Shown here: positions 1-64,000 of the stretch, piece by piece | Layout of the letters: each line of letters opens with the position of its first letter | How positions within the stretch are numbered: position 1 is the first letter of the stretch | NCBI GenBank assembly: GCA_902798825.1 | Contig: CADBYI010000009.1 | Span: 4,721-68,720 of the forward strand | DNA: 64,000 nt | Source of the DNA: an uncultured Eubacteriales bacterium | GTDB taxonomy: Bacteria; Bacillota; Clostridia; Christensenellales; CAG-138 | Reading direction: 5' to 3' | The notes under the pieces: generated by a model | Told to the model about the DNA's origin: nothing | Seen by the model: the letters and a program-made list of their open reading frames with translations, nothing else | Database searches by the model: none | Translations under genes and position numbers: made by a program

Positions 1-396
1 GATCCTGTTCTTCACGTACAGCTGCCGCTTCATGAGGGCGGCCTCGTGGACGCTCATGAGGCCGGCCAGCTTCCGGATCAGCTGCATGGTCTTGCGCTCG
101 GTGATGAACTTGCTGGACTGGACGCTGTCGATGAGGAGCTTGATCTCCGGCAGCTCGAAGTCCCTGAGGCCCACGTAGTATCCGGCGGACCGGCCCCGGG
201 TGCCGTGGACGTCCAGGCCGAAGGCGCGCAGGGTCTCGATGTCGCTGTAGATGCTCTTGCGCTCGGCCTTGATGCCCTGCTCCCCCAGCTTGTCGATGAT
301 CTCCTCCGTGGACAGGGGGTGCTCCTCGTCGGTCTCCTGGAGCAAAATGCGCATGACGTACAGCAGCTTTCCCTTTTGGTTGGTCGTTTTGGGCAT
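1..396 (-). CDS. HTH/WYL-family transcriptional regulator, N-terminal 132 codons (gene continues past the left edge)
   Basis: Own minus-strand translation from ATG 396, with an AAGGAGGAAGG RBS just upstream: MPKTTNQKGKLLYVMRILLQETDEEHPLSTEEIIDKLGEQGIKAERKSIYSDIETLRAFGLDVHG... The winged-helix N-terminus is typical of WYL regulators. It is absent from the ORF track because it is open at the edge. Confidence 0.6.
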   Translation of the reverse strand, partial: MPKTTNQKGKLLYVMRILLQETDEEHPLSTEEIIDKLGEQGIKAERKSIYSDIETLRAFGLDVHGTRGRSAGYYVGLRDFELPEIKLLIDSVQSSKFITERKTMQLIRKLAGLMSVHEAALMKRQLYVKNRI

Positions 397-409
397 GGTT
401 CCTTCCTCC

Positions 410-2542
410 TTATATGAGTCGAATGGGGCCGTGGGCGCGGATGGTCCGCTCTCGGCCGGAGTCGAAGCGGATGGCAAGGCACTGCTGCTCCCGGTCCACC
501 TCCAGCACGGTGCCCTTGCCGAAGAGGGCGTGCTCCACCCGGACCCCGGGCCCCAGGGGGTCCGATGGGGGCGCCATGCGCTTTTGGGTGCCCCGGATGT
601 AGCTTTGGGCCTCCCGGACCCAGGCCGGGTCCAGCTCCACCAGATAGTTCAGATTCTCCTTCCCCATCTCGAACAGGAACCGGGAGGGGTAGCGGGCCGT
701 GCCCTCGTGGGAGACCCCGGCGGCCTCGGTGAGGGTCAGGGTCCTCTCCGCCCGGGTGGCGGCCACGTAGCAGAGGCGGCGCTCCTCCTCCATGCGCTCC
801 CGGGTGTCGGTCTTGCGGCTGGGGAAGACGCCCTCGTTCAGGCTGGCCACGATCACGTGGGGGAACTCCAGCCCCTTGGCGTTGTGAACGGTCATGAGCT
901 TCACGGAGTCCTTCCGATCCTCCCGGTCCCGATCCGTGAACAGGGCCACCTCCGAGAGAAAGTCCTCCAAGGTGGTGTGCTCCCCGGCGCTGCTCTCGTA
1001 CTCCTCCAGGCTTTGCAGCAGCTCGGCGATGTTGTCCAGCCGATCCCCGTCCCCCAGGGTCCTGAGCATCTTCATATATCCGCTCTCGTTCAAGAGGTGG
1101 CTCAGCAGCTCGCTCATCTTCATCTCCCCATAGCCCTCGTAGGCCTTCAGAAGGCTCACGAAGGCGGCGGCGTCCGAGGAGGCGATGAGGGGATGGTCCA
1201 GATTGTCCAGCAGGGCCCCATAGAGGGTGCGGCCCCTGGCCTGGGCATAGGAGCGAAGGAAGGCCATGCGCTTTTTGCCCACGCCCCGCCGAGGCTCGTT
1301 CACCACCCGGGCGAAGGCCAGATCGTCCCCCTGGACCAGCATGCGCAGATAGCAGATGGCGTCCTTGATCTCCTTGCGGCCGTAGAACTCCATGCCCCCG
1401 TAGACGGCGTAGGGTATCTTGGCGTGCAAAAGGGCGTCCTCCAAACTCCGGGACACGTAGTGGGCCCGATAGAGGACGGCCATGTCCCGCCAGTCGTTCC
1501 CCTGTTCCTTCAGCTCCTTCAGCCGGGAGACGATGAACTTGGCCTCCGCCCCCACGTCCTTGGCGTGGTAGTAGGGGGGCACGGGGCCCGCCGGGTTCAC
1601 GGCGTGAAGCTGGCGCTCCACCCGCTGCTGGTTCTTCTCGATGAGGGCGTTGGAAGCGGCCAAAATCTGGGGGGTGCTGCGGTAGTTCTCGGTGAGGACC
1701 ACGGTCTGGGCGTCGGGATACTTGTTGGGGAAGTCCAGGATGAAATGGACGTCCGCCCCCCGCCAGGTGTAGATGGTCTGGTCCGGGTCCCCCACCACGA
1801 AGAGGTTTTTGTGGCAGGAGGAGAGCATGTCGCAGAGCTCGTACTGCTTGCCGTCGATGTCCTGGAACTCGTCCACCATCACGTATTCGAACCGCCGGGC
1901 CCACTTCTCCCGGACCTCCCGATTCCCCCGCAGCAGGGCCACGGCCATGTCCACCAGATCCTCGAAGTCCAGGGCGTAGATCTTCCGCTGCTCATAGAGG
2001 TAGCGGTAGAACATCTGCTTTTTCCGGTTCTGCTCCCGCTGGATCAGGTCCAAAAGGGGCTCGTCCGATTCCCCGGTGAGCAGCGGCACATAGGCCAGAT
2101 CCCACTTCATGTCGTCGGTCAAGTCCGCCGCCTTGTGGAGGCTCATCTCCTTCAGCGTCATGCCCATGTCCTCGAACACGGTGCGCAGCAGGGAATCCTT
2201 GTCCTCCTCGTCCAGGACCAGAAAATTTTGAGGCCAGCCCAGGGTATGCAGATCCTCCTTCAGGATCATGAGCCCCAGGGCGTGGAAGGTGCAGATATAG
2301 CCCGTGTCCCCGTCCCCCACCATGGACCGGACCCGTTGCTTCATCTCGTTGGCCGCCTTGTTGGTGAAGGTCACGGCCAGGATGTGGCCGGGGCTCACGC
2401 CGCCCGCCTCCACCAGATACCCATAGCGCCGGGTCAGGGTCCGGGTCTTGCCCGTGCCGGCCCCGGCCACCACCCGGATATACCCCTCGGTGGCCTGCAC
2501 GGCCTGCAGCTGCTCCCTGTTCAATCCCGCCAAACTGTCCAT
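410..2542 (-). CDS. UvrD/PcrA-type superfamily-1 ATP-dependent DNA helicase
   Basis: 710-aa ORF with Walker A AGAGTGKT and the helicase motifs TFTNKAANEM, DEFQD, VGDPDQTIYTWRGA, ENYRS, TVHNAKGLEF and VAATRA. Its stop lies 14 nt before the WYL-regulator start. Confidence 0.9.
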   Translation of the reverse strand: MDSLAGLNREQLQAVQATEGYIRVVAGAGTGKTRTLTRRYGYLVEAGGVSPGHILAVTFTNKAANEMKQRVRSMVGDGDTGYICTFHALGLMILKEDLHTLGWPQNFLVLDEEDKDSLLRTVFEDMGMTLKEMSLHKAADLTDDMKWDLAYVPLLTGESDEPLLDLIQREQNRKKQMFYRYLYEQRKIYALDFEDLVDMAVALLRGNREVREKWARRFEYVMVDEFQDIDGKQYELCDMLSSCHKNLFVVGDPDQTIYTWRGADVHFILDFPNKYPDAQTVVLTENYRSTPQILAASNALIEKNQQRVERQLHAVNPAGPVPPYYHAKDVGAEAKFIVSRLKELKEQGNDWRDMAVLYRAHYVSRSLEDALLHAKIPYAVYGGMEFYGRKEIKDAICYLRMLVQGDDLAFARVVNEPRRGVGKKRMAFLRSYAQARGRTLYGALLDNLDHPLIASSDAAAFVSLLKAYEGYGEMKMSELLSHLLNESGYMKMLRTLGDGDRLDNIAELLQSLEEYESSAGEHTTLEDFLSEVALFTDRDREDRKDSVKLMTVHNAKGLEFPHVIVASLNEGVFPSRKTDTRERMEEERRLCYVAATRAERTLTLTEAAGVSHEGTARYPSRFLFEMGKENLNYLVELDPAWVREAQSYIRGTQKRMAPPSDPLGPGVRVEHALFGKGTVLEVDREQQCLAIRFDSGRERTIRAHGPIRLI

Positions 2543-2618
2543 ACGCTTCCCCTCGTCCCTCGTTTTTCTATACTATAGCACACTATCTGTCCCATAAACA
2601 GGATTCTTACACTCATTT

Positions 2619-2633
2619 TGCAATTTATTTGCA
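2619..2633. promoter_or_regulatory. Inverted repeat TGCAA-N5-TTGCA, candidate operator
   Basis: tgcaatttatttgca lies in the divergent uvrD/rrf2 intergenic region and has perfect 5-nt arms. Confidence 0.3.
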
Positions 2634-2698
2634 AAAACAGCGGGAGGGGCAAGCCCCTCCCCTACGGGTGCGTTGGAGTCCAAATGGTGTAGCCCCCC

Positions 2699-2727
2699 TT
2701 GCCAACCCATAAACCTTGTGATATAGT
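2699..2727 (+). promoter_or_regulatory. Sigma-A-type promoter of rrf2
   Basis: TTGCCA (2699-2704), 17-nt spacer, TATAGT (2722-2727), 35 nt upstream of the rrf2 ATG. Confidence 0.45.
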
Positions 2728-2762
2728 AGGTTGAAGAAAGCCACAGGAAGGAGGCCACGGCC

Positions 2763-3176
2763 ATGATGATCTCCACACGGGGGCGGTACGCCCTGCGGGT
2801 GATGCTGGACTTAGCCATGAACGAAGGGGGCAGCTACGTGCCCCTGGACGACATCGCCCAAAGGGAGGGCATCTCGGAAAAATATCTGGAGAACATCATC
2901 GTGAGTTTGAGCCGGGCGGGTCTCGTGAAGGCCCTGCGGGGCAAGGGCGGCGGCTATATGCTGTCCCGGCGTCCCGCGGAGTACCCCATCGGCGAGATAC
3001 TGCAGCTGACGGAAAAGACGTTGGCCCCGGTGACCTGCCTCGAATCGGGGGCTGCCTGCCCCCACGCGGCGGACTGCCTGACCCTGCCCTTCTGGCAGGG
3101 GTTGGACCGGGTCATCGACGACTACCTGATGGCCCACACCCTGGCGGACCTGCTGCCGAAGGGCAAGTCAGTCTGA
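2763..3176 (+). CDS. Rrf2-family transcriptional regulator (IscR/CymR-like)
   Basis: MMISTRGRYALRVMLDLA... is an Rrf2 winged-helix N-terminus. The C-terminal Cys residues (CLESGAACPHAADC) are compatible with a cluster-ligating IscR type. Confidence 0.9.
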   Translation: MMISTRGRYALRVMLDLAMNEGGSYVPLDDIAQREGISEKYLENIIVSLSRAGLVKALRGKGGGYMLSRRPAEYPIGEILQLTEKTLAPVTCLESGAACPHAADCLTLPFWQGLDRVIDDYLMAHTLADLLPKGKSV

Positions 3177-3425
3177 TGAAAACTGCGCTTTCATCAGACT
3201 GAGGCTCCGCCTTCGCTTCGCTCGCAGGCCCCGCCTATGACCTTAAAGGCCACCGGGCACGCGATGCGTTAAGCAAACATGCCAGTGGCATGTTTGTAGC
3301 GGAGCGGGGAGCAATCTATGATTGCGACCTGGTCCTGCAGGTGTGTCGATAAGAACGCATTGCGTTCTTATATCCACACGCACATGTCGCTGGATTTGAC
3401 ATATTCGAAGCCGCCTGTTCTTCCT
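3169..3425. repeat. Hairpin-rich non-coding insert between rrf2 and nifS
   Basis: Three perfect stems: cagtctgatgaaa/tttcatcagactg (3169-3201), caaacatgcc/ggcatgtttg (3274-3296) and ataagaacgca/tgcgttcttat (3349-3371). The cores catgtcgctggattt (3383-3397) and gttcttcct (3417-3425) recur with the same spacing at 34750-34791. Confidence 0.6.
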
Positions 3426-3505
3426 CCGCAAGTTGAGTTCGCTCGGCTACACCTCGCTTATGTCGCCCGGTGAGTCGACTTCTTTGCAGAGAAAAAATAA
3501 ACCTA

Positions 3506-3533
3506 TTGACAAGGTAGGTTAATATGGTATACT
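3506..3533 (+). promoter_or_regulatory. Sigma-A-type promoter of nifS-iscU
   Basis: TTGACA (3506-3511), 16-nt spacer ending in TGg, TATACT (3528-3533). Confidence 0.5.
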
Positions 3534-3565
3534 GTAGCTGACCGAAAACAGAAAGGACCCATTGT

Positions 3566-4678
3566 ATGATATACGCAGACAACGCGGCCACCACCAAGCT
3601 GAGCCCCCACGCCCTGGAGGTGATGGTGGAGACCGCCCAGACCGCCTGGGGAAACCCCTCCAGCCTCTACGGGCTGGGGCAAGCCGCCCAGGAGGCCCTG
3701 TCCGACGCCCGGGCGCGCATGGCGAAGATTTTGGGGGCGGAGGCAAAGGAGATCTACTTCACCTCCGGCGGCAGCGAAAGCGACAACCAGGCCATCCGTT
3801 CCTGTGCCCGGCTGGGGGCGGCCAAGGATAAGAAGCACATCGTGTCCACCGCCTTCGAGCACCACGCCGTGCTCCACACCCTCAAGCGCCTGGAAAAGGA
3901 GGGCTATGAGGTCACCTATCTGCCCGTCCACGAGAACGGCATCGTCACCGCAGAGGAGGTAGCGGCGGCCATCCGGCCCGACACCTGCCTGGTCACAATT
4001 ATGTTCGCCAACAACGAGATCGGCACCATCCAGCCCATCCGGGAGATCGGCGCGGTGTGCCGGGCGGCCAAGGTCCCCTTCCACACGGACGCGGTCCAGG
4101 CCGCGGGCCACGTGAAGATCGACGTGAAGGACATGAACATCGACCTTCTCTCCCTCTCCGCCCACAAGTTCCACGGCCCAAGGGGCGTGGGCGCCCTCTA
4201 CTGCAGGACCGGCCTCCCCCTCTACCCCCTCATCGAGGGCGGCGCCCAGGAGCGCAACCGCCGGGCGGGCACGGAGAACCTCATGGGCATCCGGGCCATG
4301 GTCACGGCCCTGGAGGACATGGCAAAGGACATGGACAAAAACGCCGCCTATGTGCAAGGGCTCCGGGATCGGCTGATCGCCGGCCTCTCCGCCATCCCCC
4401 ACAGCGCCCTGAACGGGGATCGGGTGAACCGGCTCCCCGGCAACGTGAACTTCTGCTTCGAGGGCATCGAGGGCTTGGACCCCAGCCACGTGCTCCTGGC
4501 CATCGGCCGGCCCCACGAGGTGGCCCACGGGTCCCTTCGACTGACCCTGTCGGAGGAGAACACCCAGGCGGAGGTGGACGCCATCATAAAGGCGGTGCCC
4601 GAGATCGTGTCGTATCTGCGGGGCTTCTCCCCCATCTGGCAGGACCTTGAGGCCGGACGCCGTCAGCACCTGCTTTGA
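3566..4678 (+). CDS. nifS: NifS/IscS-type (class I) cysteine desulfurase homologue lacking the catalytic-Cys loop
   Basis: MIYADNAATTKL..., FTSGGSESDN and SLSAHKFHGPRGVGAL (PLP-Lys region) are present. The sequence reads EGIEG|LDPSHVLLAIG, so the SSGSAC(T/S)SG segment is missing (see finding). Confidence 0.85.
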   Translation: MIYADNAATTKLSPHALEVMVETAQTAWGNPSSLYGLGQAAQEALSDARARMAKILGAEAKEIYFTSGGSESDNQAIRSCARLGAAKDKKHIVSTAFEHHAVLHTLKRLEKEGYEVTYLPVHENGIVTAEEVAAAIRPDTCLVTIMFANNEIGTIQPIREIGAVCRAAKVPFHTDAVQAAGHVKIDVKDMNIDLLSLSAHKFHGPRGVGALYCRTGLPLYPLIEGGAQERNRRAGTENLMGIRAMVTALEDMAKDMDKNAAYVQGLRDRLIAGLSAIPHSALNGDRVNRLPGNVNFCFEGIEGLDPSHVLLAIGRPHEVAHGSLRLTLSEENTQAEVDAIIKAVPEIVSYLRGFSPIWQDLEAGRRQHLL

Positions 4679-4698
4679 GAGAAGAAAGGAAGGAACCT

Positions 4699-5133
4699 AT
4701 GGCATTATACAGTGAAAAAGTGATGGATCATTTCCTGCACCCCCGGAACGTGGGCGTCATCGAGGACGCGGACGGCGTGGGCGAGGTGGGCAACGCCAAG
4801 TGCGGCGACATCATGAAGATCTTTCTGAAGATCGAGGGCGGCATAGTCACCGACGCCAAGTTCTCCACCTTCGGCTGCGGCAGCGCCATCGCCAGCAGCT
4901 CCATGGCCACGGAGATGATCAAGGGCCAGCCCATCGATAAGGTCATGGAGCTGACCAACAAGGCCGTGGTGGAGGCCCTGGACGGGCTCCCGGCCTATAA
5001 GCTCCACTGCTCGGTCCTGGCCGAGGAGGCGGTGAAGGCGGCCCTGAAGGACTATTTTGACAAGAACAACATCCCCTACGACCCGGCCCAGTTCCCCGAC
5101 GCCCCCTCCTGCGCCTCCTGCGATATGGAATAA
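4699..5133 (+). CDS. iscU: IscU/NifU-type Fe-S cluster scaffold
   Basis: ATG 4699 is preceded by AAGGAAGGA. MALYSEKVMDHFLHPRNVG..GNAKCGD..FGCGSAIASSS..LHCSVLA carries the three conserved scaffold Cys residues. Confidence 0.9.
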   Translation: MALYSEKVMDHFLHPRNVGVIEDADGVGEVGNAKCGDIMKIFLKIEGGIVTDAKFSTFGCGSAIASSSMATEMIKGQPIDKVMELTNKAVVEALDGLPAYKLHCSVLAEEAVKAALKDYFDKNNIPYDPAQFPDAPSCASCDME

Positions 5134-5152
5134 ATGAGCGATCAACGACAGC

Positions 5153-5178
5153 AAAGCACGGCTCCGGCCGTGCTTTTT
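5153..5178 (+). terminator. Rho-independent terminator after iscU
   Basis: Stem agcacggc/gccgtgct, loop tccg, followed by TTTTT. Confidence 0.7.
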
Positions 5179-5212
5179 GTATGTCCGACCCCTATGGTTC
5201 CTAAAAGGAGAA

Positions 5213-5326
5213 AACCAGTGGTTTGCCAAATGAAGAACCAGTGGTTTTGCAAATAAAAAACCTAAAGAAAAGGAAAAGGAAAATGAAAATGAAAATGAAA
5301 AAGAAAAAGAAAAGGAGAAGGAAAAG
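5213..5326. repeat. 23-nt tandem duplication followed by an A/G-rich low-complexity tract
   Basis: aaccagtggtttgccaaat (5213-5231) and aaccagtggttttgcaaat (5236-5254) are followed by aaagaaaaggaaaaggaaaatgaaaatgaaaatgaaaaagaaaaagaaaaggagaaggaaaag (5264-5326), which includes (gaaaat)x3. Confidence 0.8.
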
Positions 5327-5376
5327 TTTTTCTTTTTTCTATGGGAGAAAAGAAAAACCAGGCCCCCTTGGGGGGA

Positions 5377-6960
5377 TCAGAACTGCCCGTAGATGAAGTC
5401 GGAGGCGGTGTAACCGGGTCCGTAGGCCCCCAGCAGAAGGCAGAGAAGCAGCAGCGCCAGGGCGGCCAGCCAGAGCTTCCAGGGGGTGTTGATAAAGCGG
5501 GTGCGGAAGGAGCCCTCCCCCTTCAGCAGGCTGACCAGGAGCATCAGGGCGGCCATGGAGAGGACGATGGCCCAGGCGCCCCCGGAGAGGCCCAGGACGG
5601 AGAGGCCACGGGCCACGGCGCCGTAGTTGAAGGTGGTGAACAGGGACGAGAAGGCCCGCCACACGCCCCGGGGGCCGGCGTAGCAATCCCAGAGGCGGAT
5701 GAGGCACAGGAGCAAAAAGGTGCGAATTGTCTCGAAGGCCCCGTAGCCCCCGGTGGCCTTCAGGCCCGGGAAGCGGCTGTGGAAGCCCTCGTAAAGGGGC
5801 TTCAATGTGAGGGAAAGGAGGATGACCAGGCCGTTGGTCAGTCCCCACAGGGCATAGTTCCAGCCCGCCCCGTGCCAGACGCCGGTGGCCAGCCACACCA
5901 GAAGGGTGGCCCCATACAGGGGCAGGCGGGACAAAAAGCCGTTGCCGAACCGGCCCCGGAGGGCCTTGGTCCAGCGGAGGAAGGGCTTGGACACGTTCAG
6001 GGGATAGAACAGGTAATCCCGAAACCAGCTGCCCATGGTCATGTGCCAGCGGGTCCAGTATTCCTCGATGTTTTTGGACAGATAGGGCCTATCGAAGTTT
6101 TCGGCCAGGGTGACGCCGAAGAGCTCCCCCACCCCCAGGGCCATGTCGATGCCGCCGGTGAAGTCGGCGTAGAGCCTAAGGGCGTAGAGGACCATGCCAA
6201 GCAGCACCCAGCCGCCCCGGAAGCTGTCCGCCTCCGCCCCAAAGAGCAGGGCCAGGCCGGGGGCCAGCCGATCGGCCACCAGCAGCTTCTTGGCCGCGCC
6301 CCACAGGATGCGGACCAGGCCCCGGCCCAGCCGGTCGAAATCGAAGTTTGCCCCCCCATAGAGGGTTTCGGACAGGCTGTCGTAGCGGCTGATGGGGCCC
6401 TGGATCATCTGGGGGAAGAAGGAGGCGAAGAGGGCGTATTTGAGGAAGTTATCCTCCGGCGGGTACTTGCCCCGCTTCACGTCCATCAGATAGCCCAGGG
6501 ATTGGAAGGTATAGAAGGAGATGCCCAGGGGCAGCACCCAGTGGACCTGAAAGGGGGCGCGAAGGGCCGAGAGCAGAAAGGCCGTGTATTTCAACGCCCC
6601 CAGGAGCCCCAGATTGACCAGGAGGCACAGGAGGAACAGGATGTTGCGCTTTCGGCCCTGGGCCTTCTTATAGGCGGTCAGAGCCTCCCGGGACAGGTCC
6701 TTTTTGTGCTCGGCCACATAGGCCTTTTGCCGCTGCAGGCTCCGACCCAGGAGCCGAGCGGTGCCATAGACGGTGACGACGGTGACCAAAAGGAAGGGCA
6801 GATACCCCTTCCCCGCCAGGGCATAGAACGCCAGGCTCCCCGCCAGCAGAACGAGATAGCGGAAGCGCCTGGGAAGGATATAGTAGACTGTCAGCAGCCC
6901 CAGCACCAGCAGGAGGAAGCCGCCGGAGAGAAAGGTCATGTAGGAAAGCACCTCATCCAC
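5377..6960 (-). CDS. MBOAT-family membrane O-acyltransferase (DltB/AlgI-like)
   Basis: 527-aa polytopic ORF. The N-terminus [19 protein letters not shown] and the blocks [21 protein letters not shown]-like ([20 protein letters not shown]) and [12 protein letters not shown] are typical MBOAT His-containing blocks. Confidence 0.85.
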   Translation of the reverse strand: [527 protein letters not shown]

Positions 6961-7068
6961 CGCCTGTGGCGGTCCCCCTTCCCCTCAAGGGGAAGGCTTA
7001 TATATCACCGCCTGTGGCGGTCCCCTCTTCCCTGCAATGCTTCGCAATGCTTAGGGGAAGGCTTATGG
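6957..7068. repeat. Two tandem REP-like units (double stem-loops) inside the dlt-like operon
   Basis: Unit 1 is caccgcctgtggcggtcccccttcccctcaaggggaaggcttata. Unit 2 is the same, but the tcaa loop is replaced by tgcaatgcttcgcaatgcttag, which itself contains a gcaatgctt duplication. Stems are ccgcc/ggcgg and ccttcccc/ggggaagg. Confidence 0.75.
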
Positions 7069-7073
7069 TTCGA

Positions 7074-7307
7074 TCATTCCTCTTCGATGCGCTCGATCAG
7101 GGCGAAGAGGGCCCGGGCGCTGTTGAAGTTCTCGGGCACGATGTCCACCGCCCCCAGCTCCACACCGTAGGTCTCGGAAAGCTCCGCCACGATGGACACC
7201 ACGTCGAAGGAGGTCAGGATATGGCCGTCGATGAGCCCCTCCGCCGTCAAAAAGTCGATGTCGGGATGCATGTCCCGCAGCATGTCCAACAGTTGTTCAA
7301 AGGTCAT
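7074..7307 (-). CDS. D-alanyl-carrier-protein-like acyl carrier protein (DltC-like)
   Basis: 77 aa starting at the internal ATG 7307: MTFEQLLDMLRDMHPDIDFLTAEGLIDGHILTSFDVVSIVAEL... The start overlaps the ligase stop (ATGA). Confidence 0.75.
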   Translation of the reverse strand: MTFEQLLDMLRDMHPDIDFLTAEGLIDGHILTSFDVVSIVAELSETYGVELGAVDIVPENFNSARALFALIERIEEE

Positions 7308-8803
7308 TTTCCATACTCCTTCTGTTCGATGGCCCGCCGGTCGATCTTCCCGTTGGGCAGGTGGGCCAATTCGCTGCGCTGCTCGGTCCGATTGGGGGTC
7401 ATGTAGCCGGGCAGCTTCTGCTTGAGGCCGATGACCAGGTCCCAGGGCTGGGCCGGGCCGGTGTAGAAAAGGTCGATCCGCTGTCGGTCCGCCACATAGA
7501 GGCACACGGCCTCGTGGACCCCGTTCAGGCTCAGGGCGGCGCTTTCGATCTCCCCCAGCTCCACCCGATGGCCCATGTGCTTGATCTGCTGGTCCCGGCG
7601 GCCGATGAAGATCAGATCCCCGTTCTCGTCCAGGCGCCCCCTGTCCCCGGTGCGGTAGCAGACCGCCCCGCTGTCCGGGTCCTCAGGGTCGGGGATCAAA
7701 GCGGCGGCGGTCCGGTCCGGGTCGTGATAGTAGCCCGCCATGACCGAGGGGCCGCCGATGAGGATCTCCCCCTCCCTGTCCAGCTTGCCCTCGTCGTTGA
7801 TTAGATACAGCTTCGTGCCCGGAAAGGGCTTGCCCACGGGGATGGGCTTTGCCGCATCCTGTGGCCCCACGACGGGGTGATAGAAGCTCATGCCCGTGCA
7901 CTCCGTAGCCCCGTACAGCTGGAAGATCCGGGCGTCGGGGCAGGCCTTTTGCCAGGCCGCCAGGTGCTTTGGGGGGAAGGTCTCGCTGCCGAAGCACATG
8001 AGCTTCAGATGCTCCGGCACGATGGCGTAGAAGGTCCGAAGCCGGGCCACCAGGCTGAAGGCGGAGGACACCCAGCACAGGGCGTTGATCCTCCGCTCGT
8101 TGATATATTCGATCAGGGCCATGGGGTTCACGAACAGCTCCCGGGGCAGCAGGTAGGCCGTGGCCCCCTTCACCATGACCCCCAGCAGCTCCTTGAGCCA
8201 GGCGTCGAAATACAGGGGGGACTGGATGCCGAAGATCAGGCTCTCGTCGAAGCCCAAAGCTTCCGGCAGGGTGGCGGCGTAGTCGAGCAGGCTCCTTTCC
8301 CGGATGGACACCCCCTTCGGTTCCCCGGTGGAGCCGGAGGTGAACACCACGTAGGACAGGGCGTCCCCGTCGCTTTCCTCCCGCAGCCGCGCCGGGCCCG
8401 GGAAGGCCGCCGCCTGGGTGTAAACCATATGCCGGGCCGCCGGGCAAAGGCCCTGAGCGGCGGTGAGATTCTTTTCGTCCGTCAGGATGAACCGGGGGCT
8501 CAGGGTGCGCACGATCCGCTCCAGCCGCTCCCGGGGCATCTGCTCGTCCAGAGGCACATAGAAGCAGCCCGCCTCCATGACCCCCAGAAAGGCCGCGATC
8601 TGGTGGGCGCTGCGCTCCATGAGGACCCCCACGGGCTCCCCCTGGGCGCCGCCGTTTTTCAGGCAGGCCCCCACGTTGGCCGCCGCCTGCCGCAGCTCAC
8701 GGAAGCTTAGCCCCCGCTCCCCGTCGGCAAAGGCCAGCTTGTCCGGGAGCCGATCGGCGGTGGCGTTGAGATAGGATAAAAAGCTTTTCATATGAATCCC
8801 CAT
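7304..8803 (-). CDS. AMP-forming adenylation enzyme, DltA-like carrier-protein ligase
   Basis: FTSGSTGEPKGV, YGATE and YRTGDRG are ANL-superfamily motifs, and the ~495-aa size matches DltA. The alternative start ATG 8791 (MKSFLSYL) has the better RBS. Confidence 0.8.
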   Translation of the reverse strand: MGIHMKSFLSYLNATADRLPDKLAFADGERGLSFRELRQAAANVGACLKNGGAQGEPVGVLMERSAHQIAAFLGVMEAGCFYVPLDEQMPRERLERIVRTLSPRFILTDEKNLTAAQGLCPAARHMVYTQAAAFPGPARLREESDGDALSYVVFTSGSTGEPKGVSIRERSLLDYAATLPEALGFDESLIFGIQSPLYFDAWLKELLGVMVKGATAYLLPRELFVNPMALIEYINERRINALCWVSSAFSLVARLRTFYAIVPEHLKLMCFGSETFPPKHLAAWQKACPDARIFQLYGATECTGMSFYHPVVGPQDAAKPIPVGKPFPGTKLYLINDEGKLDREGEILIGGPSVMAGYYHDPDRTAAALIPDPEDPDSGAVCYRTGDRGRLDENGDLIFIGRRDQQIKHMGHRVELGEIESAALSLNGVHEAVCLYVADRQRIDLFYTGPAQPWDLVIGLKQKLPGYMTPNRTEQRSELAHLPNGKIDRRAIEQKEYGK

Positions 8804-8865
8804 TCTTTATAAGCTTTTACGTTCAGAGATCCCTCGCTCGACGCTCGGGATGACAAGAGGGGGCC

Positions 8866-9531
8866 TTACTGGTCCGCGGCCACCCGATACTCCATGGAGG
8901 CGATGCGGCGCGGGCCCCCGTCGATCTCCTTCACCTGGACCAGCAGCAGAACGCCGCCCGCCCGGTAGGTGTAGAGCCCGTTCACGTCCTCCCCGCCCAG
9001 GGTGTCCAGGAGTTTCTCCTCCTCGTCGTAGATGCGCAGCCCCTGAGGTATGGTCACGGTGTCGTCCGCCACGGTGATGGCGGTGATGCGCTCCACGCCC
9101 TCCACCTCGTTCACCGTCAGCTCGAAGCCCGGATAGTAGTAGAACAGGTCCTTGCCGATGTAGGCGCAGCTGTCGGCCTCGAAGCTCCCCATGGGGGCCC
9201 CCAGGGCCTCCAGCACCGGCGCGGCCTCCATCATGGGCTCCATGCGCACGCCCTTGCTTTCAAAGTACAGCTCCAAAGCGGGCTCCGCTTCCGACTCCTC
9301 TGCCGCCGCAGGCTCGGCCGATTCAGCCGCCGCCTGGGGGACCGCCTCCGCCGCCTGGGGCTGGGCCGCCGGGGCCGGGGCCTCCGTGGGGGCCGCCGTA
9401 GCCTGGACGGCGTTGGGGTCCAGATAGACCACCCCTTCCTTCTCGGCGGGCCGGGGGGCCGGTTCGCCGCCGCAGCCTATTAAACAAGCCAGCAGCACCA
9501 GGGCCAGGGCCCAGATCATCCCTTTTTTCAT
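8866..9531 (-). CDS. Putative lipoprotein with an Ala/Pro/Glu-rich linker
   Basis: The start at the internal ATG 9531 overlaps the upstream stop (ATGA). MKKGMIWALALVLLACLIGCGG carries a lipobox. I recognised no family. Confidence 0.55.
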   Translation of the reverse strand: MKKGMIWALALVLLACLIGCGGEPAPRPAEKEGVVYLDPNAVQATAAPTEAPAPAAQPQAAEAVPQAAAESAEPAAAEESEAEPALELYFESKGVRMEPMMEAAPVLEALGAPMGSFEADSCAYIGKDLFYYYPGFELTVNEVEGVERITAITVADDTVTIPQGLRIYDEEEKLLDTLGGEDVNGLYTYRAGGVLLLVQVKEIDGGPRRIASMEYRVAADQ

Positions 9532-10565
9532 CCGTCTACCTCCGCTTTCGCCCGCTTCTCCCGGGCATATCGCTCCGACAAATCGCTGTATTGGGCGGCC
9601 GCCACCGGGTCCAGCCGCTGATCCTCGATGAGTCCCCTTTCCTTCAGGTGCTCCCCCAGCCAACGGGTGTACTTCTCCGCCCCGTATACGTTCAGGTGAA
9701 TGCCCCCGTCGTAGGTGTCGGTGCTAAGGTCGATGCCCATGTCCTCCATGAGGGGGATGGCGTTGATATACTCCACCCGGTTCTGTTCGGCGTAATCCGC
9801 CAGCCACAAATCCCACTCCGGATACCAGGCCGGATACAGGCAGGGGCTCTTCACCAGGATCAGGGCGATGTCCTTCTCCCGGCACAGGGAGACGATCCGA
9901 TTCAGATACTCCACCGGCTTGTCCCCGAAGGACGGTTCCTGGAGCGCCGGCGCCGCGGGGAGCCGGGTGTAGGGCACCTGCTCCGTCCGCATGAGATAGC
10001 CGTTGTAGGTGAGCTCCGGCCCCTGAAAGAGGTACAGGGTGTCCTCCGCCGTAAGCTCGAACAGCCGGTCGTGATACCGCAAAAGGGGCAGATAATAGCT
10101 GATCTCGCTTTCCCCCTCCGTCAGGGAAGCCCGGACGGCCTCGAACTTTTCTTTGCTCAGGCGCATGCCGTCCAGGGTCATCCGGTTGTAGGCTTCGCTC
10201 TGGGGCTCGGCATAGCGCAGGGAGCAGACGGACAGGACCACCGCCCGGGGGGTCTCGACCTTCAGCATCTCGCTGAGCAGATAGTAGCTCTGCCACATGA
10301 GCTGCTGGGCGCTGCCCCGGATATAGCTGGTGGCCCCGAACTCCTCGAACAGGGTCACCGGGGAGAAGCTTTCGTATACCTCGCAGTCCCCCACGAAGAG
10401 GACTTGGTGCCCCTCGTTCCGGTGGGTGTACCAGTTCTCCACCATGCTCCCCTCCAACGTGACGCCGGAGGCGTACTTGGGCCGGACCAGGCGGCCCAGG
10501 CCCCACAGCAGCAGACCGGCCAGCACCAGGGTGAACACCGGGGCGATCCAACGGTTACGTTTCAT
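9528..10565 (-). CDS. Membrane-anchored SGNH/GDSL-like protein (DltD-like position)
   Basis: There is an N-terminal TM helix (WIAPVFTLVLAGLLLWGL). Block I is LFVGDCEVYE (Cys where GDS has Ser) and block V is DGGIHLN. It is the first gene of the operon. Confidence 0.5.
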   Translation of the reverse strand: MKRNRWIAPVFTLVLAGLLLWGLGRLVRPKYASGVTLEGSMVENWYTHRNEGHQVLFVGDCEVYESFSPVTLFEEFGATSYIRGSAQQLMWQSYYLLSEMLKVETPRAVVLSVCSLRYAEPQSEAYNRMTLDGMRLSKEKFEAVRASLTEGESEISYYLPLLRYHDRLFELTAEDTLYLFQGPELTYNGYLMRTEQVPYTRLPAAPALQEPSFGDKPVEYLNRIVSLCREKDIALILVKSPCLYPAWYPEWDLWLADYAEQNRVEYINAIPLMEDMGIDLSTDTYDGGIHLNVYGAEKYTRWLGEHLKERGLIEDQRLDPVAAAQYSDLSERYAREKRAKAEVDG

Positions 10566-10629
10566 AGATGTCTCCCATCATGCGCCAAAGGCGCAGCGTC
10601 CTATAAAGATAAGCCTTCCGGCCAAATTT

Positions 10630-12714
10630 TCACCAATCCCTGACGAACCGCTTCGTGGCCGTCTCGGGATAGACCTTGTGGTCGTACTTCCAGAAGAAGG
10701 GGTACAGATCCAGAACCTCCTCCGTGGTGAGCATGAAGCACTCGAACTTCCGGCTGGGGCCGCTGTTCAGGGGGTCGAAGTGGTACCAGCCCGAGCCCAG
10801 GTCCACCATGAGCCAGTAGTGGCGGTTGGCGCTGTATCTCGTCACGAACATGACCTTGGCCCCGATATCCTCCAGCAGCTTTTTGGCCGCCGCGCAGAAG
10901 GTGAAGCAGTCCCCCCTCCGGGTGGTGAGCCCCCGCCAGGCCTCGTACTTCCAGTCCCGCTTGTTGGACCGCTCCCGGAAGGTGAAGGTGTCGTACACGT
11001 AGCGATAGATGGCGTAGGCCTTCTGCCCGCGGGTCATGTCGTCGGTGACGATCTTGGCCAGGACCTTGTCCGCCGCCGCCTGCAGCTCCTCGTCGGTGAC
11101 CGTGGGGCGGATGATGTACAGATACACCCGCTTCTCGGCGGTGTTCCCCGCCCGGTCCGTGGCCCGGTAGGTCACCGGGTACACGCCCACCCTGGACATG
11201 TCCACGGCGGAGTTGTCCACGGTCAGGGGCACCGGCCCGTCCGCTTCGTCCATGGCCGTGGCCTGGGCGAAGTAGGCCACCGCCTCTCCCATATACACGT
11301 ATTGGGTCACGGCCCCCAGGATCTTCGGGGGCTCCGTGTCCTGTATCACGTCCACCGTGCCCTCGATCTCGGTGCGGTTGCCGCTGCCGTCCACCGCCGC
11401 CACGGTCACGGGCTGGGGGCCCTCCCGTGTCCAGTCGGGCTCCGCCACATAGGAGAAGGTCAGGGCGGTCTCGTCCTCCGCCACGGACAAAAGGGCCTCC
11501 GGGGCCAGGGGATGATCCACATAGGCCCGAAGCTGTCTCGGGAAGGCCAGCAGGGGCGCCGTGGTGTCCACCACGTAGAGCCGCTGGATGGAAAGCTCCT
11601 CGTCCACCATGGCGTTGATGTCGTAGCAGCCCACGGCCTTGGGCACGAACCGGGCCACCTTCACCTCGCCGGTGAAGCCGGCGTCCAGCTCCCGCTGCCG
11701 CTGGGCCAGGGCGGGGCCCGTCACGCTCCGGCGGCTGGCCTCCCAGACCAGGGGCGCTAAATCGGAGATGAGGACGGTGACCTGTCCCTCGGTCCGGTTG
11801 CCCCCCGCGTCCGTCACGGCCACGGTCAGGGTCTGATACCCCCGCCGGGTCCAGTCCGGGTCGGGATCGAAGGCCACGGTCAGGGCGGAGGCGTCCGCGG
11901 CATCCGTCACCAGGCTTTCGGCCGACAGGGCCTGGCCCGGTTTGGTCCAGGGTATCTCGGCGGAAAAGGCGCAGACCGGCGGGACCGTGTCAGCGACCAG
12001 CAGGGCGGTCTCGTACACCTGTCCCTCGGCCTCCACCTCGATCATATGGACCCCGGGCACGGCGGTGTCCACGGTGCTAAGGTCCGTGACGAACCGGCCG
12101 GCCATGGTGTCGTTGGGCAAAAAATCTTCCAGGGGCGGCACCGGCTCCCCGGCCTCGATGCTAAGGCGGGCCACCGGGCCCAGAACGGTGCAGGTGCTGT
12201 CCACGAAGCTCACGTTCCCGGACATATCCTCGAGCCGCACCACCACTGGCCACTCCCCCGCCTGATGAAACTTCGGCGCTGTCTCGAAGGACACGCCCAC
12301 CAGCTGGGCGTCCGCCAGGTCCGCGATGAACCGATCGGCCCCGCATTCCTCGTCCACCCCCAGCACCTGCTCTACGCCCCGGGCCGCCGGGGCCGTGGTG
12401 TCCACCAGGCGGACCTTGGCGATTCGGGGGCCGTCCTTCCCGGCCACCAGGACCAGCGCCTCGCCGGGCCGGGTCCAGTCGATCCGATCGGTGTCGAAGC
12501 ACCAGCGGCCCTCGCCCCCGTCCTTCAACAGGGCGGACGCGGAGGGCAGGGCGCCGGTGAGCTCCAGCACCGTCAGGGGCCGGACTTGCCGATACAGCCA
12601 ACGATAGGCCCCCACCGGCACGGCCACCAAAAGCAGCAGGCCCATGAGCAGGAGCCATGGCCATTGAACCCTATGCGCTTGTCGCTCCTGTACGTCTTCC
12701 ACCGCCGCCTCCAA
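10630..12714 (-). CDS. Membrane-anchored surface protein with Ig-like repeats and a C-terminal transglutaminase-like cysteine-protease core
   Basis: 694 aa with an N-terminal TM segment. There are repeated ~90-aa segments (...DTTAP...), and the C-terminus RGDCFTFCAAAKKLL...HYWLMVDLGSGWYHFDP shows a Cys-His-Asp arrangement. Confidence 0.7.
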   Translation of the reverse strand: MEAAVEDVQERQAHRVQWPWLLLMGLLLLVAVPVGAYRWLYRQVRPLTVLELTGALPSASALLKDGGEGRWCFDTDRIDWTRPGEALVLVAGKDGPRIAKVRLVDTTAPAARGVEQVLGVDEECGADRFIADLADAQLVGVSFETAPKFHQAGEWPVVVRLEDMSGNVSFVDSTCTVLGPVARLSIEAGEPVPPLEDFLPNDTMAGRFVTDLSTVDTAVPGVHMIEVEAEGQVYETALLVADTVPPVCAFSAEIPWTKPGQALSAESLVTDAADASALTVAFDPDPDWTRRGYQTLTVAVTDAGGNRTEGQVTVLISDLAPLVWEASRRSVTGPALAQRQRELDAGFTGEVKVARFVPKAVGCYDINAMVDEELSIQRLYVVDTTAPLLAFPRQLRAYVDHPLAPEALLSVAEDETALTFSYVAEPDWTREGPQPVTVAAVDGSGNRTEIEGTVDVIQDTEPPKILGAVTQYVYMGEAVAYFAQATAMDEADGPVPLTVDNSAVDMSRVGVYPVTYRATDRAGNTAEKRVYLYIIRPTVTDEELQAAADKVLAKIVTDDMTRGQKAYAIYRYVYDTFTFRERSNKRDWKYEAWRGLTTRRGDCFTFCAAAKKLLEDIGAKVMFVTRYSANRHYWLMVDLGSGWYHFDPLNSGPSRKFECFMLTTEEVLDLYPFFWKYDHKVYPETATKRFVRDW

Positions 12715-12839
12715 ATCTTGACTTCGTTATCATAGAAGAAAACGCCCCCGATGTCAATAAAACGGGAAAAGTTGACTTGTAAATTGCTGTCAAAAGGGCG
12801 TATACTGATGGCGAAAAAGCAAAGAAAAAGGAGGCACCC

Positions 12840-14303
12840 ATGCCCTGCACCACCATCTTAGTCGGCAAGCGCGCCAGCAACGACGCGTCCACCATGATCG
12901 CCCGGACCGACGACGGCCATTTCGACGTGAAGAAGCTGGTCGTCGTGGAGCCGAAGGACCAGAAGAAAAAGTATAAGAGCGTCATCTCCCATGTGGAGGT
13001 GGACCTGCCCGAAGAACCCCTCCGCTACACCGCCTGCCCCAGCGTGGACCTTTCCCACGGCGTCTGGGCGGCCACGGGCATCAACGCCGCCAACGTGGGC
13101 ATGACCGCCACCGAGACCATCACCTCCAATCCCCGGGTCCTGGCGGCGGACCCGCTGGTGGTCTATCAAAAGGCCCAAAAGCGGGGCGAAAAGGACGTGC
13201 CCGGCGGCATCGGCGAGGAGGACATCATCGTGCTGGTGCTGCCCTATATCCGCACCGCCCGGGAGGGGGTGCTGCGCCTTGCCTCCCTGCTCGAGAAGTA
13301 CGGCACCTATGAAAGCAACGGCATCGCCTTCAACGACGAGAACGAGGTGTGGTGGATGGAGACCGTGGGCGGCCACCACTGGCTGGCAAGGCGGGTCCCC
13401 GACGAGCAGGTGGTCATCGCCCCCAACCAGTTCGGCATGGACGGGTTCAATTTGGACGACGCCTTCGGTGAAAAAAAGGCCCACCTGTGCTCGGCGGACC
13501 TTCGGGCGTTCATCGCCGAGAACCGGCTGGACTGCAACCAGGGCGGCCGGTTCAATCCCCGGGACGTGTTCGGCTCCCATCGGGACATGGACCACATCTA
13601 CAACACGCCCCGGGCCTGGTTCATGGGAAGGTATCTGTGCCCCTTCTCCCACAGCTGGGAGGGGCCTGACGCCGAGTTTGGCCCGGAGAGCGATGACATC
13701 CCCTGGGCCCTGGTGCCGGATCGGAAGGTGTGCGTGGAGGACGTGAAGTATCTGCTGTCCGCCCACTTCCAGGGCACGGAATATGACCCCTACACCAACC
13801 GGGACACGGGCAAGCGGGGCATGTACCGGTCCATCGGCATCAACCGGACGGGGGTGGCCGCCCTGTGCCAGGTCCGCAGCCATGTGCCGGAGCCCATCAA
13901 GGGTCTCGAATGGGTCTGCTTCGGGCCCACCACCTTCGACGCGCTGCTGCCCGTGTACACCAACGTGGCGAAGATGCCCGCCTATCTGTCCCAGGTCACC
14001 ATGGACGTGTCCACGGACAATTTCTATTGGTCCAGCCGGCTGCTGGCCGCCCTTTCGGACCCCCACTTCGCCCAGACGGCCCAGCTCATGGAGCGGTATC
14101 AGGACGCGGTGATCACCAAAGGTCGGCAGATCGTGAGGGAATACGATCTAAAGGTGGCCGAATCCGGGGACTTCTCCCTGACCGCAGAGGCCAACGAGGC
14201 CCTGGCCGCCATGGCCCGCCGGGAGACCGCCAAGGCCCTGAACGGGATCGTCCAGGTGGCCAGCGAGCGCATGCGGGACGGCTACGACCGGGCGGATAAT
14301 TGA
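12840..14303 (+). CDS. C69-family dipeptidase
   Basis: MPCTTILVGKRASNDASTMIARTDDG has an N-terminal nucleophile Cys at position 3. The 487-aa size is typical of PepD-type C69 peptidases. Confidence 0.85.
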   Translation: MPCTTILVGKRASNDASTMIARTDDGHFDVKKLVVVEPKDQKKKYKSVISHVEVDLPEEPLRYTACPSVDLSHGVWAATGINAANVGMTATETITSNPRVLAADPLVVYQKAQKRGEKDVPGGIGEEDIIVLVLPYIRTAREGVLRLASLLEKYGTYESNGIAFNDENEVWWMETVGGHHWLARRVPDEQVVIAPNQFGMDGFNLDDAFGEKKAHLCSADLRAFIAENRLDCNQGGRFNPRDVFGSHRDMDHIYNTPRAWFMGRYLCPFSHSWEGPDAEFGPESDDIPWALVPDRKVCVEDVKYLLSAHFQGTEYDPYTNRDTGKRGMYRSIGINRTGVAALCQVRSHVPEPIKGLEWVCFGPTTFDALLPVYTNVAKMPAYLSQVTMDVSTDNFYWSSRLLAALSDPHFAQTAQLMERYQDAVITKGRQIVREYDLKVAESGDFSLTAEANEALAAMARRETAKALNGIVQVASERMRDGYDRADN

Positions 14304-14387
14304 GAGGAAGGATTGAAAGCATGCCCCCTTTCTTGTAAGAAAGGGGGCCCCAAAGAACTTTTATTTGAGATAAGCTGTTGAATTGCT

Positions 14388-14418
14388 AAGCCTATTATCC
14401 CAATAGGCTTTTCTTTTT
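14388..14418 (+). terminator. Rho-independent terminator after the dipeptidase gene
   Basis: Stem aagcctatt/aataggctt, loop atccc, followed by TTcTTTTT. Confidence 0.6.
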
Positions 14419-14474
14419 GCGCCGCTTTTTCCTCTTTCTCCAAAGAGAAATAGCGGCAAAAGAAATACTGTTTC

Positions 14475-15920
14475 TTATATATCCGTCTCGGCGGTCAGTA
14501 TCCGCACATGCTTGCCCAGGTGCCGGACCAGGGCGGCGTAGTAGTCCTCCTCGTGCTCCGCCATGGTGCGGAAGAAGGCGTCCTTGAACCAGGGCTGCTC
14601 CAGCAGCAGGCCATAGGTGATGTGCACGGTCTGGCGGGCGGCGGGCAGGTTCATATACTCGGGCAGATAGGCGTCGTTTTCAAGATCAATGTTGGGGATC
14701 TCGTTCACGTCGGTGGACACGTGGTAATACTTCTCCGCCTCGGGGCGATGCTCCAGGGCGAACTTGTGGGCCCGGCGATACAGGTCCGGATTCACCTCGC
14801 TGACCACCCGCATGGCCTCCAGCCAGCTGGTGCCGGCAGTCTTCACGTGGATGTGCCCCTTGGTGACCCGGCCCACGGTGGAGAACACGGCGAACTTGTC
14901 GGAGCCGGAGTGGAGGGACAGCTTGTAGCCGAAGTGGTCGGCGATCTGCTGATGGACCACGAAATCGCGGGCGAAGTCGTTGAGATTGCCCGCGTACTCG
15001 ATGCCCTTCTCGAAGGCGCCGGAGAAGTGGGGCGCCACGCTGATGGGGGTGATGCCCGCGGCGTGGAGCTCGTTGCCCACCACGAAATGCTCGGCGGGGG
15101 TGGTGATGGTCAATGTCTCGTCGATGGACAGCTCGAAGTCCACGGGCACGGTCTTGATCTCGTCGATGTAGCGATAGCACTCTATGGCGTGGTCGATGCC
15201 CTTATGGAACACGATGACGATCCGGCGCAGCTCCTCGGCGGACAGGCTCCCGATGATGGGCAGGTCCTTGTCCAGATAGACATCCTCGTAGTGGGCGCGG
15301 ACGGCCTCGGGCAGGGCGGCGTAGAGGGCGTCGATCTCCGCCTGGGGGAAGGTGACGGCCTTCTGGTTGATCTGCTCGGAGCAGTCCAGCGTCACCATGG
15401 TGCAGCCGGCGGAAAGGGCGTATTGGATCTCAGCCTTGGTCTTCAGATGGTCGCCGTCGGCGCCGTAGCCCTTCTTGTAGCCCTCCTGGAACACGTTGAA
15501 GGCGGCGGCACTGATCACGTCCTGGAAGGTCCGGTGGGTCAAATTCAGCTCCCGGATGGACTGCTGGGCCAGGACCGGATAGATGTCGTGGTCCCCCAGG
15601 GCCCGGATATGGCCGGGGCTGGCCAGGCCCAGCCGATCGCCGAAGCCCATGGTGAACCTGTGCCCCTTGTGGCTGGCGGGCTTGGTGTAGGGGAAGAGCC
15701 CCATCAGCGCCGCGGCGTTCTCGTTGGACAGGGGGCAGAGTCTGAGCCCCTTCTCCTCCGTGCCGGAAAAGGCGTCGGCCCTCTCCCCCGCCACGGCCAG
15801 GCACTTGTCAAGGCCCCGGCGGACCAGGGCGGCCACGGTCCCCTCGCTCTCGTCCACGGAGCGCTCGTATACGAACAGATCGGTCTCGGCCAGCAGGGCC
15901 CGGAACATATCCACGGTCAT
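14475..15920 (-). CDS. uxaE: Tagaturonate/fructuronate epimerase-like protein (UxaE family)
   Basis: 481 aa. The blocks FTMGFGDRLGLASPGHI, VLAQQSIRELNLT, GYGADGDHLK and HSGSDKF are as I remember for UxaE-type TIM-barrel epimerases. This is a family call from memory only. Confidence 0.55.
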   Translation of the reverse strand: MTVDMFRALLAETDLFVYERSVDESEGTVAALVRRGLDKCLAVAGERADAFSGTEEKGLRLCPLSNENAAALMGLFPYTKPASHKGHRFTMGFGDRLGLASPGHIRALGDHDIYPVLAQQSIRELNLTHRTFQDVISAAAFNVFQEGYKKGYGADGDHLKTKAEIQYALSAGCTMVTLDCSEQINQKAVTFPQAEIDALYAALPEAVRAHYEDVYLDKDLPIIGSLSAEELRRIVIVFHKGIDHAIECYRYIDEIKTVPVDFELSIDETLTITTPAEHFVVGNELHAAGITPISVAPHFSGAFEKGIEYAGNLNDFARDFVVHQQIADHFGYKLSLHSGSDKFAVFSTVGRVTKGHIHVKTAGTSWLEAMRVVSEVNPDLYRRAHKFALEHRPEAEKYYHVSTDVNEIPNIDLENDAYLPEYMNLPAARQTVHITYGLLLEQPWFKDAFFRTMAEHEEDYYAALVRHLGKHVRILTAETDI

Positions 15921-15937
15921 CTTTTTTCGTCTCCTTT

Positions 15938-15951
15938 TGCAATCGATTTTA
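15938..15951. promoter_or_regulatory. LacI-family-type operator (site 1) upstream of uxaE
   Basis: tgcaatcgatttta matches TGNAANCGNTTNCA at 13/14 positions. It lies 18 nt upstream of the uxaE start. Confidence 0.5.
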
Positions 15952-16047
15952 TACGATCAGTATAGGGAATCCCGGCAAAAAAGTCAAGAGCGCCCATGGG
16001 GCCGCCGTCCGGGGCCGGCCCCCCGGTGCAACAGGTTTCTGCACGTG

Positions 16048-16076
16048 TTGACAATTCCAAATTTTCCCTGTAAAAT
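16048..16076 (+). promoter_or_regulatory. Sigma-A-type promoter of the LacI-family regulator
   Basis: TTGACA (16048-16053), 17-nt spacer, TAAAAT (16071-16076). Confidence 0.55.
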
Positions 16077-16107
16077 GGGGTAGAAATAACTGAAAAAGGC
16101 GGCAGAT

Positions 16108-17118
16108 ATGCAGATCACGATCTACGATATCGCCCGAATGGCGAATGTTTCGGCAAGCACGGTTTCACGGGTGGTGAACAACAAGCCCAACGTGAACCCC
16201 AAGACCCGGGCCCGCATCCTGAAGCTCCTGGCCGAGCACAACTATGTGCCCAACGAAGCCGCCCGGGGGTTGGTCACCCAGAACAGCCACATGATCGGCA
16301 TCCTTCTCACCGACATCCGCACCACCCATCACACCCAGGGCGTCTACTATATCGAGCAGGAACTGAGCCGCCATGGGTATTCCTGCATCATCCACAACAC
16401 GGGCCGGGACGAGCAGAACTGGGTCCACTACATCCAGGAGCTGCGCCAGCGGAAGGTGGAGGCCCTGATCCTCATGGGGTCCATCTACCAGAGCGACACC
16501 ATGAAGGAGGCCATCGCCCTGTATCTGCCGGATCTGCCCGTGGTCATCTGCAACGGCTACTTCTCCGCCCCCAACGTATACGGGATCGTGTCCGACGAGC
16601 AGGGCGGCGTGATGGAGTGCACGGGCCTGCTGCAGCGAACGGGCTGCCGCCGCCCCGCCTTCCTCATGAGCCGGTCCACCCCCAGCAACGAGCTGAAGAA
16701 GCAGGGCTATCTGGACGGCATGGGCCGATACTTTCCGGGCCTTGCCCCCCTGGCCCGGGAGATCGAGCCCGGGGCCGAATCCACCATCGCCGGCACCCGG
16801 GCCCTGCTCGGGGAGCATCCGGACGTGGACGGGATCATCTTCTCCGACGACAACATGGCCATGGTGGGGCTTCGGGCCCTGGTGGACCTTGACAAGCGGG
16901 TGCCCGAGGACGTGCAGGTCATCGGCATCAACAACGCCCCCTTCTCCAGCCTCACCATCCCCTCCCTGACCTCCCTGGACAACATGCTCTACGACGTGTC
17001 CATGACCGCCGTGCGCCACGTGCTGGCCCTGCTTTTGGGCCAGCGGGTCAGCAAGAAGATGTTCATCAGCACCGAGGTGGTGGTCCGCGCGTCCACCCTG
17101 CCCCAGGCTGCATATTGA
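16108..17118 (+). CDS. LacI-family transcriptional regulator
   Basis: The N-terminal HTH is MQITIYDIARMANVSASTVSRVVNNKPNV. The rest is a periplasmic-binding-protein-like sugar-binding core (336 aa). Confidence 0.9.
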   Translation: MQITIYDIARMANVSASTVSRVVNNKPNVNPKTRARILKLLAEHNYVPNEAARGLVTQNSHMIGILLTDIRTTHHTQGVYYIEQELSRHGYSCIIHNTGRDEQNWVHYIQELRQRKVEALILMGSIYQSDTMKEAIALYLPDLPVVICNGYFSAPNVYGIVSDEQGGVMECTGLLQRTGCRRPAFLMSRSTPSNELKKQGYLDGMGRYFPGLAPLAREIEPGAESTIAGTRALLGEHPDVDGIIFSDDNMAMVGLRALVDLDKRVPEDVQVIGINNAPFSSLTIPSLTSLDNMLYDVSMTAVRHVLALLLGQRVSKKMFISTEVVVRASTLPQAAY

Positions 17119-17178
17119 CACAGCCGCCGAAAGGCGGGTATACTCTATTCGATTTTCGATCATCAGGAGGAATTGAAC

Positions 17179-17529
17179 ATGATCCGCAAAGGCAGCGACC
17201 GCATCGTGGAAAAGCCCCAGCGCAAGTTTGGCGCCCCCGGGTTCATCACCGTCCGACAGCTCATCAACGACCCCGCCGAGCTCAACGGCAAGGGCCGGGT
17301 CTTCGCCCACACCACCGTCCTTCCCGGCAACGGCATCGGCTACCACGTGCACGTGGGCGACGCCGAGATCTATTATGTCTACAGCGGCAAGGGCGAATAC
17401 AACGACAACGGCACCATCGTCCCCATCGAGGCCGGGGACGTGACCTTCTGCCCCGCGGGCTCCGGCCACGGGGTCATGTGCGTGGGCGACGAGCCCCTGG
17501 AGCTCATCGCGCTGATCCTGTACGAGTAA
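17179..17529 (+). CDS. Cupin-domain protein
   Basis: ATG 17179 lies 8 nt after AGGAGG. GIGYHVHVGDAEIYYVYSGKGEY...FCPAGSGHGV carries the two cupin His motifs. Confidence 0.8.
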   Translation: MIRKGSDRIVEKPQRKFGAPGFITVRQLINDPAELNGKGRVFAHTTVLPGNGIGYHVHVGDAEIYYVYSGKGEYNDNGTIVPIEAGDVTFCPAGSGHGVMCVGDEPLELIALILYE

Positions 17530-17580
17530 GACTATAGCCACTTTTTCTCTTTAGGAAAAAGCAGAGCAAGAAGATAAAAG

Positions 17581-17622
17581 AAGGGGATCATGGTTTCGTG
17601 CGAAAGCCTGATCCCCTTTTGA
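17581..17622. terminator. Hairpin terminator between convergent cupin and ICL/PEPM-A genes
   Basis: Stem aaggggatca/tgatcccctt is followed by TTTT on the plus strand and a U-rich stretch on the minus strand. A second hairpin gcacctttctt/aagaaaggtgc (17631-17654) is followed by a T-run. Confidence 0.6.
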
Positions 17623-17675
17623 AAGTGGTTGCACCTTTCTTACAAGAAAGGTGCGTGCCTTTTTTATTCCTACCT

Positions 17676-18578
17676 TTAAAAATCTCGTTCCATACCCATG
17701 ATGGTCTTGAGCTGATCATGGGTCAGCAGGCCGTCCATGTCATAGGTATTGGTGAAGACGGTGTTCCGGTTGGGGTAGTCCTTGAGGCCGTACTTGAGCA
17801 TGCCGTAGAGGGCGGACTTTTCGAACACGTGCATGGTGACGAAGTTGTACCCCAGCTTCTTCACGTCCTCCAGTTCCACCGCGGGCTTGCCGTCGATCAA
17901 GGTCACGTCGGGCCACATCTTCCAGCCCTTGTCCACCGCCGCCTGCTTCACGCCGTCCGCCAGGACCCGGGTACCGCCCAGCATGGTCATGGGCGCCCCC
18001 AGCTCCCGGGCCAGCTGGCACCGGAGCAGGGCCTCCTCCTCGCCGTAGGCGCTCTTGGCATGGGTCCGGGCGATGCAGACGCAGTCGGTCCCCTCGCAGG
18101 CCGCCAGGGCCGCCTTGATCCGGGCGAGCCAGGCTTCCCGGGAGATGATGACGGTCTCGGGGTGCTTGCGGGCCGGGTTCTCCTCCTGAGGGTTGGCCAT
18201 ATAGTACTCCATCCGCTCGAAACCCCGGATGCCCGTGGCGTCCTCCAAGGTGAAGCCGGAGGCGCCGGCCCGAATGAGCCGCTTCACGTTTCGATAGATG
18301 ACGGCGGGGCTCTCGGCGTAGCCGTCGTCAAAGTCCGCGATCAGGGGGATGTCCACGGCGTTGGTGATGGCCTCCACCACGGTGATGACCTCGTCCAACG
18401 TGCCGAAGGCCATGTCAGGCTGGCCGTCCATGCTGTAGGCAATGGCGCCGCCGGAGAGCATGAGACACTTATAGCCGCTGTTCTGGGCCGCCCGGGCGCT
18501 CATGCAGTCGTACACACAGGGGGCGAAGATCTGTTCGCCGCTTTCAAAAAGCTCCTTGGCCGTTACTTTCCGTTTCAT
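17676..18578 (-). CDS. ICL/PEP-mutase-superfamily protein, paralogue A
   Basis: 300 aa with FAPCVYDCMSARAA, LMLSGG, IPLIADFDDGYAE (D-x-D metal motif) and FTLEDATG. Confidence 0.8.
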   Translation of the reverse strand: MKRKVTAKELFESGEQIFAPCVYDCMSARAAQNSGYKCLMLSGGAIAYSMDGQPDMAFGTLDEVITVVEAITNAVDIPLIADFDDGYAESPAVIYRNVKRLIRAGASGFTLEDATGIRGFERMEYYMANPQEENPARKHPETVIISREAWLARIKAALAACEGTDCVCIARTHAKSAYGEEEALLRCQLARELGAPMTMLGGTRVLADGVKQAAVDKGWKMWPDVTLIDGKPAVELEDVKKLGYNFVTMHVFEKSALYGMLKYGLKDYPNRNTVFTNTYDMDGLLTHDQLKTIMGMERDF

Positions 18579-18594
18579 GCTGCACCTCCCGCTC

Positions 18595-19518
18595 TTAGTC
18601 CCGCTTGAACTGATAGGCCCGCTGGCCCAGGGCGTCTAAATCCATGAATGCCTTCTCCATGGGCATCCACTTCTTCCAATAGCTGAAGATCACGTGGTAG
18701 TCCACCAGGTTCCCCTTCTCGTCCCGCAGATACCCGTCGAAGTCGTGGAGGTCGGCGTACATGGTGTTGCCGTTTCTGAAGTTCTTGATGCCGAAGTCCA
18801 TGTCGCCGAACCAGGCCGCCTGCTCCATGAAGGTCATGAACACCAGGCCGTAGCCCAGGTCCTTCAGTTCCTTGGCCGTGACCTCGGGCTCCCCGTCCAC
18901 AACGGTCAGATCGTTCCAAAGCTTCTCCCCCGGCACCGCCGCGGCAAAGGCCGCCGCGTCCGCCGGTGTGTGGGCGTAGGCCGCGCCTACGATCTCGGCC
19001 CCCGCCGCCTGGGCCAGCTTGACCCGCTCGATAGCCTCCTGGGCCTCCGGGGCAAAGGAACGGGCCAGGATCATGCAGTCGGTATTCTCCGCCGCCTGCT
19101 TCGCGATGGCCACCTTCCGGGCGAACACCTCCCGGGAAACCAGCGTCAGCTCCGGGGAATCCGAGCCGCAGCCATAGGCCCGATCGTCCAGCAGGATGGC
19201 CGCCGCTCCCGCCTTCACGATGCGCTCCAGATCGTAGGGGAGAATGCGCAGATTGTCGGAAAAGCCGCTGCGCACGTCGATGATGAGGGGGATGGAGCAG
19301 TTGTCCTCCACCACCCGGGACACCATCCAAACCATCTCGGCCACGCCCAGGACCCCCTCGTCGGGGATGCCCCGGACCGCGTGGGCAAGGGCGCGGGCGC
19401 TGAAGCGGGCCAGGGTGCAGCCCAGCTTCTCCGCCGCCCGGGTGGAGATGCCGTCCCAGGTATCCGGCGCAAACTGCTGCCCCTGGGCCAGCACGGAACG
19501 TAAAGTCGCGATGCTCAT
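18595..19518 (-). CDS. ICL/PEP-mutase-superfamily protein, paralogue B (degenerate metal motif)
   Basis: Starts at the internal ATG 19518 (MSIATLRSVLAQGQQFAPDTWDGISTRAA). IPLIIDVRSGFSD replaces D-x-D with D-V-R, and ILLDDRAYG is also present. Confidence 0.7.
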   Translation of the reverse strand: MSIATLRSVLAQGQQFAPDTWDGISTRAAEKLGCTLARFSARALAHAVRGIPDEGVLGVAEMVWMVSRVVEDNCSIPLIIDVRSGFSDNLRILPYDLERIVKAGAAAILLDDRAYGCGSDSPELTLVSREVFARKVAIAKQAAENTDCMILARSFAPEAQEAIERVKLAQAAGAEIVGAAYAHTPADAAAFAAAVPGEKLWNDLTVVDGEPEVTAKELKDLGYGLVFMTFMEQAAWFGDMDFGIKNFRNGNTMYADLHDFDGYLRDEKGNLVDYHVIFSYWKKWMPMEKAFMDLDALGQRAYQFKRD

Positions 19519-19584
19519 GTGTGTATATCCCCCCTGCTTTTTTCTGTCGTGGGATCGAGCTTCGACGCCGGAGATACGGGACGA

Positions 19585-19598
19585 TGCAATCGATACCA
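19585..19598. promoter_or_regulatory. LacI-family-type operator (site 2) upstream of ICL/PEPM pair A/B
   Basis: tgcaatcgatacca matches TGNAANCGNTTNCA at 13/14 positions. It shares TGCAATCGAT with site 1. Confidence 0.45.
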
Positions 19599-19720
19599 AC
19601 CTATACGGGTATGGTATCACGGTGCGACAAAAAAAGCAAGCCCCCTCCTGCCTTTTCGGGCTCCCAGGGGTCCGCCCTGCCCCTTCCGTTTTTTCCCTGT
19701 TCCGGCGTTGTAAAAAAATG

Positions 19721-19749
19721 TTGCAAAATTGTGACTACGGTCTTATAAT
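19721..19749 (+). promoter_or_regulatory. Sigma-A-type promoter of the panE-like/ABC/PEPM operon
   Basis: TTGCAA (19721-19726), 17-nt spacer, TATAAT (19744-19749). Confidence 0.6.
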
Positions 19750-19754
19750 GATGT

Positions 19755-19768
19755 TGCAAGCGATTGCA
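19755..19768. promoter_or_regulatory. LacI-family-type operator (site 3) overlapping the transcription start region
   Basis: tgcaagcgattgca matches TGNAANCGNTTNCA at 14/14 positions with palindromic arms TGCAA/TTGCA. It lies 6 nt downstream of the -10 box. Confidence 0.6.
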
Positions 19769-19813
19769 AACAACCCTTCGTTTCGTTCCACCATGAACTG
19801 TACAGGAGGCCAT

Positions 19814-20734
19814 ATGAAGATTGCGGTATTGGGCGCAGGCGCCATGGGGATGCTCTTTGGGGGGTATCTGTCCCAGAAGAACGAGGTCTATCTCATCGAG
19901 GTCAACGAGGATCGGGTCCGGTTCATCAACGAAAACGGGCTCCAGGTCCGGGAGAAGGACGGGAGCGACGGCCGGTACTACCCCAAGGCCGTGTCGAATA
20001 CCGACGGGATCGGTCCCGTGGATTTGATCATCGTCTTCGTGAAGGCCATGTTCACCGTGGACGCCCTGACCAGCAACCGGGGTCTCATCGGGCCGGACAC
20101 CTATATCATGACGTTGCAGAACGGCGCCGGCCACGAGGCGAAGCTGTTGCAGTTCGCCGACGAAAAGCACGTCATCATCGGCTCCACCCAGCACAACAGC
20201 TCCATCATCGAGAACGGCCACGTGAACCACGGCGGCTCCGGCAAGACCAGCATCGGCCTGCCGGGCGGCGGCAGCCAGGTGCTCCAGCCCATCGCGGACG
20301 CCTTCACCGCCTGCGGATTCGAATGCGTCACCAGCAACGAGGTGAAGAAGCAGATCTGGACGAAGCTGTTCACCAACACCGCCGCCAGCTCCCTGACGGC
20401 CGTGCTCCAGGTGCCCCTTGGGTATATCTACAGCGACCCCGCCGCCCACGAGCTCATGATCAAGCTCTGCAAAGAGGCCGTGGCCGTGGCCAACGCGGAG
20501 GGCTTTGCCCGATTCGACGAGGCCGAGGTCATCGCCGGGGTGGAGACCGTCTGCAAGAACGCCCCCAACGGCTACACCTCCATCTATGCGGACGTCCGGG
20601 ACGGCCGAAGGACCGAGGTGGACACCATCAGTGGGAGCGTGGTGGACGCGGCCCATGCCCTAGGCGTGTCCGTGCCCTGCCATGAAATGATCGTATCCCT
20701 TATTCACGCCCTGGAGCGCCGGCCCCGGGCGTGA
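19814..20734 (+). CDS. 2-dehydropantoate 2-reductase-like (PanE/ApbA family) oxidoreductase
   Basis: ATG 19814 follows AGGAGG. MKIAVLGAGAMGMLFGGYL is a Rossmann fold, and the C-terminal block is EVDTISGSVVDAAHALGVSVPCHEMI. Confidence 0.8.
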   Translation: MKIAVLGAGAMGMLFGGYLSQKNEVYLIEVNEDRVRFINENGLQVREKDGSDGRYYPKAVSNTDGIGPVDLIIVFVKAMFTVDALTSNRGLIGPDTYIMTLQNGAGHEAKLLQFADEKHVIIGSTQHNSSIIENGHVNHGGSGKTSIGLPGGGSQVLQPIADAFTACGFECVTSNEVKKQIWTKLFTNTAASSLTAVLQVPLGYIYSDPAAHELMIKLCKEAVAVANAEGFARFDEAEVIAGVETVCKNAPNGYTSIYADVRDGRRTEVDTISGSVVDAAHALGVSVPCHEMIVSLIHALERRPRA

Positions 20735-20793
20735 TTTTGTTTTGCCCATTCCGTAACCATCCGTGACTATATAATAGAAAAGGAGATTTTGTC

Positions 20794-21534
20794 ATGTCAG
20801 ACTACAACTGGGTCGCAGGATACCCCACCCGTCGCCCCCAAGAGATGCCCCCCAAGGAGTACACCCTGGGGAATCTGCACATCGTGGATTTGACCAAGGT
20901 CCTGGACCCCGCCAGCGAGAGCCGTCGCTGCCGTCTGTGGCGGTTCAACACCGGCGGTTCCATCCCGGATTTCCACACCATCATGGACCTGACCAGTCAT
21001 CTGGGCACCCACTGCGAGTGCCCCTATCACCACAGCGAGGATTGGCCCAGCGTGGCGGAGCTGCCCCTGACCAACTTCATGGGCCGGGGCATCTATGTGA
21101 CTCTGGATCTGCCGGAGAATCATCAGATCACCGGTGAGGACCTGGAAAAGGCCATCGGGGACAGGATGCAGCCCGGGGACACGGTCATTCTCGACAGCCC
21201 CCACAAGCTCCCCCCCTTCACCCCCGCCACCAACGGACCCGACGACCATCGGCTCCTGATCGGCGAAGACTCCGCCCGTTGGCTGGCCGCCCGGGGCGCC
21301 AAGTGCGTGGGCTTCGGCGACGGCGTGTCCATCGAGGATTCCAACGAGAACGTGAGGCCCTTCCACGACATCCTCATGGCCCAGAACTGCCTGTTCCTGG
21401 AGGTGCTGCAGAACCTGGACCTTTTGAAGACCGACACCTTCTTCATCAGCTATGCGCCGCTGCCCATCATCGGCCTGGACTCCTGCCCCGTGCGGGTCTA
21501 CGCCATCGAGGGGTTGGGCGAGTTTTCCAAGTAA
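20794..21534 (+). CDS. Cyclase-family (kynurenine-formamidase-like) metal hydrolase
   Basis: SHLGTHCECPYHH is a variant of the HxGTHxDxPxH motif. Length is 246 aa. Confidence 0.65.
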   Translation: MSDYNWVAGYPTRRPQEMPPKEYTLGNLHIVDLTKVLDPASESRRCRLWRFNTGGSIPDFHTIMDLTSHLGTHCECPYHHSEDWPSVAELPLTNFMGRGIYVTLDLPENHQITGEDLEKAIGDRMQPGDTVILDSPHKLPPFTPATNGPDDHRLLIGEDSARWLAARGAKCVGFGDGVSIEDSNENVRPFHDILMAQNCLFLEVLQNLDLLKTDTFFISYAPLPIIGLDSCPVRVYAIEGLGEFSK

Positions 21535-21605
21535 CGTCAGTATCCAACCGGAGATATCCGGATGAACATTTGGGAATACCCCAAAATACAAAGGAGGAAC
21601 GAAAC

Positions 21606-23171
21606 ATGAAAAAGACCCTATCTCTGCTCATCGCTCTGGTGATGGTCCTCAGCTGCTTCGCCTTTGCGAGCACCGCTTCCGCTGAGGAACGCGTCATGGG
21701 CGGCACCGTCACCGGCGCTATGAACGTGGACGTCAACACCTATGCCAGTTGGCGTATCCGCAGCCAGCAGGAGAAGACTGCTCTGTCCCCTGTGTACGAA
21801 ACGCTGATGCGCTTCGATGCCGAAGGCAACCTGCAGCCCTATCTGGCGGAGTCTCTGACGGCTGACCAGGCCAACCTGACCTACACCGTGAAGCTCCGTG
21901 ACGGCATCACCTTCTCCGACGGCTCCAAGCTGGACGGGGACGCCCTGCTCTGGAACTTCGAGAACTTCAAGGAGAATTCTCAGACCTCCGCGACCCACTT
22001 CGGCAGCGTGGATCACTTTGAGAAAACCGACGATCTGACCGTTGTCATCCACCTCAAGGAGTGGAACACCCAGATTCCCTTCTCCCTGAACTCCGTTGCC
22101 GGCCTCATGTACTCCAAGAAGGCCTTTGACGAGAACGGCTACGACTGGTGCCTCGAGCACGCCGTCGGCACCGGCCCCTATGTGATGACCGAGTACATCT
22201 CCGACGATCACAAGACCTATGAGAAGAACCCCACCTACTGGAATGCGGAAGCTGAACCCGCCACCTTCGACAAGATCACGCTGAAGATCATCGCCGACAC
22301 CATGTCCGCTCAGGCTGCTCTGCTCAGCAAAGAAATCGACTTCTATCTGGGCAGCGACAATCAGATGAAGGACACTCTTCAGTCCATGGGCTACAATCTG
22401 TATCACAACAAGATGTGGTACACCATTTACTTCCTGATCTTCGGCAGCGCCGTGGAAGGCTCCCCCCTGGCTGACGTGAAGGTGCGCCAGGCCATCGCCT
22501 ACGCCATCGACTCCGACGCCATCTCCAAGAACCTGGACTACGGCATGTCCTTCGTGTCCAACCAGTACGCCGTGGAGGGGACCCCCTTCTACAGCAGCGA
22601 AGTCAAGGGCTATGAGTACAACGTGGAAAAGGCCAAGCAGCTCCTGGCGGAAGCCGGTTATCCCGATGGCTTCTCCACCAAGATCTCCGTGGGCGTGGAC
22701 CAGAGACTGGACCGCTACATGGTCGCCCTGCAGGGCTATCTGCAGAAGGTGGGCATCACTGTGGAGCTGGATTATCAGGAGACCGCCATCTGGACCTCCA
22801 AGGGCATCTATGAGACCGACGAAGGCATGATCCTGGCCGGCCATGGCTTCGGCGCCAATCTGGTCAACCAGGCTGTGAACAACTTCTCCAAGCGGGCCAT
22901 CTCCGGCGTGGGCATGCTGAAGAACAGCAAGCTCCATCCGGACGATCTGGATGCCGCCCTGATGGCCGCCCTCAGCGCCGCCGACAACGACATCATGCTG
23001 GAGAACATGCATGAGGCCGAGCGCCTGATCATCGACGAGTACTGCCTTGGCTATCCTGTGGTCATGGGCTACGGCGGCGAGATCATCACCCAGCCCGACA
23101 TCATTGACAGCGGCTTCTTCGCCGACTTCAACGAGATGCATACCTGGACCAACCTGTATCGCGTCAAATAA
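21606..23171 (+). CDS. ABC transporter substrate-binding protein, family 5 (peptide/opine/oligosaccharide type)
   Basis: ATG 21606 follows AAGGAGGAA. The signal peptide is MKKTLSLLIALVMVLSCFAFASTASA. The 521-aa protein resembles DppA/OppA. Confidence 0.85.
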   Translation: MKKTLSLLIALVMVLSCFAFASTASAEERVMGGTVTGAMNVDVNTYASWRIRSQQEKTALSPVYETLMRFDAEGNLQPYLAESLTADQANLTYTVKLRDGITFSDGSKLDGDALLWNFENFKENSQTSATHFGSVDHFEKTDDLTVVIHLKEWNTQIPFSLNSVAGLMYSKKAFDENGYDWCLEHAVGTGPYVMTEYISDDHKTYEKNPTYWNAEAEPATFDKITLKIIADTMSAQAALLSKEIDFYLGSDNQMKDTLQSMGYNLYHNKMWYTIYFLIFGSAVEGSPLADVKVRQAIAYAIDSDAISKNLDYGMSFVSNQYAVEGTPFYSSEVKGYEYNVEKAKQLLAEAGYPDGFSTKISVGVDQRLDRYMVALQGYLQKVGITVELDYQETAIWTSKGIYETDEGMILAGHGFGANLVNQAVNNFSKRAISGVGMLKNSKLHPDDLDAALMAALSAADNDIMLENMHEAERLIIDEYCLGYPVVMGYGGEIITQPDIIDSGFFADFNEMHTWTNLYRVK

Positions 23172-23207
23172 GAATCTCGACATGCGTCACCATCCAATGT
23201 GATTCGC

Positions 23208-23240
23208 GGGGGCTCTCCGAGGATCGGAGAGCCCCCTTTT
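23208..23240 (+). terminator. Intra-operon attenuator/terminator after the binding-protein gene
   Basis: 13-bp stem gggggctctccga/tcggagagccccc, loop gga, followed by TTTT. Confidence 0.65.
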
Positions 23241-23273
23241 CACAAAGGACCTTTGCCCATAAGGAGTTAAGAT

Positions 23274-24236
23274 ATGGGATCTTATTTCAAGTTTATAGCT
23301 AAAAAGCTGCTTCTGGCACTGCTGACGATCTTTGCCATTTCCGTGTTTGCCTTTTTGATCGTCCATCTCATGCCCGGCGACCCGGTCCGCGTCATGCTGG
23401 GCGCGGAAGCGGATGAAGCGGCGGTAGAGGCCATGCGAATCCAGCTCCACATGGACCGACCCCTGGTCACGCAATACCTCATATGGATCGGCAACATTTT
23501 CAAGGGGGAGTTTGGCAAATCGCTGGTTCTCAACCTGAGCATCCGCAGCCTGATCGCGGAGCGCTTGCCGGTGACCCTGTCTCTGACCGTGCCCGCCATG
23601 GTCATCTCCATCGTCTTCGGCATCCTGATCGGCATCGTCTGTGCCACGCATCGCGGCTCCTTCATCGATCAGCTTCTCACCGTTTTGATGACGACGATGA
23701 ACGGCGTGCCTGTGTTCTGGATCGGAATCATGCTGATGTACCTGCTGGGCGTGAACTGGAAGATTTTGCCCCTGATGGGGTATGTGAGCCCCAAAGCAGA
23801 TTTTGCGGACTATGTGAAGCACGCCATATTGCCCGTCTTTATCATGTGCTTCGGCCCCATGTCCTCCATCGCGCGACAGGTGCGCACCAATATGCTGGAC
23901 GTGATCAACCAGGATTATATTCGTACCGCCACCGCCTATGGTCTGCCGGTATCGAAGATTCGATATAAATACGCGCTGAAGAACGTGTTGATCCCCGTCA
24001 TCACCCTGATCGCCCTGCAGATCCGCTCCATCGTGGGCGGCTCCCTGCTGGCGGAGCAGGTGTTTTCCATCGCCGGCATCAGCCGGCTCATCACCATGTC
24101 GGTCATGAACAACGACTTTTTGACCGTACAGGCTTTGGTCCTGGTGATTTCAACGTTCGTGGTCGTGGCCAACCTTCTGCTGGATATTGCCTACGGTTTC
24201 GTTGATCCACGCATCCGTCTGACAGGAGGGAAATGA
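23274..24236 (+). CDS. ABC transporter permease (DppB/OppB type)
   Basis: 320 aa. The N-terminus MGSYFKFIAKKLLLALLTIFAISVFAFLIVHLMPGDP is typical of this family. Confidence 0.9.
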   Translation: MGSYFKFIAKKLLLALLTIFAISVFAFLIVHLMPGDPVRVMLGAEADEAAVEAMRIQLHMDRPLVTQYLIWIGNIFKGEFGKSLVLNLSIRSLIAERLPVTLSLTVPAMVISIVFGILIGIVCATHRGSFIDQLLTVLMTTMNGVPVFWIGIMLMYLLGVNWKILPLMGYVSPKADFADYVKHAILPVFIMCFGPMSSIARQVRTNMLDVINQDYIRTATAYGLPVSKIRYKYALKNVLIPVITLIALQIRSIVGGSLLAEQVFSIAGISRLITMSVMNNDFLTVQALVLVISTFVVVANLLLDIAYGFVDPRIRLTGGK

Positions 24237-25099
24237 CCATGACGAAACGATCTATAAAAGTTCAGAGCTTCCTCAAGACCTTCTTCGGCCGTGGCTTTAT
24301 CGTGTATGCAGCCGCCCTCATCGCGCTGATGTTCATCCTGTTCGCCATCTTCGCCGACGTTTTGAGCAAATATGATCCCAACGAGATCGATCTGATGCAG
24401 TCCCTAGCCCTGCCCAGCTCCGAGCATATCTTTGGCTGTGATCTGCACGGCCGGGACGTGTTCGCCCGCATCCTCTACGGCGCGCGCATCTCCATGCTGA
24501 TCAGCGTGTTCTCCTGTATCGTAGGCGCCATTATCGGCATGCTGCTGGGCCTGGTCGCGGGATACCGGGAGGGATTCATCGGCACGCTCATCATGCGGTA
24601 CGTGGATCTGCAGCTGGCCATTCCGCCCATGCTGTTCACCATCATCATCGGCATGCTGGCGGGGCACAACATGTTTGGCCTGGTATTCGCTTTGAGCTTC
24701 GGCATGCTGCCCGGCTTTATCCGGCTGATGTACGGCCTGGTGCTCAGCCTGAAGCAAAACGACTATATCGTGGCGCTGAAGTTTGCCAGGATACCCACAT
24801 GGAAGATCATTCTGGGCCATCTTCTGCCCAACGCGTTCCCCACGATGCTCGTCACCTTCACCATGAACCTGGGGTCCACCATCATGCTGGAATCCACGCT
24901 GAGCTTCCTTGGCATCGGCATACAGCAGCCCACGGCGTCCTGGGGCAGCATGGTTTCAGACGGCTATTCCTACATCTTCACAAGACCATTCCTGGCCTTC
25001 GTTCCGGGCATCTGCATCCTGCTGCTGGTGCTTTCGTTCAACATCCTGGGCGACAGCCTTCGGGATGCGATCGATCCTCGCCTGAAAGGAAAACTGTGA
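24233..25099 (+). CDS. ABC transporter permease (DppC/OppC type)
   Basis: 288 aa. Its start overlaps the upstream stop (ATGA). The C-terminus is FNILGDSLRDAIDPRLK. Confidence 0.9.
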   Translation: MTMTKRSIKVQSFLKTFFGRGFIVYAAALIALMFILFAIFADVLSKYDPNEIDLMQSLALPSSEHIFGCDLHGRDVFARILYGARISMLISVFSCIVGAIIGMLLGLVAGYREGFIGTLIMRYVDLQLAIPPMLFTIIIGMLAGHNMFGLVFALSFGMLPGFIRLMYGLVLSLKQNDYIVALKFARIPTWKIILGHLLPNAFPTMLVTFTMNLGSTIMLESTLSFLGIGIQQPTASWGSMVSDGYSYIFTRPFLAFVPGICILLLVLSFNILGDSLRDAIDPRLKGKL

Positions 25100-25100
25100 T

Positions 25101-26093
25101 ATGGAAAAAGAGAGATTATTGGAATGCACGGATTTGCACACCTCCTTCTTTATGGAGGGAGATCGCGAGGTCAAAGCAGTCAACGGCGTCTCCTACTACA
25201 TAGATAAGGGGGAGGTCGTCGCCGTGGTGGGCGAAAGCGGCTGCGGCAAGTCCGTGACCCAGATGTCCGTGATGCAGCTCATCAAGGCGCCGGGCAAGGT
25301 GCTGTCCGGAAACGTGACCTTCAACGGCGCGCCGCTGATGCAGGACGGAAAGCACGTGGCGGATATGAACAAGATCCGCGGCAACCAGATCGCCATGATC
25401 TTTCAGGAGCCCATGACCTCCCTGAACCCGGTGTTCACCGTGGGCGAGCAGATCGTGGATATCATCCGTCAACACAAAAAGCTCAGCAAGCGGGAAGCGT
25501 GGAAACTGGGCGAAAGCTCTCTGGCGGCCGTGGGCATTCCCGATGCGCCCGCCCGCATGAAGAACTATCCCTTTGAGATGAGCGGCGGTATGCGGCAGCG
25601 GGTGCTCATCGCCTTTGCCGTCGCGCTGGAATCGGAGCTGATCATCGCGGACGAGCCCACCACCGCCCTGGACGTGACCGTTCAGGCTCAGGTCATGGAG
25701 CTGCTGATGGACATCAAGCGCCGGAACAATTCCAGCATCATCGTCGTCACCCACAACCTGGGCCTGGTGTCCCGGTATGCGGACCGCATTTACGTCATGT
25801 ACGCCGGCCGCATCATCGAGTCGGGCACCAAGGAGCAGATACTCACCGATCCCAAGCACCCCTACACCAAGGGACTGCTGGCGGCAGTCCCCAAGCTGGA
25901 GAACAAGAAGCGGGATGCTCTCGTTCCCATCGACGGAGCGCCGCCCAGCCTGGTGGATCTGCCGGATCGCTGCGCATTCTATCCCAGGTGCACCTTCGCC
26001 GACGCAACCTGCGAGAAGCAGGGCTATCCCTGCCTCCGCCCCGTGGGGAAGAATCATTATGCAGCCTGCCATCTGGCCGCGGAGGAGGAGTGA
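25101..26093 (+). CDS. ABC transporter ATP-binding protein (DppD/OppD type)
   Basis: Walker A GESGCGKS, signature MSGGMRQRV, Walker B LIIADEPT, and an oligopeptide C-terminal domain with Cys residues. Confidence 0.9.
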   Translation: MEKERLLECTDLHTSFFMEGDREVKAVNGVSYYIDKGEVVAVVGESGCGKSVTQMSVMQLIKAPGKVLSGNVTFNGAPLMQDGKHVADMNKIRGNQIAMIFQEPMTSLNPVFTVGEQIVDIIRQHKKLSKREAWKLGESSLAAVGIPDAPARMKNYPFEMSGGMRQRVLIAFAVALESELIIADEPTTALDVTVQAQVMELLMDIKRRNNSSIIVVTHNLGLVSRYADRIYVMYAGRIIESGTKEQILTDPKHPYTKGLLAAVPKLENKKRDALVPIDGAPPSLVDLPDRCAFYPRCTFADATCEKQGYPCLRPVGKNHYAACHLAAEEE

Positions 26094-26095
26094 CC

Positions 26096-27106
26096 ATGGA
26101 TGCACAGAACAACATTATCCTCAGCGTACAGGGGCTGAAGGTACACTTCCCCCTGACCAAAGGCATCGCAAAGAAGCAAATCGGCTACGTGCGCGCGGTG
26201 GAGAACATCTCCTTCGATGTGGAACGGGGCAAGACGGTGGGCATCGTGGGGGAAAGCGGCTGCGGCAAGACCACCACGGGCAAGGCCATTTTGCGCATGG
26301 TGAAAGCCACCGAGGGCAGCATCTATCTGAACGGGCAGAACCTGCTGACCATGACGCCCCGTGAGCACGATCAGATCAAGCGAAAGGTTCAGATGATCTT
26401 CCAGGACCCCTACGGTTCCTTGGACCCCCGGCAGAAGGCCAGCTCCATCATTCGTGAAATACTGAGGGAGGATGGGGCCCATCACACGGCCAAGGAGCTG
26501 GACGACGAGGCCCTGCGCCTGCTGACCATGGTGGGCCTTTCGGAGGAGATTGGCGAACGGTATCCCCATGAGATGAGCGGCGGCCAGCGTCAACGGGTGG
26601 GCATCGCCCGGGCTCTTGCCTGCAACCCCGAACTGATCATCTGCGACGAGCCGGTCTCCGCCCTGGACGTTTCTATCCAGGCTCAGATCATCAATCTGTT
26701 GACCAGGCTCCAGAAGGAGCTGGGCCTCACCTACCTGTTCATCGCCCATGATCTGGCGGTGGTGCGGCATATTGCTGACACGGTATACGTGATGTATTTG
26801 GGCCAGTTCGTGGAGAAGATGAGCTCCGACGAGATGTTCAGCTCCCCCCTGCACCCCTATACGAAGGCTCTGCTCTCCGCCATCCCCGTGGTGGACTGCG
26901 AGGTGGAGAAGACGCGCAAGCGCATCGAGCTCTCCGGCGAGGTGCCGAGCCCCATCAACTGCCCCAGCGGCTGCCCCTTCCATCCCCGTTGCCCCTACGC
27001 CACGGATATATGCCGGGAAAAGATGCCGGATAGGGAAGTTGCCTTTGGGGACCATGAGGTGGCTTGCCATCACTATAAGGAACTGCTGCCCGTCAAGCAG
27101 CCATAA
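26096..27106 (+). CDS. ABC transporter ATP-binding protein (DppF/OppF type)
   Basis: ATG 26096. Walker A GESGCGKT, signature MSGGQRQRV, Walker B LIICDEPVSALD, and C-terminal SPINCPSGCPFHPRCPYA. Confidence 0.9.
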   Translation: MDAQNNIILSVQGLKVHFPLTKGIAKKQIGYVRAVENISFDVERGKTVGIVGESGCGKTTTGKAILRMVKATEGSIYLNGQNLLTMTPREHDQIKRKVQMIFQDPYGSLDPRQKASSIIREILREDGAHHTAKELDDEALRLLTMVGLSEEIGERYPHEMSGGQRQRVGIARALACNPELIICDEPVSALDVSIQAQIINLLTRLQKELGLTYLFIAHDLAVVRHIADTVYVMYLGQFVEKMSSDEMFSSPLHPYTKALLSAIPVVDCEVEKTRKRIELSGEVPSPINCPSGCPFHPRCPYATDICREKMPDREVAFGDHEVACHHYKELLPVKQP

Positions 27107-27128
27107 TCTTTCAAGGAGGAAAAACAGT

Positions 27129-28106
27129 ATGCCAGCACAAAAGAGTTTTCAGCAGTTGTTTGCCGAGAAGAAGGAGCTTCTCTGGGCCCCCTGCATCTAT
27201 GACTGCGTCAGCGCCAAGACGGCGGAGGACATCGGCTTCGAGGCTCTGACCATTTCCAGCTATGAGCAGCGGCATTCCTATTTGGGCTTCCCCAGCATGA
27301 CCCAGGATGAAATGTATGTCAGCGCGTCCTATATCCTGCGCTGCTCCAATCTGCCCATTCTGGTGGACGGAGAGGATGGCGGTGGCACGCCCATGGAGGT
27401 CTACAAAAACGTGAAGCGCTTTGCGGAAGCCGGCGCCAAGGCCATCTCCATCGAGGACATGTTCAACGATTCCGCCATCGGCCTTAGGGTGATCGGGGTC
27501 AAGACCTCCGGCAAAACCTACTCCATCCGGGACAGGATCATCCCCAGGGAGATCTGGGCCGCCAACGTGCAGGCGGCGGTGGAGGCCTGTAAGGGCACGG
27601 ACTGCATGGTCATCGCCCGGGTGGATTCCACCGAGACCATGGACCGGGGCCCCATCAAGATGCGGGGCAGGGCCGGCATCTCCTTTGACGAGGCCATCGA
27701 GCGGGCCAAGCTGGGCGTGAAGATGGGCGCCCCCATGACCATGATCCAGAACATATGCTATCCCGGCGGCGACGAGGAATGGAAGCGCATTCAGCGGGAG
27801 GTCCCCGGCTTCCACTGCTATCCCGACATCCACGGCGACAACGGCGTCAGCGATGTGGACGACGTGAGCAAGCTCTACGATCTGGGCTTCCAGATGATCA
27901 CCTGCCACGCCTTCATGAAGGGCGCCTGGAAGGGCATGCTGGAATACGGCCGTCACGTCTTTGAGGATAAGAACACGATCTTCACCGAAAACGACGACTT
28001 CGGCTATCCGATCTATCAGATCAGCCCCATCACCAATCCGGAAATCGCCCAGATGTCCGATCGTTGGGTGAATACCATTTTGACCCTGAAGGGCGAAAAC
28101 AACTGA
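27129..28106 (+). CDS. ICL/PEP-mutase-superfamily protein, paralogue C
   Basis: ATG 27129. WAPCIYDCVSAKTAEDIGF, LPILVDGEDGGG and ISIEDM. Length is 325 aa. Confidence 0.8.
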   Translation: MPAQKSFQQLFAEKKELLWAPCIYDCVSAKTAEDIGFEALTISSYEQRHSYLGFPSMTQDEMYVSASYILRCSNLPILVDGEDGGGTPMEVYKNVKRFAEAGAKAISIEDMFNDSAIGLRVIGVKTSGKTYSIRDRIIPREIWAANVQAAVEACKGTDCMVIARVDSTETMDRGPIKMRGRAGISFDEAIERAKLGVKMGAPMTMIQNICYPGGDEEWKRIQREVPGFHCYPDIHGDNGVSDVDDVSKLYDLGFQMITCHAFMKGAWKGMLEYGRHVFEDKNTIFTENDDFGYPIYQISPITNPEIAQMSDRWVNTILTLKGENN

Positions 28107-28125
28107 ATCCAAGGAGGAAACGAAA

Positions 28126-29076
28126 ATGGCAGCAGAAAAATCGATCAAACAGCTTCTGGAAGCGGGCGAATTTGTCTGGGCGCCCTGCATCTATGATTGC
28201 GTCAGCGCCCGGGTCGTGGAGATGGTTGGCTACAACGCCTGCCTGGTGTCAAGCTGCGAGCTGGAGTTCGCCATGAACGGCATTCCCGCGGGCCTGTATA
28301 ACTGGGAGGAGTATATCTGGGCGGCAGAGCGCATCTGCAACGCCACCAAGCTTCCCGTCATCATGGACGGAGAAAACGGCGGCGGCACGCCCATGCAGGT
28401 CTATCGCAACTGCAAGCGTCTGGCGGAGGCCGGCGTAATGGCCATCTCCATTGAGGACACCCTCTCCGGTGCCGTGGCGGTGGATTACGCCTACGGCCAC
28501 GGCCGCGGGTATATGGACAGGGAGCTGTGGGCCACCAACGTGGCGGCTGCCTGCGACGCCGTGAAGGGCACGGAGTGCATGATCATCGCCCGGACCGACT
28601 GCAAGGGCGGCGGCGCGGCCCAGACCGGCGCCATCGCTGACAACGAGTTTTGCCTGGGGCTGGACGAAGCCATCCTGCGGGCCCAAATGGGCGTTGCGGC
28701 AGGCGCACCCATCACCATGATCCAGAACATCTGCCATGCGGGCTGCAAGGATGAGTGCCTGCGCATTGCGCGGGAGGTTCCGGGATATCACTTTTATCCC
28801 GATGTGCACGCCACCAACGGGGTGCCGGATGCCACCCTGGAGGAGATGCAGGAATGGGGCTTCCAGCTGGTTTCCAACCATGCGGCCATGAAGGGCGCCA
28901 CCAAGGGCATGCTGGAATACTTCAGCAACAACTTCAAAAACCGCAACTCCGTCTACTCTGAAAACGACGAGTTCGGCTTGGGCCACGTGTTCACGCCCTT
29001 CAAGATGGAGAGCTGGATCGAGCGGGATAAGAAGTATATCGCCTACGAAAAGCAGTTGAGACAAGCCCGGAAATAA
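28126..29076 (+). CDS. ICL/PEP-mutase-superfamily protein, paralogue D
   Basis: WAPCIYDCVSARVVEMVGY, LPVIMDGENGGG and ISIEDT. Length is 316 aa. It lies 19 nt after paralogue C. Confidence 0.8.
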   Translation: MAAEKSIKQLLEAGEFVWAPCIYDCVSARVVEMVGYNACLVSSCELEFAMNGIPAGLYNWEEYIWAAERICNATKLPVIMDGENGGGTPMQVYRNCKRLAEAGVMAISIEDTLSGAVAVDYAYGHGRGYMDRELWATNVAAACDAVKGTECMIIARTDCKGGGAAQTGAIADNEFCLGLDEAILRAQMGVAAGAPITMIQNICHAGCKDECLRIAREVPGYHFYPDVHATNGVPDATLEEMQEWGFQLVSNHAAMKGATKGMLEYFSNNFKNRNSVYSENDEFGLGHVFTPFKMESWIERDKKYIAYEKQLRQARK

Positions 29077-29102
29077 CGGGACGGTTATTCTGCAGAAGGA
29101 GC

Positions 29103-29125
29103 GGGCCCCGTCCCGGGGCCCTTTA
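29103..29125 (+). terminator. GC hairpin after paralogue D (possibly a partial terminator)
   Basis: Stem gggccccg/cggggccc, loop tcc, followed by TTTaT. The MFS gene starts only 6 nt later. Confidence 0.4.
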
Positions 29126-29130
29126 TCTAT

Positions 29131-30300
29131 ATGCGAAACAATCAAAAGCTCAAATCCATCCTGGCGATCCTGGCCATGTCCTTCATCACCCTGGCCGCCT
29201 CCGCCACCTCACCGGCCCTGGCGACGATCTCCAAAAGCTTTCCGGAGGCGTCGCCCACGGCCATCGCCTCCATCGCGACCCTGTCCAGTCTGACGGCGGT
29301 CCCCTGCACCATCCTCTCCGGCATGATCGCCGGACGCCGGGTGCGGTTCAGGACCCTGACCGCCCTCGGGCTCATCGTCACGTTCCTGGGGGGACTGCTG
29401 CCCGTGTTCGCCGGGAGCATCTATGAGATCCTGCTGGGCCGGGCCATCCTGGGCGTGGGCACGGGGCTCATCGCGCCGCTGACCAGCACCCTGGTTTTGT
29501 ATCTGTTCTCCGGGGACGAGGTCCCCAAGCAGCTGGGTCGAAACGCCATGGCCACCAACGTGGGCGCGGTGATCTTCCAGCTGCTGGGCGGGTATCTGTG
29601 CAACTACAGCTGGCGGATGCCGTTTTTGGCGTATCTGGCCATCCTGCCGGTACTGCTCATCGTGATCCTCTGCCTGCCGGAGCCCGAGAAGGGACCGGAG
29701 CAGGCGCGACAGAAGATCCAGCTTCGGCAGGTGGTGACCTTCCACGTGGTGGGCTGGGGCCTGTTCTACGCGGCCCACATGATCTTCTTCTACCCCATCG
29801 TCACGGAGATGTCCGGGATCGTGCTGCACAACGGGTACGGCGACGCCACCATGACCGCCCTGATCCTGTCGGTGATGACGGGCACGGGGGTGCTGGGCGG
29901 GTATCTCTTCTATCCCATCCACCGAAGGTGCGCCCTGATCACCTTCAGCGTGGGCTTCGGCCTCTGCGCCGCCGGGTACGTGCTCATGCTCCTGGCGGGC
30001 AGCGCATGGGGGCTGCTGCTGGCGGCGGCGGTGTTCGGGGTGGGGTACGGCCTGCTGGCGCCCACGTTCACCTACTATCTGGGGGTGCCGCTGAAGCCGG
30101 AGCTGCGGGCCGCGTCCCTTTCCGTGTACCACATCTGCTCCTCCCTGGGCTCCTTCGGCTCCGCCTTCGTGCTGAGCTTCCTGCGGCAGCTGGCGGGCAG
30201 CGGTCAGGAGCGCTTCTCCTTCGGGGTGGGGCTGGCGTTCTATGGGTTGGCCGCGGCGGCCGTCCTGCTTTGTTCCCTGCTGAAGCGGGACCGGGCCTGA
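29131..30300 (+). CDS. MFS transporter
   Basis: 389-aa hydrophobic protein with about 12 predicted helices and an MFS-like G-R-R loop (MIAGRRVRFR). Confidence 0.75.
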   Translation: MRNNQKLKSILAILAMSFITLAASATSPALATISKSFPEASPTAIASIATLSSLTAVPCTILSGMIAGRRVRFRTLTALGLIVTFLGGLLPVFAGSIYEILLGRAILGVGTGLIAPLTSTLVLYLFSGDEVPKQLGRNAMATNVGAVIFQLLGGYLCNYSWRMPFLAYLAILPVLLIVILCLPEPEKGPEQARQKIQLRQVVTFHVVGWGLFYAAHMIFFYPIVTEMSGIVLHNGYGDATMTALILSVMTGTGVLGGYLFYPIHRRCALITFSVGFGLCAAGYVLMLLAGSAWGLLLAAAVFGVGYGLLAPTFTYYLGVPLKPELRAASLSVYHICSSLGSFGSAFVLSFLRQLAGSGQERFSFGVGLAFYGLAAAAVLLCSLLKRDRA

Positions 30301-30367
30301 TTTGATCCCTCACTGAAACAGTTTTTGTGCGCCCTTCGCCAAGAGGAGTGCGTGGTTTTTACGTCCG

Positions 30368-31762
30368 ATGCAAACCGATCGCTCCAGCCAAAACTTGGAA
30401 TCCATGCTGCATCTGTCCGACGGACGGCTGCTGCTGCGCCTCGCCCTGCCCATCATCGCGTCGCTGATGGTCCAGGGCCTCTACAGCCTGGTGGACAGCG
30501 TGTTTTTGTCCCGGCTGGGAGAGCACGCCCTGTCCGCGGTGAGCCTGTCCTTCGTGGTCCAAAGCCTGGCCGCCGCCTTCTTCTCCGGCATCGCCACGGG
30601 CATCAACGCCCTGCTGTCCCGGGCCCTGGGGCGGCGGGACGAGGCGGGCGCCCGGCGGGTGGTGGTAAGCGGGCTTTTGATCCAGGGGGCGTTCGTGCTG
30701 GCGTTCACATTGTTCGGCCTCTTCGGCACCCGGCTCTACTTCTCCCGGTCCACCACCGACGGGGAGGTCGTGGCCCAGGGCATGCGCTATCTTGGGCCCT
30801 GCATGGCGCTGGTCCTCTTCTCCGCCGCCCAGGTGACGCTGGAGCGGACGCTGCAGGCCACGGGCATCACCAAGTATGTGCTCTATATCCAGGTCGCCGG
30901 CACCGCCGTGAACCTGATCCTGGACCCCACCCTCATCTTCGGGTATCTGGGCTGCCCGGCCCTGGGCATGTCCGGCGCCGCCTGGGCCACCGTGCTGGGG
31001 CAGTTCACCGCCGCGGCCCTGGCCCTGTACTTCAACCAAAAGCACAACGGCCCCCTGTTTCGGGGGCTGCTGGAGGGCGTTCGGCCGGACCCGGCCCTCA
31101 TGGGGGAGGTCTGCCGGATCGGCATTCCCTCGGCCATGGCGGGGGTGGGCTCCTCCCTGGGCAACTATTGCATCAACCGGATCCTCATCGACTTCTCCGC
31201 CACCGCCAACGCCGCCTTCGGGGTCTACACCAAGGTCCAGGCCGTGGCCGTGCTGCCCGTCCAGGGCCTGTCCATGGCCCTGGTGACCCTGCTCTCCTTC
31301 TTTTACGGACGGCGGGACAGGGACCGGTTCCGGGGCACGCTGCGGATGGGCGAGACATATCTGGGCATATGGGGCCTGTTCTGCGTGGTGATGTTCACGG
31401 TCTTTCCCGGGGCGCTCATGGCCATCTTCTCCCCCTCGGAGCAGATGCTGCGGGTGGGCATCCCCTGCTTTCGGCTCATCGGCACCACCTATTTCTTCTC
31501 CTCCCTCATGAGCGGCTGCGGCTCCTATTTCCAAACCTCGGGCAAGCCCCTGTACCCGCTGATCATCACCCTGTCCCGGCAGGTGCTGATCCGCATCCCC
31601 GTGGCGGTGTATCTGGCCACCCTTGGGGTCATCGACTGGATTTGGTGGTGCTGGCCCATCTCGGAGATCGTGTCCGACGGGGTGTGCCTTGTCCTGTTCC
31701 TCCACGCGTATCCGCCCTTTTTGCGGGCGTTTGCAACCAAAAAATCTATAGAAACGGAGTAA
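30368..31762 (+). CDS. MATE-family efflux transporter
   Basis: 464 aa with LALPIIASLMVQGLYSLVDSVFLSRLGEHALSAV, a typical MATE N-terminal repeat. Confidence 0.85.
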   Translation: MQTDRSSQNLESMLHLSDGRLLLRLALPIIASLMVQGLYSLVDSVFLSRLGEHALSAVSLSFVVQSLAAAFFSGIATGINALLSRALGRRDEAGARRVVVSGLLIQGAFVLAFTLFGLFGTRLYFSRSTTDGEVVAQGMRYLGPCMALVLFSAAQVTLERTLQATGITKYVLYIQVAGTAVNLILDPTLIFGYLGCPALGMSGAAWATVLGQFTAAALALYFNQKHNGPLFRGLLEGVRPDPALMGEVCRIGIPSAMAGVGSSLGNYCINRILIDFSATANAAFGVYTKVQAVAVLPVQGLSMALVTLLSFFYGRRDRDRFRGTLRMGETYLGIWGLFCVVMFTVFPGALMAIFSPSEQMLRVGIPCFRLIGTTYFFSSLMSGCGSYFQTSGKPLYPLIITLSRQVLIRIPVAVYLATLGVIDWIWWCWPISEIVSDGVCLVLFLHAYPPFLRAFATKKSIETE

Positions 31763-31768
31763 AACAAC

Positions 31769-32221
31769 ATGAACTTTGGAACCATCGGCACCGAATACAG
31801 GTATGATTTTACCAATGCGGCCTTTCGGACCGCCTTCGCCTTTTTGAACCGGAACGATCTGGCCAGCCTGCCCGAGGGCTGGGTGGAGCTGGGCAACGGG
31901 GTCCGGGCGGACGTGCAGCGGTACACCACCAGCCCCGCCGGGGAGCTGTCCTTCGAGACCCACGAGAAGTTTTTCGACATCCAGTACCTCATCGAGGGCG
32001 AGGAGTATCTGGGCGTCTGCACCCGCAAGGGCCTCGTGCCCAAGACCGGGTATGAGGCGGCCCGGGACGTGACCTTCTACCATGACCCGGCCCAGGCGGG
32101 CCAGGTGCTGCTCCGGGACGGGGACTACGTGATCTTCGCCCCCGAGGACGCTCATAAGCCCCGTTGTCTGGTGAACGGGGCTATGGAGGTCCGCAAGATC
32201 GTGGTGAAGGTGCCGGTCTGA
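31769..32221 (+). CDS. YhcH/YjgK/YiaL (EbgC-like) family protein
   Basis: 150 aa with HEKFFDIQYLIEGEEYLG and VIFAPEDAHKP, motifs characteristic of this beta-barrel family. Confidence 0.75.
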   Translation: MNFGTIGTEYRYDFTNAAFRTAFAFLNRNDLASLPEGWVELGNGVRADVQRYTTSPAGELSFETHEKFFDIQYLIEGEEYLGVCTRKGLVPKTGYEAARDVTFYHDPAQAGQVLLRDGDYVIFAPEDAHKPRCLVNGAMEVRKIVVKVPV

Positions 32222-32236
32222 TCGGGAACTGTTTAC

Positions 32237-32764
32237 TTATACGTACTGTACGATTTCCTCCAGCGGCTTCCGGGGCCGGGGATTGGGGTCCTGGTCCCGG
32301 TAGCCCAGGGCGATGACGGAGAAAACGGCCTGGCTGTCGGGGATGCCGGCAGCGGCGCGGATGGCGTCCCCGTCCCGGATGCCCATGATCAGGGTGTCCA
32401 GCCCCAGCTCCCGGGCCCGCAGGCACAGGAGCATATTCTGGAGCCCCAGATCGTAGGCCCCCCACTGGTCCCCCAGCTCATTCACCGGCTCCGTCCCGCT
32501 GAACCCGGACACGCCCTTCTCATAGGCGGTGACGATCAGGGCCGCCTGGGCGCTGCTCTTTTGGTTGTAGGAGGGGAGGCAGGCGCGGATCTTCTCCTGG
32601 GCCTCGGGGGTCAGCGCCACATAATAGCGGCCCGTTTGCGCGTTTTTCCAGCTGGGAGCCAACTGAGCCGCCCGAAGGATTTCCTCCACCAGCGCCCGGT
32701 CCACGGGCGCATTTTTGTACGCGCGGACGCTCCGCCGCTCCTTCATGAGTGCCACAAATTCCAT
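32237..32764 (-). CDS. Nitroreductase-family protein
   Basis: MEFVALMKERRSVRAYKNAPV... and PSWKNAQ. Length is 175 aa. Confidence 0.85.
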   Translation of the reverse strand: MEFVALMKERRSVRAYKNAPVDRALVEEILRAAQLAPSWKNAQTGRYYVALTPEAQEKIRACLPSYNQKSSAQAALIVTAYEKGVSGFSGTEPVNELGDQWGAYDLGLQNMLLCLRARELGLDTLIMGIRDGDAIRAAAGIPDSQAVFSVIALGYRDQDPNPRPRKPLEEIVQYV

Positions 32765-32791
32765 CTGTTTTTCCTCCTTTGGATGCTCTGT

Positions 32792-33658
32792 TTATAAGCT
32801 GTGCAGCTCTAAATATGCCGACGGCGACATGCCGTATTCCTTGCGGAAGGCCCGGTAGAAGGCGGAGTAGTCCCCGAACCCCCACTGCCGATAGACCTCC
32901 CCCACGGCGGCGCCTCCCTGCATGGCGTCGCAGCAGGCGGCCAGCCGCTTTTTCAAAATGTACTGGTGGACCGACAGGCCCGTGTTCTCCCGGAACAGGT
33001 GGACCAGATAGTATTTGCTGAGATAGAATTCCCGCCCCAGGGCGTCCAGCGACAGGGGCTCGTCCAGGTGCTCGTCCACATAGTGGGTAATGGCCTCATA
33101 CCGGCTCAGCTGCTCCTTCCGGTTCCGGCGCTGCTCCTGCTCGTGGACGGTCCGGGACAAAAACAGCAGCAGCTCCGAGATGGTCAGGTCGATGGCCGTT
33201 TCCCGGGCGAACCGGTCCGCGTGTATCTCGTCCAGAAGGGTGAAGAGCCGGGTCCGAATGGCGTTGAAGGTGGGCGGGTCGAAGTGGTAGACGTACTTGC
33301 CCCGGTCCTCCGCCCGCCGCAGCAGATACCCATAGTCCGGGGACCGGCTCTCCAGGGCCTCCAAAAACGCCTTGCGCTGCCAGAAGACGAACCGGCGATA
33401 GGGCGTCTCGGAGTCGGACAGGATGGCCCTGTGATCCATGCCCGGGCGGATGACGATCACGTCCCCGGGGCGCAGGGGGTAGGCCTTTGCGCCGATGACC
33501 ATGGTCACGGCCCCCTCCTCGAAAAAGTACAGCTCGTAGTAGTCGTGGCTGTGGCTGCCCACGCTGCGAAAATGGGTGTCGCTGTAGTAGTACACCTCGT
33601 ATTGCTCGCTCAGCATATACTGGCGGGTGTTGAACTTGCTGCTCTGTCTTTTGGGCAT
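32792..33658 (-). CDS. AraC-family transcriptional regulator with N-terminal cupin sensor domain
   Basis: Starts at the internal ATG 33658 (MPKRQSSKFNTRQYML). The cupin region is HSHDYYELYFF, and the C-terminal AraC HTH is LSKYYLVHLFRENTGLSVHQYILKKRL. Confidence 0.9.
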   Translation of the reverse strand: MPKRQSSKFNTRQYMLSEQYEVYYYSDTHFRSVGSHSHDYYELYFFEEGAVTMVIGAKAYPLRPGDVIVIRPGMDHRAILSDSETPYRRFVFWQRKAFLEALESRSPDYGYLLRRAEDRGKYVYHFDPPTFNAIRTRLFTLLDEIHADRFARETAIDLTISELLLFLSRTVHEQEQRRNRKEQLSRYEAITHYVDEHLDEPLSLDALGREFYLSKYYLVHLFRENTGLSVHQYILKKRLAACCDAMQGGAAVGEVYRQWGFGDYSAFYRAFRKEYGMSPSAYLELHSL

Positions 33659-33695
33659 GGGCCACCGTCCTTTCCACCCCCCATTATAGCAACTT

Positions 33696-33710
33696 TTGCA
33701 ATATATGCAA
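33696..33710. promoter_or_regulatory. Inverted repeat TTGCA-N5-TGCAA in the araC/SDR divergent region
   Basis: ttgcaatatatgcaa has perfect 5-nt arms. It is a candidate operator. Confidence 0.3.
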
Positions 33711-33782
33711 CAATCAAAACAATAGATTGTGACGATTCTTTTCGATACAATGTTTTCATAAACCAAGAGGAGGTTTTATATC

Positions 33783-34634
33783 ATGATGCCCAATGTTCTC
33801 AACACCGATTTGACCGGCAAGGTGGCCGTGGTCACAGGCGCGGGCGGCGTGCTCTGCTCCGCATTTGCCAAGGTCCTGGCCCGGGCCGGCGCCAAGGTGG
33901 CTTTGCTGGATCTGAACTACGACGCCGCGGACAGATTCGCCCAGGAGATCGTGGCGGAGGGCGGCGTGGCCAAGGCCTACAAGTGCAACGTGCTGGACAA
34001 GGATATCTGCTACGCCGTGGCGGATCAGGTCCTTTCCGACCTGGGCCCCTGCGACATCCTGCTCAACGGCGCCGGCGGCAACAACCCCCGGGCCACCACG
34101 GACAAGGAGTATTTCGAGCTGGGCGACATCGAAGCGGACACCAAGAGCTTCTTCGATCTGGACAAGTCCGGGGTGGAGTTCGTGTTCAACCTGAACTTCA
34201 TCGGCACCCTGATCCCCACCCAGGCCTTCGCCCGCCAGATGGTGGGCCGGGAGGGGGGCAACATCCTGAACATCAGCTCCATGAACGCCTATACGCCGCT
34301 GACCAAGATCCCCGCCTATTCCGGCGCCAAGGCCGCCATCAGCAACTTCACCCAGTGGCTGGCCGTCCACTTCTCCAAGGTGGGCATCCGGGTCAACGCC
34401 ATCGCCCCCGGGTTCTTCTCCACGGCCCAGAACGCGGCCCTGCTGTGGAACCCAGACGGCACCCCCACCGCCCGCACCGGCAAGATCCTGGCCGCCACGC
34501 CCATGGGCCGCTTCGGCCAGCCCGAGGAGCTGAACGGCGCCCTGCTGTTCCTGCTCAACAACGAGGCCGCGGGCTTCGTCACCGGCGTGACCATCCCCAT
34601 CGACGGCGGTTTCTCCGCTTACTCCGGCGTCTAA
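33783..34634 (+). CDS. SDR-family oxidoreductase (candidate fructuronate/mannonate oxidoreductase)
   Basis: TGKVAVVTGAGGVLC is the Rossmann motif and YSGAKAA is the catalytic YxxxK. Length is 283 aa. The substrate call rests on context only. Confidence 0.8.
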   Translation: MMPNVLNTDLTGKVAVVTGAGGVLCSAFAKVLARAGAKVALLDLNYDAADRFAQEIVAEGGVAKAYKCNVLDKDICYAVADQVLSDLGPCDILLNGAGGNNPRATTDKEYFELGDIEADTKSFFDLDKSGVEFVFNLNFIGTLIPTQAFARQMVGREGGNILNISSMNAYTPLTKIPAYSGAKAAISNFTQWLAVHFSKVGIRVNAIAPGFFSTAQNAALLWNPDGTPTARTGKILAATPMGRFGQPEELNGALLFLLNNEAAGFVTGVTIPIDGGFSAYSGV

Positions 34635-34637
34635 GAT

Positions 34638-34663
34638 CCATCGAAAAACAAGTTTTTCGATGG
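34638..34663 (+). terminator. 12-bp hairpin after the SDR gene
   Basis: Stem ccatcgaaaaac/gtttttcgatgg, loop aa. No clear T-run follows. Confidence 0.4.
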
Positions 34664-34749
34664 GGTCAGCTGCGGCTGGGCTTTGCACCGTTGCCTAAAA
34701 TGCTGTGCATTTTCGGGCGGCAACGGCGAAAGGTGTAAAATTCACCGCG

Positions 34750-34791
34750 CATGTCGCTGGATTTTACGGATCGGCAGCAGACGTTCTTCCT
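34750..34791. repeat. Second copy of the intergenic repeat cores seen at 3383-3425
   Basis: catgtcgctggattt (34750-34764) and gttcttcct (34783-34791) are separated by 18 nt, against 19 nt in the rrf2/nifS insert. Confidence 0.6.
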
Positions 34792-34881
34792 TTGCAGCTG
34801 ACCAGCGGGCGTCTACAACGCCCTTGCGTTGCCCGCCAAAGATACATTACATTTTCCAAGTTTGATTGATTTAAGAAAGGC

Positions 34882-35961
34882 ATGTGTATCACCATGAAAA
34901 AGAATTACAAGTACGCCATCGCCTGCCCCACCAGCATGGGCCTTCGGATCACCCCCCAGGATCGCATGGCGGTCCACAACAGCAACCTGTTCTATCTGCA
35001 GGCCACCAGCGCCGAGAGCAACGTGCTGAACGTGTCCTCCTCCCTGGGCAAGGAGTGTCTGGTGCTGACCAAGTTCGTGGAGGGCAGCCCCATGGCCGCC
35101 TTCATCAAGGCCCAGCTTCGGGCCCGGAACATCCGCTACGAGGGCCTGGACGTGGCCCAGGGCGGCCCCTGGGGCTATCGCCACCAGTTCAACATCGCCG
35201 ACTCCGGCTTCGGCCTCCGGGCTCCCCGGGTGTGGAACGATAGGGCCGGTGAAGTGGGCCGGACCCTTAGCGCCGACGACTTCGATCTCGACAGGATCTT
35301 CGGCCAGGAGGGCGTGGGCATCCTGCATCTCTCCGGCCTCATCGCGGCCATGAGCGAAGATACCACCAAGTGCTGCCTGGAGCTGGCCCGCGTGGCCAAG
35401 AAGTACGGCACCCTGGTCAGCTTCGACCTCAATTACCGGGCCACCTTCTGGGCCGGCCGGGAGGCGGAGCTGAAGGCGGCGTTCCACGAGATCGCCTCCG
35501 TGGCCGATATCCTCATCGGCAACGAGGAGGACTTCCAGCTGTGCCTGGGCTTTGCCGGTCCCGAAGCGGGCGGCAAGGAACTGGGGAGCAAGATCGACCG
35601 GTTCAAGGGCATGATCGAGCAGGTCAGGGCCAAGTACCCCAACGCCAAGGCCTACGCCACCACCCTGCGGCAGGTGATCTCCGCCAACGAGCACCTCTGG
35701 GGCGCCATCCTCTACGCGGACGGCCAGTGGTTCGTGGAGGAGCCCCGGCCCATCCAGGTCATGGACCGGATCGGCGGCGGCGACGGGTTCTCCGGCGGCC
35801 TGCTGTATGCCGTGCTCCAGGGCTGGGACGCCGAGAAGTGGCTCCAGTTCGGCTGGGCCTCGGGCGTGCTGGCGGCCTCCAGTCTCAACGATTACGCCGA
35901 GCCCGCCGACGAGAAGCAGGTTTGGGATGTGTATAAGGGCAACGCCCGTGTTCAGCGATAA
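34882..35961 (+). CDS. PfkB-family sugar-acid kinase (KdgK-like)
   Basis: 359 aa. [16 protein letters not shown] is the PfkB signature 2. There is an alternative start at 34894 (MKKNYKY). Confidence 0.8.
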
Positions 35962-35980
35962 AGAAAAGGAGAAAAGTTTT

Positions 35981-37432
35981 ATGAAGAAAGCAGACATCGG
36001 CCTTATCGGCCTGGCCGTCATGGGCGAAAATTTGGTCATGAACATGGAGAGCAAGGGCTTCACCGTGGCCGTCTTCAACCGGACCACCTCCAAGGTGGAC
36101 GCCTTTGTGGAAGGCCGGGCCGCCGGCAAGAACATCATCGGCTGCCACAGCCTGGAGGAGTTGGTGGCAAACCTGGAAAAGCCCCGGAAGGTCTTCATGA
36201 TGGTGAAGGCCGGCAGCGCCGTGGACAGCATGATCGACCAGCTGCTGCCCCTGCTGGAGGACGGGGACATCCTCATCGACGGCGGCAACAGCCACTTCCC
36301 CGACACCATCCGGCGGACGGAGTATGTGGAATCCAAGGGCAAGCTCTACATCGGCACCGGCGTGTCCGGCGGCGAGGAGGGCGCCCTGAAGGGACCCTCC
36401 ATGATGCCCGGCGGCTCCCCCGCGGCCTGGCCCTATGTGAAGCCCATCTTCCAGGCCATCTGCGCCAAGGTGGAGGACGGCTCCCCCTGCTGCGACTGGG
36501 TGGGCGAGAACGGCGCGGGCCACTTCGTGAAGATGGTCCACAACGGCATCGAGTACGGCGATATGCAGCTCATCTGCGAGGCCTATCAGCTCATGCGGGA
36601 TCTGCTGGGCCTCTCCTATGAGGAGATGCACGACATCTTCACCAAGTGGAACGAGACGGAGCTGGACTCCTATCTGATCGAGATCACCCGGGACATCCTG
36701 GGCTTCAAGGACGAGGACGGCTCCCCCCTGGTGGAGCACATCCGGGACACCGCGGGCCAGAAGGGCACCGGCAAGTGGACCGGCATCGCGGCCCTGGACG
36801 AGGGCGTGCCCCTGACCCTCATCGGCGAGGCCGTGTTCGCCCGGTGCCTGTCCGCCATGAAGGAGGAGCGGGTGGAGGCCGCCAAGGTCTTCGATCGGAA
36901 GATTCCCGCCTTCACCGGCGACAAGGAAGCCTTCATCGAGGCCATCCGGCAGGCCCTCTTCGCCTCCAAGATCATCTCCTACGCCCAGGGCTACACCCTG
37001 ATGCGCACGGCGGCGGAGCACTACGGCTGGAATCTGAACTACGGCGGCATCGCCCTCATGTGGCGGGGCGGCTGCATCATCCGCAGCGTCTTCCTGGGCA
37101 AGATCAAGGAAGCCTACGACAAGAACCCCGACCTCAGCAATCTGCTGCTGGACCCCTACTTCAAGGAGACCATCGAGAAGCTGGTGCCGTCTTGGCGCAC
37201 CGTGGCCGCCGCCGCCCTATCCTACGGGGTGCCCGCCCCGGCCATGACCTCCGCGCTGAGCTACTTCGACGGCTACACCACCGAGCGGCTGCCCGCCAAC
37301 TTGCTGCAGGCCCAGCGGGACTACTTCGGCGCCCACACCTATGAGCGGCTGGACGCGCCCCGGGGCCAGTTCTTCCACACCAACTGGACCGGCCACGGCG
37401 GCAACACGGCGGCCACCACCTATAACGCGTAA
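35981..37432 (+). CDS. gnd: 6-phosphogluconate dehydrogenase (decarboxylating)
   Basis: ATG 35981. [48 protein letters not shown] and [19 protein letters not shown] are classic Gnd blocks. Confidence 0.9.
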
Positions 37433-37444
37433 GCGGAGCCGTTT

Positions 37445-38731
37445 ATGAACGACATCTATCTCTATGCAAAAACCGACGCGGGTCTCTCCCTGGACGAGAT
37501 CCGCGTCGCCCTGCTGGAAAGTCTGGAGGGCCGGGACCTTCACAAGGTGCTGATCCTGCCCCCGGACTTCACCCGCTTCCACTCGAACGCGGGCTTCATC
37601 ACCAACGTCTACTATCACGCCCTGGTGGACAGCGGCGTCCAGGTGGACATCCTGCCGGCCCTGGGCACCCACGTGCCCGTGACCCGGGAGCAATGGGCGA
37701 CCATGTTCGGAGATATTCCCTACGAGCGGATGCTGGTCCACAACTGGCGGACGGACGTGGTCCAGCTTGGCCAGATCCCGGCGGACTTCGTGTCCGAGAT
37801 CACCGAGGGCCTTTGGACCGACCCCGTGGTGGCGGAGGTGAACCGGCGGGTCATGGACGAAAGCTATGACCTCATCATCTCCCCGGGCCAGGTGGTGCCC
37901 CACGAGGTCATCGGCATGGCCAACCATGCCAAGAACCTGTTCGTGGGCGTGGGCGGCAGTGACATGATCAACAAGTCCCACATGATCGGCGCGGTCTACG
38001 GCATGGAGCGGATGATGGGCAAGGACAACACCCCTGTCCGCAAGCTCTTCGACTATGGCATGGCGCACTTTTTGAACCGGCGGCCCCTCCTCTTCGTGCT
38101 GACGGTGAACACCGCCCCCGGCGGGCACATCCACACCCACGGCCTGTTCATCGGCGAGGGCCGGGACTGCCTCACCGAGGCCGTGAAGCTGGCCCAACAG
38201 AAGAACATCGACTTCGTGCCCCACGGGCTCAGGAAGTGCGTGGTGTATCTGGACCCCTCGGAGTTCAAGAGCACCTGGCTGGGCAACAAGGCGGTGTATC
38301 GGACCCGCATGGCCATGGCCGACGGCGGCGAGCTCATCGTGCTGGCCCCCGGCGTGGAGCGCTTCGGAGAGGACGACCAGGTGGACAAGCTCATCCGCAA
38401 GTACGGCTATCGGGGGCGGCTCCACACCCTGGAGGCGTTCAGGAAGCCCGAGAATCAGGACCTTCGGGACAACATGGGCGCCGCGGCGCACCTGATCCAC
38501 GGGTCCTCCGACGGCCGGTTCACCATCACCTACGCCGTGAAAAACATCACTAAGGAAGAGGTGGAGGGCGTGGGCTTCGTGGCCGCGGATTACGACGAGA
38601 TGGCGAAGAAATACGATCCCCATGCCCTGCAGTACGGCTACAACACCGTGGACGGGGAGCAGATCTACTTTATCCCCAACCCGGCCCTGGGTCTTTGGAT
38701 CGACCGGGAGCGCTTTGAAAAGGAGAACTAA
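37445..38731 (+). CDS. LarA-like (lactate racemase N-terminal/DUF2088 superfamily) putative nickel-pincer 2-hydroxyacid epimerase
   Basis: 428 aa with PPDFTRF and ALGTHVP. PHEVIGMANHAKNLFVGVGGSDMINKSH gives H-10-K-16-H spacing, like LarA His174/Lys184/His200. Confidence 0.6.
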   Translation: MNDIYLYAKTDAGLSLDEIRVALLESLEGRDLHKVLILPPDFTRFHSNAGFITNVYYHALVDSGVQVDILPALGTHVPVTREQWATMFGDIPYERMLVHNWRTDVVQLGQIPADFVSEITEGLWTDPVVAEVNRRVMDESYDLIISPGQVVPHEVIGMANHAKNLFVGVGGSDMINKSHMIGAVYGMERMMGKDNTPVRKLFDYGMAHFLNRRPLLFVLTVNTAPGGHIHTHGLFIGEGRDCLTEAVKLAQQKNIDFVPHGLRKCVVYLDPSEFKSTWLGNKAVYRTRMAMADGGELIVLAPGVERFGEDDQVDKLIRKYGYRGRLHTLEAFRKPENQDLRDNMGAAAHLIHGSSDGRFTITYAVKNITKEEVEGVGFVAADYDEMAKKYDPHALQYGYNTVDGEQIYFIPNPALGLWIDRERFEKEN

Positions 38732-38734
38732 GCT

Positions 38735-40117
38735 ATGAAGCCCTTTATGGACAAGGATTTTCTGCTGGAAACGGACACCGCGAAGCATCTGTTCCATGAC
38801 ATCGCGGACAGCATGCCCATCATCGACTACCACTGCCATCTGATCCCCCGGGAGATCTATGAGGATCGGCAGTTTGAGAACATCACCCAGGTCTGGCTGG
38901 GGGGCGACCACTACAAGTGGCGGCTCATGCGCAGCTTCGGCGTGGAGGAGCGGTTCATCACCGGCGACGCCTCGGACCGGGAGAAGTTCCAGAAGTGGGC
39001 CGAGACCTTGAGCCTGGCCATCGGGAACCCCCTGTATCATTGGAGCCATCTGGAGCTTCAGCGGTACTTCGGCTATGAGGGGATTTTGAACGGCGACACC
39101 GCCCAGGCGGTGTGGGACCTGTGCAACGCCAAGCTCCGGGAGAGGGATTTCTCTGCCCGGAATCTGATCGTCAAGTCCAACGTGAAGGTGGTCTGCACCA
39201 CCGACGATCCGGCGGACACCCTGGAATGGCATCAGAAGATCGCGGCGGACGGCTTCCCCGTGAAGGTGCTGCCCAGCTTCCGGCCCGACAAGGCCATGAA
39301 TCTGGAGAAGCCCGAGTATCTGGACTACCTTTCCAAGTTGGGCAGCCCCAGGACCTACGCCCAGTTGGTGCAGGTGCTCCAGGAAAAACTGGCCTTCTTC
39401 GTGTCCCTCGGCTGCCGGGTCAGCGACCACGCCGTGGAGTCCGTGCCCTATGCCCCCGCCACCGAGGCGGAGCTGGAGGCCATCTTCCAAAAGCGGCTCT
39501 CCGGGACCATCCCCACCGCCCAGGAGCAGAAGCAGTTCAAGACCGGCCTGCTGCTCATGCTGGGCCGGTGCTACGCCAAATACGGCATCGCCATGCAGCT
39601 CCACTTCGGCTGCATCCGGGACAACAACCAGTACATCTACCGGCTGTTGGGCCCCGACACGGGCGTGGATTCCATCGGCGACCCCTCGTCGATGAAGGAG
39701 CTGGTGGGGCTGCTGAACGCGTTGGCGGAGAAAAACGAGCTCCCCAAGACCATCCTCTACTCCCTGAACCCCACGGAGAACGCGGCCATCGGCACCATCA
39801 TCGGCTGCTTCCAGGGTCCCGAAGCCCGGGGCAAGATCCAGCACGGCAGCGCCTGGTGGTTCAACGATCATGAGAAGGGGATGCTGGATCAGATGACCAC
39901 CCTGGCTTCCGAGGGCGCCCTGGCCGCCTTTGTGGGCATGCTCACCGATTCCCGCAGCTTCCTCTCCTACGCCCGGCACGAGTATTTCCGCCGGCTTTTG
40001 TGCAACCTCATCGGCAACTGGGTGGAGAAGGGCGAGTTCCCCAACGACGAGAAGGCTCTGAGAACCATCGTGGAAGGCATCTGCTACAACAACGCCAAGG
40101 CGTATTTCGGCTTTTGA
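38735..40117 (+). CDS. uxaC: Glucuronate isomerase
   Basis: MKPFMDKDFLLETDTAKHLFHD..PIIDYHCHL..GDHYKWRLMR is a UxaC hallmark N-terminus. Length is 460 aa. Confidence 0.9.
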   Translation: MKPFMDKDFLLETDTAKHLFHDIADSMPIIDYHCHLIPREIYEDRQFENITQVWLGGDHYKWRLMRSFGVEERFITGDASDREKFQKWAETLSLAIGNPLYHWSHLELQRYFGYEGILNGDTAQAVWDLCNAKLRERDFSARNLIVKSNVKVVCTTDDPADTLEWHQKIAADGFPVKVLPSFRPDKAMNLEKPEYLDYLSKLGSPRTYAQLVQVLQEKLAFFVSLGCRVSDHAVESVPYAPATEAELEAIFQKRLSGTIPTAQEQKQFKTGLLLMLGRCYAKYGIAMQLHFGCIRDNNQYIYRLLGPDTGVDSIGDPSSMKELVGLLNALAEKNELPKTILYSLNPTENAAIGTIIGCFQGPEARGKIQHGSAWWFNDHEKGMLDQMTTLASEGALAAFVGMLTDSRSFLSYARHEYFRRLLCNLIGNWVEKGEFPNDEKALRTIVEGICYNNAKAYFGF

Positions 40118-40180
40118 TTCGCAGCGGCAGCTGCCAAAATGACAAGGGGGAAGGGACCGCAAAGTCCCCTCCCCCTTTTG

Positions 40181-40978
40181 TTATGCAAGCGTGACGGAGG
40201 CGATGTATTCCACCCCGTCCGGGGCGGCGATGGCCGGGTCGCTGACGTCCACGGCGGGAGAAAGACCCTTCTCCCTGGCCCCCAGGACGAAGTGGCAGAG
40301 GGCGATGCCCAGATCGATCTTCTGCATATCCCCCACGGCGTCGCTGACGTAGCCCCTGTCGTGCTTGAGATAGAAGTGATAGGTCCCGTTCCGTAGGATC
40401 ACCCGCCAGGGCTGTTTGTTCACCGCCGAGGGGGCCCACCGGACCAGCTCCAGCAGATCGTCCGCCGCCGAAAGGGGGGTGTCGAAGTTCTCCTGGAAGA
40501 ACAGCTTCTCCCGGGGCAGGCGGCTGTCCGCGTCGACGCCCCGGCGCATGATGGCCTCCCGCAGCGAGCGCTTGGCCGCCGGATACCCCAGGGGGCTGAC
40601 GCAGGGCATCCTCTCCCCCTCCCCCAGCTCTGCGGCCGCCGCGAACAGCTCCCGCTTCATGGTGCCGCCGATCCACACGGAGCCCACGCCCAATGACCAG
40701 GCGTATAGGAGCAGCGCCTCCATGGAGAAGCCGCAGGCCACGTCCCCATAGGGAACCTTGGGGACCTTCCCCGCCACATACAGGGGTTCGCCGGTCAGCA
40801 CCGGGCTGGAAAGGCCCTTTTCCTTGGCGTCCAGGAACACGAAGGTCACCGGGATGTCGAAGGGGTTCTCCGCCCCGGCGGCGAAGGTTTTGAGCTTTTG
40901 CGCTGTCGCCTCCTCCAGGGGTCGTCCGTCGAAGGTGCGCACGCTCTTGCGCGTCAGCATGGTGTCCGCTGTGATCAT
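40181..40978 (-). CDS. Nitroreductase-family protein (long form)
   Basis: Starts at the internal ATG 40978 (MITADTMLTRKSVRTFDG). APSAVNKQPWRV is also present. Confidence 0.75.
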   Translation of the reverse strand: MITADTMLTRKSVRTFDGRPLEEATAQKLKTFAAGAENPFDIPVTFVFLDAKEKGLSSPVLTGEPLYVAGKVPKVPYGDVACGFSMEALLLYAWSLGVGSVWIGGTMKRELFAAAAELGEGERMPCVSPLGYPAAKRSLREAIMRRGVDADSRLPREKLFFQENFDTPLSAADDLLELVRWAPSAVNKQPWRVILRNGTYHFYLKHDRGYVSDAVGDMQKIDLGIALCHFVLGAREKGLSPAVDVSDPAIAAPDGVEYIASVTLA

Positions 40979-41090
40979 GTTCGTCGCTCCTTTGGGATTT
41001 TTATATATTGTACTATGGCCCCTGCCTGCCGTCAACCGCAGACAAAGGACGGACTGCTTTGCAGTCCGTCCTTCATGATTTCGTCCTATA

Positions 41091-41291
41091 TCACTGGAAT
41101 CGGGTGAAGAAGGCGTAGGCCAGGAAACAGATGAGCGCCAGCACCAGCATGATGGGCAGGATGAAGTTGAGGAAGGCGGCGATGAGCAGGGCGGGCAAAT
41201 CGCCCTTCTCCAGCTTCACCTTGGGCTTTTCCGCCTTTGCGCCCTCGGGCGCCGGCTCCTGTTCAGCTGTGTTCTTCTCCAAGGGGTCCAT
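41091..41291 (-). CDS. Small membrane protein, unknown function
   Basis: 66 aa with a GGGAGGA RBS. A charged N-terminus is followed by one TM helix (LPALLIAAFLNFILPIMLVLALICFLAYAFF). Confidence 0.5.
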   Translation of the reverse strand: MDPLEKNTAEQEPAPEGAKAEKPKVKLEKGDLPALLIAAFLNFILPIMLVLALICFLAYAFFTRFQ

Positions 41292-41315
41292 CCGTTTCCT
41301 CCCGTCCAGGGTCGA

Positions 41316-41579
41316 TCAGTCCTTCTTTTCCTTCCACTTGTCCTGCAGCTCATACATATGATGGCAGGCGGCGTAGTGGCCGGGGGATACCTCCTCCCAG
41401 GTGGGGACCACGTGGCGGCAGATCTCCGTGCAATGCTCGCAGCGGGTGTGGAACTTGCAGCCGTCGGGGGGATTCACGGGGCTGGGGATGTCGCCCTCCA
41501 GGATGTGCAGCTCCTTCTCCGAAAGAATGTGTTGTATGGTCTCAGCAGAAACGCTGATACACGCCGTTGAATACGCCAT
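41316..41579 (-). pseudogene. Remnant of an Opp/Dpp ABC ATPase C-terminal domain
   Basis: [48 protein letters not shown] matches the oligopeptide-ATPase C-terminal domain (compare 26940-27070). There is no Walker region and no RBS, and it overlaps the fchA-like 3' end. Confidence 0.5.
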
Positions 41580-42159
41580 CGGCCATCTGGGTATAGTGGG
41601 TCAGAGCTTCGTTTACATGGGCGTCGATGGCGTCCGCATAGGGCCGATCCTTCATGAGACGGGTGTTCACCTTCACGTTGACGGCGGCGCCCATGAGGGC
41701 GGCCCGGCAGAAGCTGACGCCGGTGGCCGCGTCGGATATGACCAGCTTGCTGCCCTTTTCGGCGAAGTCCCGCTGTATCTCGATGGCTTCGCACACGAGA
41801 TCGAAGATCTCCAGGGGCACGGCCGCCGCGTCGTGGAGGCAATTTTCCATGATCCCGTCCCGGGCGGGGTCGTCCTTGGGGATGCCGTAGGCCCGGCTCA
41901 GAGGCTCGAAGGCTACGGCGTCCTTCTCCACGCAACCAAGGAGCCGGACCCGAAGATCCTGGGCCCGGGCCATGAGGCAGCGGAGGTCCCCCTCCACGTT
42001 GGCATACTTCTTCTTGCCCACGGTGAGCTCCCCCACCATGTCGCCCAGCGCGATGCCCACGGCCCCCACCAGGGCGCAGGCCCCGCCGCCGCCGGGAACC
42101 GGTGCGGGGGAAGCCAGCTGCTCCGTAAACGCTGCGACGCTGCCGTTGATCATCTCCAT
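41542..42159 (-). CDS. Cyclodeaminase/cyclohydrolase-family protein (FchA-like methenyl-THF cyclohydrolase)
   Basis: ATG 42159 follows [32 protein letters not shown] is the family hallmark. It lies immediately downstream of fhs. Confidence 0.75.
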
Positions 42160-42175
42160 AGGATGCCTCTCCAAA

Positions 42176-43852
42176 TCAGAACAGGCCGGAAATGACGCCG
42201 TTCTCGTCCACGTCGATCTTCTCCGCCGCGGGGACCTTGGGCAGGCCCGGCATGGTCATGATGTCGCCGGTGTAGCAGACGATGAAGCCCGCGCCGGCGC
42301 AGACCTTCAGATCCGTCACGGTCAGGGTGAAGTCCTGGGGCGCCCCCAGGAGCTTGGGATCGTCGGAGAAGCTGTACTGGGTCTTGGCCATGCAGATGGG
42401 GAATTTGTCGAAGCCCAGATCCGTCAGCAGCTGGGCCTTTTTCTTAGCAGCAGGCATAAACTCCACGTCCTTGGCGTGATAGACCCGCTGGGCGATGGCG
42501 GTGATCTTGCTGAGGATGGGCTGCTCGAGATCGTAGACGAAGGAGAAATGGTTCTCCTGCTCGCAGAGCCGGACCACTTCCTCAGCGAGAGCCTTGCCGC
42601 CCTCGCCGCCCTTTGCCCAAACTTCGGAAAGGGCCACGTTCACGCCCAGCTCCCGGCACTTTTCGGCCACAAGATCCAGCTCCGCCTTGGTATCCGTGGG
42701 GAAGGCGTTGACGGCCACCACGCAGGGCACGCCGTAGACGCTGCGGACGTTGCTCACGTGCTGCAGCAGATTCGGCAGGCCCTTCTCCAGCGCTGCCAGG
42801 TTTTCCACGCCCAGATCGGCCTTAGCCACGCCCCCATGATACTTGAGGGCCCGGACCGTGGCCACGATGACCACCGCCGAGGGCTTGAGGCCCGTCATGC
42901 GGCACTTGATGTCCACGAACTTTTCCGCCCCCAGATCCGCGGCGAAGCCGGCCTCGGTGACGGCGTAGTCGGCCAGCTTCAGCGCCAGGCGGGTGGCCAT
43001 GACGCTGTTGCAGCCGTGGGCGATGTTGGCGAAGGGGCCGCCGTGGATGAAGGCGGGGGTGCCCTCCAGGGTCTGGACCAGGTTGGGCTTGATGGCGTCC
43101 TTCAAAAGGGCCGCCATGGCGCCTTCGGCCTTCAGATCATGGGCGGTGACGGGCTTGCCGGCGTAGGTGTAGCCCACGATGATGCGGCCAAGGCGCTCCT
43201 TTAGATCGGTGATGCTGCCGGAGAGGCACAGGACCGCCATGACCTCGCTGGCCACGGTGATTTCAAAGCCGTCCTCCCGGGGCACGCCCTGGACCTTGCC
43301 GCCCAAGCCGTCCACGATGTGGCGGAGCTGGCGGTCGTTCATGTCCACGGCCCGCTTCCAGGTGATCTGCTTGGGGTCGATACCCAGGGCGTTCCCCTGC
43401 TGGATGTGGTTGTCCAGCATGGCCGCCAGCAGGTTGTTGGCCGCGCCGATGGCGTGGAAGTCCCCGGTGAAGTGGAGGTTGATGTCCTCCATGGGCACCA
43501 CCTGGGCATAGCCGCCGCCGGCGGCGCCGCCCTTGACGCCGAACACGGGGCCCAAGGAGGGCTCCCGCAGGGCCACCATGGCGTTCTTGCCGATCTTGCG
43601 CAGGCCGTCCGCCAGCCCCACGCTGGTGGTGGTCTTCCCCTCCCCCGCGGGGGTGGGGGTGATGGCGGTGACCAGTATGAGCTTGCCGTCGGGCCGGTCG
43701 CTGAGGTCCCGCAACAGGGACAGATCGATCTTGGCCTTGTAGTTGCCGTACTGTTCCAGATACTTTTCCTCGATGCCCGCGCGGGCGGCGATGCTGCGGA
43801 TGGGCTGCTTCTCACAGGCCTGGGCGATCATGATGTCGGATTTGTATTCCAT
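42176..43852 (-). CDS. fhs: Formate--tetrahydrofolate ligase
   Basis: 558 aa with [19 protein letters not shown] and other canonical Fhs blocks. Confidence 0.95.
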
Positions 43853-43921
43853 GTGATTTCCTCCAAAGAATCCAATACTGTTCAGGCGTTTACACGCCGC
43901 AAAAACCGTCGGACGACGGGC

Positions 43922-44368
43922 TCACTCCCCGTCCTCGCCAAGGGGCAGATCCTTGGTCTTGAAAAGGCATTTGAGCTCCACGGAGGTCCGGGAGTCACCG
44001 TAGGTCTTGATGACGGACAGCAGCTCGTCCAGTTCGTCCGTGTCCCGAACGTAAAAGTGGAGCAGGGCGTTGTAGGTGCCGATCAGATGGTGATGCTCCG
44101 TGATGGCCGGGTGCTTCTCGCAGAAGGCGCAGAAGGCGGCGTACTTGGTGGGCTCCGGCGATGCCATGATGTATCCGCCCACGGCATAGCCGATCTTCTC
44201 CCGATTGATGGCGATGCTGTATCCCTCGATGATCCCCTCGTCCTCCAGCTTGTGGATGCGCTCGGAGACCGAAGGCGGGGTCAGGTTCACCCGTTCGCCG
44301 ATCTCCCGCAGGGTCATGCGGGCTTCCGCCTGCAACAAGTTCAGTATCCTTTGATCGGTGGCGTCCAT
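43922..44368 (-). CDS. Lrp/AsnC-family transcriptional regulator
   Basis: MDATDQRILNLLQAEARMTLREIGERVNLTPPSVSERIHKLEDEGII. Length is 148 aa. Confidence 0.9.
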   Translation of the reverse strand: MDATDQRILNLLQAEARMTLREIGERVNLTPPSVSERIHKLEDEGIIEGYSIAINREKIGYAVGGYIMASPEPTKYAAFCAFCEKHPAITEHHHLIGTYNALLHFYVRDTDELDELLSVIKTYGDSRTSVELKCLFKTKDLPLGEDGE

Positions 44369-44380
44369 ATCGTTTCTCCT

Positions 44381-45607
44381 TTAGATGATCTTTTGTCCCT
44401 TTTTGATGACGGTGTTCACCAGATTGCTGCCCATGCGGTAGCAGATGTAGTTCAAATCCTCCGCGTTCCAAATGACCAGATCCCCCTGCTTGCCCACCTC
44501 CAGGGAGCCCAGCCTGTCCGCCCGGCGGATGGCGGCGGCGCCGTTCAGGGTGACGGCGGTCAGCACCTCCTCGGGGGTCAGCCTGTAGCGAAGGCAGCCC
44601 AGGTTCATGACGAACTGCAGATTCAAGCTGGGGCAGGAGCCGGGGTTGAAGTCCGAGGCCATGGCCACGGCCACGCCCTTTTCGATCATGGCCCGGGCCG
44701 GGGCGAAGGTGGAGCCCAGATAGAAGCTGGTGGCGGGCAGCAGGCAGGCCACGGTGCCCGCCTTCGCCATGGCGGCGATGCCCTCCGGGGGGCAGACGAT
44801 AAGGTGCTCGGCGGAGACGGCGCCCACCGCCTCCGTGAGCTGGGAGCCGCCGATGGGATCGATCTCGTCGGCGTGAATCTTGGGGATAAGGCCATAGCGC
44901 TTGCCCGCCTCCAGGATCGTTTGGGACTCCTGGGCGGAGAAGACGCCGGTCTCACAGAACACGTCGCAGAATTCAGCGAGCTTTTCCTCGGCCACGGCGG
45001 GGATGAGCTCCTCACGCAGGAGGCGAATGTACCCTTCCCTGTCCTCCTTATATTCCTTGGGCACCGCGTGGGCCCCCAGGAAGGTGGGAACCAGGTCCAC
45101 GGGGTGGGTCTCGCTGAGGCGGCGGATGGTGCGAAGCTGCTTGAGCTCGTTGTCCATATCGAGGCCGTAGCCGCTCTTGGCTTCCACGGTGGTGACGCCC
45201 AGGGAGAGCATCTCATCCAGAGCTTCCCGGGCCTTCTCCGTCAGCTCCTCCTCGCTGGCGGCTCTCGTGGCGTTGACGGTGGACAGGATGCCGCCGCCCA
45301 TGGCCAGGATGTCCAGATACGTGGCGCCGTGGAGCTTGAGCCCCAGCTCGTTCTGCCGCCAGCCGCCGAAGATCAGGTGGGTGTGGGCGTCCACGAGGCC
45401 CGGGGTCACCAGCTTGCCGCCGGCGTCGATGACCTGGCCCCCCCCTTCGTCGGGCGCGTCGGTGCCGATCTTCGTGACGAGGCCGTCCTCGATCTCCACA
45501 TACGCGTTCTTCAGCACCCGGATCTGGCCCTGCTCCGGCCCGCGGCGGGCGGTTTTGCCCTCCGGGGTGGCCAGCATGCCGATATTCTTGACGATCATCT
45601 TCTGCAT
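44381..45607 (-). CDS. hutI: Imidazolonepropionase
   Basis: 408 aa with PGLVDAHTHLIFGG, HADE and other amidohydrolase/HutI blocks. Confidence 0.9.
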   Translation of the reverse strand: MQKMIVKNIGMLATPEGKTARRGPEQGQIRVLKNAYVEIEDGLVTKIGTDAPDEGGGQVIDAGGKLVTPGLVDAHTHLIFGGWRQNELGLKLHGATYLDILAMGGGILSTVNATRAASEEELTEKAREALDEMLSLGVTTVEAKSGYGLDMDNELKQLRTIRRLSETHPVDLVPTFLGAHAVPKEYKEDREGYIRLLREELIPAVAEEKLAEFCDVFCETGVFSAQESQTILEAGKRYGLIPKIHADEIDPIGGSQLTEAVGAVSAEHLIVCPPEGIAAMAKAGTVACLLPATSFYLGSTFAPARAMIEKGVAVAMASDFNPGSCPSLNLQFVMNLGCLRYRLTPEEVLTAVTLNGAAAIRRADRLGSLEVGKQGDLVIWNAEDLNYICYRMGSNLVNTVIKKGQKII

Positions 45608-45671
45608 GGATGTGTCCTTTCAAACAGCAGGAGGGGAGAGGACAGTCCCTGCCCTCTCCCTCGATTCAATT

Positions 45672-47644
45672 TCAGGCCTTCATGCCCCGGACCGCTTCGG
45701 CTACCAGCTCGTCGTCGGCCACATAGGGCATGGTGATATGATCCGTGCCGGCGTTCAGGCGGTTGTACTCCGCCGCGGTGGCCATGGCGTTCTCGTTCCG
45801 GGCCCAGCTGCGGCGGGCCACGCCCACCATGGTGTCCCAGGGCATGGCCATCCGAAGGATGGTGTCCACCCGCTCGGAGCCGTCCAGCACCATGCCGAAG
45901 CCCCCGTTGATGGCCCGGCCGATGCCCGTGCCGCCGCCGTTGTGGAGGGCGATGTAGCTCATGCCCCGGGCCGCGTTGCCGGCATAGCACTGGGTGGCCA
46001 TTTCGGCCATGATGTTGGAGCCGTCCTTGATGTTGGAGGTCTCCCGGAAGGGGGCGTCGGTGCCGCCGGTGTCGTGATGGTCACGGCCCAGGATCACGGG
46101 GCCGATCTCCCCGTTGCGCACCATTTCGTTGAACTTCAGGGCGATGTTCATGCGGCCCATGGCGTCCTGATAGAGGATGCGGCACTGGGTGCCCACCACC
46201 AGCTTGTTCTTCTTGGCGTCCCGGTGATGTATTCCGCGGCGGCCGCGTCGGTCTTGTCCAGATCCTCCGGGTTCCGGGAAAGGCAGCACCAGCGGAAGGG
46301 ACCGTAGCCGAAGTCGAAGAGCTGGGGCCCCAGGATGTCCTCCACGTAGGAGGGGAACACGAAGCCGTCCAGATCGTTTTCGCCGTTCTTGCAGACGCTC
46401 TTCACGCCGGAATCGTAGACGGCCTTCAAAAAGCTGTTGCCGTAGTCGAAGAAGTAGGTGCCCTTCTCGTGGAACTTGCAGATCATCTCATAGTGATGGT
46501 GCAATGTCTTGTCCACCAGCTTGCGGAAGGTGTCGGGATCCTTGTCCAGCATCTCGGTGCGCTCTGCGAAGGTAAGGCCCTGGGGGCAGTAGCCGCCGTC
46601 ATAGGGCACGTGGCAGGAGGTCTGGTCGCTCATAAGGTCCACATGGACGTTCTTCTCATAGAGGTACTCCAGCAGATCCACGATGTTGCCGTTGTAGGCC
46701 ACGGCGCAGGGCTCCCCGGCCTTCTGGTGATCGAGGGCGATCTGCACGGCCTCCTCCAGGCTGCCGGTCCGGTGGCTCACCCAGCCCTGGGTATAGCGGG
46801 TGTCGATGCGGGAGTCGTCCACCTCGGCGATGATGGAGGCGGCGCCGGCGATCATGGCCGCCTTGCCCTGGGCGCCGCTCATGCCGCCCAAGCCCGCGGA
46901 AACGAACAGCTTCCCGGCCAGGTTCTCATCGTTGGGGATGCCCAGCTTCAGCCGGCCTGCGTTCAGCAGGGTGTTGAAGGTGCCGTGGACGATGCCCTGG
47001 GGCCCGATGTACATCCAGCCGCCGGCGGTCATCTGGCCGTAGTTGGCCACGCCCAGGGCCGCCGCCCGGTTGAAGTTCTCCTGATCGTCGAAGGTGCCCA
47101 CCATGAGGCCGTTGGTGATGATGACCCGGGGGGCCAGCTTGTGGGAATGGAACAGGCCCAGCGGATGGCCGGACATGACCACCAGGGTCTGCTCATCGGT
47201 CAGGGCCTCCAGATACTTCTTGATGAGCCGATACTGCATCCAGTTCTGGCAGACCTGGCCGGTCTCGCCGTAGGTGGTGAGCTCGTAGGGATAGAGGGCC
47301 ACGTCGAAGTCCAGGTTGTTGTCGATCATGACCTGGATGGCCCGACCTTCGATGCAGTTGCCCTTGTACTCATCGATGGGCTTGCCGTAGAGCTTGCCGG
47401 CGGGGCGGAAGCGATAGCCGTAGATGCGGCCGTGCTCCTCCAGCTCCTGGGCGAACTCACGGGCCATCTGGGCGTGATGGTCGGGGTGGATGTACCGAAG
47501 GGCGTTCTTGATGGCCAGGGCCTTGTCGGCCTCGGTCAGATGGGACTCCCGGCGGGGGGCCCGGCGATAGCCCGGCTCCAGAGCGGGGTATTCAGGAAGA
47601 TCGTAATCCAGGGTAAGAGTTTCTGCCGTGTTGAGATCAGTCAT
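45672..47644 (-). pseudogene. hutU: Urocanate hydratase, reading frame disrupted near 46221-46240
   Basis: The N-terminal ~470 codons (MTDLNTAETL... to ...PEDLDKTDAAAAE) lie in the frame of ORF 46148-47731. The C-terminal ~183 codons (HHRDAKKNKLVVGTQCRILYQD...GRDHHDTGGTD...) lie in the frame of ORF 45672-46289. Total length is 1973 nt, which is not divisible by 3. Confidence 0.85.
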
Positions 47645-47700
47645 CCATGTGTCCTCTCTTTCGAAAGATATAAATGAAGAGTCAAATTGGCTTTTCCACC

Positions 47701-47728
47701 TTGTATTATACCGTACCTGTGATATAAT
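47701..47728 (+). promoter_or_regulatory. Sigma-A-type promoter of the LysR-family gene
   Basis: TTGTAT (47701-47706), 16-nt spacer ending in TGa, TATAAT (47723-47728). Confidence 0.45.
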
Positions 47729-47781
47729 CAAAAATATTTAGTCGGTATTTTTACAATACTTTTTGGGTATGGAGGTGTCCC

Positions 47782-48675
47782 ATGACCATTCGACAGCTGG
47801 AATACTTCTGCGCCACGGTGGAGGAGGGCAGCGTTTCCGCCGCCGCCCGGAAGCTCCACGTGGCCCAGCCCCCCGTCTCCCGGCAGATCGCGCTGCTGGA
47901 ACAGGAGTTCGGCACGATCCTGTTCCACCGGGGCAACAAGGGCATGAGGCTCACCGAAGCCGGGGAAAGCCTCTATCAGCAGGGGCGCCAGTACATCGCC
48001 GACATGCAGCAGCTGGCGGAGCAGGTCCGCTCCTTGGGCACCGGCGTCAGGGGCCTGGTCCGGGTGGGGCTGCTCTACTCCACCGTCCCCTATGCCCTGC
48101 CCTATCTGCAAGCCTATCACGCGGCCTACCCCCACGTGGAGCTGTACATCCGCCTGGGCTCCCCCCAGGATCTGATGGCGGACATCAACCGGGGCACCCT
48201 GAACGCCCTGTTCTTGCGCAGCGGCGTCCGGGAGACCCTGTCCCTCAGCGGCCGGGTGCTGGGGGACGACGAATTGAAGCTCATCGTCACCGCCCGGACG
48301 GACCCGGCCCCGGAGCTGGACGTGGTCCCCATCGAGCGGCTGCGAGGGGTGCCCATGTGCCTGTTGAGCAGCGACGATCTGTGGGGCTACAACGAGCCTT
48401 TGGTGAAGGAGTGTCAGCGCTGCGACTTCTCCCCCAACATCGTCTGCCAGTGCTACGACACCCCCATGGTCATGCAGCTGGTCCAATCGGGCTTCGGCGT
48501 CAGCTTCCTGCCCGAAACCATCGTGAAAACCATGCCCCGCTCGGGCATCTATACCAAGGGCATCGAGGGGCTGCGGGCCACCCTCTCGGTGGTGCTGGCC
48601 TGGGACAAAAACGCCTACCGTTCCGGCAGCGTGGAGCGCTTTTTGCACTTTCAGGAGAAGGACCAAAACCCCTAA
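47782..48675 (+). CDS. LysR-family transcriptional regulator
   Basis: MTIRQLEYFCATVEEGSVSAAARKLHVAQPPVSRQIALLEQEFG. Length is 297 aa. Confidence 0.9.
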   Translation: MTIRQLEYFCATVEEGSVSAAARKLHVAQPPVSRQIALLEQEFGTILFHRGNKGMRLTEAGESLYQQGRQYIADMQQLAEQVRSLGTGVRGLVRVGLLYSTVPYALPYLQAYHAAYPHVELYIRLGSPQDLMADINRGTLNALFLRSGVRETLSLSGRVLGDDELKLIVTARTDPAPELDVVPIERLRGVPMCLLSSDDLWGYNEPLVKECQRCDFSPNIVCQCYDTPMVMQLVQSGFGVSFLPETIVKTMPRSGIYTKGIEGLRATLSVVLAWDKNAYRSGSVERFLHFQEKDQNP

Positions 48676-48789
48676 AAAAAGAAGGCCGCGGCGGATAAGG
48701 AGCGAACGATGTTCATTAACACCGGCCGCCGACTGTGCTATGATAGGTATAATCCCAAGAAAAGAATCGAATATCAGGAGGAAACACCC

Positions 48790-49704
48790 ATGGCTAAACT
48801 GGTCGAGACCATCCCCAATTTCAGCTGCAGCCGCGAAAAGGATGAGGCTGCCTACAACGCCCTCGTCAAGACCGCCAACAGCGTCCCCGGCTGCACTCTC
48901 TTCGACGCCCAGACCGACGGCAACCACAACCGCTGCGTCTTCACCCTCATCGGCTCCCCCGAAGCCATCGAGGAGGTGGCCTTCCAGCTGACCAAGACCG
49001 CTTCCGAAGTCATCGACATGACCAAGCACCACGGCGAGCACAAGCGCATGGGCGCCACCGACGTGATCCCCTTCGTGCCCCAGATGGACGTCACCGTCCA
49101 GGAGTGCATCGAAATGAGCCGTCGCCTGGGTCAGCGGATCTGGGACGAGCTCAAAATCCCCTCCTTCCTCTATGAGGACAGCGCCACCCGGCCCGAGCGC
49201 CGGAATCTGGCCACCTGCCGCAAGGGCGAGTTCGAGGGCATGCCCGAGAAGCTCCTGCAGCCCGAGTGGGCCCCCGACTTCGGCGAGCGGAAGATCCATC
49301 CCACCGCCGGCATCACCGCCATCGGCGCCCGGATGCCCCTCATCGCCTTCAACTGCAATCTGGCTACCTCCGACGTGGAGATCGCCAAGAAGATCGCCAA
49401 GGCCATCCGCGGCTCCTCCGGCGGCTTCCGCAGCTGCAAGGCCATGGGCTTCATGCTGGAGGACAGGGGCATCGCCCAGGTGTCCATGAACATGGTGAAC
49501 TATGAGGACACGCCCCTCTTCCTGACCTATGAGATGATCAAGTCCCTGGCCGAGCGGTACGGCACCCGGGTCATCGAAAGCGAGATCGTGGGTCTCACCC
49601 CTGCCAAGGCCCTTATCGACTGCGCCGAATACTACCTGAAGGCCAAGGATTTCGACTGCAAGAACCAGGTGATGGAGTATCACCTGATCGACATGAACCA
49701 TTGA
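48790..49704 (+). CDS. Glutamate formimidoyltransferase
   Basis: ATG 48790 follows AGGAGGAA. MAKLVETIPNFSCSREKD (the PNFSEGR-type N-terminus), HHGEHKRMGATDVIPFVP. Length is 304 aa. Confidence 0.85.
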   Translation: MAKLVETIPNFSCSREKDEAAYNALVKTANSVPGCTLFDAQTDGNHNRCVFTLIGSPEAIEEVAFQLTKTASEVIDMTKHHGEHKRMGATDVIPFVPQMDVTVQECIEMSRRLGQRIWDELKIPSFLYEDSATRPERRNLATCRKGEFEGMPEKLLQPEWAPDFGERKIHPTAGITAIGARMPLIAFNCNLATSDVEIAKKIAKAIRGSSGGFRSCKAMGFMLEDRGIAQVSMNMVNYEDTPLFLTYEMIKSLAERYGTRVIESEIVGLTPAKALIDCAEYYLKAKDFDCKNQVMEYHLIDMNH

Positions 49705-49714
49705 AGGTGACGCC

Positions 49715-50347
49715 ATGAAGCTGTGTGATATGACCGTCACGGAATTCGTGAATACCGTGGCCTCCGACGCCCCCGCCCCCGGCGGCGGCTCCGTGGCCGC
49801 CCTGGCCGGCTCCATCGGCGCCGCCCTCACCGCCATGGTGGGGAATCTGACCCAGGGCCGGAAGAAGTACGCCGAATACGCCGCCTTCGCCGCCCAGGTG
49901 GAGACCAGGGGCAACCAGCTCAAGGCCCAGCTTTTGGACGTCATGGACCGGGACACGGAGGCGTTCCTGCTGGTCAGCAACGCCTTTGCCATGCCCAAGG
50001 CCACCGACGAGGAGAAGGCCGCCCGCTCCGCCGCCATCCAGGCCGGGCTCAAAGCCTGCACCAAGACCCCCATGGAGATGATGGAGCTGTGCGCGGACGC
50101 GGCCAAGCTGGCCGCCGATTTTGCGGACAACGGCTTTAACGACTCCTCCGCCAGCGATCTGGGTGTGGCGTTTTTGAGCCTGTCCGCCGCCATTCGGGGC
50201 GCCTGGCTGAACGTGCTCATCAACATCTCCTCCATCAAGGACCAAGCCTTCGCCGACGAGTACCGTCAAAAGGGCCAGGCCCTGCTGGACGCCACCCTCC
50301 CCCTGTGCGACGCAGGGTATGCCAAGGTGTTGGGGATGGTCCAATGA
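49715..50347 (+). CDS. Formimidoyl-THF cyclodeaminase-family protein
   Basis: FVNTVASDAPAPGGGSVAALAGSIG. It is a paralogue of 41542-42159 and sits adjacent to the formimidoyltransferase gene. Confidence 0.8.
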   Translation: MKLCDMTVTEFVNTVASDAPAPGGGSVAALAGSIGAALTAMVGNLTQGRKKYAEYAAFAAQVETRGNQLKAQLLDVMDRDTEAFLLVSNAFAMPKATDEEKAARSAAIQAGLKACTKTPMEMMELCADAAKLAADFADNGFNDSSASDLGVAFLSLSAAIRGAWLNVLINISSIKDQAFADEYRQKGQALLDATLPLCDAGYAKVLGMVQ

Positions 50348-50913
50348 CCCTGACCCACCTGACAGGCAAGGACTATACCACCACCCGCTGGTCCGGCGGC
50401 ACCACCACGGAGCTCCTCATTCGGCCCCGGGGCGCCGCATACGGCCAGCGGGCCTTTCTGTGCCGGATCAGCTCCGCCACGGTGGAGCTGGAGGAATCCA
50501 CCTTCACGGCCCTGCCGGACTACACCCGGCTCATCGCCACCCTGGAGGGGACCATCACCCTCGCCCACGACGGCGGCGAGCCCCTGACATTGGAGCCCTA
50601 TACGGTCCATACCTTCGACGGGGCCAGCGAAACGGTGTCCCACGGCCGATGCCGGGACTTCAATCTGATGCTCCGCAAGGGCCAGGCCACGGGGAGCCTC
50701 CGGGCCCTGCAGGTGACCGGGACCGTCGCCTGCCCCCTCTCCCCCGGCGCCCAAACGGCCCTGCTCTATTGCGCCGAGGGCCATTGCACCGCCGCAGGCG
50801 TCCGGCTTTCGCCCGGGGAAAGCCTGCTGCTGGAGGACGTGGACACGGACGCCCTCACATTGGAGGCCGCGCCCCAGGCCCGGCTCATGCTGGCCCAGGT
50901 CGGCCGTCTTTGA
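50344..50913 (+). CDS. hutD: HutD-family protein
   Basis: Starts at the internal ATG 50344, overlapping the upstream stop (ATGA). TTTRWSGGTTTELLIRP. Length is 189 aa. Confidence 0.65.
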   Translation: MTLTHLTGKDYTTTRWSGGTTTELLIRPRGAAYGQRAFLCRISSATVELEESTFTALPDYTRLIATLEGTITLAHDGGEPLTLEPYTVHTFDGASETVSHGRCRDFNLMLRKGQATGSLRALQVTGTVACPLSPGAQTALLYCAEGHCTAAGVRLSPGESLLLEDVDTDALTLEAAPQARLMLAQVGRL

Positions 50914-50929
50914 TCCCGTCATTCCTTCA

Positions 50930-51044
50930 GGAGCCCGCATCTGCGGGTTCCTTTTTGTTTTGCATGTTTTTCAATCCGTGGCAAAGCAAAGTAAGAAGAA
51001 AAACGAAAGGAAACGGAAGATGAAGCAAGCCGGCAGTGCCACGC
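50930..51044 (+). repeat. Direct repeat copy A (terminator hairpin, spoVAD 5' region and first 8 codons)
   Basis: About 90% identical to 52247-52362 by hand alignment. It includes ...gtaagaagaaaaacgaaaggaaacggaagATGAAGCAAGCCGGCAG(t/c)GCCACGC. The copy A ATG (51020) opens only a 29-codon ORF. Confidence 0.85.
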
Positions 51045-51232
51045 CCTTCCTCTACACCGGCTTCGGCCCCATCTCCTACCAAATGGAACGTGGCGCCCGT
51101 TACCTGTAAACTTCAGCTGAGATTTAGTCAAGTATGATTTACCAAATCGTACTTGACTATATTTTTATTGAGCGAATAGTCCTTGCCTCCGCAGGCGCTT
51201 TTGTGTACAATGGCAGGCAGGAGGAACAGCAT

Positions 51233-52189
51233 ATGGGGCGTGTTTCTAAAGAAAAGAAAAAACGGGTCTTCGAGATCATCCAAATCGGCAATAAGGAGGA
51301 TGGGCCCAGCCGGCTTTTCGATTATTTTATCGTGGCGGTGATCCTCTGCAACATCGCCGTCCTGTTTCTGGAGACGTTCGACGAGCTGGACGCATATCGG
51401 CCCCTCTTCAAGATGATAGAAAACGTGACCGTCGCCATCTTCTGCGCCGAGTACGCCCTTCGGATCTGGACGGCGGATCTGCTGTACCCGGAGGACACCC
51501 GGCCCCGGGCGGTGCGGCGGTTTTTGTTCTCCTTTGACGGGCTTGTGGACCTGCTCACCATTTTGCCGTTCTTCTTCCTGTCCGGGTTCGGGGCCTTCCG
51601 CATCCTTCGCGTCGCCCGCATCCTGCATCTGTTTCGCATCAACACACAGTACGATTCCTTCCACGTCATCACATCCGTCGTGAAGGAGAAGAAGAGCGCG
51701 ATCCTGTACTCGGTCTTTATCATTCTGGTGCTGGTGCTGGCCGCTTCGCTGAGCATGTACAGCGCGGAGCACGCGGCCCAGCCGGAGGTGTTCCGCAATG
51801 CGCTCACCGGCATCTGGTGGAGCGTTTCCACCGTGTTTACCGTGGGCTACGGGGACATCTACCCGGTGACCCTTCTGGGCCGGATCATGGGGGTGATCAT
51901 CACCTTCCTGGGCGTGGGCGCGGTGGCGATCCCCACCGGCATCCTCTCCGCCGGCTTTGTGGAGCATTACACGCGCCTGCAGCGCATGCAGGACGCGGAG
52001 GCGTACAAAAAGAGCACCGCCGCGATCCTGGTGGAGCCGAATTCCAGCTTTTCCCAGCGGACCATCAAAGAGCTGGAAACCATGCATCAGATCTGCACGA
52101 CGGCCCTGATCCGCGGGGATCTGGTGGTGATCCCGGAGGACAACGTGAAGGTCCAGCCGGGGGATGTGCTGATCTATATGAGGCTCTGA
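51233..52189 (+). CDS. Voltage-gated-type K+ channel with C-terminal RCK_C/TrkA_C domain
   Basis: ATG 51233 follows GGAGGAA. The S4-like segment is FRILRVARILHLFRI and the selectivity filter is TVGYGD. The C-terminus is ILVEPNSSFSQRTIKELE...VQPGDVLIYM. Confidence 0.85.
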   Translation: MGRVSKEKKKRVFEIIQIGNKEDGPSRLFDYFIVAVILCNIAVLFLETFDELDAYRPLFKMIENVTVAIFCAEYALRIWTADLLYPEDTRPRAVRRFLFSFDGLVDLLTILPFFFLSGFGAFRILRVARILHLFRINTQYDSFHVITSVVKEKKSAILYSVFIILVLVLAASLSMYSAEHAAQPEVFRNALTGIWWSVSTVFTVGYGDIYPVTLLGRIMGVIITFLGVGAVAIPTGILSAGFVEHYTRLQRMQDAEAYKKSTAAILVEPNSSFSQRTIKELETMHQICTTALIRGDLVVIPEDNVKVQPGDVLIYMRL

Positions 52190-52246
52190 CGGCCGCCCCG
52201 TCAGCAGATCGTTAACGAGGACCCAAATCCTTTTTGGAATACTTGG

Positions 52247-52362
52247 GGAGCCCGCAGTTGCTGCGGGCTTCCTTTTTGTTTCGCATAGTTTTTCGATCCC
52301 GTGGCAAAGTAAGAAGAAAAACGAAAGGAAACGGAAGATGAAGCAAGCCGGCAGCGCCACGC
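52247..52362 (+). repeat. Direct repeat copy B (functional spoVAD upstream region and start)
   Basis: See copy A. It contains a 9-bp terminator stem agcccgcag/ctgcgggct followed by a T-run, then the spoVAD RBS and ATG 52338. The offset between copies is 1318 bp. Confidence 0.85.
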
Positions 52363-53363
52363 TGCTTTTTGAGAACCGTCCCTATGTGCTCTCCGCCGCC
52401 AGCACGGCGGGCAAGGCCGAGGAAAAAGGGCCCTTCGGTCACGTCTTCGACGAGATCATGGAGGACGATCGGCTGGGGGAAAAGACCTTTGAGCTGGGGG
52501 AGCGAAAGATGCTGTTGAAGACCCTCCTCCGGGCCATGAAGCGGGTGGGCCTGTCCATGGAGGAGGCGGGCTGCCTGCTGGCCGGGGATTTGCTGAACCA
52601 GATCGTCACCGCCAGCTTCGCCGCCCGGGAGCTGGCCATCCCCTACCTGGGCCTCTACGGCGCCTGCTCCACCATGACGGAAGCGCTGCTTTTGGGGGCC
52701 GCCCTGGTGGACGGCGGCTACCGGGACAGGGCCCTGTGCGCCGCCTGCTCCCACTTCTCCACCGCCGAGCGCCAATACCGCTTTCCCCTGGAGATGGGCA
52801 CCACCGCCCCGCCTCACGCCCAGCGGACCGTCACCGGCGCCGGGGCCGTGCTCCTGGGCGCCGCGCCCCTCCCCCACACCGGCTTTCGCCACGTTCGCCT
52901 GGAGGCGGCCACGGTGGGCCGGGTCCTGGATTTGGGCATCACCGACGCCAACAACATGGGGGCGGCCATGGCCCCTGCCGCCTGCGACACCATAGAGCGG
53001 CATCTGACGGACAGGGGGATGAGCGAAGGGGCGTTCGATTGGATCGTCACCGGGGACCTGGGGGACTTTGGCAGCCGGATGCTGGCGGAGCTGTGGACGG
53101 AGGCGGGGCTCGATTTGAAGGGGCGGCACATGGACTGTGGCAGCATGATCTTCAGCCCCCAGCAGAAGTATAACTGCGGCGGCTCCGGCTGCGGCTGCAG
53201 CGCGGTGATGCTGGCCGGATACGTGCTGCCCCAGCTGGAAAAGGGGGCGGTGAAACGGGTGCTGTTTTTGTCCACAGGCGCCCTGATGAGCCCCCTCTCC
53301 GCCTGTCAGGGGGAGAGCATCCCGGGCATCGCCCACGCGGTGTCCCTGGTTTTTGAGGAGTGA
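52338..53363 (+). CDS. spoVAD: Stage V sporulation protein AD
   Basis: 341 aa, thiolase-like. FENRPYVLSAASTAGKAEEKGPFGHVFD and GLYGACST are typical of SpoVAD. Confidence 0.85.
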   Translation: MKQAGSATLLFENRPYVLSAASTAGKAEEKGPFGHVFDEIMEDDRLGEKTFELGERKMLLKTLLRAMKRVGLSMEEAGCLLAGDLLNQIVTASFAARELAIPYLGLYGACSTMTEALLLGAALVDGGYRDRALCAACSHFSTAERQYRFPLEMGTTAPPHAQRTVTGAGAVLLGAAPLPHTGFRHVRLEAATVGRVLDLGITDANNMGAAMAPAACDTIERHLTDRGMSEGAFDWIVTGDLGDFGSRMLAELWTEAGLDLKGRHMDCGSMIFSPQQKYNCGGSGCGCSAVMLAGYVLPQLEKGAVKRVLFLSTGALMSPLSACQGESIPGIAHAVSLVFEE

Positions 53364-53366
53364 AGT

Positions 53367-53732
53367 ATGGATTGGATCCTGTATGGAAAGGTGTTTTTGA
53401 TCGGCGGGCTGCTGTGCCTCTTTGGCCAGCTGGGCCTGTCCCTGACGAGGCTCACCACCGCCCGCATCCTGGTCGTCTATGTGACCGCCGGGGTCGTCCT
53501 GGGTGCCCTGGGCCTCTATGAGCCTTTGGTGGACTGGGCCGGCGCCGGCGCCACGGTGCCCCTGACCGGCTTTGGGTACGCCCTGTCTCAGGGAGCCAGA
53601 AAGGCCGTGGCGGAGCAGGGGCTGCTGGGGGCCTTCACCGGCGGCATCACCGCCACCGCCGGGGGCATCGCCGCCGCCATTTTGTTCGGCTATCTGTTCT
53701 CCCTGCTGGCCCGGCCCCAAACCAAGATGTGA
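53367..53732 (+). CDS. spoVAE: Stage V sporulation protein AE (SpoVAEB type)
   Basis: 121-aa membrane protein with VPLTGFGYALSQG and GGITATAGGIAAAI. It lies 3 nt after spoVAD. Confidence 0.8.
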   Translation: MDWILYGKVFLIGGLLCLFGQLGLSLTRLTTARILVVYVTAGVVLGALGLYEPLVDWAGAGATVPLTGFGYALSQGARKAVAEQGLLGAFTGGITATAGGIAAAILFGYLFSLLARPQTKM

Positions 53733-53742
53733 AGGGGCGGCC

Positions 53743-54483
53743 TCACAGGCGCTCCGCGTACTCGGACAGGCTCATGTCCGTGACCAGGCTGGGGGAGGAA
53801 AAGGCCAGCACCCGCCGGCTGCACAGGCTGTAGACGGCGCCGCGGCCCAGAATAAACTGGTCCGCCACCCCGATGCCCACCGCCTCCGCCGCGCTTTCGA
53901 TGCGCAGGGCCGCCGCCTCGTCCTCCCGGGAGGGCGTCACGTCCCCGGAGGGGTGGTTGTGGCTGACGGCGATGAAGCAGGCCTTGTGGACCAGGGCCGT
54001 TTCCAAAATGGGACGGGGATCGGCCAGCACCTCCGTGAGGGAGCCGGAGGAGACGACGCCCTCGTAGATGAGCTCATACCTTTTGTTGAGGCACACCAGC
54101 CGCAAGGTCTCATACCGATCGGACAGGGACAGGGCCAGCATATAGCCGCCCAGGGCCGACGGCGTCCCCAGGACGGGGCGCTTGCTTCGGCCGGAGAACC
54201 GCTGCAGCAGCAACCGCCGATCCACCTGCCCCAGGAGGCTCAGGAACACGGCGGCGGAAGGCCCGACGCCCGGGACCTGCTGCAGCTGCCCGGGGGAGGC
54301 GGAGAACACCTCCGTCAGGGACCCGAACCGTTCCAGCAGCCGATGGGCCAGGGGATTCACGTCCACCCGGGGCAGGGCATAGGTCAGCAGCAGCTCCAGC
54401 ACCTGATGATCCGCCATGCCCTCAATGCCGTTTTGCCGGAACGCGTCCCGCAGCCGGTTCCTATGTCCCGCGTGCTCGTTCAT
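53743..54483 (-). CDS. radC: RadC-family JAB/MPN-domain protein
   Basis: Starts at the internal ATG 54483 (MNEHAGHRNRLRDAF). There is an HhH region GVGPSAAVFLSLLG and a JAMM motif AVSHNHPSGDVTPSREDE. Confidence 0.85.
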   Translation of the reverse strand: MNEHAGHRNRLRDAFRQNGIEGMADHQVLELLLTYALPRVDVNPLAHRLLERFGSLTEVFSASPGQLQQVPGVGPSAAVFLSLLGQVDRRLLLQRFSGRSKRPVLGTPSALGGYMLALSLSDRYETLRLVCLNKRYELIYEGVVSSGSLTEVLADPRPILETALVHKACFIAVSHNHPSGDVTPSREDEAAALRIESAAEAVGIGVADQFILGRGAVYSLCSRRVLAFSSPSLVTDMSLSEYAERL

Positions 54484-55274
54484 ATCCGTGCCTCCAGATC
54501 GTTTCGCAGCTTCAAAACATATGCCAGGGGGAACCCGTCCTCGCTTAGAGCCGATTCTCCCGTGATGCCGTCGATGAGGCCCGCCTCTGTGCAGAGACGG
54601 TAGGCCGCCAGCAGGTCTGATTCCGTGGGCAGCTGGCCCAGGGCCCCGCAAAGGCCCAGGGCGCCCCAGTTGGACACGGTGGCGATGACGAGCCGGCCCG
54701 CCCTCACCGCGCAGGGCACCCTGCCCAGCCGCCGGGCAACGGCGTCCGCCAAATTCCCCATGCCTATCTCGTTCCCCCCGTCGCCGATGCCCACGGTGGG
54801 GCCGTCGAAGGACAGGAATAGCTCGTCCAAGGGGGCCATGGTGTCCCGGATATCCCTGCCCTTGGCGTTGACATATCGGCCGTCGGCTGTCCGGCCGCAC
54901 CGCTCCACGGCGATGAGGCCCACGGGCTGCTCCGAGGCCAGCAGGTCCCGCAGCTCCCTCTCCCCCGCCGTCCGTTCGAACACGGCGCAGGGCAAGCCCG
55001 ACATTCGAAAGTAGGCTTCGCAGAAGGGGTCCGTCACCACCATAGGGGAAAAGCCCAGCTTCACAAGGGCGTCGAACAGGAGCCTGGTCCCCGGCGGGCC
55101 GTCGGTCTCCCCCCGGCCGTCCACATAGAAGCCGGTGACCAGCAGCACCCGGCCCCGGGGCCAGGACAGCACGTACCGTCCGGCCTGGGCGCAAAAATCC
55201 GCCGGCAGCAGGTCTGCCAGGCGATCCATGCCCCGTCGGGAATTCCCCAGGATCAGTTCTTCCAGCCGTCCCAT
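54480..55274 (-). CDS. DUF4392-like protein (family also fused in eukaryotic D-glutamate cyclase)
   Basis: 264 aa with LVTGFYVDGRGETDGPPG and GIGDGGNEIGMGN. The family assignment is from memory. Its stop overlaps the radC start (ATGA). Confidence 0.4.
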   Translation of the reverse strand: MGRLEELILGNSRRGMDRLADLLPADFCAQAGRYVLSWPRGRVLLVTGFYVDGRGETDGPPGTRLLFDALVKLGFSPMVVTDPFCEAYFRMSGLPCAVFERTAGERELRDLLASEQPVGLIAVERCGRTADGRYVNAKGRDIRDTMAPLDELFLSFDGPTVGIGDGGNEIGMGNLADAVARRLGRVPCAVRAGRLVIATVSNWGALGLCGALGQLPTESDLLAAYRLCTEAGLIDGITGESALSEDGFPLAYVLKLRNDLEARI

Positions 55275-55275
55275 A

Positions 55276-56533
55276 TCAAGCCTTCCCTTCCGCTCCTTTG
55301 CGCTGACGCTCGTACAGTTGGTATAGCTCCTCCGTGGCCAAAGCCAGCTTGGTCACGGCAAACAGACAGTCCTTCGGGTAGACGTAGAGGGTGTCCCGGT
55401 CCGTGTTCAAATCCACACAGTCCCCGAATTTGCCCAGATATTCATACTCGATGTGGACGGAATAGAGGGATGCAGCGGGAATATGGACGTGATACGCCTC
55501 CCCCTGATACGTTCCGTCCAGGGTAAAGCCGGTCATGTCGTGGGTCAGGGTGGCCATGCCCAGGTCCATATACCCCCTGGCGTTGGGCAGGGCGTCCACC
55601 CTGGCCCGGCAGGTGAAGGAATAGGTCCCTGCCTCCACCTCCCGGCGAACGTTCCCCCGCTCCCACTCATACCAGTCGGGGATGTGGGAAAACTCCGTCT
55701 CCCCCTCCAGGGCGTGGAGCTGAGACAGCTGGTCCATCTCCCAGACCTTCCCGCAGCTTTCGCAGAAAAGGCGGGCGCCCCTGGTGTTCATCCGGTACTC
55801 CGCGCCGCAGTGGGGACACTGATAGAGGACCTTGTGGAGGCCCTCCGCCCGTCCCGCGTAGGAGATGCGGATGCCCCGGTCCTTCTGCCAGGCGAAGTCG
55901 TCGTACCGGAAGCTCTGCCGAATGGCCTCGTTCACCTCCTCCACGGAGGCCGCCGCCAGGCCCTCCCGGGTGAACAGGCAGGTCATCTCCGCCTCGGTGG
56001 GCTTCACCTTTCGATCGTGGAGATTCCAGAAGGGAGAGTTCACATGGTGGCCGTGGCACATTAACGTCACCACCGGCACCTTCAACAGCTTGCACAGCTT
56101 TCCCAGGGAGTCCGGCAGAACCGCCGTGGTGCCGCACAGGGAGTAGCGGGCCTCGGGATAGAGGACGGCGATGTCGCCCCGATCCACCACCCGCTTCAGC
56201 TGGCGGATGAGGGTCACGTCACGGGTGAACTTCCGCTTGCAGATGCAGCCGATGAACCGCAGCAGCCATTCCCGCTTCAAGAAGCCGTCGATGGCCACCA
56301 CATAGTTGGCCCGGTGGGGAAAGACGGCCCGGGTGGCCACGGAGAAGTCCATGAAGGCGTTGTGGTTGCACAGCAGCAGATAGGGGGGCTTCACACACAC
56401 CCTCCATGTTCACCTTCGTCAGCTTGTTTTTATGGGGGATCAGCGTTCCCGCCGCCAGGACCCAGGCCAGGGGCAGCAGGTGCTGCCGCAGGGGCGGCCG
56501 CTGCATATCGAAGCGCTTCACATGATCCAGCAT
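55276..56533 (-). pseudogene. PlsC-like acyltransferase with C-terminal zinc-ribbon/beta domain, frame-shifted after codon ~46
   Basis: The N-terminal MLDHVKRFDMQRPPLRQHLLPLAWVLAAGTLIPHKNKLTKVNMEGV is in one frame (start 56533). The body (V)CVKPPYLLLCNHNAFMDF (HX4D) and CPHCG..CESCG is in the +1 frame (55276-56400). The junction lies at cacacacac 56392-56400. Confidence 0.7.
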
Positions 56534-56626
56534 GATCGATTCTCCGCTGTTTCGATTCGTTTTTGTATAAAAAGTATAGCGGACCCCCCGCCCGCTGTCA
56601 ATGCGGCGGGGCCATTTTGACGGCTC

Positions 56627-56642
56627 CGTAAAATATTTTACG
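56627..56642. promoter_or_regulatory. Perfect 16-bp palindrome CGTAAAATATTTTACG
   Basis: It lies in the acyltransferase/DUF2975 divergent region. CGTAAA/TTTACG half-sites recur at 56647 and 56722. Confidence 0.4.
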
Positions 56643-56660
56643 TTATTCGTAAAAAAAGTA

Positions 56661-56689
56661 TTGACAAGCGAAAAGGACAGGTGTATACT
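56661..56689 (+). promoter_or_regulatory. Sigma-A-type promoter of the DUF2975-HTH operon
   Basis: TTGACA (56661-56666), 17-nt spacer ending in TGt, TATACT (56684-56689). Confidence 0.6.
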
Positions 56690-56700
56690 GCGTCCAGAAG

Positions 56701-56717
56701 TTAACGATAATCGTTAA
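56701..56717. promoter_or_regulatory. Perfect 8+1+8 palindrome TTAACGAT-A-ATCGTTAA, candidate operator
   Basis: It lies 12 nt downstream of the -10 box and 33 nt upstream of the DUF2975 ATG. Confidence 0.5.
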
Positions 56718-56749
56718 TAAATTTACGAAAGCGAACGGAGGAAACAGCT

Positions 56750-57469
56750 ATGGAAAACAGTATCCAAACCAAAGTCAACAAGATCGGCAGGGCCGGCAGG
56801 ATCGTTTCTATCGTCCTGATCGTGCTGCTCTCCATCGGGGCCTTCTCCCTCCTGCTGGCGGGGGGCGTCTGCGCCGTCCTGCCCGAGGACACGGTGGAGG
56901 TATCCTTCCGGCCCAACGCAGACGTGCTGGTGGGCAGGTCTATCCTGGGTCAGGAATGGAGCCGGATCGACGAAATCGTCGCCGAAGCTCAGGAAGCGCT
57001 GACCGGGAAATACGGCGAAGTCATCCAATTTGATAAGACGGACCGGGGCCTCCTGATCCGCCTGGATCGCCTGATGGAGGAGGGCGAGGTCTTTCGTCTC
57101 AGAAACGCCCTCGGCGCCATCTGGGCGGGTCTCGTGGGCATCGCCAGCGCCATCGTGGCCCTGGTCATGTTCCTGAAGCTCTCCGACGCCTTCCGGGTCT
57201 GCCGCTCCCCCTTCGACGAGGCCGTGATCCGGCGGATGAACATCTTCGCCTGGACGCTGATCGTCTGCGCCGTGGTGGGCTCCTTCGCCGGCTCCGCCGC
57301 CCAGAGCGCGGTGATGGCCTTCCAGAACGCGGGCATCCACGTGGGGGCCAAGAACTTCGGCGTCTCCCTGGACCTCTACCCCATCTTCGCCGCCCTCATC
57401 GTGTTCTTCCTCTGCATGATCTTCCGCTACGGGGCCCAGCTCCAGCAGGAAGCCGACGAGACCCTGTGA
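56750..57469 (+). CDS. DUF2975-like membrane protein
   Basis: 239 aa with 4 predicted TM helices. It shows the typical pairing with a downstream small HTH gene. Confidence 0.55.
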   Translation: MENSIQTKVNKIGRAGRIVSIVLIVLLSIGAFSLLLAGGVCAVLPEDTVEVSFRPNADVLVGRSILGQEWSRIDEIVAEAQEALTGKYGEVIQFDKTDRGLLIRLDRLMEEGEVFRLRNALGAIWAGLVGIASAIVALVMFLKLSDAFRVCRSPFDEAVIRRMNIFAWTLIVCAVVGSFAGSAAQSAVMAFQNAGIHVGAKNFGVSLDLYPIFAALIVFFLCMIFRYGAQLQQEADETL

Positions 57470-57477
57470 GGCGCGCC

Positions 57478-57699
57478 ATGGGTAAGATCATCCTTAGGCT
57501 CGATCGGGTCATGGCCGATCGAAAGATGAGCCTCAACGAGCTGTCGGAGAAGGTGGGCGTGGCCAACGTGAACCTCTCCAAGCTGAAGAACGGCCACATC
57601 AGCGCCATCCGCTTCTCCACCCTCATCGCCATCTGCGAAGCCCTCCACTGCCAGCCGGGAGACATCCTGGAATACGCGCCGGACACTCAGGAGGAATGA
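57478..57699 (+). CDS. XRE/YozG-type helix-turn-helix transcriptional regulator
   Basis: ATG 57478. MGKIILRLDRVMADRKMSLNELSEKVGVANVNLSKLKNGHISAIRFSTLIAICEALHCQPGDILEY. Confidence 0.85.
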   Translation: MGKIILRLDRVMADRKMSLNELSEKVGVANVNLSKLKNGHISAIRFSTLIAICEALHCQPGDILEYAPDTQEE

Positions 57700-57781
57700 G
57701 CCACTGAACGCACGGAGCCGGCAGGGACCCATATAGTCCCTGCCGGCTCGTTTCAGCTGTGTCACGGTTTTCGTATCTTCC

Positions 57782-58480
57782 CTAATACTCCAGCGCAGAC
57801 AGCCAGGCCTTTACCTTTTCCTGTACGCCGTCCCGATCGTTCTGGGCGTCGGCGCCGCGGATCGCCAGGCCCTGGAGGACCGTGCTGTTGGGGCAGGCGG
57901 CGGAAAGCTTTTTGTCGAAGCCGGAGAGCCCGCTGCCCTCATGGGTGGAGAACGGGATCAGCGTCTTCCCCGCCAGGGCGTCCCCGTTGGTTTCAAAGAA
58001 GGTGTACAGGATCATGGGCCAGTCGCCCCACCACACCGGCGCGCCGATGAAGATAGCGGTATAGGGCGCAAGGTCGGGTACCTGTCCCGTATAGCCGGGG
58101 CGGGCGTTCTCCCTCTGCTCGCGCTTGGCCACATCTGTGAGCTCGTTGTACGTCAGAGGGTAATGATCGTCCGTGGGCAGGATTTCAAAGAGGTCCGCGC
58201 CGGTCTCGGCGGCGATCATCCGGGCCACGATGGCCGTGTTGCCCTCCTCGATGACGCCCACGTTGTACTGCTCGCCGGTGCGGGAAAAATACACCACCAG
58301 AACGTCGCTTTTTTGATTTGCTTCGGCGGGTGCGCCTTCCTCCTCAGCGGGAGCCGCCGCAGGGGATGGCTGGGGTTCATCCGCCTGCAGGGAACCGTCC
58401 GCCGCGGCGGATCGGGTGCAGCCCATCAGGGTCAGCAGCAGGACGACTGCCAGAAGAATCGATCCGATTCTTTTCATCAT
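57782..58480 (-). CDS. Exported flavodoxin-like lipoprotein
   Basis: Starts at the internal ATG 58480. MMKRIGSILLAVVLLLTLMGC carries a lipobox, followed by a Pro/Ala/Glu linker. The flavodoxin-like core is VLVVYFSRTGE...FIGAPVWWGDWP...IPFSTHEGSG. Confidence 0.75.
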   Translation of the reverse strand: MMKRIGSILLAVVLLLTLMGCTRSAAADGSLQADEPQPSPAAAPAEEEGAPAEANQKSDVLVVYFSRTGEQYNVGVIEEGNTAIVARMIAAETGADLFEILPTDDHYPLTYNELTDVAKREQRENARPGYTGQVPDLAPYTAIFIGAPVWWGDWPMILYTFFETNGDALAGKTLIPFSTHEGSGLSGFDKKLSAACPNSTVLQGLAIRGADAQNDRDGVQEKVKAWLSALEY

Positions 58481-58509
58481 ACGCTTCTCCTTTTCGATTC
58501 GTGTTGCGG

Positions 58510-59658
58510 TCAATACCCAAATACCTGGGCTGCCTTTTTCATGTTCTCCCGAATGGAGACGCCGAAGGGACACCGGGCCTCGCAGGCCCCGCACCGGACG
58601 CATTCGCCGGCGTGATGGAGCAGCGCTTTATAGTGCTCCCGCACGGTCTCGGGCACCTCCCCCTGCGCTTCGGCCAGGTGGAGGAACTTGGTCACGTCCG
58701 CCACGCTGATCCCCTTCGGACACGGCGCGCAATGGCTGCAATACATGCAGTGCCCCTCCCAGTGGATGCGGGGGAAGGACGCCAGGGCGGCGGCATAGTC
58801 CCGCTCCGCTTCGCTGGCCTCGCAGTAGGCGGCGCTCTGCTCCAGCTGCTCCACCGAATGGGCCCCCGCCAGGACCACCGACACCGCCGGCCGGGAAAGG
58901 GCATAGGAGATGCACTGGTGGGCCGTCAGGGCCACCCCCGCCGGGGACAGCTCCGCGTTCAGCAGATCGCCGCCCGCAAAGGCCTTCATGACCGTGATGC
59001 CCACGCCCAGGCGCTGGCAGGTTTCATAGAGCCGCTGACGGTCAGGGTCCATGTTGGTGAGCACGCCGGCGTAGGCCTCGTCCGCCCACAGATCGTCCAC
59101 GTCCTCGCTGGCGGGCTGCAGATCGTAGCAGGGGTTGACGGAGAACATCAGCACCTCGATGCCGCCCTCCAAAACGGCGCGCTCGGCCACAAGGGGGTTG
59201 TGACTGGAGAGCCCGATATGCCGGATGAAGCCCTGCTGTTTCAGCTTTCGGGCATAGTCCAGGATGCCGTTGTTCACGATGGCCTCCCAATCCGACATGG
59301 CGTCGCAATAGTGGATCATGCCCACGTCGATGTAGTCCGTGCCGAGAAGCTGCAGCATTTCCTCAAAGCCCCGCTTCGTCTCGTCAAGGTCGCGGGTGCG
59401 GAGATACTGTCCGTTCTTCCAGACGGAGCAGAGATGGGATTGGATGACGAACTTCTCCCTGCGCCCCGAAAGCGCCCTGCCGACGGCGGCGCGCAGCTCC
59501 GGATCAGAGGCATAGAGGTCGAAATAGTTGATCCCCAGCCCCTCCGCCGCGTCGAAGAGCCGGCCGGTCATCCCGTAGTTGTCCTCGTTCATGCCCTCAC
59601 AGCCCATGCCGATGACGCTGACGGACAGGCCGGTGTTTCCCAATGTGCGATATTCCAT
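58510..59658 (-). CDS. Aldo/keto reductase fused to a C-terminal 2x[4Fe-4S] ferredoxin-like domain
   Basis: ATG 59658 (MEYRTLGNTGLSVSVIGMGC). The C-terminus has CMYCSHCAPCP and CVRCGACEARCP. Confidence 0.85.
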   Translation of the reverse strand: MEYRTLGNTGLSVSVIGMGCEGMNEDNYGMTGRLFDAAEGLGINYFDLYASDPELRAAVGRALSGRREKFVIQSHLCSVWKNGQYLRTRDLDETKRGFEEMLQLLGTDYIDVGMIHYCDAMSDWEAIVNNGILDYARKLKQQGFIRHIGLSSHNPLVAERAVLEGGIEVLMFSVNPCYDLQPASEDVDDLWADEAYAGVLTNMDPDRQRLYETCQRLGVGITVMKAFAGGDLLNAELSPAGVALTAHQCISYALSRPAVSVVLAGAHSVEQLEQSAAYCEASEAERDYAAALASFPRIHWEGHCMYCSHCAPCPKGISVADVTKFLHLAEAQGEVPETVREHYKALLHHAGECVRCGACEARCPFGVSIRENMKKAAQVFGY

Positions 59659-59670
59659 ATTTCTCACCTC

Positions 59671-59763
59671 TCAAATGTTGTGGTAAACGTCCTGCATGGG
59701 CAGGCCCATGCAGCCGAAGCCGCTATCCCAGCGGATCTCGGGAAAGAACTTGTTTTCTGCCAT
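59671..59763 (-). CDS. 30-codon small ORF with a strong RBS, unknown function
   Basis: AAGGAGGAG lies 5 nt before ATG 59763. It encodes MAENKFFPEIRWDSGFGCMGLPMQDVYHNI. It sits 18 nt after the permease stop and 12 nt before the AKR start. Confidence 0.35.
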   Translation of the reverse strand: MAENKFFPEIRWDSGFGCMGLPMQDVYHNI

Positions 59764-59781
59764 GGTCTCCTCCTTGTTCCC

Positions 59782-60693
59782 TTACAGCACAAGATTTATG
59801 AGCAGGCCGGAGAGCAGCGAAAACAGCATCACATAGCCCAGATACAGCAAAAACCGCCTCCAGCCCATGCAAATCTTCAGGGCGCCCAGGTTGGTGATCT
59901 TGGTGGCGGGGCTGGTGATCATGAACGCCGCCGCGGAGCCCAGGCTCATACCCTCCGCGAGCCAGCTTTGCAGCAGGGGGATGGTCCCGCCGCCGCAGGC
60001 GTAGAGGGGCACGCCGATGGTGGCCGCCATCAAAACGCCCCAGGCCTCGTTGCCGCCGAAGGCCCGGACCATCCAGGCTTGGGGCACGTATCGCTGAAAC
60101 AGGGCGGAGAGCAGCACGCCCAAGAGGAAGTATAGGCCCGTGGCCTTCACGTTCCGCCACAGGTTCAACAGATACCGGACGAAAAGATTCGGGTGGGTGT
60201 CCCGGCTGGCGCCCGCTTCGAACCCCTCGAAGTTGAAAAACGGCTTCCGGCGATAAAACAGGTGCACCAGCAGGCCCGCCCCGCAGCCACAGAAAAAGCA
60301 GGTGACGATCCGCACGACAAGGGCCATCGTGCCGAGCGCAGCGCTGTAGACCATGAGCTGGGGATTCAGCAGGATGGACCCCATCATGAAGGCCGCCAGC
60401 CAATCCTCCCGCATGCCCTGTTTTCGGAACGACGCGGCGATGGGGATCGTGCCGTACATGCATAGCGGTGAAGCGATGCCCAGCAGGCAGGCGGGCACGA
60501 TGCCCGCCAGGCCCCATGTTTTGCTCTGCATCCGGGCGAACAGGCTGTGAATCCTATCCTTGGCGAACACGGAGATCAGGGACCCGATCCCCATGCCCAG
60601 CACCCAGTACCAGAAGATCTGCTTCAGCTGCAGGTCAAAATAGTACCAGATATAAACGAATTCACGCCGGAGGATGGCCCAGAGATCAGCCAT
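59782..60693 (-). CDS. Permease (DUF318/ArsP-like two-repeat family)
   Basis: Starts at the internal ATG 60693 (MADLWAILRREF). The repeats are GIASPLCMYGTIPIAASF and GVPLYACGGGTIPLLQSW. It overlaps the DUF362 stop by 8 nt. Confidence 0.55.
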   Translation of the reverse strand: MADLWAILRREFVYIWYYFDLQLKQIFWYWVLGMGIGSLISVFAKDRIHSLFARMQSKTWGLAGIVPACLLGIASPLCMYGTIPIAASFRKQGMREDWLAAFMMGSILLNPQLMVYSAALGTMALVVRIVTCFFCGCGAGLLVHLFYRRKPFFNFEGFEAGASRDTHPNLFVRYLLNLWRNVKATGLYFLLGVLLSALFQRYVPQAWMVRAFGGNEAWGVLMAATIGVPLYACGGGTIPLLQSWLAEGMSLGSAAAFMITSPATKITNLGALKICMGWRRFLLYLGYVMLFSLLSGLLINLVL

Positions 60694-61756
60694 CGATATC
60701 GACCAACGTATAGGTCCGGCTGCCCAGGCCGATCTCCTCAGCGTGCTCCAGGGTGTGGATGCCGTGCTGCCGCTCCATGCGGCGAACCAGGGAGGCGCTG
60801 TCCGGCGCGGCGTAGACCAGGTCCACACAGGCCTGATCGAGGGCCACCGGGTCCGTCGAAGCCAGAATACCGATGTCGTGCATATCCGGCTCGGCGGGGT
60901 TGCCGTCGCAGTCGCAGTCCACGGAGAGGCGATTCATCACGTTGATGTAGACGATGTGCTCCGCCCCCACGTGATCCCGGACGCCGGTGACCATCTCGCC
61001 CAAGGCCTCCAGCCAGGCGTCCTGGTCGCTGTACCAGATGCTGCCCTTGGTCTTGGTGCCGGCGGTGTGGACATAGACCTTGCCGCTGGGAGAGGACATG
61101 CCGATGGCCACGTTCTTGATGGCGCCGCCGAAGCCCGCCATGGCGTGGCCCTTGAAGTGGGAGAGGACGACCCAGTCCCTGTAGTTCTCGGCGTGGCTGC
61201 CCACAATGGCCCGGTTCAGCCGGGTGCCCCCGGTGACCGGCCATTCCATCTCCCCCTCCTCGTCCAGCAGGTCAAACGGCGCTATGGCCGTGAAGCCGTG
61301 ATCCGCAGCCACCTGCTTATGGAGGGCCGCGCTGGAACGGGAGCCGCCGTAGGCGGTGTTGCATTCCACGATGGTGCCGCTGAGCTTCTGTACCAGCTGG
61401 CCGATGAGCTCCGGCCGCAGATAGTTGCTGGCCGGGGGCTCGCCGGTGGAGATCTTCACCGCCACCGGGCCCGTGGGCTGCCAGTTCAGGGCCTCATAGA
61501 CCTTCACCAGCCCCGCCGCGGAGATATCCGAGGTGAAGTAGACCACAGGCGCGCCGTTGACGGTCGCCTGCGGCTCGGCCCCTTCCGCCGATCGCTGGGA
61601 CAGGGCGGTGACGGTCAGGCGGCTCGAACCGGCATCGCCTTGGGTCGGTGCGTCCGTCGGGCGGGCTGCGGAGGCTTCCGGCCGGCCGGCACACCCGGCG
61701 AGCAGAAGCACCGCCGCCAGCAAGCACATCCATGCCTTTTTCGTAAGGTGTTTCAT
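60686..61756 (-). CDS. Exported DUF362-like lipoprotein
   Basis: ATG 61756. MKHLTKKAWMCLLAAVLLLAGC carries a lipobox. ECNTAYGG, HFKGHAMAGFGGAIKN and LSVDCDCDGNP are as I recall for DUF362. Confidence 0.5.
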   Translation of the reverse strand: MKHLTKKAWMCLLAAVLLLAGCAGRPEASAARPTDAPTQGDAGSSRLTVTALSQRSAEGAEPQATVNGAPVVYFTSDISAAGLVKVYEALNWQPTGPVAVKISTGEPPASNYLRPELIGQLVQKLSGTIVECNTAYGGSRSSAALHKQVAADHGFTAIAPFDLLDEEGEMEWPVTGGTRLNRAIVGSHAENYRDWVVLSHFKGHAMAGFGGAIKNVAIGMSSPSGKVYVHTAGTKTKGSIWYSDQDAWLEALGEMVTGVRDHVGAEHIVYINVMNRLSVDCDCDGNPAEPDMHDIGILASTDPVALDQACVDLVYAAPDSASLVRRMERQHGIHTLEHAEEIGLGSRTYTLVDIDG

Positions 61757-61811
61757 CTGCATCCTTCCTTTCGTATGCGTCTTGTCTTCAGCGGATGCCG
61801 TTTGCATCGAG

Positions 61812-62489
61812 CTAGGCCGTTACGTCGCCCGGCATGGACCCGGCGGCGGGCCGGATCAGCGACGCCACACAGGCACCAAAGCAGGCGAACGCCGCCAGCA
61901 TAGCCAGGTTTTCCAGGAAGACGAGGACGGCGGATTTGTCGTAGTCAAAGAAGGCGAACGGGGCGCGAAACAGCATATAGTCCGTGATGCCGTTTCTATA
62001 AAACAGCCATGCCCCGACGCCCGCCCCTGCGGCGAAAAGGATCGCCAGGGTCGTTTTGAGCCTGCCGTTCCACCTGGCCGTCATGGCGGGCAGGTGCAGG
62101 CCCAGGTGGACCCCCATGAGCACGAACGACCAATAGGACAGGGCGAGATGGACCTGCCGCGCGAAGGACACGGGCAGCATCCCATAGAGGAACGGCACCG
62201 CGTGGGCGCTCATGGCCATGCCGCAAAGGGCCGTCAGCGCGATGGAGGCGAGCAGCAGCGTGTTGACGAGAGTCGTGAGGGTCCGATAGGCGGTGTATTT
62301 GCCCCTGAACAGGGCCCCATACCACCTGCGGTTCAGGACGTGGTGGAGGATCAGCAGGGCGGTCATGCCGATGCCGAACCATTCGTGGAGCGATTCGCCG
62401 GTCGCCTGATACGCCGTGAGGCACAGGAGAAGGGCCGTCATGCCCGCGTCCACGATCAGTTTTATGGATTTTGTCCGGTTTGCCCCCAT
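61812..62489 (-). CDS. DUF4405-like polytopic membrane protein with intramembrane His residues
   Basis: 225 aa with about 6 predicted TM helices. The His residues occur in LHEWFGIGMTALLILHHVLNRRW and QVHLALSYWSFVLMGVHLGLHL. Confidence 0.45.
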   Translation of the reverse strand: MGANRTKSIKLIVDAGMTALLLCLTAYQATGESLHEWFGIGMTALLILHHVLNRRWYGALFRGKYTAYRTLTTLVNTLLLASIALTALCGMAMSAHAVPFLYGMLPVSFARQVHLALSYWSFVLMGVHLGLHLPAMTARWNGRLKTTLAILFAAGAGVGAWLFYRNGITDYMLFRAPFAFFDYDKSAVLVFLENLAMLAAFACFGACVASLIRPAAGSMPGDVTA

Positions 62490-62505
62490 GGCGGCCTCCG
62501 CCCGT

Positions 62506-63258
62506 TTAGTCTAGTCCCTTGATCCAGTCGGCAAGGTCGCTTTCCGACACGCCGCCCGAAAACCGCCTGCCGTCCAGCCAGTTGCCGCCCTTGGCGTGCT
62601 CGGCCAGGTTCTTGCCGCTTCTGCCGATGCCGCTGCTGGCGGAGGTGCAGAACGGGATCATGGTGATTGTGCCGAAATCATAGCTTTCCACGAATGTGTC
62701 GAGGATCCGGGGCTCCTCGCCCCACCAGATGGGATAGCCCACATAGATGCGCTCATAGCCGGAAAGGTCCAGGGGTTCGCTGGCGATGGCGGGGCGAACC
62801 GCGGCGTCGTTCTGCTCCTTGGTGGTGCGGCTGCTCCGATCGTTCCAGTTCAGGTCCGCCTCGGAATAGGGCTCGGCGGCCAGTATCTCATACAGGTCGG
62901 CGTCCTCCAGGGCGGCTATTTTCTCAGCGACGCCTTTTGTGGTGCCGGTGGCGGAGAACACCACCACCAGCACGGTTTTGTGCGTCGCCGGAGCCTCCGT
63001 AGGCTCCGCAGCCGACGCTTGGATGGGCTCGGCGGGCAGCTCCGCCGTGGGCTCCTCCGGCGCAGCCGCAGGCTCGGCTGGCTCGACATCGATCGTCGGT
63101 TCAGCCGTCTCTGCCGCAGACGCTTCGGCCGCGGTGCTCTTCGGCACCTCGGTGGCTATGGCGGGCGCGGCGGAGACCTGGGGTCCAGCGGGCTTGCTGC
63201 AGGCAAGGATGCCCATGGTCAACAGGGCGAACAGCAGGATGGAAATTGTTTTTTTCAT
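62506..63258 (-). CDS. Exported flavodoxin-like lipoprotein (second copy)
   Basis: Starts at the internal ATG 63258. MKKTISILLFALLTMGILAC carries a lipobox, followed by a long Ala/Pro/Glu linker. The core is VLVVVFSATGTTK...YVGYPIWWGEEP...IPFCTSASSG. Confidence 0.75.
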   Translation of the reverse strand: MKKTISILLFALLTMGILACSKPAGPQVSAAPAIATEVPKSTAAEASAAETAEPTIDVEPAEPAAAPEEPTAELPAEPIQASAAEPTEAPATHKTVLVVVFSATGTTKGVAEKIAALEDADLYEILAAEPYSEADLNWNDRSSRTTKEQNDAAVRPAIASEPLDLSGYERIYVGYPIWWGEEPRILDTFVESYDFGTITMIPFCTSASSGIGRSGKNLAEHAKGGNWLDGRRFSGGVSESDLADWIKGLD

Positions 63259-63269
63259 AGGAAGGCTCC

Positions 63270-63614
63270 TTATTTCAGATTCTCGTCTTTCTCGCCCCAT
63301 ACCTCTTTGGCCAGACGGAACACCGCCCAACCCTTGGGCCAGCCCACGTACATGGCGGCGTGGGTGATGATGGCGGCGATCTCCTCCTTCGTCACGCCGT
63401 GGGCCTTGGCGTTCTGCAGGTGATAGATGAGAGAGCTGTCCGTGATCCCGGACGCCATCAGGGAGACCACTGTGACGATGCACCTGGTCTTCACGTCGAT
63501 GGCTTCGTCGTTCCAAACCTCGCCGAAGAGCACGTCGTCGTTCAGGTGGGCGAATAGAGGCGCAAAGGAACCCAGCTGGTTCCGGCCGGCCGTTTGGACT
63601 ATTTTTTCACTCAT
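63270..63614 (-). CDS. Carboxymuconolactone decarboxylase (AhpD-like) family protein
   Basis: ATG 63614 follows GGAGGA. LFGEVWNDEAIDVKTRCIVTVVSLMASG...HLQNAKAHGVTKEEIAAIITHAAMYVGWP. Confidence 0.75.
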   Translation of the reverse strand: MSEKIVQTAGRNQLGSFAPLFAHLNDDVLFGEVWNDEAIDVKTRCIVTVVSLMASGITDSSLIYHLQNAKAHGVTKEEIAAIITHAAMYVGWPKGWAVFRLAKEVWGEKDENLK

Positions 63615-63631
63615 ATGCAAATCCTCCGTTC

Positions 63632-63955
63632 CTATTTTCGGATATATTTATCGTCCGATTGAGGCGCGTCCAGGGAAGTGAACCGCGCCGCCTCCATGTG
63701 CAGGTCGTATTTCTCCCGCAGGGCCGCCAGCTGCCCCATCATGGGGCTTTTATGATGCCGGTCGATGGCCCCCTGATCCGCCCAGGAATCGATCAAAAGC
63801 ACCGTTTCGGGATCGTCCAGGGGAACGAAGTACCGATATTGCAGGTTGCCCGTTTCGGCCCGGATGGCGTTTGCGATGCCCGAGTGCTCCATCTCCTCGG
63901 CAAAGGCCCGCGCGCTGCCGTTCCGGCCATGATATAGCAGATGGACCGTGATCAT
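63632..63955 (-). CDS. Antibiotic-biosynthesis-monooxygenase (ABM/Dabb) domain protein
   Basis: 107 aa with LLIDSWADQGAIDRHHKSPMM. Its ATG overlaps a TGA of an upstream open frame that runs off the right edge. Confidence 0.7.
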   Translation of the reverse strand: MITVHLLYHGRNGSARAFAEEMEHSGIANAIRAETGNLQYRYFVPLDDPETVLLIDSWADQGAIDRHHKSPMMGQLAALREKYDLHMEAARFTSLDAPQSDDKYIRK

Positions 63956-64000
63956 CGTCCTTCCTCCCCCTCTCCCAACAGGCCGCAGATGCAGGTGCGG

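Follow-up and report, generated by a model that had tools for sequence, protein, structure and literature searches.

A gene for a Kv-like K+ channel sits between hutD and spoVAD in this rumen species, and it is bracketed by two imperfect direct repeats, each of which carries the 5′ region of spoVAD. We lean toward the view that the left repeat (copy A) is what erosion has left of the 5′ end of a spoVAD gene that was disrupted by a mobile element, that the right repeat (copy B) belongs to the restored, working gene, and that the whole is an old scar now fixed in the species. Positions are those of the window, the entire 64-kb stretch of DNA that was analyzed (Table 1).

Table 1. Features of the hutD-spoVAD region, in window coordinates
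Feature	Position	Strand	Basis or remark
hutD, last gene of the hut/FTCD cluster, left neighbor	50344-50913	+	PF05962 HutD, E 2.3e-34; syntenic in L127-L130
Repeat copy A (relic): hutD terminator, decayed forespore-type promoter, leader, RBS, spoVAD codons 1-8	50925-51044	+	Repeat alignment
Copy A terminator hairpin, then T-run	50929-50952	+	Folding, -19.3 kcal/mol
Copy A promoter relic, GCATG-20 nt-CAAAGTA	50962-50993	+	Read from sequence
ORF29, 29-codon chimeric relic ORF	51020-51109	+	spoVAD start, internal spoVAD-like piece, IME small-ORF 3′ end
AT-rich 16-pair hairpin and T-run between ORF29 and channel	51125-51169 (stem 51125-51159)	+	Folding, -24.4 kcal/mol, z -7.4
Channel's own sigma-70-type (sigma-A-type) promoter, TTGCCT-17-TACAAT	51183-51211	+	Kept with orthologues in other genomic contexts
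Kv-like 6TM K+ channel with C-terminal TrkA_C (RCK_C), 318 aa	51233-52189	+	Domain matches
Repeat copy B (functional): terminator, spoVAD forespore-type promoter, leader, RBS, first 8 codons	52242-52362	+	
Copy B spoVAD promoter, GCATA-17-CAAAGTA	52283-52311	+	Read from sequences
Intact spoVAD, 341 aa	52338-53363	+	PF07451, E 2.4e-131
Internal spoVAD segment, codons 174-184, counterpart of ORF29 middle	52860-52890	+	
Unoccupied element attachment site in spoVAD	52971-52988	+	Insertion after 52979, between ...GCCCCTGCC and GCCTGCGAC
spoVAE(B)-like gene, second of the spoVA pair	53367-53732	+	PF03862, E 2.1e-32

The sequence-only reading of this DNA had described direct repeats of ~115 bp around the channel gene, each with a terminator, a leader, an RBS and codons for MKQAGSAT, and these proved to be real. 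The two copies aligned by blastn with 87.6% identity over 121 columns (4 mismatches and 5 gaps) and share a 59-nt core that is 98% identical, at an offset of 1318 nt. A 46-nt stretch common to both occurs exactly twice in the 64-kb window and was found in 0/100 shuffles. Each copy comprises a terminator hairpin, a forespore-type promoter region, a purine-rich leader, an RBS and spoVAD codons 1 to 8, and both end in ATGAAGCAAGCCGGCAG[T/C]GCCACGC, which encodes MKQAGSAT. Copy B runs on, as had also been read, into full-length spoVAD. The hairpins of both copies, like the AT-rich hairpin upstream of the channel, are followed by a T-run and fold far better than shuffled sequences (z -5.0 for copy A; -25.0 kcal/mol, z -5.2, for copy B). 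Since the hutD terminator is specific to the species and is present in both A and B, it is native DNA that was duplicated.

Transposon target-site duplications are ~2 to 14 bp long, initially identical, abut terminal inverted repeats and come with a transposase. The repeats here are 115 to 120 bp long and 88% identical; the insert ends have no terminal inverted repeats, and no transposase lies near the locus in the window, just as none had been seen in the earlier reading. No flanking repeats surround the channel orthologues in the seven other loci examined, so the duplication is specific to the spoVAD locus.

Close relatives of the locus were recovered with a HutD query; among the matches listed from a SpoVAD search of species-representative genomes, all relatives had ≤60% identity. 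In the sister species RUG14803 (locus L127), a 108-nt spacer separates hutD from spoVAD; the site is empty, and synteny is complete to its left and right. The channel segment is thus a derived insertion between hutD and spoVAD, in agreement with the earlier proposal that it had been inserted at the spoVAD promoter region.

All 14 further strain contigs of the species (97 to 99.9% identity, from several studies) carry the same arrangement, and none of them has an empty-site allele. Strain-specific substitutions are found in both copies across the 15 independent contigs (the window plus the 14 strains). A scan of metagenome DNA with a shared 25-mer returned one chance match and one L128-type contig and zero further strains. 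The arrangement is old and fixed in the species. The recent, excisable cassette that had been envisaged from the sequence does not fit these data: diverged repeats in 14/14 strains and no empty-site allele are part of what that reading had itself named as telling against it.

The two copies have not aged alike. Compared with copy B of L127, L128 and L174, copy A has derived states (AGT versus AGC, a CAAAG duplication and spacer indels), and among strains its polymorphic sites outnumber those of copy B about two to one. In Bacillus subtilis, the sigma-G/F consensus is GnATA at −35 and CAxxxTA at −10, 17 to 18 nt apart, and from this consensus we take the copy B promoter of spoVAD to be of the sigma-G/F class. 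The pattern G[CT]ATA-17/18-CA[ACG]AGTA is kept upstream of spoVAD in L127, L128, L174, L196, L197 and L198, whatever the upstream neighbor. Every functional copy, in six lineages, has a spacer of 17 to 18 nt, versus 20 nt in copy A, in which the spacer was lengthened by a 5-nt tandem duplication of CAAAG together with two 1-nt deletions. This CAAAG duplication is present in 14/14 strains, in most of which the copy A −10 element is CAAAGCA; copy A can alternatively be read with a 15-nt spacer to the first CAAAGCA. As judged by pattern, copy B would be a forespore promoter, whereas the spacing of copy A does not fit one.

It had been suggested that the channel is now driven by a sporulation (forespore sigma-G type) promoter copy. 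This is unlikely, because the copy A spacer is 20 nt, a strong hairpin with a T-run intervenes, and the channel has a conserved sigma-A-type promoter of its own. The intervening AT-rich hairpin is likely a terminator or an insulator between ORF29 and the channel. It had no homologue in any fetched locus, and the Rfam matches in the region, which were miRNA-like, sub-threshold and on this hairpin only, were set aside as spurious.

Copy A had further been taken for a clean 115-bp duplication entering an unrelated ORF. That ORF, ORF29, turned out to be a chimera of three parts. Its nucleotides 1 to 25 are the spoVAD start (codons 1 to 8), positions ~51038-51068 resemble spoVAD codons 174 to 184, and 51066-51109 are the 3′ end of a small ORF of an integrative mobilizable element (IME). 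The middle part of the L174 haplotype matches spoVAD codons 174 to 183 in frame at 24/26 nt, and when it was compared with both strands of the whole 64-kb window, spoVAD came out on top with a score of 20, the next being 15. The middle part of the window haplotype placed spoVAD second, with a score of 14 versus 15.

The tail, PISYQMERGARYL and a stop, agrees at 11/13 residues (the last 13 codons) with the C terminus of the small-ORF family, HPI[SA][YF]Q[MLI]xxGVRYL and a stop. This family C terminus (PISYQxExGxRYL, stop) is near-invariant among the 22 family sequences read, out of 27 database matches. Against the small ORF of L186, the tail matches at 37/43 nt (86%) with the stop codon at the identical position, and ORF29 as a tblastn query against a seven-locus set found small-ORF ends in five element loci (E 6e-6 to 8e-5). 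ORF29 thus ends in a recognizable, family-specific gene remnant of a Tn4451-like serine-recombinase IME. Because it holds both an internal piece of spoVAD and the C terminus of a mobilizable-element small ORF, a mobile element was involved. Among strains, ORF29 shows four nonsynonymous changes and one synonymous change and so gives no sign of purifying selection. No DNA match to the left part of the insert (51045-51174) or to the spacer between the channel stop codon and repeat B (52190-52246) was found in ~170 fetched loci; the ORF29 tail, which lies in the first of these segments, was recognized at the protein level.

Codon 214/215 of spoVAD is where elements of this family are found, both within the species (strains L173-L176) and beyond it, in RUG472 and the distant taxa L186, L187, L193 and L194. 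The SpoVAD of RUG472 (contig ONNZ01000006.1) shows 92% identity over the 75 residues that were recovered. The L173-L176 elements have genes for TnpV (PF14198), for a Mob_Pre relaxase and for a large serine recombinase, and the cargo next to tnpV varies; the contigs returned by a SpoVAE look-up were all element-free. The window contains no large serine recombinase, TnpV or relaxase, and its locus is for that reason a scar and not an element. A tblastn search of the window with the proteins of the L174 element gave no match.

The family resembles the Tn4451/Tn4453 IMEs of Clostridia, which carry the large serine recombinase TnpX, TnpV, the MobV/Pre-type relaxase TnpZ and cargo next to tnpV; of such an element, the window retains nothing but roughly the final 14 codons of the small ORF found with tnpV. 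It also resembles the intervening elements of sporulation genes (skin in sigK, SPbeta in spsM and gin in gerE), in that here too, in the sister strains and in other taxa, a sporulation gene is split at a defined site by an element with a serine recombinase. The hosts of skin, SPbeta and gin are mother-cell genes, and excision from them is not inherited, as the mother-cell genome is discarded. The spoVA operon, in contrast, is expressed in the forespore in B. subtilis, and in the window the spoVAD site is unoccupied. Tn4451 has low target specificity (PMC5704250), whereas the spoVAD elements always lie at one spoVAD position. We found no paper that links spoVAD to an integrase or to element insertion or that describes this family; what PMC6907783 mentions is limited to spoVA genes located on islands.

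The order of events that we infer would be as follows. In the ancestor, hutD would have been followed by a terminator, a forespore-type promoter and spoVAD-spoVAE, an order that RUG14803 retains. A Tn4451-like IME (small ORF, TnpV, cargo, Mob_Pre relaxase and large serine recombinase) would then have integrated at spoVAD codon 214/215, breaking the gene. The native promoter region and the 5′ part of spoVAD would next have come to be present again downstream, so that spoVAD was once more intact. Most likely, a tandem duplication would have had one of its ends within the element, and the complete copy of the element would afterwards have been removed by site-specific excision; alternatively, the locus would have recombined with an intact allele. 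By either route, the cell would briefly have held one intact and one disrupted spoVAD.

The stranded left copy would have eroded from there, through a deletion of codons 9 to 173 at a GCCRCGC microhomology, a further deletion that began near codon 185 and reached into the end of the element small ORF, and the changes to the promoter spacer described above. What remains of it would be the ~120-bp repeat A and ORF29, with the channel and its own promoter in the stranded segment between the copies. Today, the hut operon would end at the copy A hairpin, the promoter of copy A would be a relic, as would ORF29, and the AT-rich hairpin would insulate the channel, which would be read from its sigma-A-type promoter. 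In copy B, the hairpin would serve as terminator of the channel gene and the promoter would drive spoVAD-spoVAE in the forespore.

This history has its costs. The spoVAD-like piece in front of the small-ORF relic ends near codon 184, not at the element site at codon 214/215, so a deletion must be assumed, and the absence of TnpV between the small-ORF relic and the channel means that further rearrangements must be assumed as well. None of the fetched contigs showed an intermediate, for instance more of the spoVAD stump or an element carrying the channel as cargo, which counts against a scar. So do the ordinary contexts of the channel orthologues and the fact that the middle-piece match is strong for the L174 haplotype only.

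A precedent for the proposed merodiploid state is given by Johnston et al. 2013 (PMC3784515), in which cells held intact and inactivated copies of a needed gene after tandem duplication. Those duplications were 100 to 900 kb long, had IS-repeat borders, were unstable and were observed in the laboratory. The likeness lies in an intact and a disrupted copy in direct orientation, with function kept and the inserted DNA retained; the difference is that the duplicated unit here is worn to ~120 bp and fixed in the species, by a route of duplication that we can only propose. What looks like a tidy, long target duplication can be all that wear has left of a far larger rearrangement.

Strains L177-L179 carry a second insertion at the locus, 2757 nt long with 35% GC, and on its flanks 258 nt of the channel 3′ end are duplicated. 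GCCAGCA recurs at its left chromosome/insert junction and at its right end, and the relic copy shows decay. The insert has no element genes, and its proteins (246 and 541 aa) belong to no Pfam or PADLOC family. An insertion of this kind, with a long flanking duplication but no element genes, also counts against the scar, since a simpler, general process of insertion with duplication may act here. That the locus has taken up two insertions independently, each with a long flanking duplication whose redundant copy decays, is a pattern worth seeking elsewhere.

The explanation that competes best with an element-derived scar, though we hold it rather unlikely, is an illegitimate insertion in one step, in which a ~1.2-kb fragment (the small-ORF end, the hairpin, and the channel with its flank) was copied or ligated at spoVAD codon 8. 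The fragment would have come from a locus with an element remnant, and a microhomology-mediated or template-switch event would have re-copied the ~120-bp target, a mechanism to which we give the same limited chance. The second event in L177-L179 has exactly such a shape at the same locus, the channel insert has weak microhomology (CTTnnGGAGCCC) at its right junction, and the fewest steps are needed. What this leaves unexplained is the in-frame 24/26-nt match of the ORF29 middle to spoVAD codons 174 to 183, and that the fragment should begin with a remnant of the very family that targets spoVAD would have to be a coincidence.

Integration of a circle by a single Campbell-type crossover, the circle bearing the channel segment and a ~120-bp copy of the spoVAD upstream region, would yield exactly the observed topology by homologous recombination. 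The 46- to 59-nt identical core could be the crossover zone, and the differences between A and B mirror conservation between species, with the leader kept and the terminator and spacer diverged. It is nevertheless very unlikely, as it requires a donor in which the channel lies beside the hutD terminator and spoVAD promoter of this species, and none was seen; the internal spoVAD piece goes unexplained, and the private changes of copy A resemble decay rather than donor alleles.

Integrative elements at gene ends are flanked by direct repeats in which that gene end is included, and decayed ones can keep their att sites (PMC5704250). The repeats might on this model be the attL and attR of a decayed site-specific island (CIME-like) at the spoVAD 5′ end, which bore a replacement promoter and start and lost its integrase. 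The presence of the species-specific hutD terminator in both repeats largely refutes this, since an element-borne att would not hold it, and we consider such an island extremely improbable. Moreover, the repeats are 115 to 120 bp long, against the usual 8 to 60 bp (PMC5704250), there is no integrase, and the sole element trace is of a serine-recombinase family, with a 2-bp crossover (PMC5704250), that sits at codon 214/215 and not at codon 8. An assembly artefact, the possibility of which the sequence-only reading had raised, or a chance similarity is virtually inconceivable: nothing beyond the data being short-read metagenome assemblies speaks for it, and the same structure, with its strain-specific substitutions, recurs in the 14 further contigs from independent metagenome assemblies, while the shuffles never produced the 46-nt repeat.

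If the locus is an element-derived scar, with a channel outside sporulation control, this helps annotation and is unsurprising, a neat but ordinary case of genome archaeology. Of more note, as a by-product, is a Tn4451-like family that hits a single conserved position of spoVAD in several lineages of Clostridia. If the elements are active, DPA uptake, and hence spore heat resistance, would be strain-variable and possibly reversible in rumen and gut communities.

A further-reaching reading, which we regard as distinctly unlikely, is that the locus records element cargo becoming a permanent chromosomal gene and that the element family is a widespread, reversible sporulation knock-out of a forespore gene. 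Insertion into spoVAD would switch off spore maturation in rumen and gut Clostridia, and the cell would have escaped through duplication followed by excision, with spoVAD restored. It is equally doubtful that part of the element, including the K+ channel, was stranded in this way and that selection trimmed the repeat until the insert was stable. A reversible knock-out of a forespore gene would, if true, follow a different logic from that of skin or SPbeta.

The channel itself has Ion_trans (PF00520, 1.5e-29), Ion_trans_2 (PF07885, 8.7e-14) and TrkA_C (27.9 bits, cut-off 27) matches. Its translation contains RILRVARILHLFR, an S4-like basic repeat, and a TVGYGD filter, and its best solved relatives are Kv7, Kv4, Kv2 and KvAP (E 1e-15 to 1e-21, residues 31 to 268). 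With an Ion_trans voltage sensor and pore, S4 basic repeats and T-x-G-Y-G-D, it is predicted to be a Kv-type 6TM channel. It shares the 6TM sensor-plus-pore layout, the S4 Arg at every third position and TVGYGD with the prokaryotic Kv channels (KvAP and KvLm) and the RCK-bearing Kch; it differs in having a short C-terminal TrkA_C only and not a full RCK (TrkA_N plus TrkA_C).

Orthologues of the channel in related MAGs lie at other loci, in ordinary chromosomal surroundings with no element trace, and are 87 to 89% identical in nucleotide sequence. Because this identity equals that of syntenic core genes, the channel is not foreign to the clade, and we rejected a distant horizontal acquisition. 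We likewise rejected the channel as general element cargo, as there were no TnpV or small-ORF matches near any of the 45 loci with a channel; a single serine recombinase, 4.6 kb away from the channel in L087, is not convincing as a cargo link. The GC content of the channel gene is lower (0.59), and its orthologues share this.

A Kv-like K+ channel gene lies immediately 5' of spoVAD, between two imperfect direct repeats that we call copy A (left) and copy B (right). A repeat search found a 59-nt core of 98% identity at an offset of 1318 nt, two more in-register blocks lengthened the repeat to its full extent, and a gapped comparison of the copies gave 87.6% identity over 121 columns. A 46-nt exact stretch common to both has no further occurrence in the window and was absent from all 100 shuffles. 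The direct repeats described by the sequence-only reading are thus real, and each contains the parts it had listed: a terminator-like hairpin, a purine-rich leader, an RBS, and then the spoVAD start, ATGAAGCAAGCCGGCAG[T/C]GCCACGC. Copy B continues into full-length spoVAD and copy A into a short ORF (ORF29), and the inverted repeat noted beyond ORF29 is also present, as an AT-rich hairpin.

Features of the channel-spoVAD locus and of related loci
Feature	Position	Properties
Copy A	50925-51044	core at 50986-51044
Terminator-like hairpin with T-run, copy A		folding -19.3 kcal/mol, z -5.0
ORF29	51020-51109	29 codons, reading on from copy A
AT-rich inverted repeat	51125-51159	16-pair hairpin with T-run, -24.4 kcal/mol, z -7.4
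Channel gene	51233-52189
Copy B	52242-52362	core at 52304-52362
Terminator-like hairpin with T-run, copy B		folding -25.0 kcal/mol, z -5.2
SpoVAD, full		reading on from copy B; PF07451, E 2e-131
SpoVAC/SpoVAEB-family gene		directly after spoVAD
Channel orthologues in related MAGs	L082:6001-6954; L083:6001-6954; L084:5377-6330; L085:1134-2087
Elements inserted in spoVAD	L174:6749-10957; L173:3759-4594; L186:4800-5700; L193-L195

A HutD-based search returned four related rumen MAGs (L127 to L130). The neighborhood in the sister species RUG14803 (L127) is syntenic with the window at 76 to 93% nucleotide identity, taking in hutU, lysR, two FTCD genes, hutD, spoVAD, spoVAE, radC, a GLUCM-like gene, and an acyltransferase gene. 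Here spoVAD directly follows hutD, with 108 nt and no gene in between. This is the empty site, and the channel segment is an insertion relative to the sister species, as had been claimed together with the suggestion to compare hutD-spoVAD synteny. Two contigs of the ruminal_MAG_432 type (L128 and L172) have another gene in the spacer (L128:4938-6020), without flanking duplication; its product is a membrane protein of 272 aa with a 4Fe-4S dicluster domain at the C terminus. In L129 and L130, synteny is lost immediately 3' of hutD. Lineages with a 90%-identical SpoVAD have a cupin gene upstream, with or without two extra genes. Homology upstream of spoVAD starts at the promoter -35 element in every lineage compared, so breaks have recurred within the genus at the upstream edge of this promoter.

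The channel protein cluster at 90% identity has 43 members, and 14 contigs from at least five assembly series are 97 to 99.9% identical to the window. All 14 carry hutD, copy A, ORF29, the channel, copy B, and spoVAD in this order; the CAAAG duplication is in all copy A sequences, and the length of ORF29 is the same throughout. No empty-site allele was seen in these 14 strain contigs of the window's species. The insertion is neither recent nor polymorphic, which goes part of the way to refuting a recent, excisable cassette. Among strains, about 15 sites per 120 nt vary in copy A, versus about 8 in copy B. Because copy B has the sister-species state where the two differ (AGC, a single CA.AGTA box, and a CATAG motif), copy A is the decaying copy. 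The copy B -10 element is CACAGTA in strain L174, as in L127 and L128, but in the window it is CAAAGTA, as in copy A, which suggests occasional gene conversion between the right halves of the copies. Such conversion could account for the 98% identity of the leader and start, against only about 80% in the left half.

In strains L173 to L176 of the same species, an element interrupts spoVAD after window position 52979 (codon 214). It encodes TnpV (PF14198), a 74- to 75-aa ORF, AT-rich cargo, a Mob_Pre relaxase, DUF6870, and a large serine recombinase; the window's own site, 52979/52980, is empty of element. Across the family the cargo is variable, the small ORF with its conserved C terminus is 73 to 80 aa long, and the insertion position in spoVAD is fixed, following the AMAPA codons. 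The left junction is common to the elements: ...GC(C/G)CCTGCC is followed by AGTGNTATACTAACACCAT, which is always the left end. It was found in two different element variants of the window's species, whose TnpV proteins are 74% identical, in RUG472, whose SpoVAD is 92% identical over 75 retrieved residues, and in four loci (L186, L187, L193, and L194) whose SpoVAD is only about 60% identical. The gene content is Tn4451-like, but Tn4451 has low target specificity and a 2-bp crossover (PMC5704250), whereas these elements occupy one fixed position. We found no description of spoVAD-targeting elements in the searchable literature, and the spoVAD-specific Tn4451-like member in the sister strains is probably undescribed.

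ORF29 has the 29 codons originally counted, but it is not the unrelated ORF it was taken for. A repeat search on L174 showed that its tail resembles the 3' end of that element's small ORF. A profile search found 27 small-ORF family members, and the 22 inspected have a near-invariant C terminus, ...DD[GDE][YLF]HPI[SA][YF]Q[MLI]xxGVRYL and stop; ORF29 ends in PISYQMERGARYL and stop. The tail is identical to protein P0157 at 11 of 13 residues and to the L186 small-ORF gene, the first gene beside the junction there, at 37 of 43 nt with the same stop position. By tblastn against a seven-locus set, ORF29 matched the small-ORF ends of five element loci (E 6e-6 to 8e-5). The middle of ORF29 in L174 is GCCACGCCCTTCCCCCACACCGGCTT, compared with GCCGCGCCCCTCCCCCACACCGGCTT at spoVAD codons 174 to 183 (24 of 26 nt, in frame), and these codons are its top-scoring match on both strands of the 64-kb window. 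In the window haplotype, which differs at two bases, the spoVAD match ranks only second, so an origin of the middle within spoVAD is only suggestive. The join of codon 8 to codon 174 falls within a GCC(A/G)CGC microhomology. ORF29 reads as spoVAD codons 1 to 8, spoVAD codons 174 to 184, and a small-ORF end. With four nonsynonymous changes and one synonymous change among strains, it has the appearance of a relic, not of a gene.

This composition implies that copy A would formerly have reached far into spoVAD and adjoined a spoVAD-targeting element. The hutD terminator in both copies is the window species' own type, unlike that of L127 and L128, which indicates that native DNA was duplicated; an att mimic borne by an element was excluded on the same ground. 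The simplest history giving the present order would have five steps. An element would have integrated at spoVAD codon 214/215, and a tandem duplication would have extended from just downstream of hutD to a point within the element. The complete element copy would have been lost by site-specific excision, so that the right-hand spoVAD became whole again and a piece with no recombinase remained stranded to its left. The redundant left copy would have gathered deletions and promoter-spacer indels, and the product would have become fixed in the species. Judging from the sequence, the first and fourth steps leave direct traces; duplication into the element and then excision we infer. In S. pneumoniae, tandem duplication is documented to leave cells with an intact version of a needed gene beside an inactivated one (PMC3784515). 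The same product would alternatively result if the duplication and excision steps were replaced by an exchange with an intact allele, through homologous recombination on the right side and illegitimate recombination on the left. We read the locus as the decayed scar of a mobile element and a duplication, a kind of feature already known.

A one-step insertion with a long target duplication is also plausible, and strains L177 to L179 show an event of this shape 17 nt beyond the channel stop. A 2757-nt insert (35% GC; L179:2844-5600) lies after window position 52206 between direct repeats of 258 nt that duplicate the channel 3' end (window 51949-52206), with GCCAGCA at the left junction and again at the right end. 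Neither of its ORFs, of 246 aa (minus strand) and 541 aa (plus strand), matched a Pfam or PADLOC family. The right-hand, redundant copy amounts to a 76-aa TrkA_C fragment and has four private substitutions versus one in the left. At spoVAD, however, one-step insertion would leave the internal spoVAD piece of ORF29 unaccounted for and would make it a coincidence that the insert starts with the remains of an element specific to spoVAD. Campbell-type integration of a circle, a decayed island flanked by att sites, and an assembly artefact are less likely. In the history of element integration and duplication, the channel may have been element cargo or a later arrival in the stranded segment. TnpV is absent from that segment, and no channel-bearing element was found; among the fetched loci there was no match for the 60 nt with the AT-rich hairpin or the 40 nt 3' of the channel.

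Matches to Ion_trans and Ion_trans_2, and to TrkA_C just above the cut-off, bear out the identification of a Kv-like K+ channel, whose closest solved relatives are Kv7, Kv4, Kv2, and KvAP. The gene is present in four related MAGs (L082 to L085), two of which are hut-locus genomes too (ruminal_MAG_432 and RGIG5880). Its 87 to 89% nucleotide identity there equals that of syntenic core genes, which points to an accessory gene native to the clade and variable in location; distant acquisition was ruled out by the same figure. The homologous stretch starts about 60 nt before the ATG, takes in a promoter, TTGCC(C/T)-17-TACAAT, and ends about 10 to 16 nt beyond the stop, making a discrete unit of about 1.03 kb across the four MAGs. 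The upstream neighbor is different in each (after pckA, after a tRNA, and others), L082 and L084 have a short downstream stretch in common, and neither flanking repeats nor a recombinase was found beside the channel at these sites. Gene callers often put the channel start at ATG 51134 (351 aa; added stretch 51134-51232), which falls in the AT-rich hairpin's loop, but ATG 51233 (318 aa) is favored by the AGGAGGAA RBS and by the orthologues.

At present, the copy A hairpin would end transcription of the hut operon. The promoter in copy A is probably dead, because its spacer is 20 nt, versus 17 to 18 nt in six functional versions, and its -10 element is CAAAGCA in most strains. The AT-rich hairpin would block read-through, the channel has the same promoter and RBS as at its other loci, and the copy B hairpin would terminate the channel gene. 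The copy B promoter, G[CT]ATA-17/18-CA[ACG]AGTA, which we take to fit the B. subtilis sigma-G/F pattern, would drive spoVAD-spoVAE. The long copy A spacer, the intervening hairpin, and the channel's own promoter argue against the proposal that a sporulation promoter copy drives the channel. Excision between the repeats is possible in principle, but channel loss was seen in no contig. The earlier interpretation of the locus is therefore partly supported, with the repeat observation itself confirmed.

In the window (52338-53732), L127, L128, and two further loci, L196 and L198, spoVAD and spoVAE make up a unit of two genes that has no spoVAC directly before it. The usual order in Clostridia is spoVAC-spoVAD-spoVAE, and the spoVAC gene may lie elsewhere in the genome. 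Within the lineage with the 90%-identical SpoVAD and the cupin gene, comparison of L196:5068-6868 with L198:6349-6538 showed that one genome has two additional genes, for PDDEXK_4 and a nitroreductase, inserted on the minus strand just upstream of the spoVAD promoter. The L081/L190 assembly, 99.8 to 99.95% identical elsewhere, has about 100 extra nt where the formiminotransferase (FTCD_N) gene reaches its 3' end (L081:3201-3302 versus window 49639-49693); the alignments overlap there and no gene is called. Possible explanations are a small duplication, a pseudogene, and a scaffolding artefact.

Follow-up and report, generated by a model that had tools for sequence, protein, structure and literature searches.

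The operon that fills positions 57,782–63,955 on the minus strand of the window (the whole 64,000-nucleotide stretch analysed here) is probably built around a two-component trans-membrane electron conduit, repressed by a TetR-family regulator, in which a DUF4405 membrane cytochrome would pass electrons to a surface flavodoxin. Working from the cytoplasm outwards, electrons may enter DUF4405 from a donor, cytoplasmic or in the membrane, that the operon does not fix—it encodes no universal cytoplasmic donor—and cross a putative di-haem b cytochrome of six helices, whose two bis-His haems would lie close to opposite faces of the membrane. From there they would reach FMN bound by a flavodoxin that a lipid anchor holds to the membrane's outer face (FldA and, in this operon, FldB too). 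Once reduced, this flavodoxin could serve an extracytoplasmic acceptor: a small oxidant, a quinone, a flavin or a partner enzyme, for which the exported DUF362 protein encoded here and the FGE-sulfatase domains of other species are candidates. Because the co-regulated CMD, ABM and AKR proteins and a ligand-sensing repressor point that way, we picture an inducible redox defence or detoxification system rather than constitutive respiration, with DUF362–ArsP_1, AKR-Fe/S and FldB as optional add-ons apparently recruited to the same promoter. The central idea, a His-rich b-type membrane cytochrome feeding flavodoxins outside the cell, was already present in the original prediction, and this core came through the tests that could have overturned it.

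Nine minus-strand ORFs are present, eight of which match named Pfam families above the gathering score in a profile search of the window; the gene families, lipoboxes, gaps and 8-nt overlap predicted earlier were all recovered. The recomputed gaps, from ABM onwards, are 11 nt (TTG start) or 17 nt (ATG start, the better placed of the two behind a GGAGG), then 11, 16, 55, the 8-nt overlap, 18, 12 and 29. A scan of the operon revealed no internal promoter-like site, and the one minus-strand terminator-like match that it gave, a stem of 5 pairs, is weak and falls within the CMD gene. Between the last gene and a convergent XRE-type HTH gene lies a perfect 14-bp GC-rich hairpin (57,715–57,749, no strand assigned; RNA fold −40.5 kcal/mol, z = −5.2, 0/200 shuffles as stable); it has no clear U-tract, and is likely the bidirectional 3′ end of the transcription unit.

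At the other end, an open frame overlapping the ABM start had been seen to leave the right edge, and inspection beyond position 64,000 for a regulator had been advised. A near-identical contig (L001; 99.92% over 6462 nt to window positions 57,539–64,000) runs on into the whole gene, and so allows us to identify the frame as the 3′ end of tetR (63,952–64,000, minus strand), encoding a 212-aa TetR_N/TetR_C_34 repressor; within the window it ends in RTCICGLLGEGEEGR, with its TGA stop overlapping the ABM start (ATGA). The operon therefore comprises ten genes, and its promoter lies ~0.7 kb past the window edge, together with two predicted TGACA-N3-TGTCA operators. In 1.19 Mb we counted 130 copies of this palindrome where ~1 would be expected; nearly all fall in the 200 nt that precede tetR, near −80 (where they overlap the −35 element TTGACA) and near −45. 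Our census covers 80 species-level loci, with 60 or 56 as denominators for neighbour counts and 64 partner flavodoxins; TetR is found in 51/60.

The membrane step falls to DUF4405 (61,812–62,489, minus strand; 225 aa; PF14358, E 4e-8, 34 bits against a cut-off of 26.7), which carries histidines at positions 35, 49, 50, 96, 114, 128 and 132. Four of these, H35/H49 on helix 2 and H114/H128 on helix 4, are 95–100% conserved across 110 representatives at 32–72% identity and invariant in A1; H132 is conserved too. Non-conservation would have counted against the earlier likening of this protein to a di-haem b-type conduit, and the likeness is instead strengthened: the four near-invariant residues show an i/i+14 spacing, and bis-His i/i+14 pairs on two helices are the classical di-haem cytochrome b arrangement. 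We predict H35 and H114 as ligands of an outer haem, and H49 and H128 of an inner one. The AlphaFold2 model is confident (pLDDT 94) and has six trans-membrane helices, at residues 3–25, 27–52, 67–92, 107–136, 142–165 and 187–212, and an N-in/C-in topology is predicted since K/R-rich loops occur at the N-terminus and between TM2–3 and TM4–5. Natural fusions, which recur on several contigs, join DUF4405 with Flavodoxin_4, with FGE-sulfatase, with FGE plus Flavodoxin_4, with Cyclophil_like2 or with two FMN_bind domains; every one listed inserts a K/R stretch and a seventh trans-membrane helix before the partner domain, which therefore should sit outside the cell.

The partner here is FldA (62,506–63,258, minus strand; 250 aa; PF12682, E 2.3e-48), a core member consisting of a signal peptide (MKKTISILLFALLTMGILAC), a ~70-aa Ala/Pro/Glu-rich linker and an FMN domain of the 3KLB type, which aligns without gaps to that protein, a non-covalent FMN binder (E 3e-41), and carries no flavinylation insert. 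The second lipoprotein flavodoxin, FldB (57,782–58,480, minus strand; 232 aa, MMKRIGSILLAVVLLLTLMGC; PF12682, E 1.2e-21), is a sporadic accessory of PRK06934 type (NCBIfam E 4e-35, under the cut-off), with a strong orthologue in 1/80 related loci (L036). Its alignment to 3KLB begins past an 11-residue insert between β1 and α1, which contains no [ST]GA[ST] flavinylation motif. All three lipoboxes in the operon (ILAC, LAGC and LMGC) follow a K/R-rich N-terminus and a hydrophobic core; a lipobox is likewise found in 60/64 DUF4405-partner flavodoxins of related species. Together with the fusion domains behind a seventh helix, this agrees with the original placement of the flavodoxin domains outside the membrane. 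The ApbE flavinylation motif is found in 0/64 partners, and no apbE turned up in the 39 ORFs of the window that were scanned, nor within 8–10 kb in five annotated neighbourhoods; this counts against the conduit, as it leaves unexplained how a Sec-exported flavodoxin would gain and retain FMN outside a Gram-positive cell.

A system of this kind is already known, contrary to the earlier view that none had been characterised: an Oscillospiraceae DUF4405 protein has been purified with a haem b spectrum, and the family tied to extracytosolic Flavodoxin_4 proteins (Huang et al., mSystems 2024, PMC11334425). The operon has in common with those systems the PF14358 family, six trans-membrane helices, four conserved central histidines, the Flavodoxin_4 partner and hosts among Oscillospiraceae and other Firmicutes. 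Two relatives (P0345 and P0317, ~35–41% identity) carry a fused flavodoxin with a DAVSGAS or AAVSSAS insert, of a type described in the same study. By contrast, none of FldA, FldB and the 64 partner flavodoxins has a flavinylation motif, neither apbE nor a flavin ECF transporter lies near the operon (five annotated contexts), control is by TetR_C_34 with a conserved dual operator, and CMD, often with AKR genes, provides the companions. What is new in this variant is the lack of an ApbE motif in any partner flavodoxin, the TetR control, an exported, putatively LarA-fold DUF362 protein coupled to a permease, and the FGE fusions; neither PMC11334425 nor PMC8238504 refers to an association with DUF362–ArsP_1 or with FGE-sulfatase. 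Outward DUF4405–flavodoxin conduits having first been described in 2024, the operon represents a widespread TetR-controlled variant in gut or rumen Clostridia.

Co-occurrence, which the original prediction had proposed surveying, bears out the pair: a flavodoxin lies directly upstream of DUF4405 in 55/60 loci, and the pair stands alone in L009/L038. Judged from gene neighbourhoods, the operon is a mosaic, its conserved core comprising TetR, CMD, lipoprotein flavodoxin and DUF4405, preceded by a promoter that holds a pair of TGACA-N3-TGTCA operators, and its optional modules comprising DUF362–ArsP_1 as well as the sporadic AKR-Fe/S and FldB. The nine genes do not form a single obligate pathway, DUF362–ArsP_1 being found downstream of DUF4405 in 10/56 loci (~18%).

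This optional pair figures in another reading, which we consider unlikely, whereby the cytochrome–flavodoxin chain keeps one specific exported enzyme reduced. Its model is MsrPQ (E. coli YedYZ), where the haem-b membrane protein MsrQ gives electrons to a periplasmic reductase; DUF4405 is similar in being a small haem-b membrane protein with His ligands in its trans-membrane helices and electrons passing outward to an extracytoplasmic partner, soluble or anchored, but shows no Ferric_reduct (MsrQ) Pfam match, is accompanied by no molybdoenzyme MsrP, and has a flavodoxin as its partner. Structural similarity of DUF4405 to MsrQ-like and PepSY-like proteins has been reported (PMC11334425), although Foldseek with our model returned no significant solved (PDB) homologue. 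On the enzyme-support reading, the enzyme in this operon would be the DUF362 lipoprotein (60,686–61,756, minus strand; 356 aa; PF04015, E 5e-41), with the ArsP_1-family permease (59,782–60,693, minus strand; 303 aa; PF03773, E 3e-36) moving a metal, cofactor or substrate, and elsewhere an FGE-sulfatase or cyclophilin-like domain would take the enzyme's role.

In its favour, 4/4 informative contexts of close DUF362 homologues are TetR_C_34 operons with the gene right after a DUF4405-type gene, one locus (L099) has a 38%-identical DUF362 behind a distant DUF4405–flavodoxin fusion, and in 16/56 loci an FGE-sulfatase comes either as a DUF4405 fusion or after DUF4405. The 8-nt overlap of the DUF362 stop with the ArsP_1 start (ATGGCTGA) hints at translational coupling and is the same in L011, L096 and L097. 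The DUF362 protein itself begins with MKHLTKKAWMCLLAAVLLLAGC and continues through a ~50-aa linker into a highly conserved LarA-superfamily-like domain with His, Lys and Cys motifs (HFKGH..GFGG..KN and CDC); its lipobox Cys is ≥90% conserved in A3, and the family members listed bear a lipobox or SPase-I signal. With LarA (lactate racemase, of the nickel-pincer nucleotide enzymes) it has a Pfam clan in common (CL0471, which unites DUF362 and the LarA N-terminal domain; PMC11770544) and a fold match, LarA structures (2yjg, 5huq) being the only hits at E ≤ 0.001 with a poor query model (pLDDT 60); there is no match at the sequence level, and, in contrast to LarA, the protein has a Sec-type lipoprotein signal that directs its export. 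We found larBCE neither in the window nor in about 100 other loci, save that in L099 larE-larB-larC lies 2.5 kb from a DUF362 gene. The permease resembles ArsP, SO_0444 and SaoE in its PF03773 family and two repeats, each with a Cys beside a conserved Pro-rich motif (SPLCMYGTIP and VPLYACGGGTIP), but scores far under the SO_0444 and SaoE equivalog cut-offs (112 vs 300 and 58 vs 325), has no ars or metal-resistance genes nearby and is unique in its coupling to an exported DUF362. Against enzyme support stand the rarity of DUF362 noted above, the many loci in which the flavodoxin–DUF4405 pair comes with no candidate terminal enzyme, the L099 DUF362, which has no signal peptide, so that the side of the membrane is not constant, and the fact that DUF362 has no known function or cofactor.

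Less probable still, to our minds, is the original scheme in full, with all nine genes in one pathway and AKR-Fe/S (58,510–59,658, minus strand; 382 aa) oxidising NAD(P)H and feeding DUF4405 and, through it, the surface flavodoxins. This protein is the only cytoplasmic operon product with predicted electron-transfer cofactors, and the genes are tightly packed in one unit. It fuses an AKR domain (Aldo_ket_red, E 6.7e-21) to a C-terminal two-cluster ferredoxin-like domain with weaker Fer4 matches (~1e-5; best Fer4_9, 1.9e-05); of the two CxxCxxCxxxCP motifs assigned earlier, CVRCGACEARCP is canonical and the other, CMYCSHCAPCP, reads CxxCxxCxxCP. As the dedicated electron input, however, AKR-Fe/S is not supported, with true orthologues in only 2/80 loci (L043 and L080); FldB has a strong orthologue in just one, the pair can stand alone, and other loci carry Flavin_Reduct, FMN_red or a cytoplasmic Flavodoxin_4 instead. 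Recent module shuffling is suggested by the 30-aa ORF at the junction (59,671–59,763, minus strand), which has a strong AAGGAGG site and no Pfam or NCBIfam match, and was found by tblastn only in the identical operon of L001; since its GFGCMGLP resembles AKR N-termini, we read it as probably what is left of the 5′ end of an AKR gene.

Respiratory extracellular electron transfer, with catabolic electrons passed to iron, flavins, humics or oxygen for energy conservation as in Listeria monocytogenes (Ndh2, EetA/B, DmkA/B, FmnA/B, PplA), shares the Gram-positive outline of a membrane carrier and an FMN-carrying surface lipoprotein, and the DUF4405 family is tied to flavinylation-based gene clusters of this type (PMC11334425), but is highly improbable here: no Ndh2-type dehydrogenase, quinone biosynthesis, ApbE/FmnB, PplA-like FMN_bind protein or ECF flavin transporter occurs in the five annotated contexts, the membrane step is a cytochrome b, whereas in Listeria the FMN_bind protein PplA receives its flavin from FmnB and its electrons, via demethylmenaquinone, from a dedicated NADH dehydrogenase (PMC8238504), a ligand-type TetR repressor with dual operators controls expression, and the conserved companions are CMD, AKR and ABM rather than catabolic dehydrogenases.

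Turning to these companions, the detoxification reading draws solely on the broad families to which CMD, ABM and AKR belong. The CMD protein (carboxymuconolactone decarboxylase/AhpD-like; 63,270–63,614, minus strand; 114 aa; PF02627, E 2.9e-19) is cytoplasmic and belongs to the core, being present in 42/60 loci; it contains no CxxC motif and scores below the PcaC equivalog cut-off. The ABM-family protein (63,632–63,955, minus strand; 107 aa; PF03992, E 1.2e-12), also cytoplasmic, is optional and accompanies 12/60.

Working along the operon from 63955 to 57782, on the minus strand of the window, we see all nine of the open reading frames described in the original prediction: ABM (63632-63955), CMD (63270-63614), the lipoprotein flavodoxin FldA (Flavodoxin_4; 62506-63258), DUF4405 (61812-62489), DUF362 (60686-61756), the ArsP_1 permease (59782-60693), a 30-aa ORF (59671-59763), an AKR with a C-terminal ferredoxin-like domain (AKR-Fe/S; 58510-59658) and a second Flavodoxin_4, FldB (57782-58480). 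Every family named there scores above its Pfam gathering threshold in the HMM check that had been proposed; the 30-aa ORF matches no Pfam or NCBIfam family. The intergenic distances agree with our own count once the starts are set behind ribosome-binding sites, and the 8-nt overlap of the DUF362 and ArsP_1 genes is present (ATGGCTGA). Of the two CxxCxxCxxxCP motifs ascribed to the AKR, the second is canonical (CVRCGACEARCP); the first, CMYCSHCAPCP, departs from the pattern. Look-ups in PDB and NCBIfam for TetR, CMD, ABM and AKR returned generic family names only, with no clue to a substrate. The 30-aa ORF has a strong Shine-Dalgarno site and contains GFGCMGLP, akin to the N-termini of ~380-aa AKRs (..LGFGMMRLPV in the related locus L097); the idea of a conserved micro-protein was rejected, there being no homologue beyond the identical operon, and to judge by its sequence the ORF looks like a scar of module shuffling.

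At the right edge of the window, the open frame noticed over the ABM start proves to be the end of a 212-aa TetR_N/TetR_C_34 gene; the regulator that was to be sought beyond position 64000. It is seen whole in L001, a contig from another metagenome that is 99.92% identical to the window across 6462 nt and extends beyond the edge; the TetR C-terminus (…GEEGR*) meets the ABM start in an ATGA overlap. A consensus scan found no internal promoter-like sites in the operon, and its sole minus-strand terminator-like match inside the operon is a weak 5-pair stem within the CMD gene; the FldB gene is followed by a perfect hairpin of 14 bp (57715-57749, -40.5 kcal/mol, z = -5.2). The continuation in L001, the lack of an internal promoter-like site and the hairpin at the end together define a transcription unit that therefore consists of tetR and the nine ORFs. 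This hairpin is common to a convergent pair of plus-strand genes (56750-57699) encoding a DUF2975 membrane protein and a 77-aa XRE/VanU-like HTH protein with a 4-nt overlap—a common two-gene cassette. Upstream of tetR, L001 carries genes for a SnoaL-like protein, a divergent LysR regulator and, with this regulator, a 173-aa cytoplasmic Flavodoxin_4 and an AKR; past this cluster come TnpV, GIY-YIG and acetyltransferase genes (L001 1209-3854), and the region may belong to a mobile or variable island.

The tetR promoter common to the related loci carries a palindrome, TGACA-N3-TGTCA, that overlaps the -35 hexamer TTGACA, with a second copy after the -10; for the window operon this promoter region falls at L001 7540-7640, ~0.7 kb past the right edge. 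In the 1.19 Mb of loci there are 130 copies of the palindrome, where ~1 would be expected; 60 of the 61 tetR-bearing loci have at least one of them in the 200 nt ahead of tetR (50 loci have at least two), and the copies are most frequent at about -80 and -45 with respect to the tetR start codon. Within the window there are no such sites, which fits a single promoter past the edge and no internal TetR-controlled promoter. With these predicted operators, the operon has the appearance of a classical autoregulated TetR-type switch.

The DUF4405 protein of the window matches the PF14358 profile at 34.0 bits (cut-off 26.7; E 4.4e-8), and its close homologues are named ‘DUF4405 domain-containing protein’ by NCBI; the family as a whole comprises 2629 clusters at 50% identity (E ≤ 1e-3). 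Our AF2 model (pLDDT 94, pTM 0.89) has six long helices, spanning residues 3-25, 27-52, 67-92, 107-136, 142-165 and 187-212. Positive charges in the sequence are concentrated in the N-terminal segment and in the loops that follow helices 2 and 4, and the topology is therefore N-in, C-in. Two histidines sit on helix 2 (His35 and His49) and two on helix 4 (His114 and His128), 14 residues apart within each pair; such an i/i+14 spacing in two pairs, one per helix, is how the bis-His ligands of a di-haem cytochrome b are classically arranged. All four candidate ligands are invariant in the 38-sequence alignment A1 and 96-100% conserved among 110 representatives of 32-72% identity, so that the membrane histidines, on whose conservation the original prediction depended, are indeed retained; in the same set His132 is 95% conserved, and His50 and His96 are not conserved. 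Because of the topology of the protein, the model suggests that His35 and His114 would bind the outer haem, and His49 and His128 the inner one. One relative, P0345, also shows a weak match to Ni_hydr_CYTB (E 9e-4).

This picture agrees with a published account of DUF4405 from apbE-bearing gene clusters in Firmicutes and Proteobacteria, in which the protein was modelled with six helices and four central histidines, and haem b spectra were recorded from a purified Oscillospiraceae member, MBD5117352.1, the sole such protein (Huang et al., mSystems 2024, PMC11334425). The earlier likening of the window protein to di-haem b-type conduits is in keeping with those spectra, and by analogy with this family member haem b binding is predicted for the window DUF4405; as far as the core is concerned, the accompanying remark that no characterised system of this composition is known has been overtaken. 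Genes for a flavinylated, extracytosolic Flavodoxin_4 and for a flavin ECF transporter are frequent in the published clusters, and the paper remarks that extracytosolic flavodoxins show signs of flavinylation (PMC11334425).

Support for an outside location of the partner domains, as originally proposed for the flavodoxins, comes from relatives in which DUF4405 is fused at its C-terminus to Flavodoxin_4 (P0241, P0298, P0317, P0345), FGE-sulfatase (P0242, P0246), FGE-sulfatase plus Flavodoxin_4 (P0245), Cyclophil_like2 (P0244) or two FMN_bind domains (P0288), the last being extracytosolic by definition in the flavinylation literature (PMC8238504). Every fusion has the same order after helix 6: a K/R-rich segment, a seventh helix that is strongly hydrophobic, and a low-complexity linker; the added domain thus lies opposite the C-terminus of the six-helix core and therefore outside. 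Several of the fusions recur on multiple independent contigs and are therefore not assembly artefacts. FGE-sulfatase domains fused to or following DUF4405 (P0242, P0245, P0246, P0290; loci L021, L049, L051, L056, L058, L097) often come with a further C-terminal Flavodoxin_4, behind the seventh TM helix, and the N-terminus of P0290 is a MerR HTH domain.

The three lipoboxes that had been read from the sequence are all found: ILAC in FldA, LAGC in DUF362 and LMGC in FldB. Each N-terminus has a K/R-rich segment, a hydrophobic core and the lipobox (motif [LVI][ASTVIL][GAS]C), behind which runs a low-complexity Ala/Pro/Glu linker of 35-70 residues; the usual build of a Gram-positive lipoprotein, and all three are predicted Sec/SPase II lipoproteins. 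Of 64 FldA orthologues, 60 keep the lipobox, as do at least 90% of the rows of the DUF362 alignment A3. FldA aligns without gaps to 3KLB, a Flavodoxin_4 with non-covalent FMN (E 3e-41), and retains the phosphate loop FSATGTTK together with the PIWW and TSASSG segments. It has no flavinylation insert, in contrast to the Flavodoxin_4 of the published type; FldB does have an 11-residue β1-α1 insert at the position of the insert in the published proteins, although its sequence (RTGEQYNVGVIEE) is without a [ST]GA[ST] site. The motif D..[ST]G[AS][ST] occurs in none of 64 partner flavodoxins (FldA orthologues encoded next to DUF4405), the distant fused relatives P0345 (DAVSGAS) and P0317 (AAVSSAS) serving as positive controls. 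Furthermore, whereas apbE is co-localised in the published clusters, Pfam annotation finds no apbE (PF02424), FMN_bind or ECF genes within 8-10 kb in seven contexts (L001, L005, L007, L009, L011, L095, L097), and none of the three among 39 window ORFs scanned. The lack of a flavinylation motif and of a nearby apbE points to non-covalent flavin binding, and the branch of DUF4405 partners to which the window belongs appears to use exported flavodoxins that hold their flavin in this way. This goes against the published remark on signs of flavinylation, and calls into question whether extracytosolic flavodoxins need their flavin covalently attached, as has been suggested (PMC11334425).

A genome scan with the closer alignment A2, taking one genome per species, gave at least 313 genomes at species level with a DUF4405 relative matched by two strict peptide patterns; the closest match to the window gene at this level is only 76-77% identical. 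Eighty loci (L015-L094; 53-77% identity) were kept for a census with the window proteins as phmmer queries, most of the hosts being rumen or gut Oscillospiraceae, Ruminococcaceae, Lachnospiraceae, Mogibacterium and Anaerovoracaceae, with a few Chloroflexi and Atopobiaceae MAGs. Upstream of the DUF4405 gene, among the 60 loci with at least 3 kb on that side, Flavodoxin_4 is directly adjacent in 55, TetR is present in 51, CMD in 42, an AKR in about half, ABM in 12 and Flavin_Reduct in 7. Downstream, among the 56 loci with at least 3 kb, we find FGE-sulfatase in 16, then usually a further flavodoxin domain, DUF362 in 10 and ArsP_1 in 8; the flavodoxin-DUF4405 pair can stand by itself (L009/L038). 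The window operon is thus one arrangement of a modular operon family, with TetR, CMD, lipoprotein flavodoxin and DUF4405 as its core; DUF362-ArsP_1, FGE-sulfatase, AKRs, ABM, flavin reductases and additional flavodoxins are optional modules. Co-occurrence, which the original prediction proposed to survey across gut Firmicutes, holds for this core and fails for AKR-Fe/S and FldB, of which the 80 loci contain strong orthologues in two and in one, respectively. In MAGs assigned to other phyla (L042, L066, L086 and L087 from Anaerolineaceae, Flexilinea and Chloroflexi; L057 from Atopobiaceae), DUF4405 is 62-68% identical to that of the window, with TetR, AKR, CMD, FGE, Fld and DUF362 neighbours; either rumen bacteria have exchanged these copies by horizontal transfer, or the contigs were mis-binned.

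On balance, we think it fairly probable that the operon provides a TetR-gated conduit, in which a di-haem DUF4405 cytochrome would carry electrons from the cytoplasmic side to the FMN of lipid-anchored surface flavodoxins, and these would reduce an external acceptor or partner enzymes; gene composition, export signals, conserved ligands, fusion topology, co-conservation and operator sites are observed, haem binding is taken from the literature on a family member, and we infer the direction of electron flow, the donor, the acceptor and the loading with FMN. Inducible redox defence or detoxification is favoured over respiration by the generic CMD, ABM and AKR companions together with the repressor. 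DUF4405 cytochromes were recognised only in 2024, solely in an ApbE flavinylation setting; the locus shows a second, large branch, with surface flavodoxins that have no flavinylation site and a conserved TetR switch. For the question of how electrons reach the cell surface in strictly anaerobic Firmicutes of the gut and rumen it offers testable handles: a defined operator, a repressor that is likewise defined and whose ligand would reveal the physiological trigger, and a minimal conduit of two genes. It also links two abundant surface domains of unknown function, DUF362 and the FGE-sulfatase-like domain, to redox supply.

A serious rival to this conduit is an MsrPQ-like ‘enzyme-support’ role, in which DUF4405 would serve DUF362 or FGE partners; the fusions and the downstream genes of the census supply such partners. 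MsrQ and the ferric-reductase cytochromes are marked by Ferric_reduct and MsrP, and the window DUF4405 has neither: Pfam gives no match in the operon to Ferric_reduct (PF01794) or to an MsrP molybdoenzyme partner. Foldseek, run with the DUF4405 model against the PDB, gave no hit better than E 0.3, with cytochrome b6 and STEAP4 only at noise level, and the published MsrQ/PepSY similarity of DUF4405 is therefore not reproduced here.

A more elaborate version, which we judge improbable, would have a surface redox system of gut and rumen Clostridia that works without covalent flavin, the di-haem DUF4405 passing electrons through the non-covalent flavodoxin lipoproteins to DUF362 as an exported enzyme of the LarA superfamily, with a metal or organometallic cofactor supplied by way of the co-translated ArsP_1. 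If true, this would give DUF362 its first function and establish a new class of extracytoplasmic redox enzymes. The DUF362 domain itself is very highly conserved, 70-88% identical among 27 homologues from different assemblies, with a lipobox or cleavable AxA signal in those close homologues listed. DUF362-ArsP_1 stands behind a DUF4405-type gene in the TetR_C_34 operons of L011, L095 and L097, DUF362 contexts chosen solely by the length of their contigs, and an identical 8-nt overlap of the two genes is seen in L011, L096 and L097. With a cytoplasmic relative in L099 (38% identical) the window protein shares HFKGH-x-M-x-GFGG-x-x-KN, S-V-x-C-D-C-x-G, a third Cys and several His. DUF362 and the LarA N-terminal domain belong to a common Pfam clan, CL0471 (PMC11770544), and the only PDB matches of our DUF362 model at E <= 0.001 are LarA structures (E 2e-4 to 1e-3, TM ~0.3; a poor model, pLDDT 60), a lead only. 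Compared with the PDB by sequence and by profile, DUF362 gave no match, LarA included, and the literature found on DUF362, PF04015 and COG2006 names no function. The ArsP_1 permease is placed at the superfamily level of PF03773 only (NCBIfam equivalogs SO_0444, 112.5 bits vs 300, and SaoE, 58.1 vs 325); we speculate that it moves a metal, a cofactor or a substrate for the exported DUF362.

In L099 (8001-15894) a DUF4405-TM7-Flavodoxin_4 fusion, with the flavinylation-type insert DAVSGAS in its flavodoxin, is followed by the cytoplasmic DUF362; beyond this come a divergent P-type ATPase and, 2.5 kb from the DUF362 gene, larE-, larB- and larC-like genes, the genes of nickel-pincer cofactor synthesis. 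We treat this neighbourhood as a lead. A general DUF362-Lar linkage was rejected, since larBCE lie next to DUF362 in L099 alone, and larB, larC and larE are found nowhere else in the search of the window and ~100 loci.

The proposal that AKR-Fe/S is the cytoplasmic input and all nine genes form one pathway finds little support, with strong AKR-Fe/S orthologues in two loci only. Our preferred conduit also differs from the flavin-based EET of Listeria, with its Ndh2, DmkA/B, EetA/B, FmnA/B and PplA-type FMN_bind lipoprotein, none of whose Pfam families occur in the operon or the annotated related contexts; and a literature search for the combination of CMD, flavodoxin, AKR and TetR returned nothing relevant.

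Elsewhere the window consists of ordinary chromosomal DNA of Clostridia, with genes for histidine utilisation, formate-tetrahydrofolate ligase, SpoVAD/SpoVAEB and transporters. A LarA-like gene (37445-38731, plus strand; Lar_N E 2.6e-11) lies 20 kb from the DUF362 gene, flanked by a 6-phosphogluconate dehydrogenase-family gene and glucuronate isomerase; the host therefore probably makes the nickel-pincer cofactor somewhere. The ordinary setting is confirmed by a histidine-utilisation and one-carbon cluster at 41542-50347 (urocanase, LysR regulator, formiminotransferase, two FTCD_C cyclodeaminase paralogues, formate-tetrahydrofolate ligase and amidohydrolase). There are also three paralogous genes of the PEP_mutase/isocitrate-lyase superfamily, at 17676-18578 (minus strand), 27039-28106 and 28126-29076 (both plus strand), the two adjacent copies adjoining an oligopeptide-type ABC transporter and an MFS gene.
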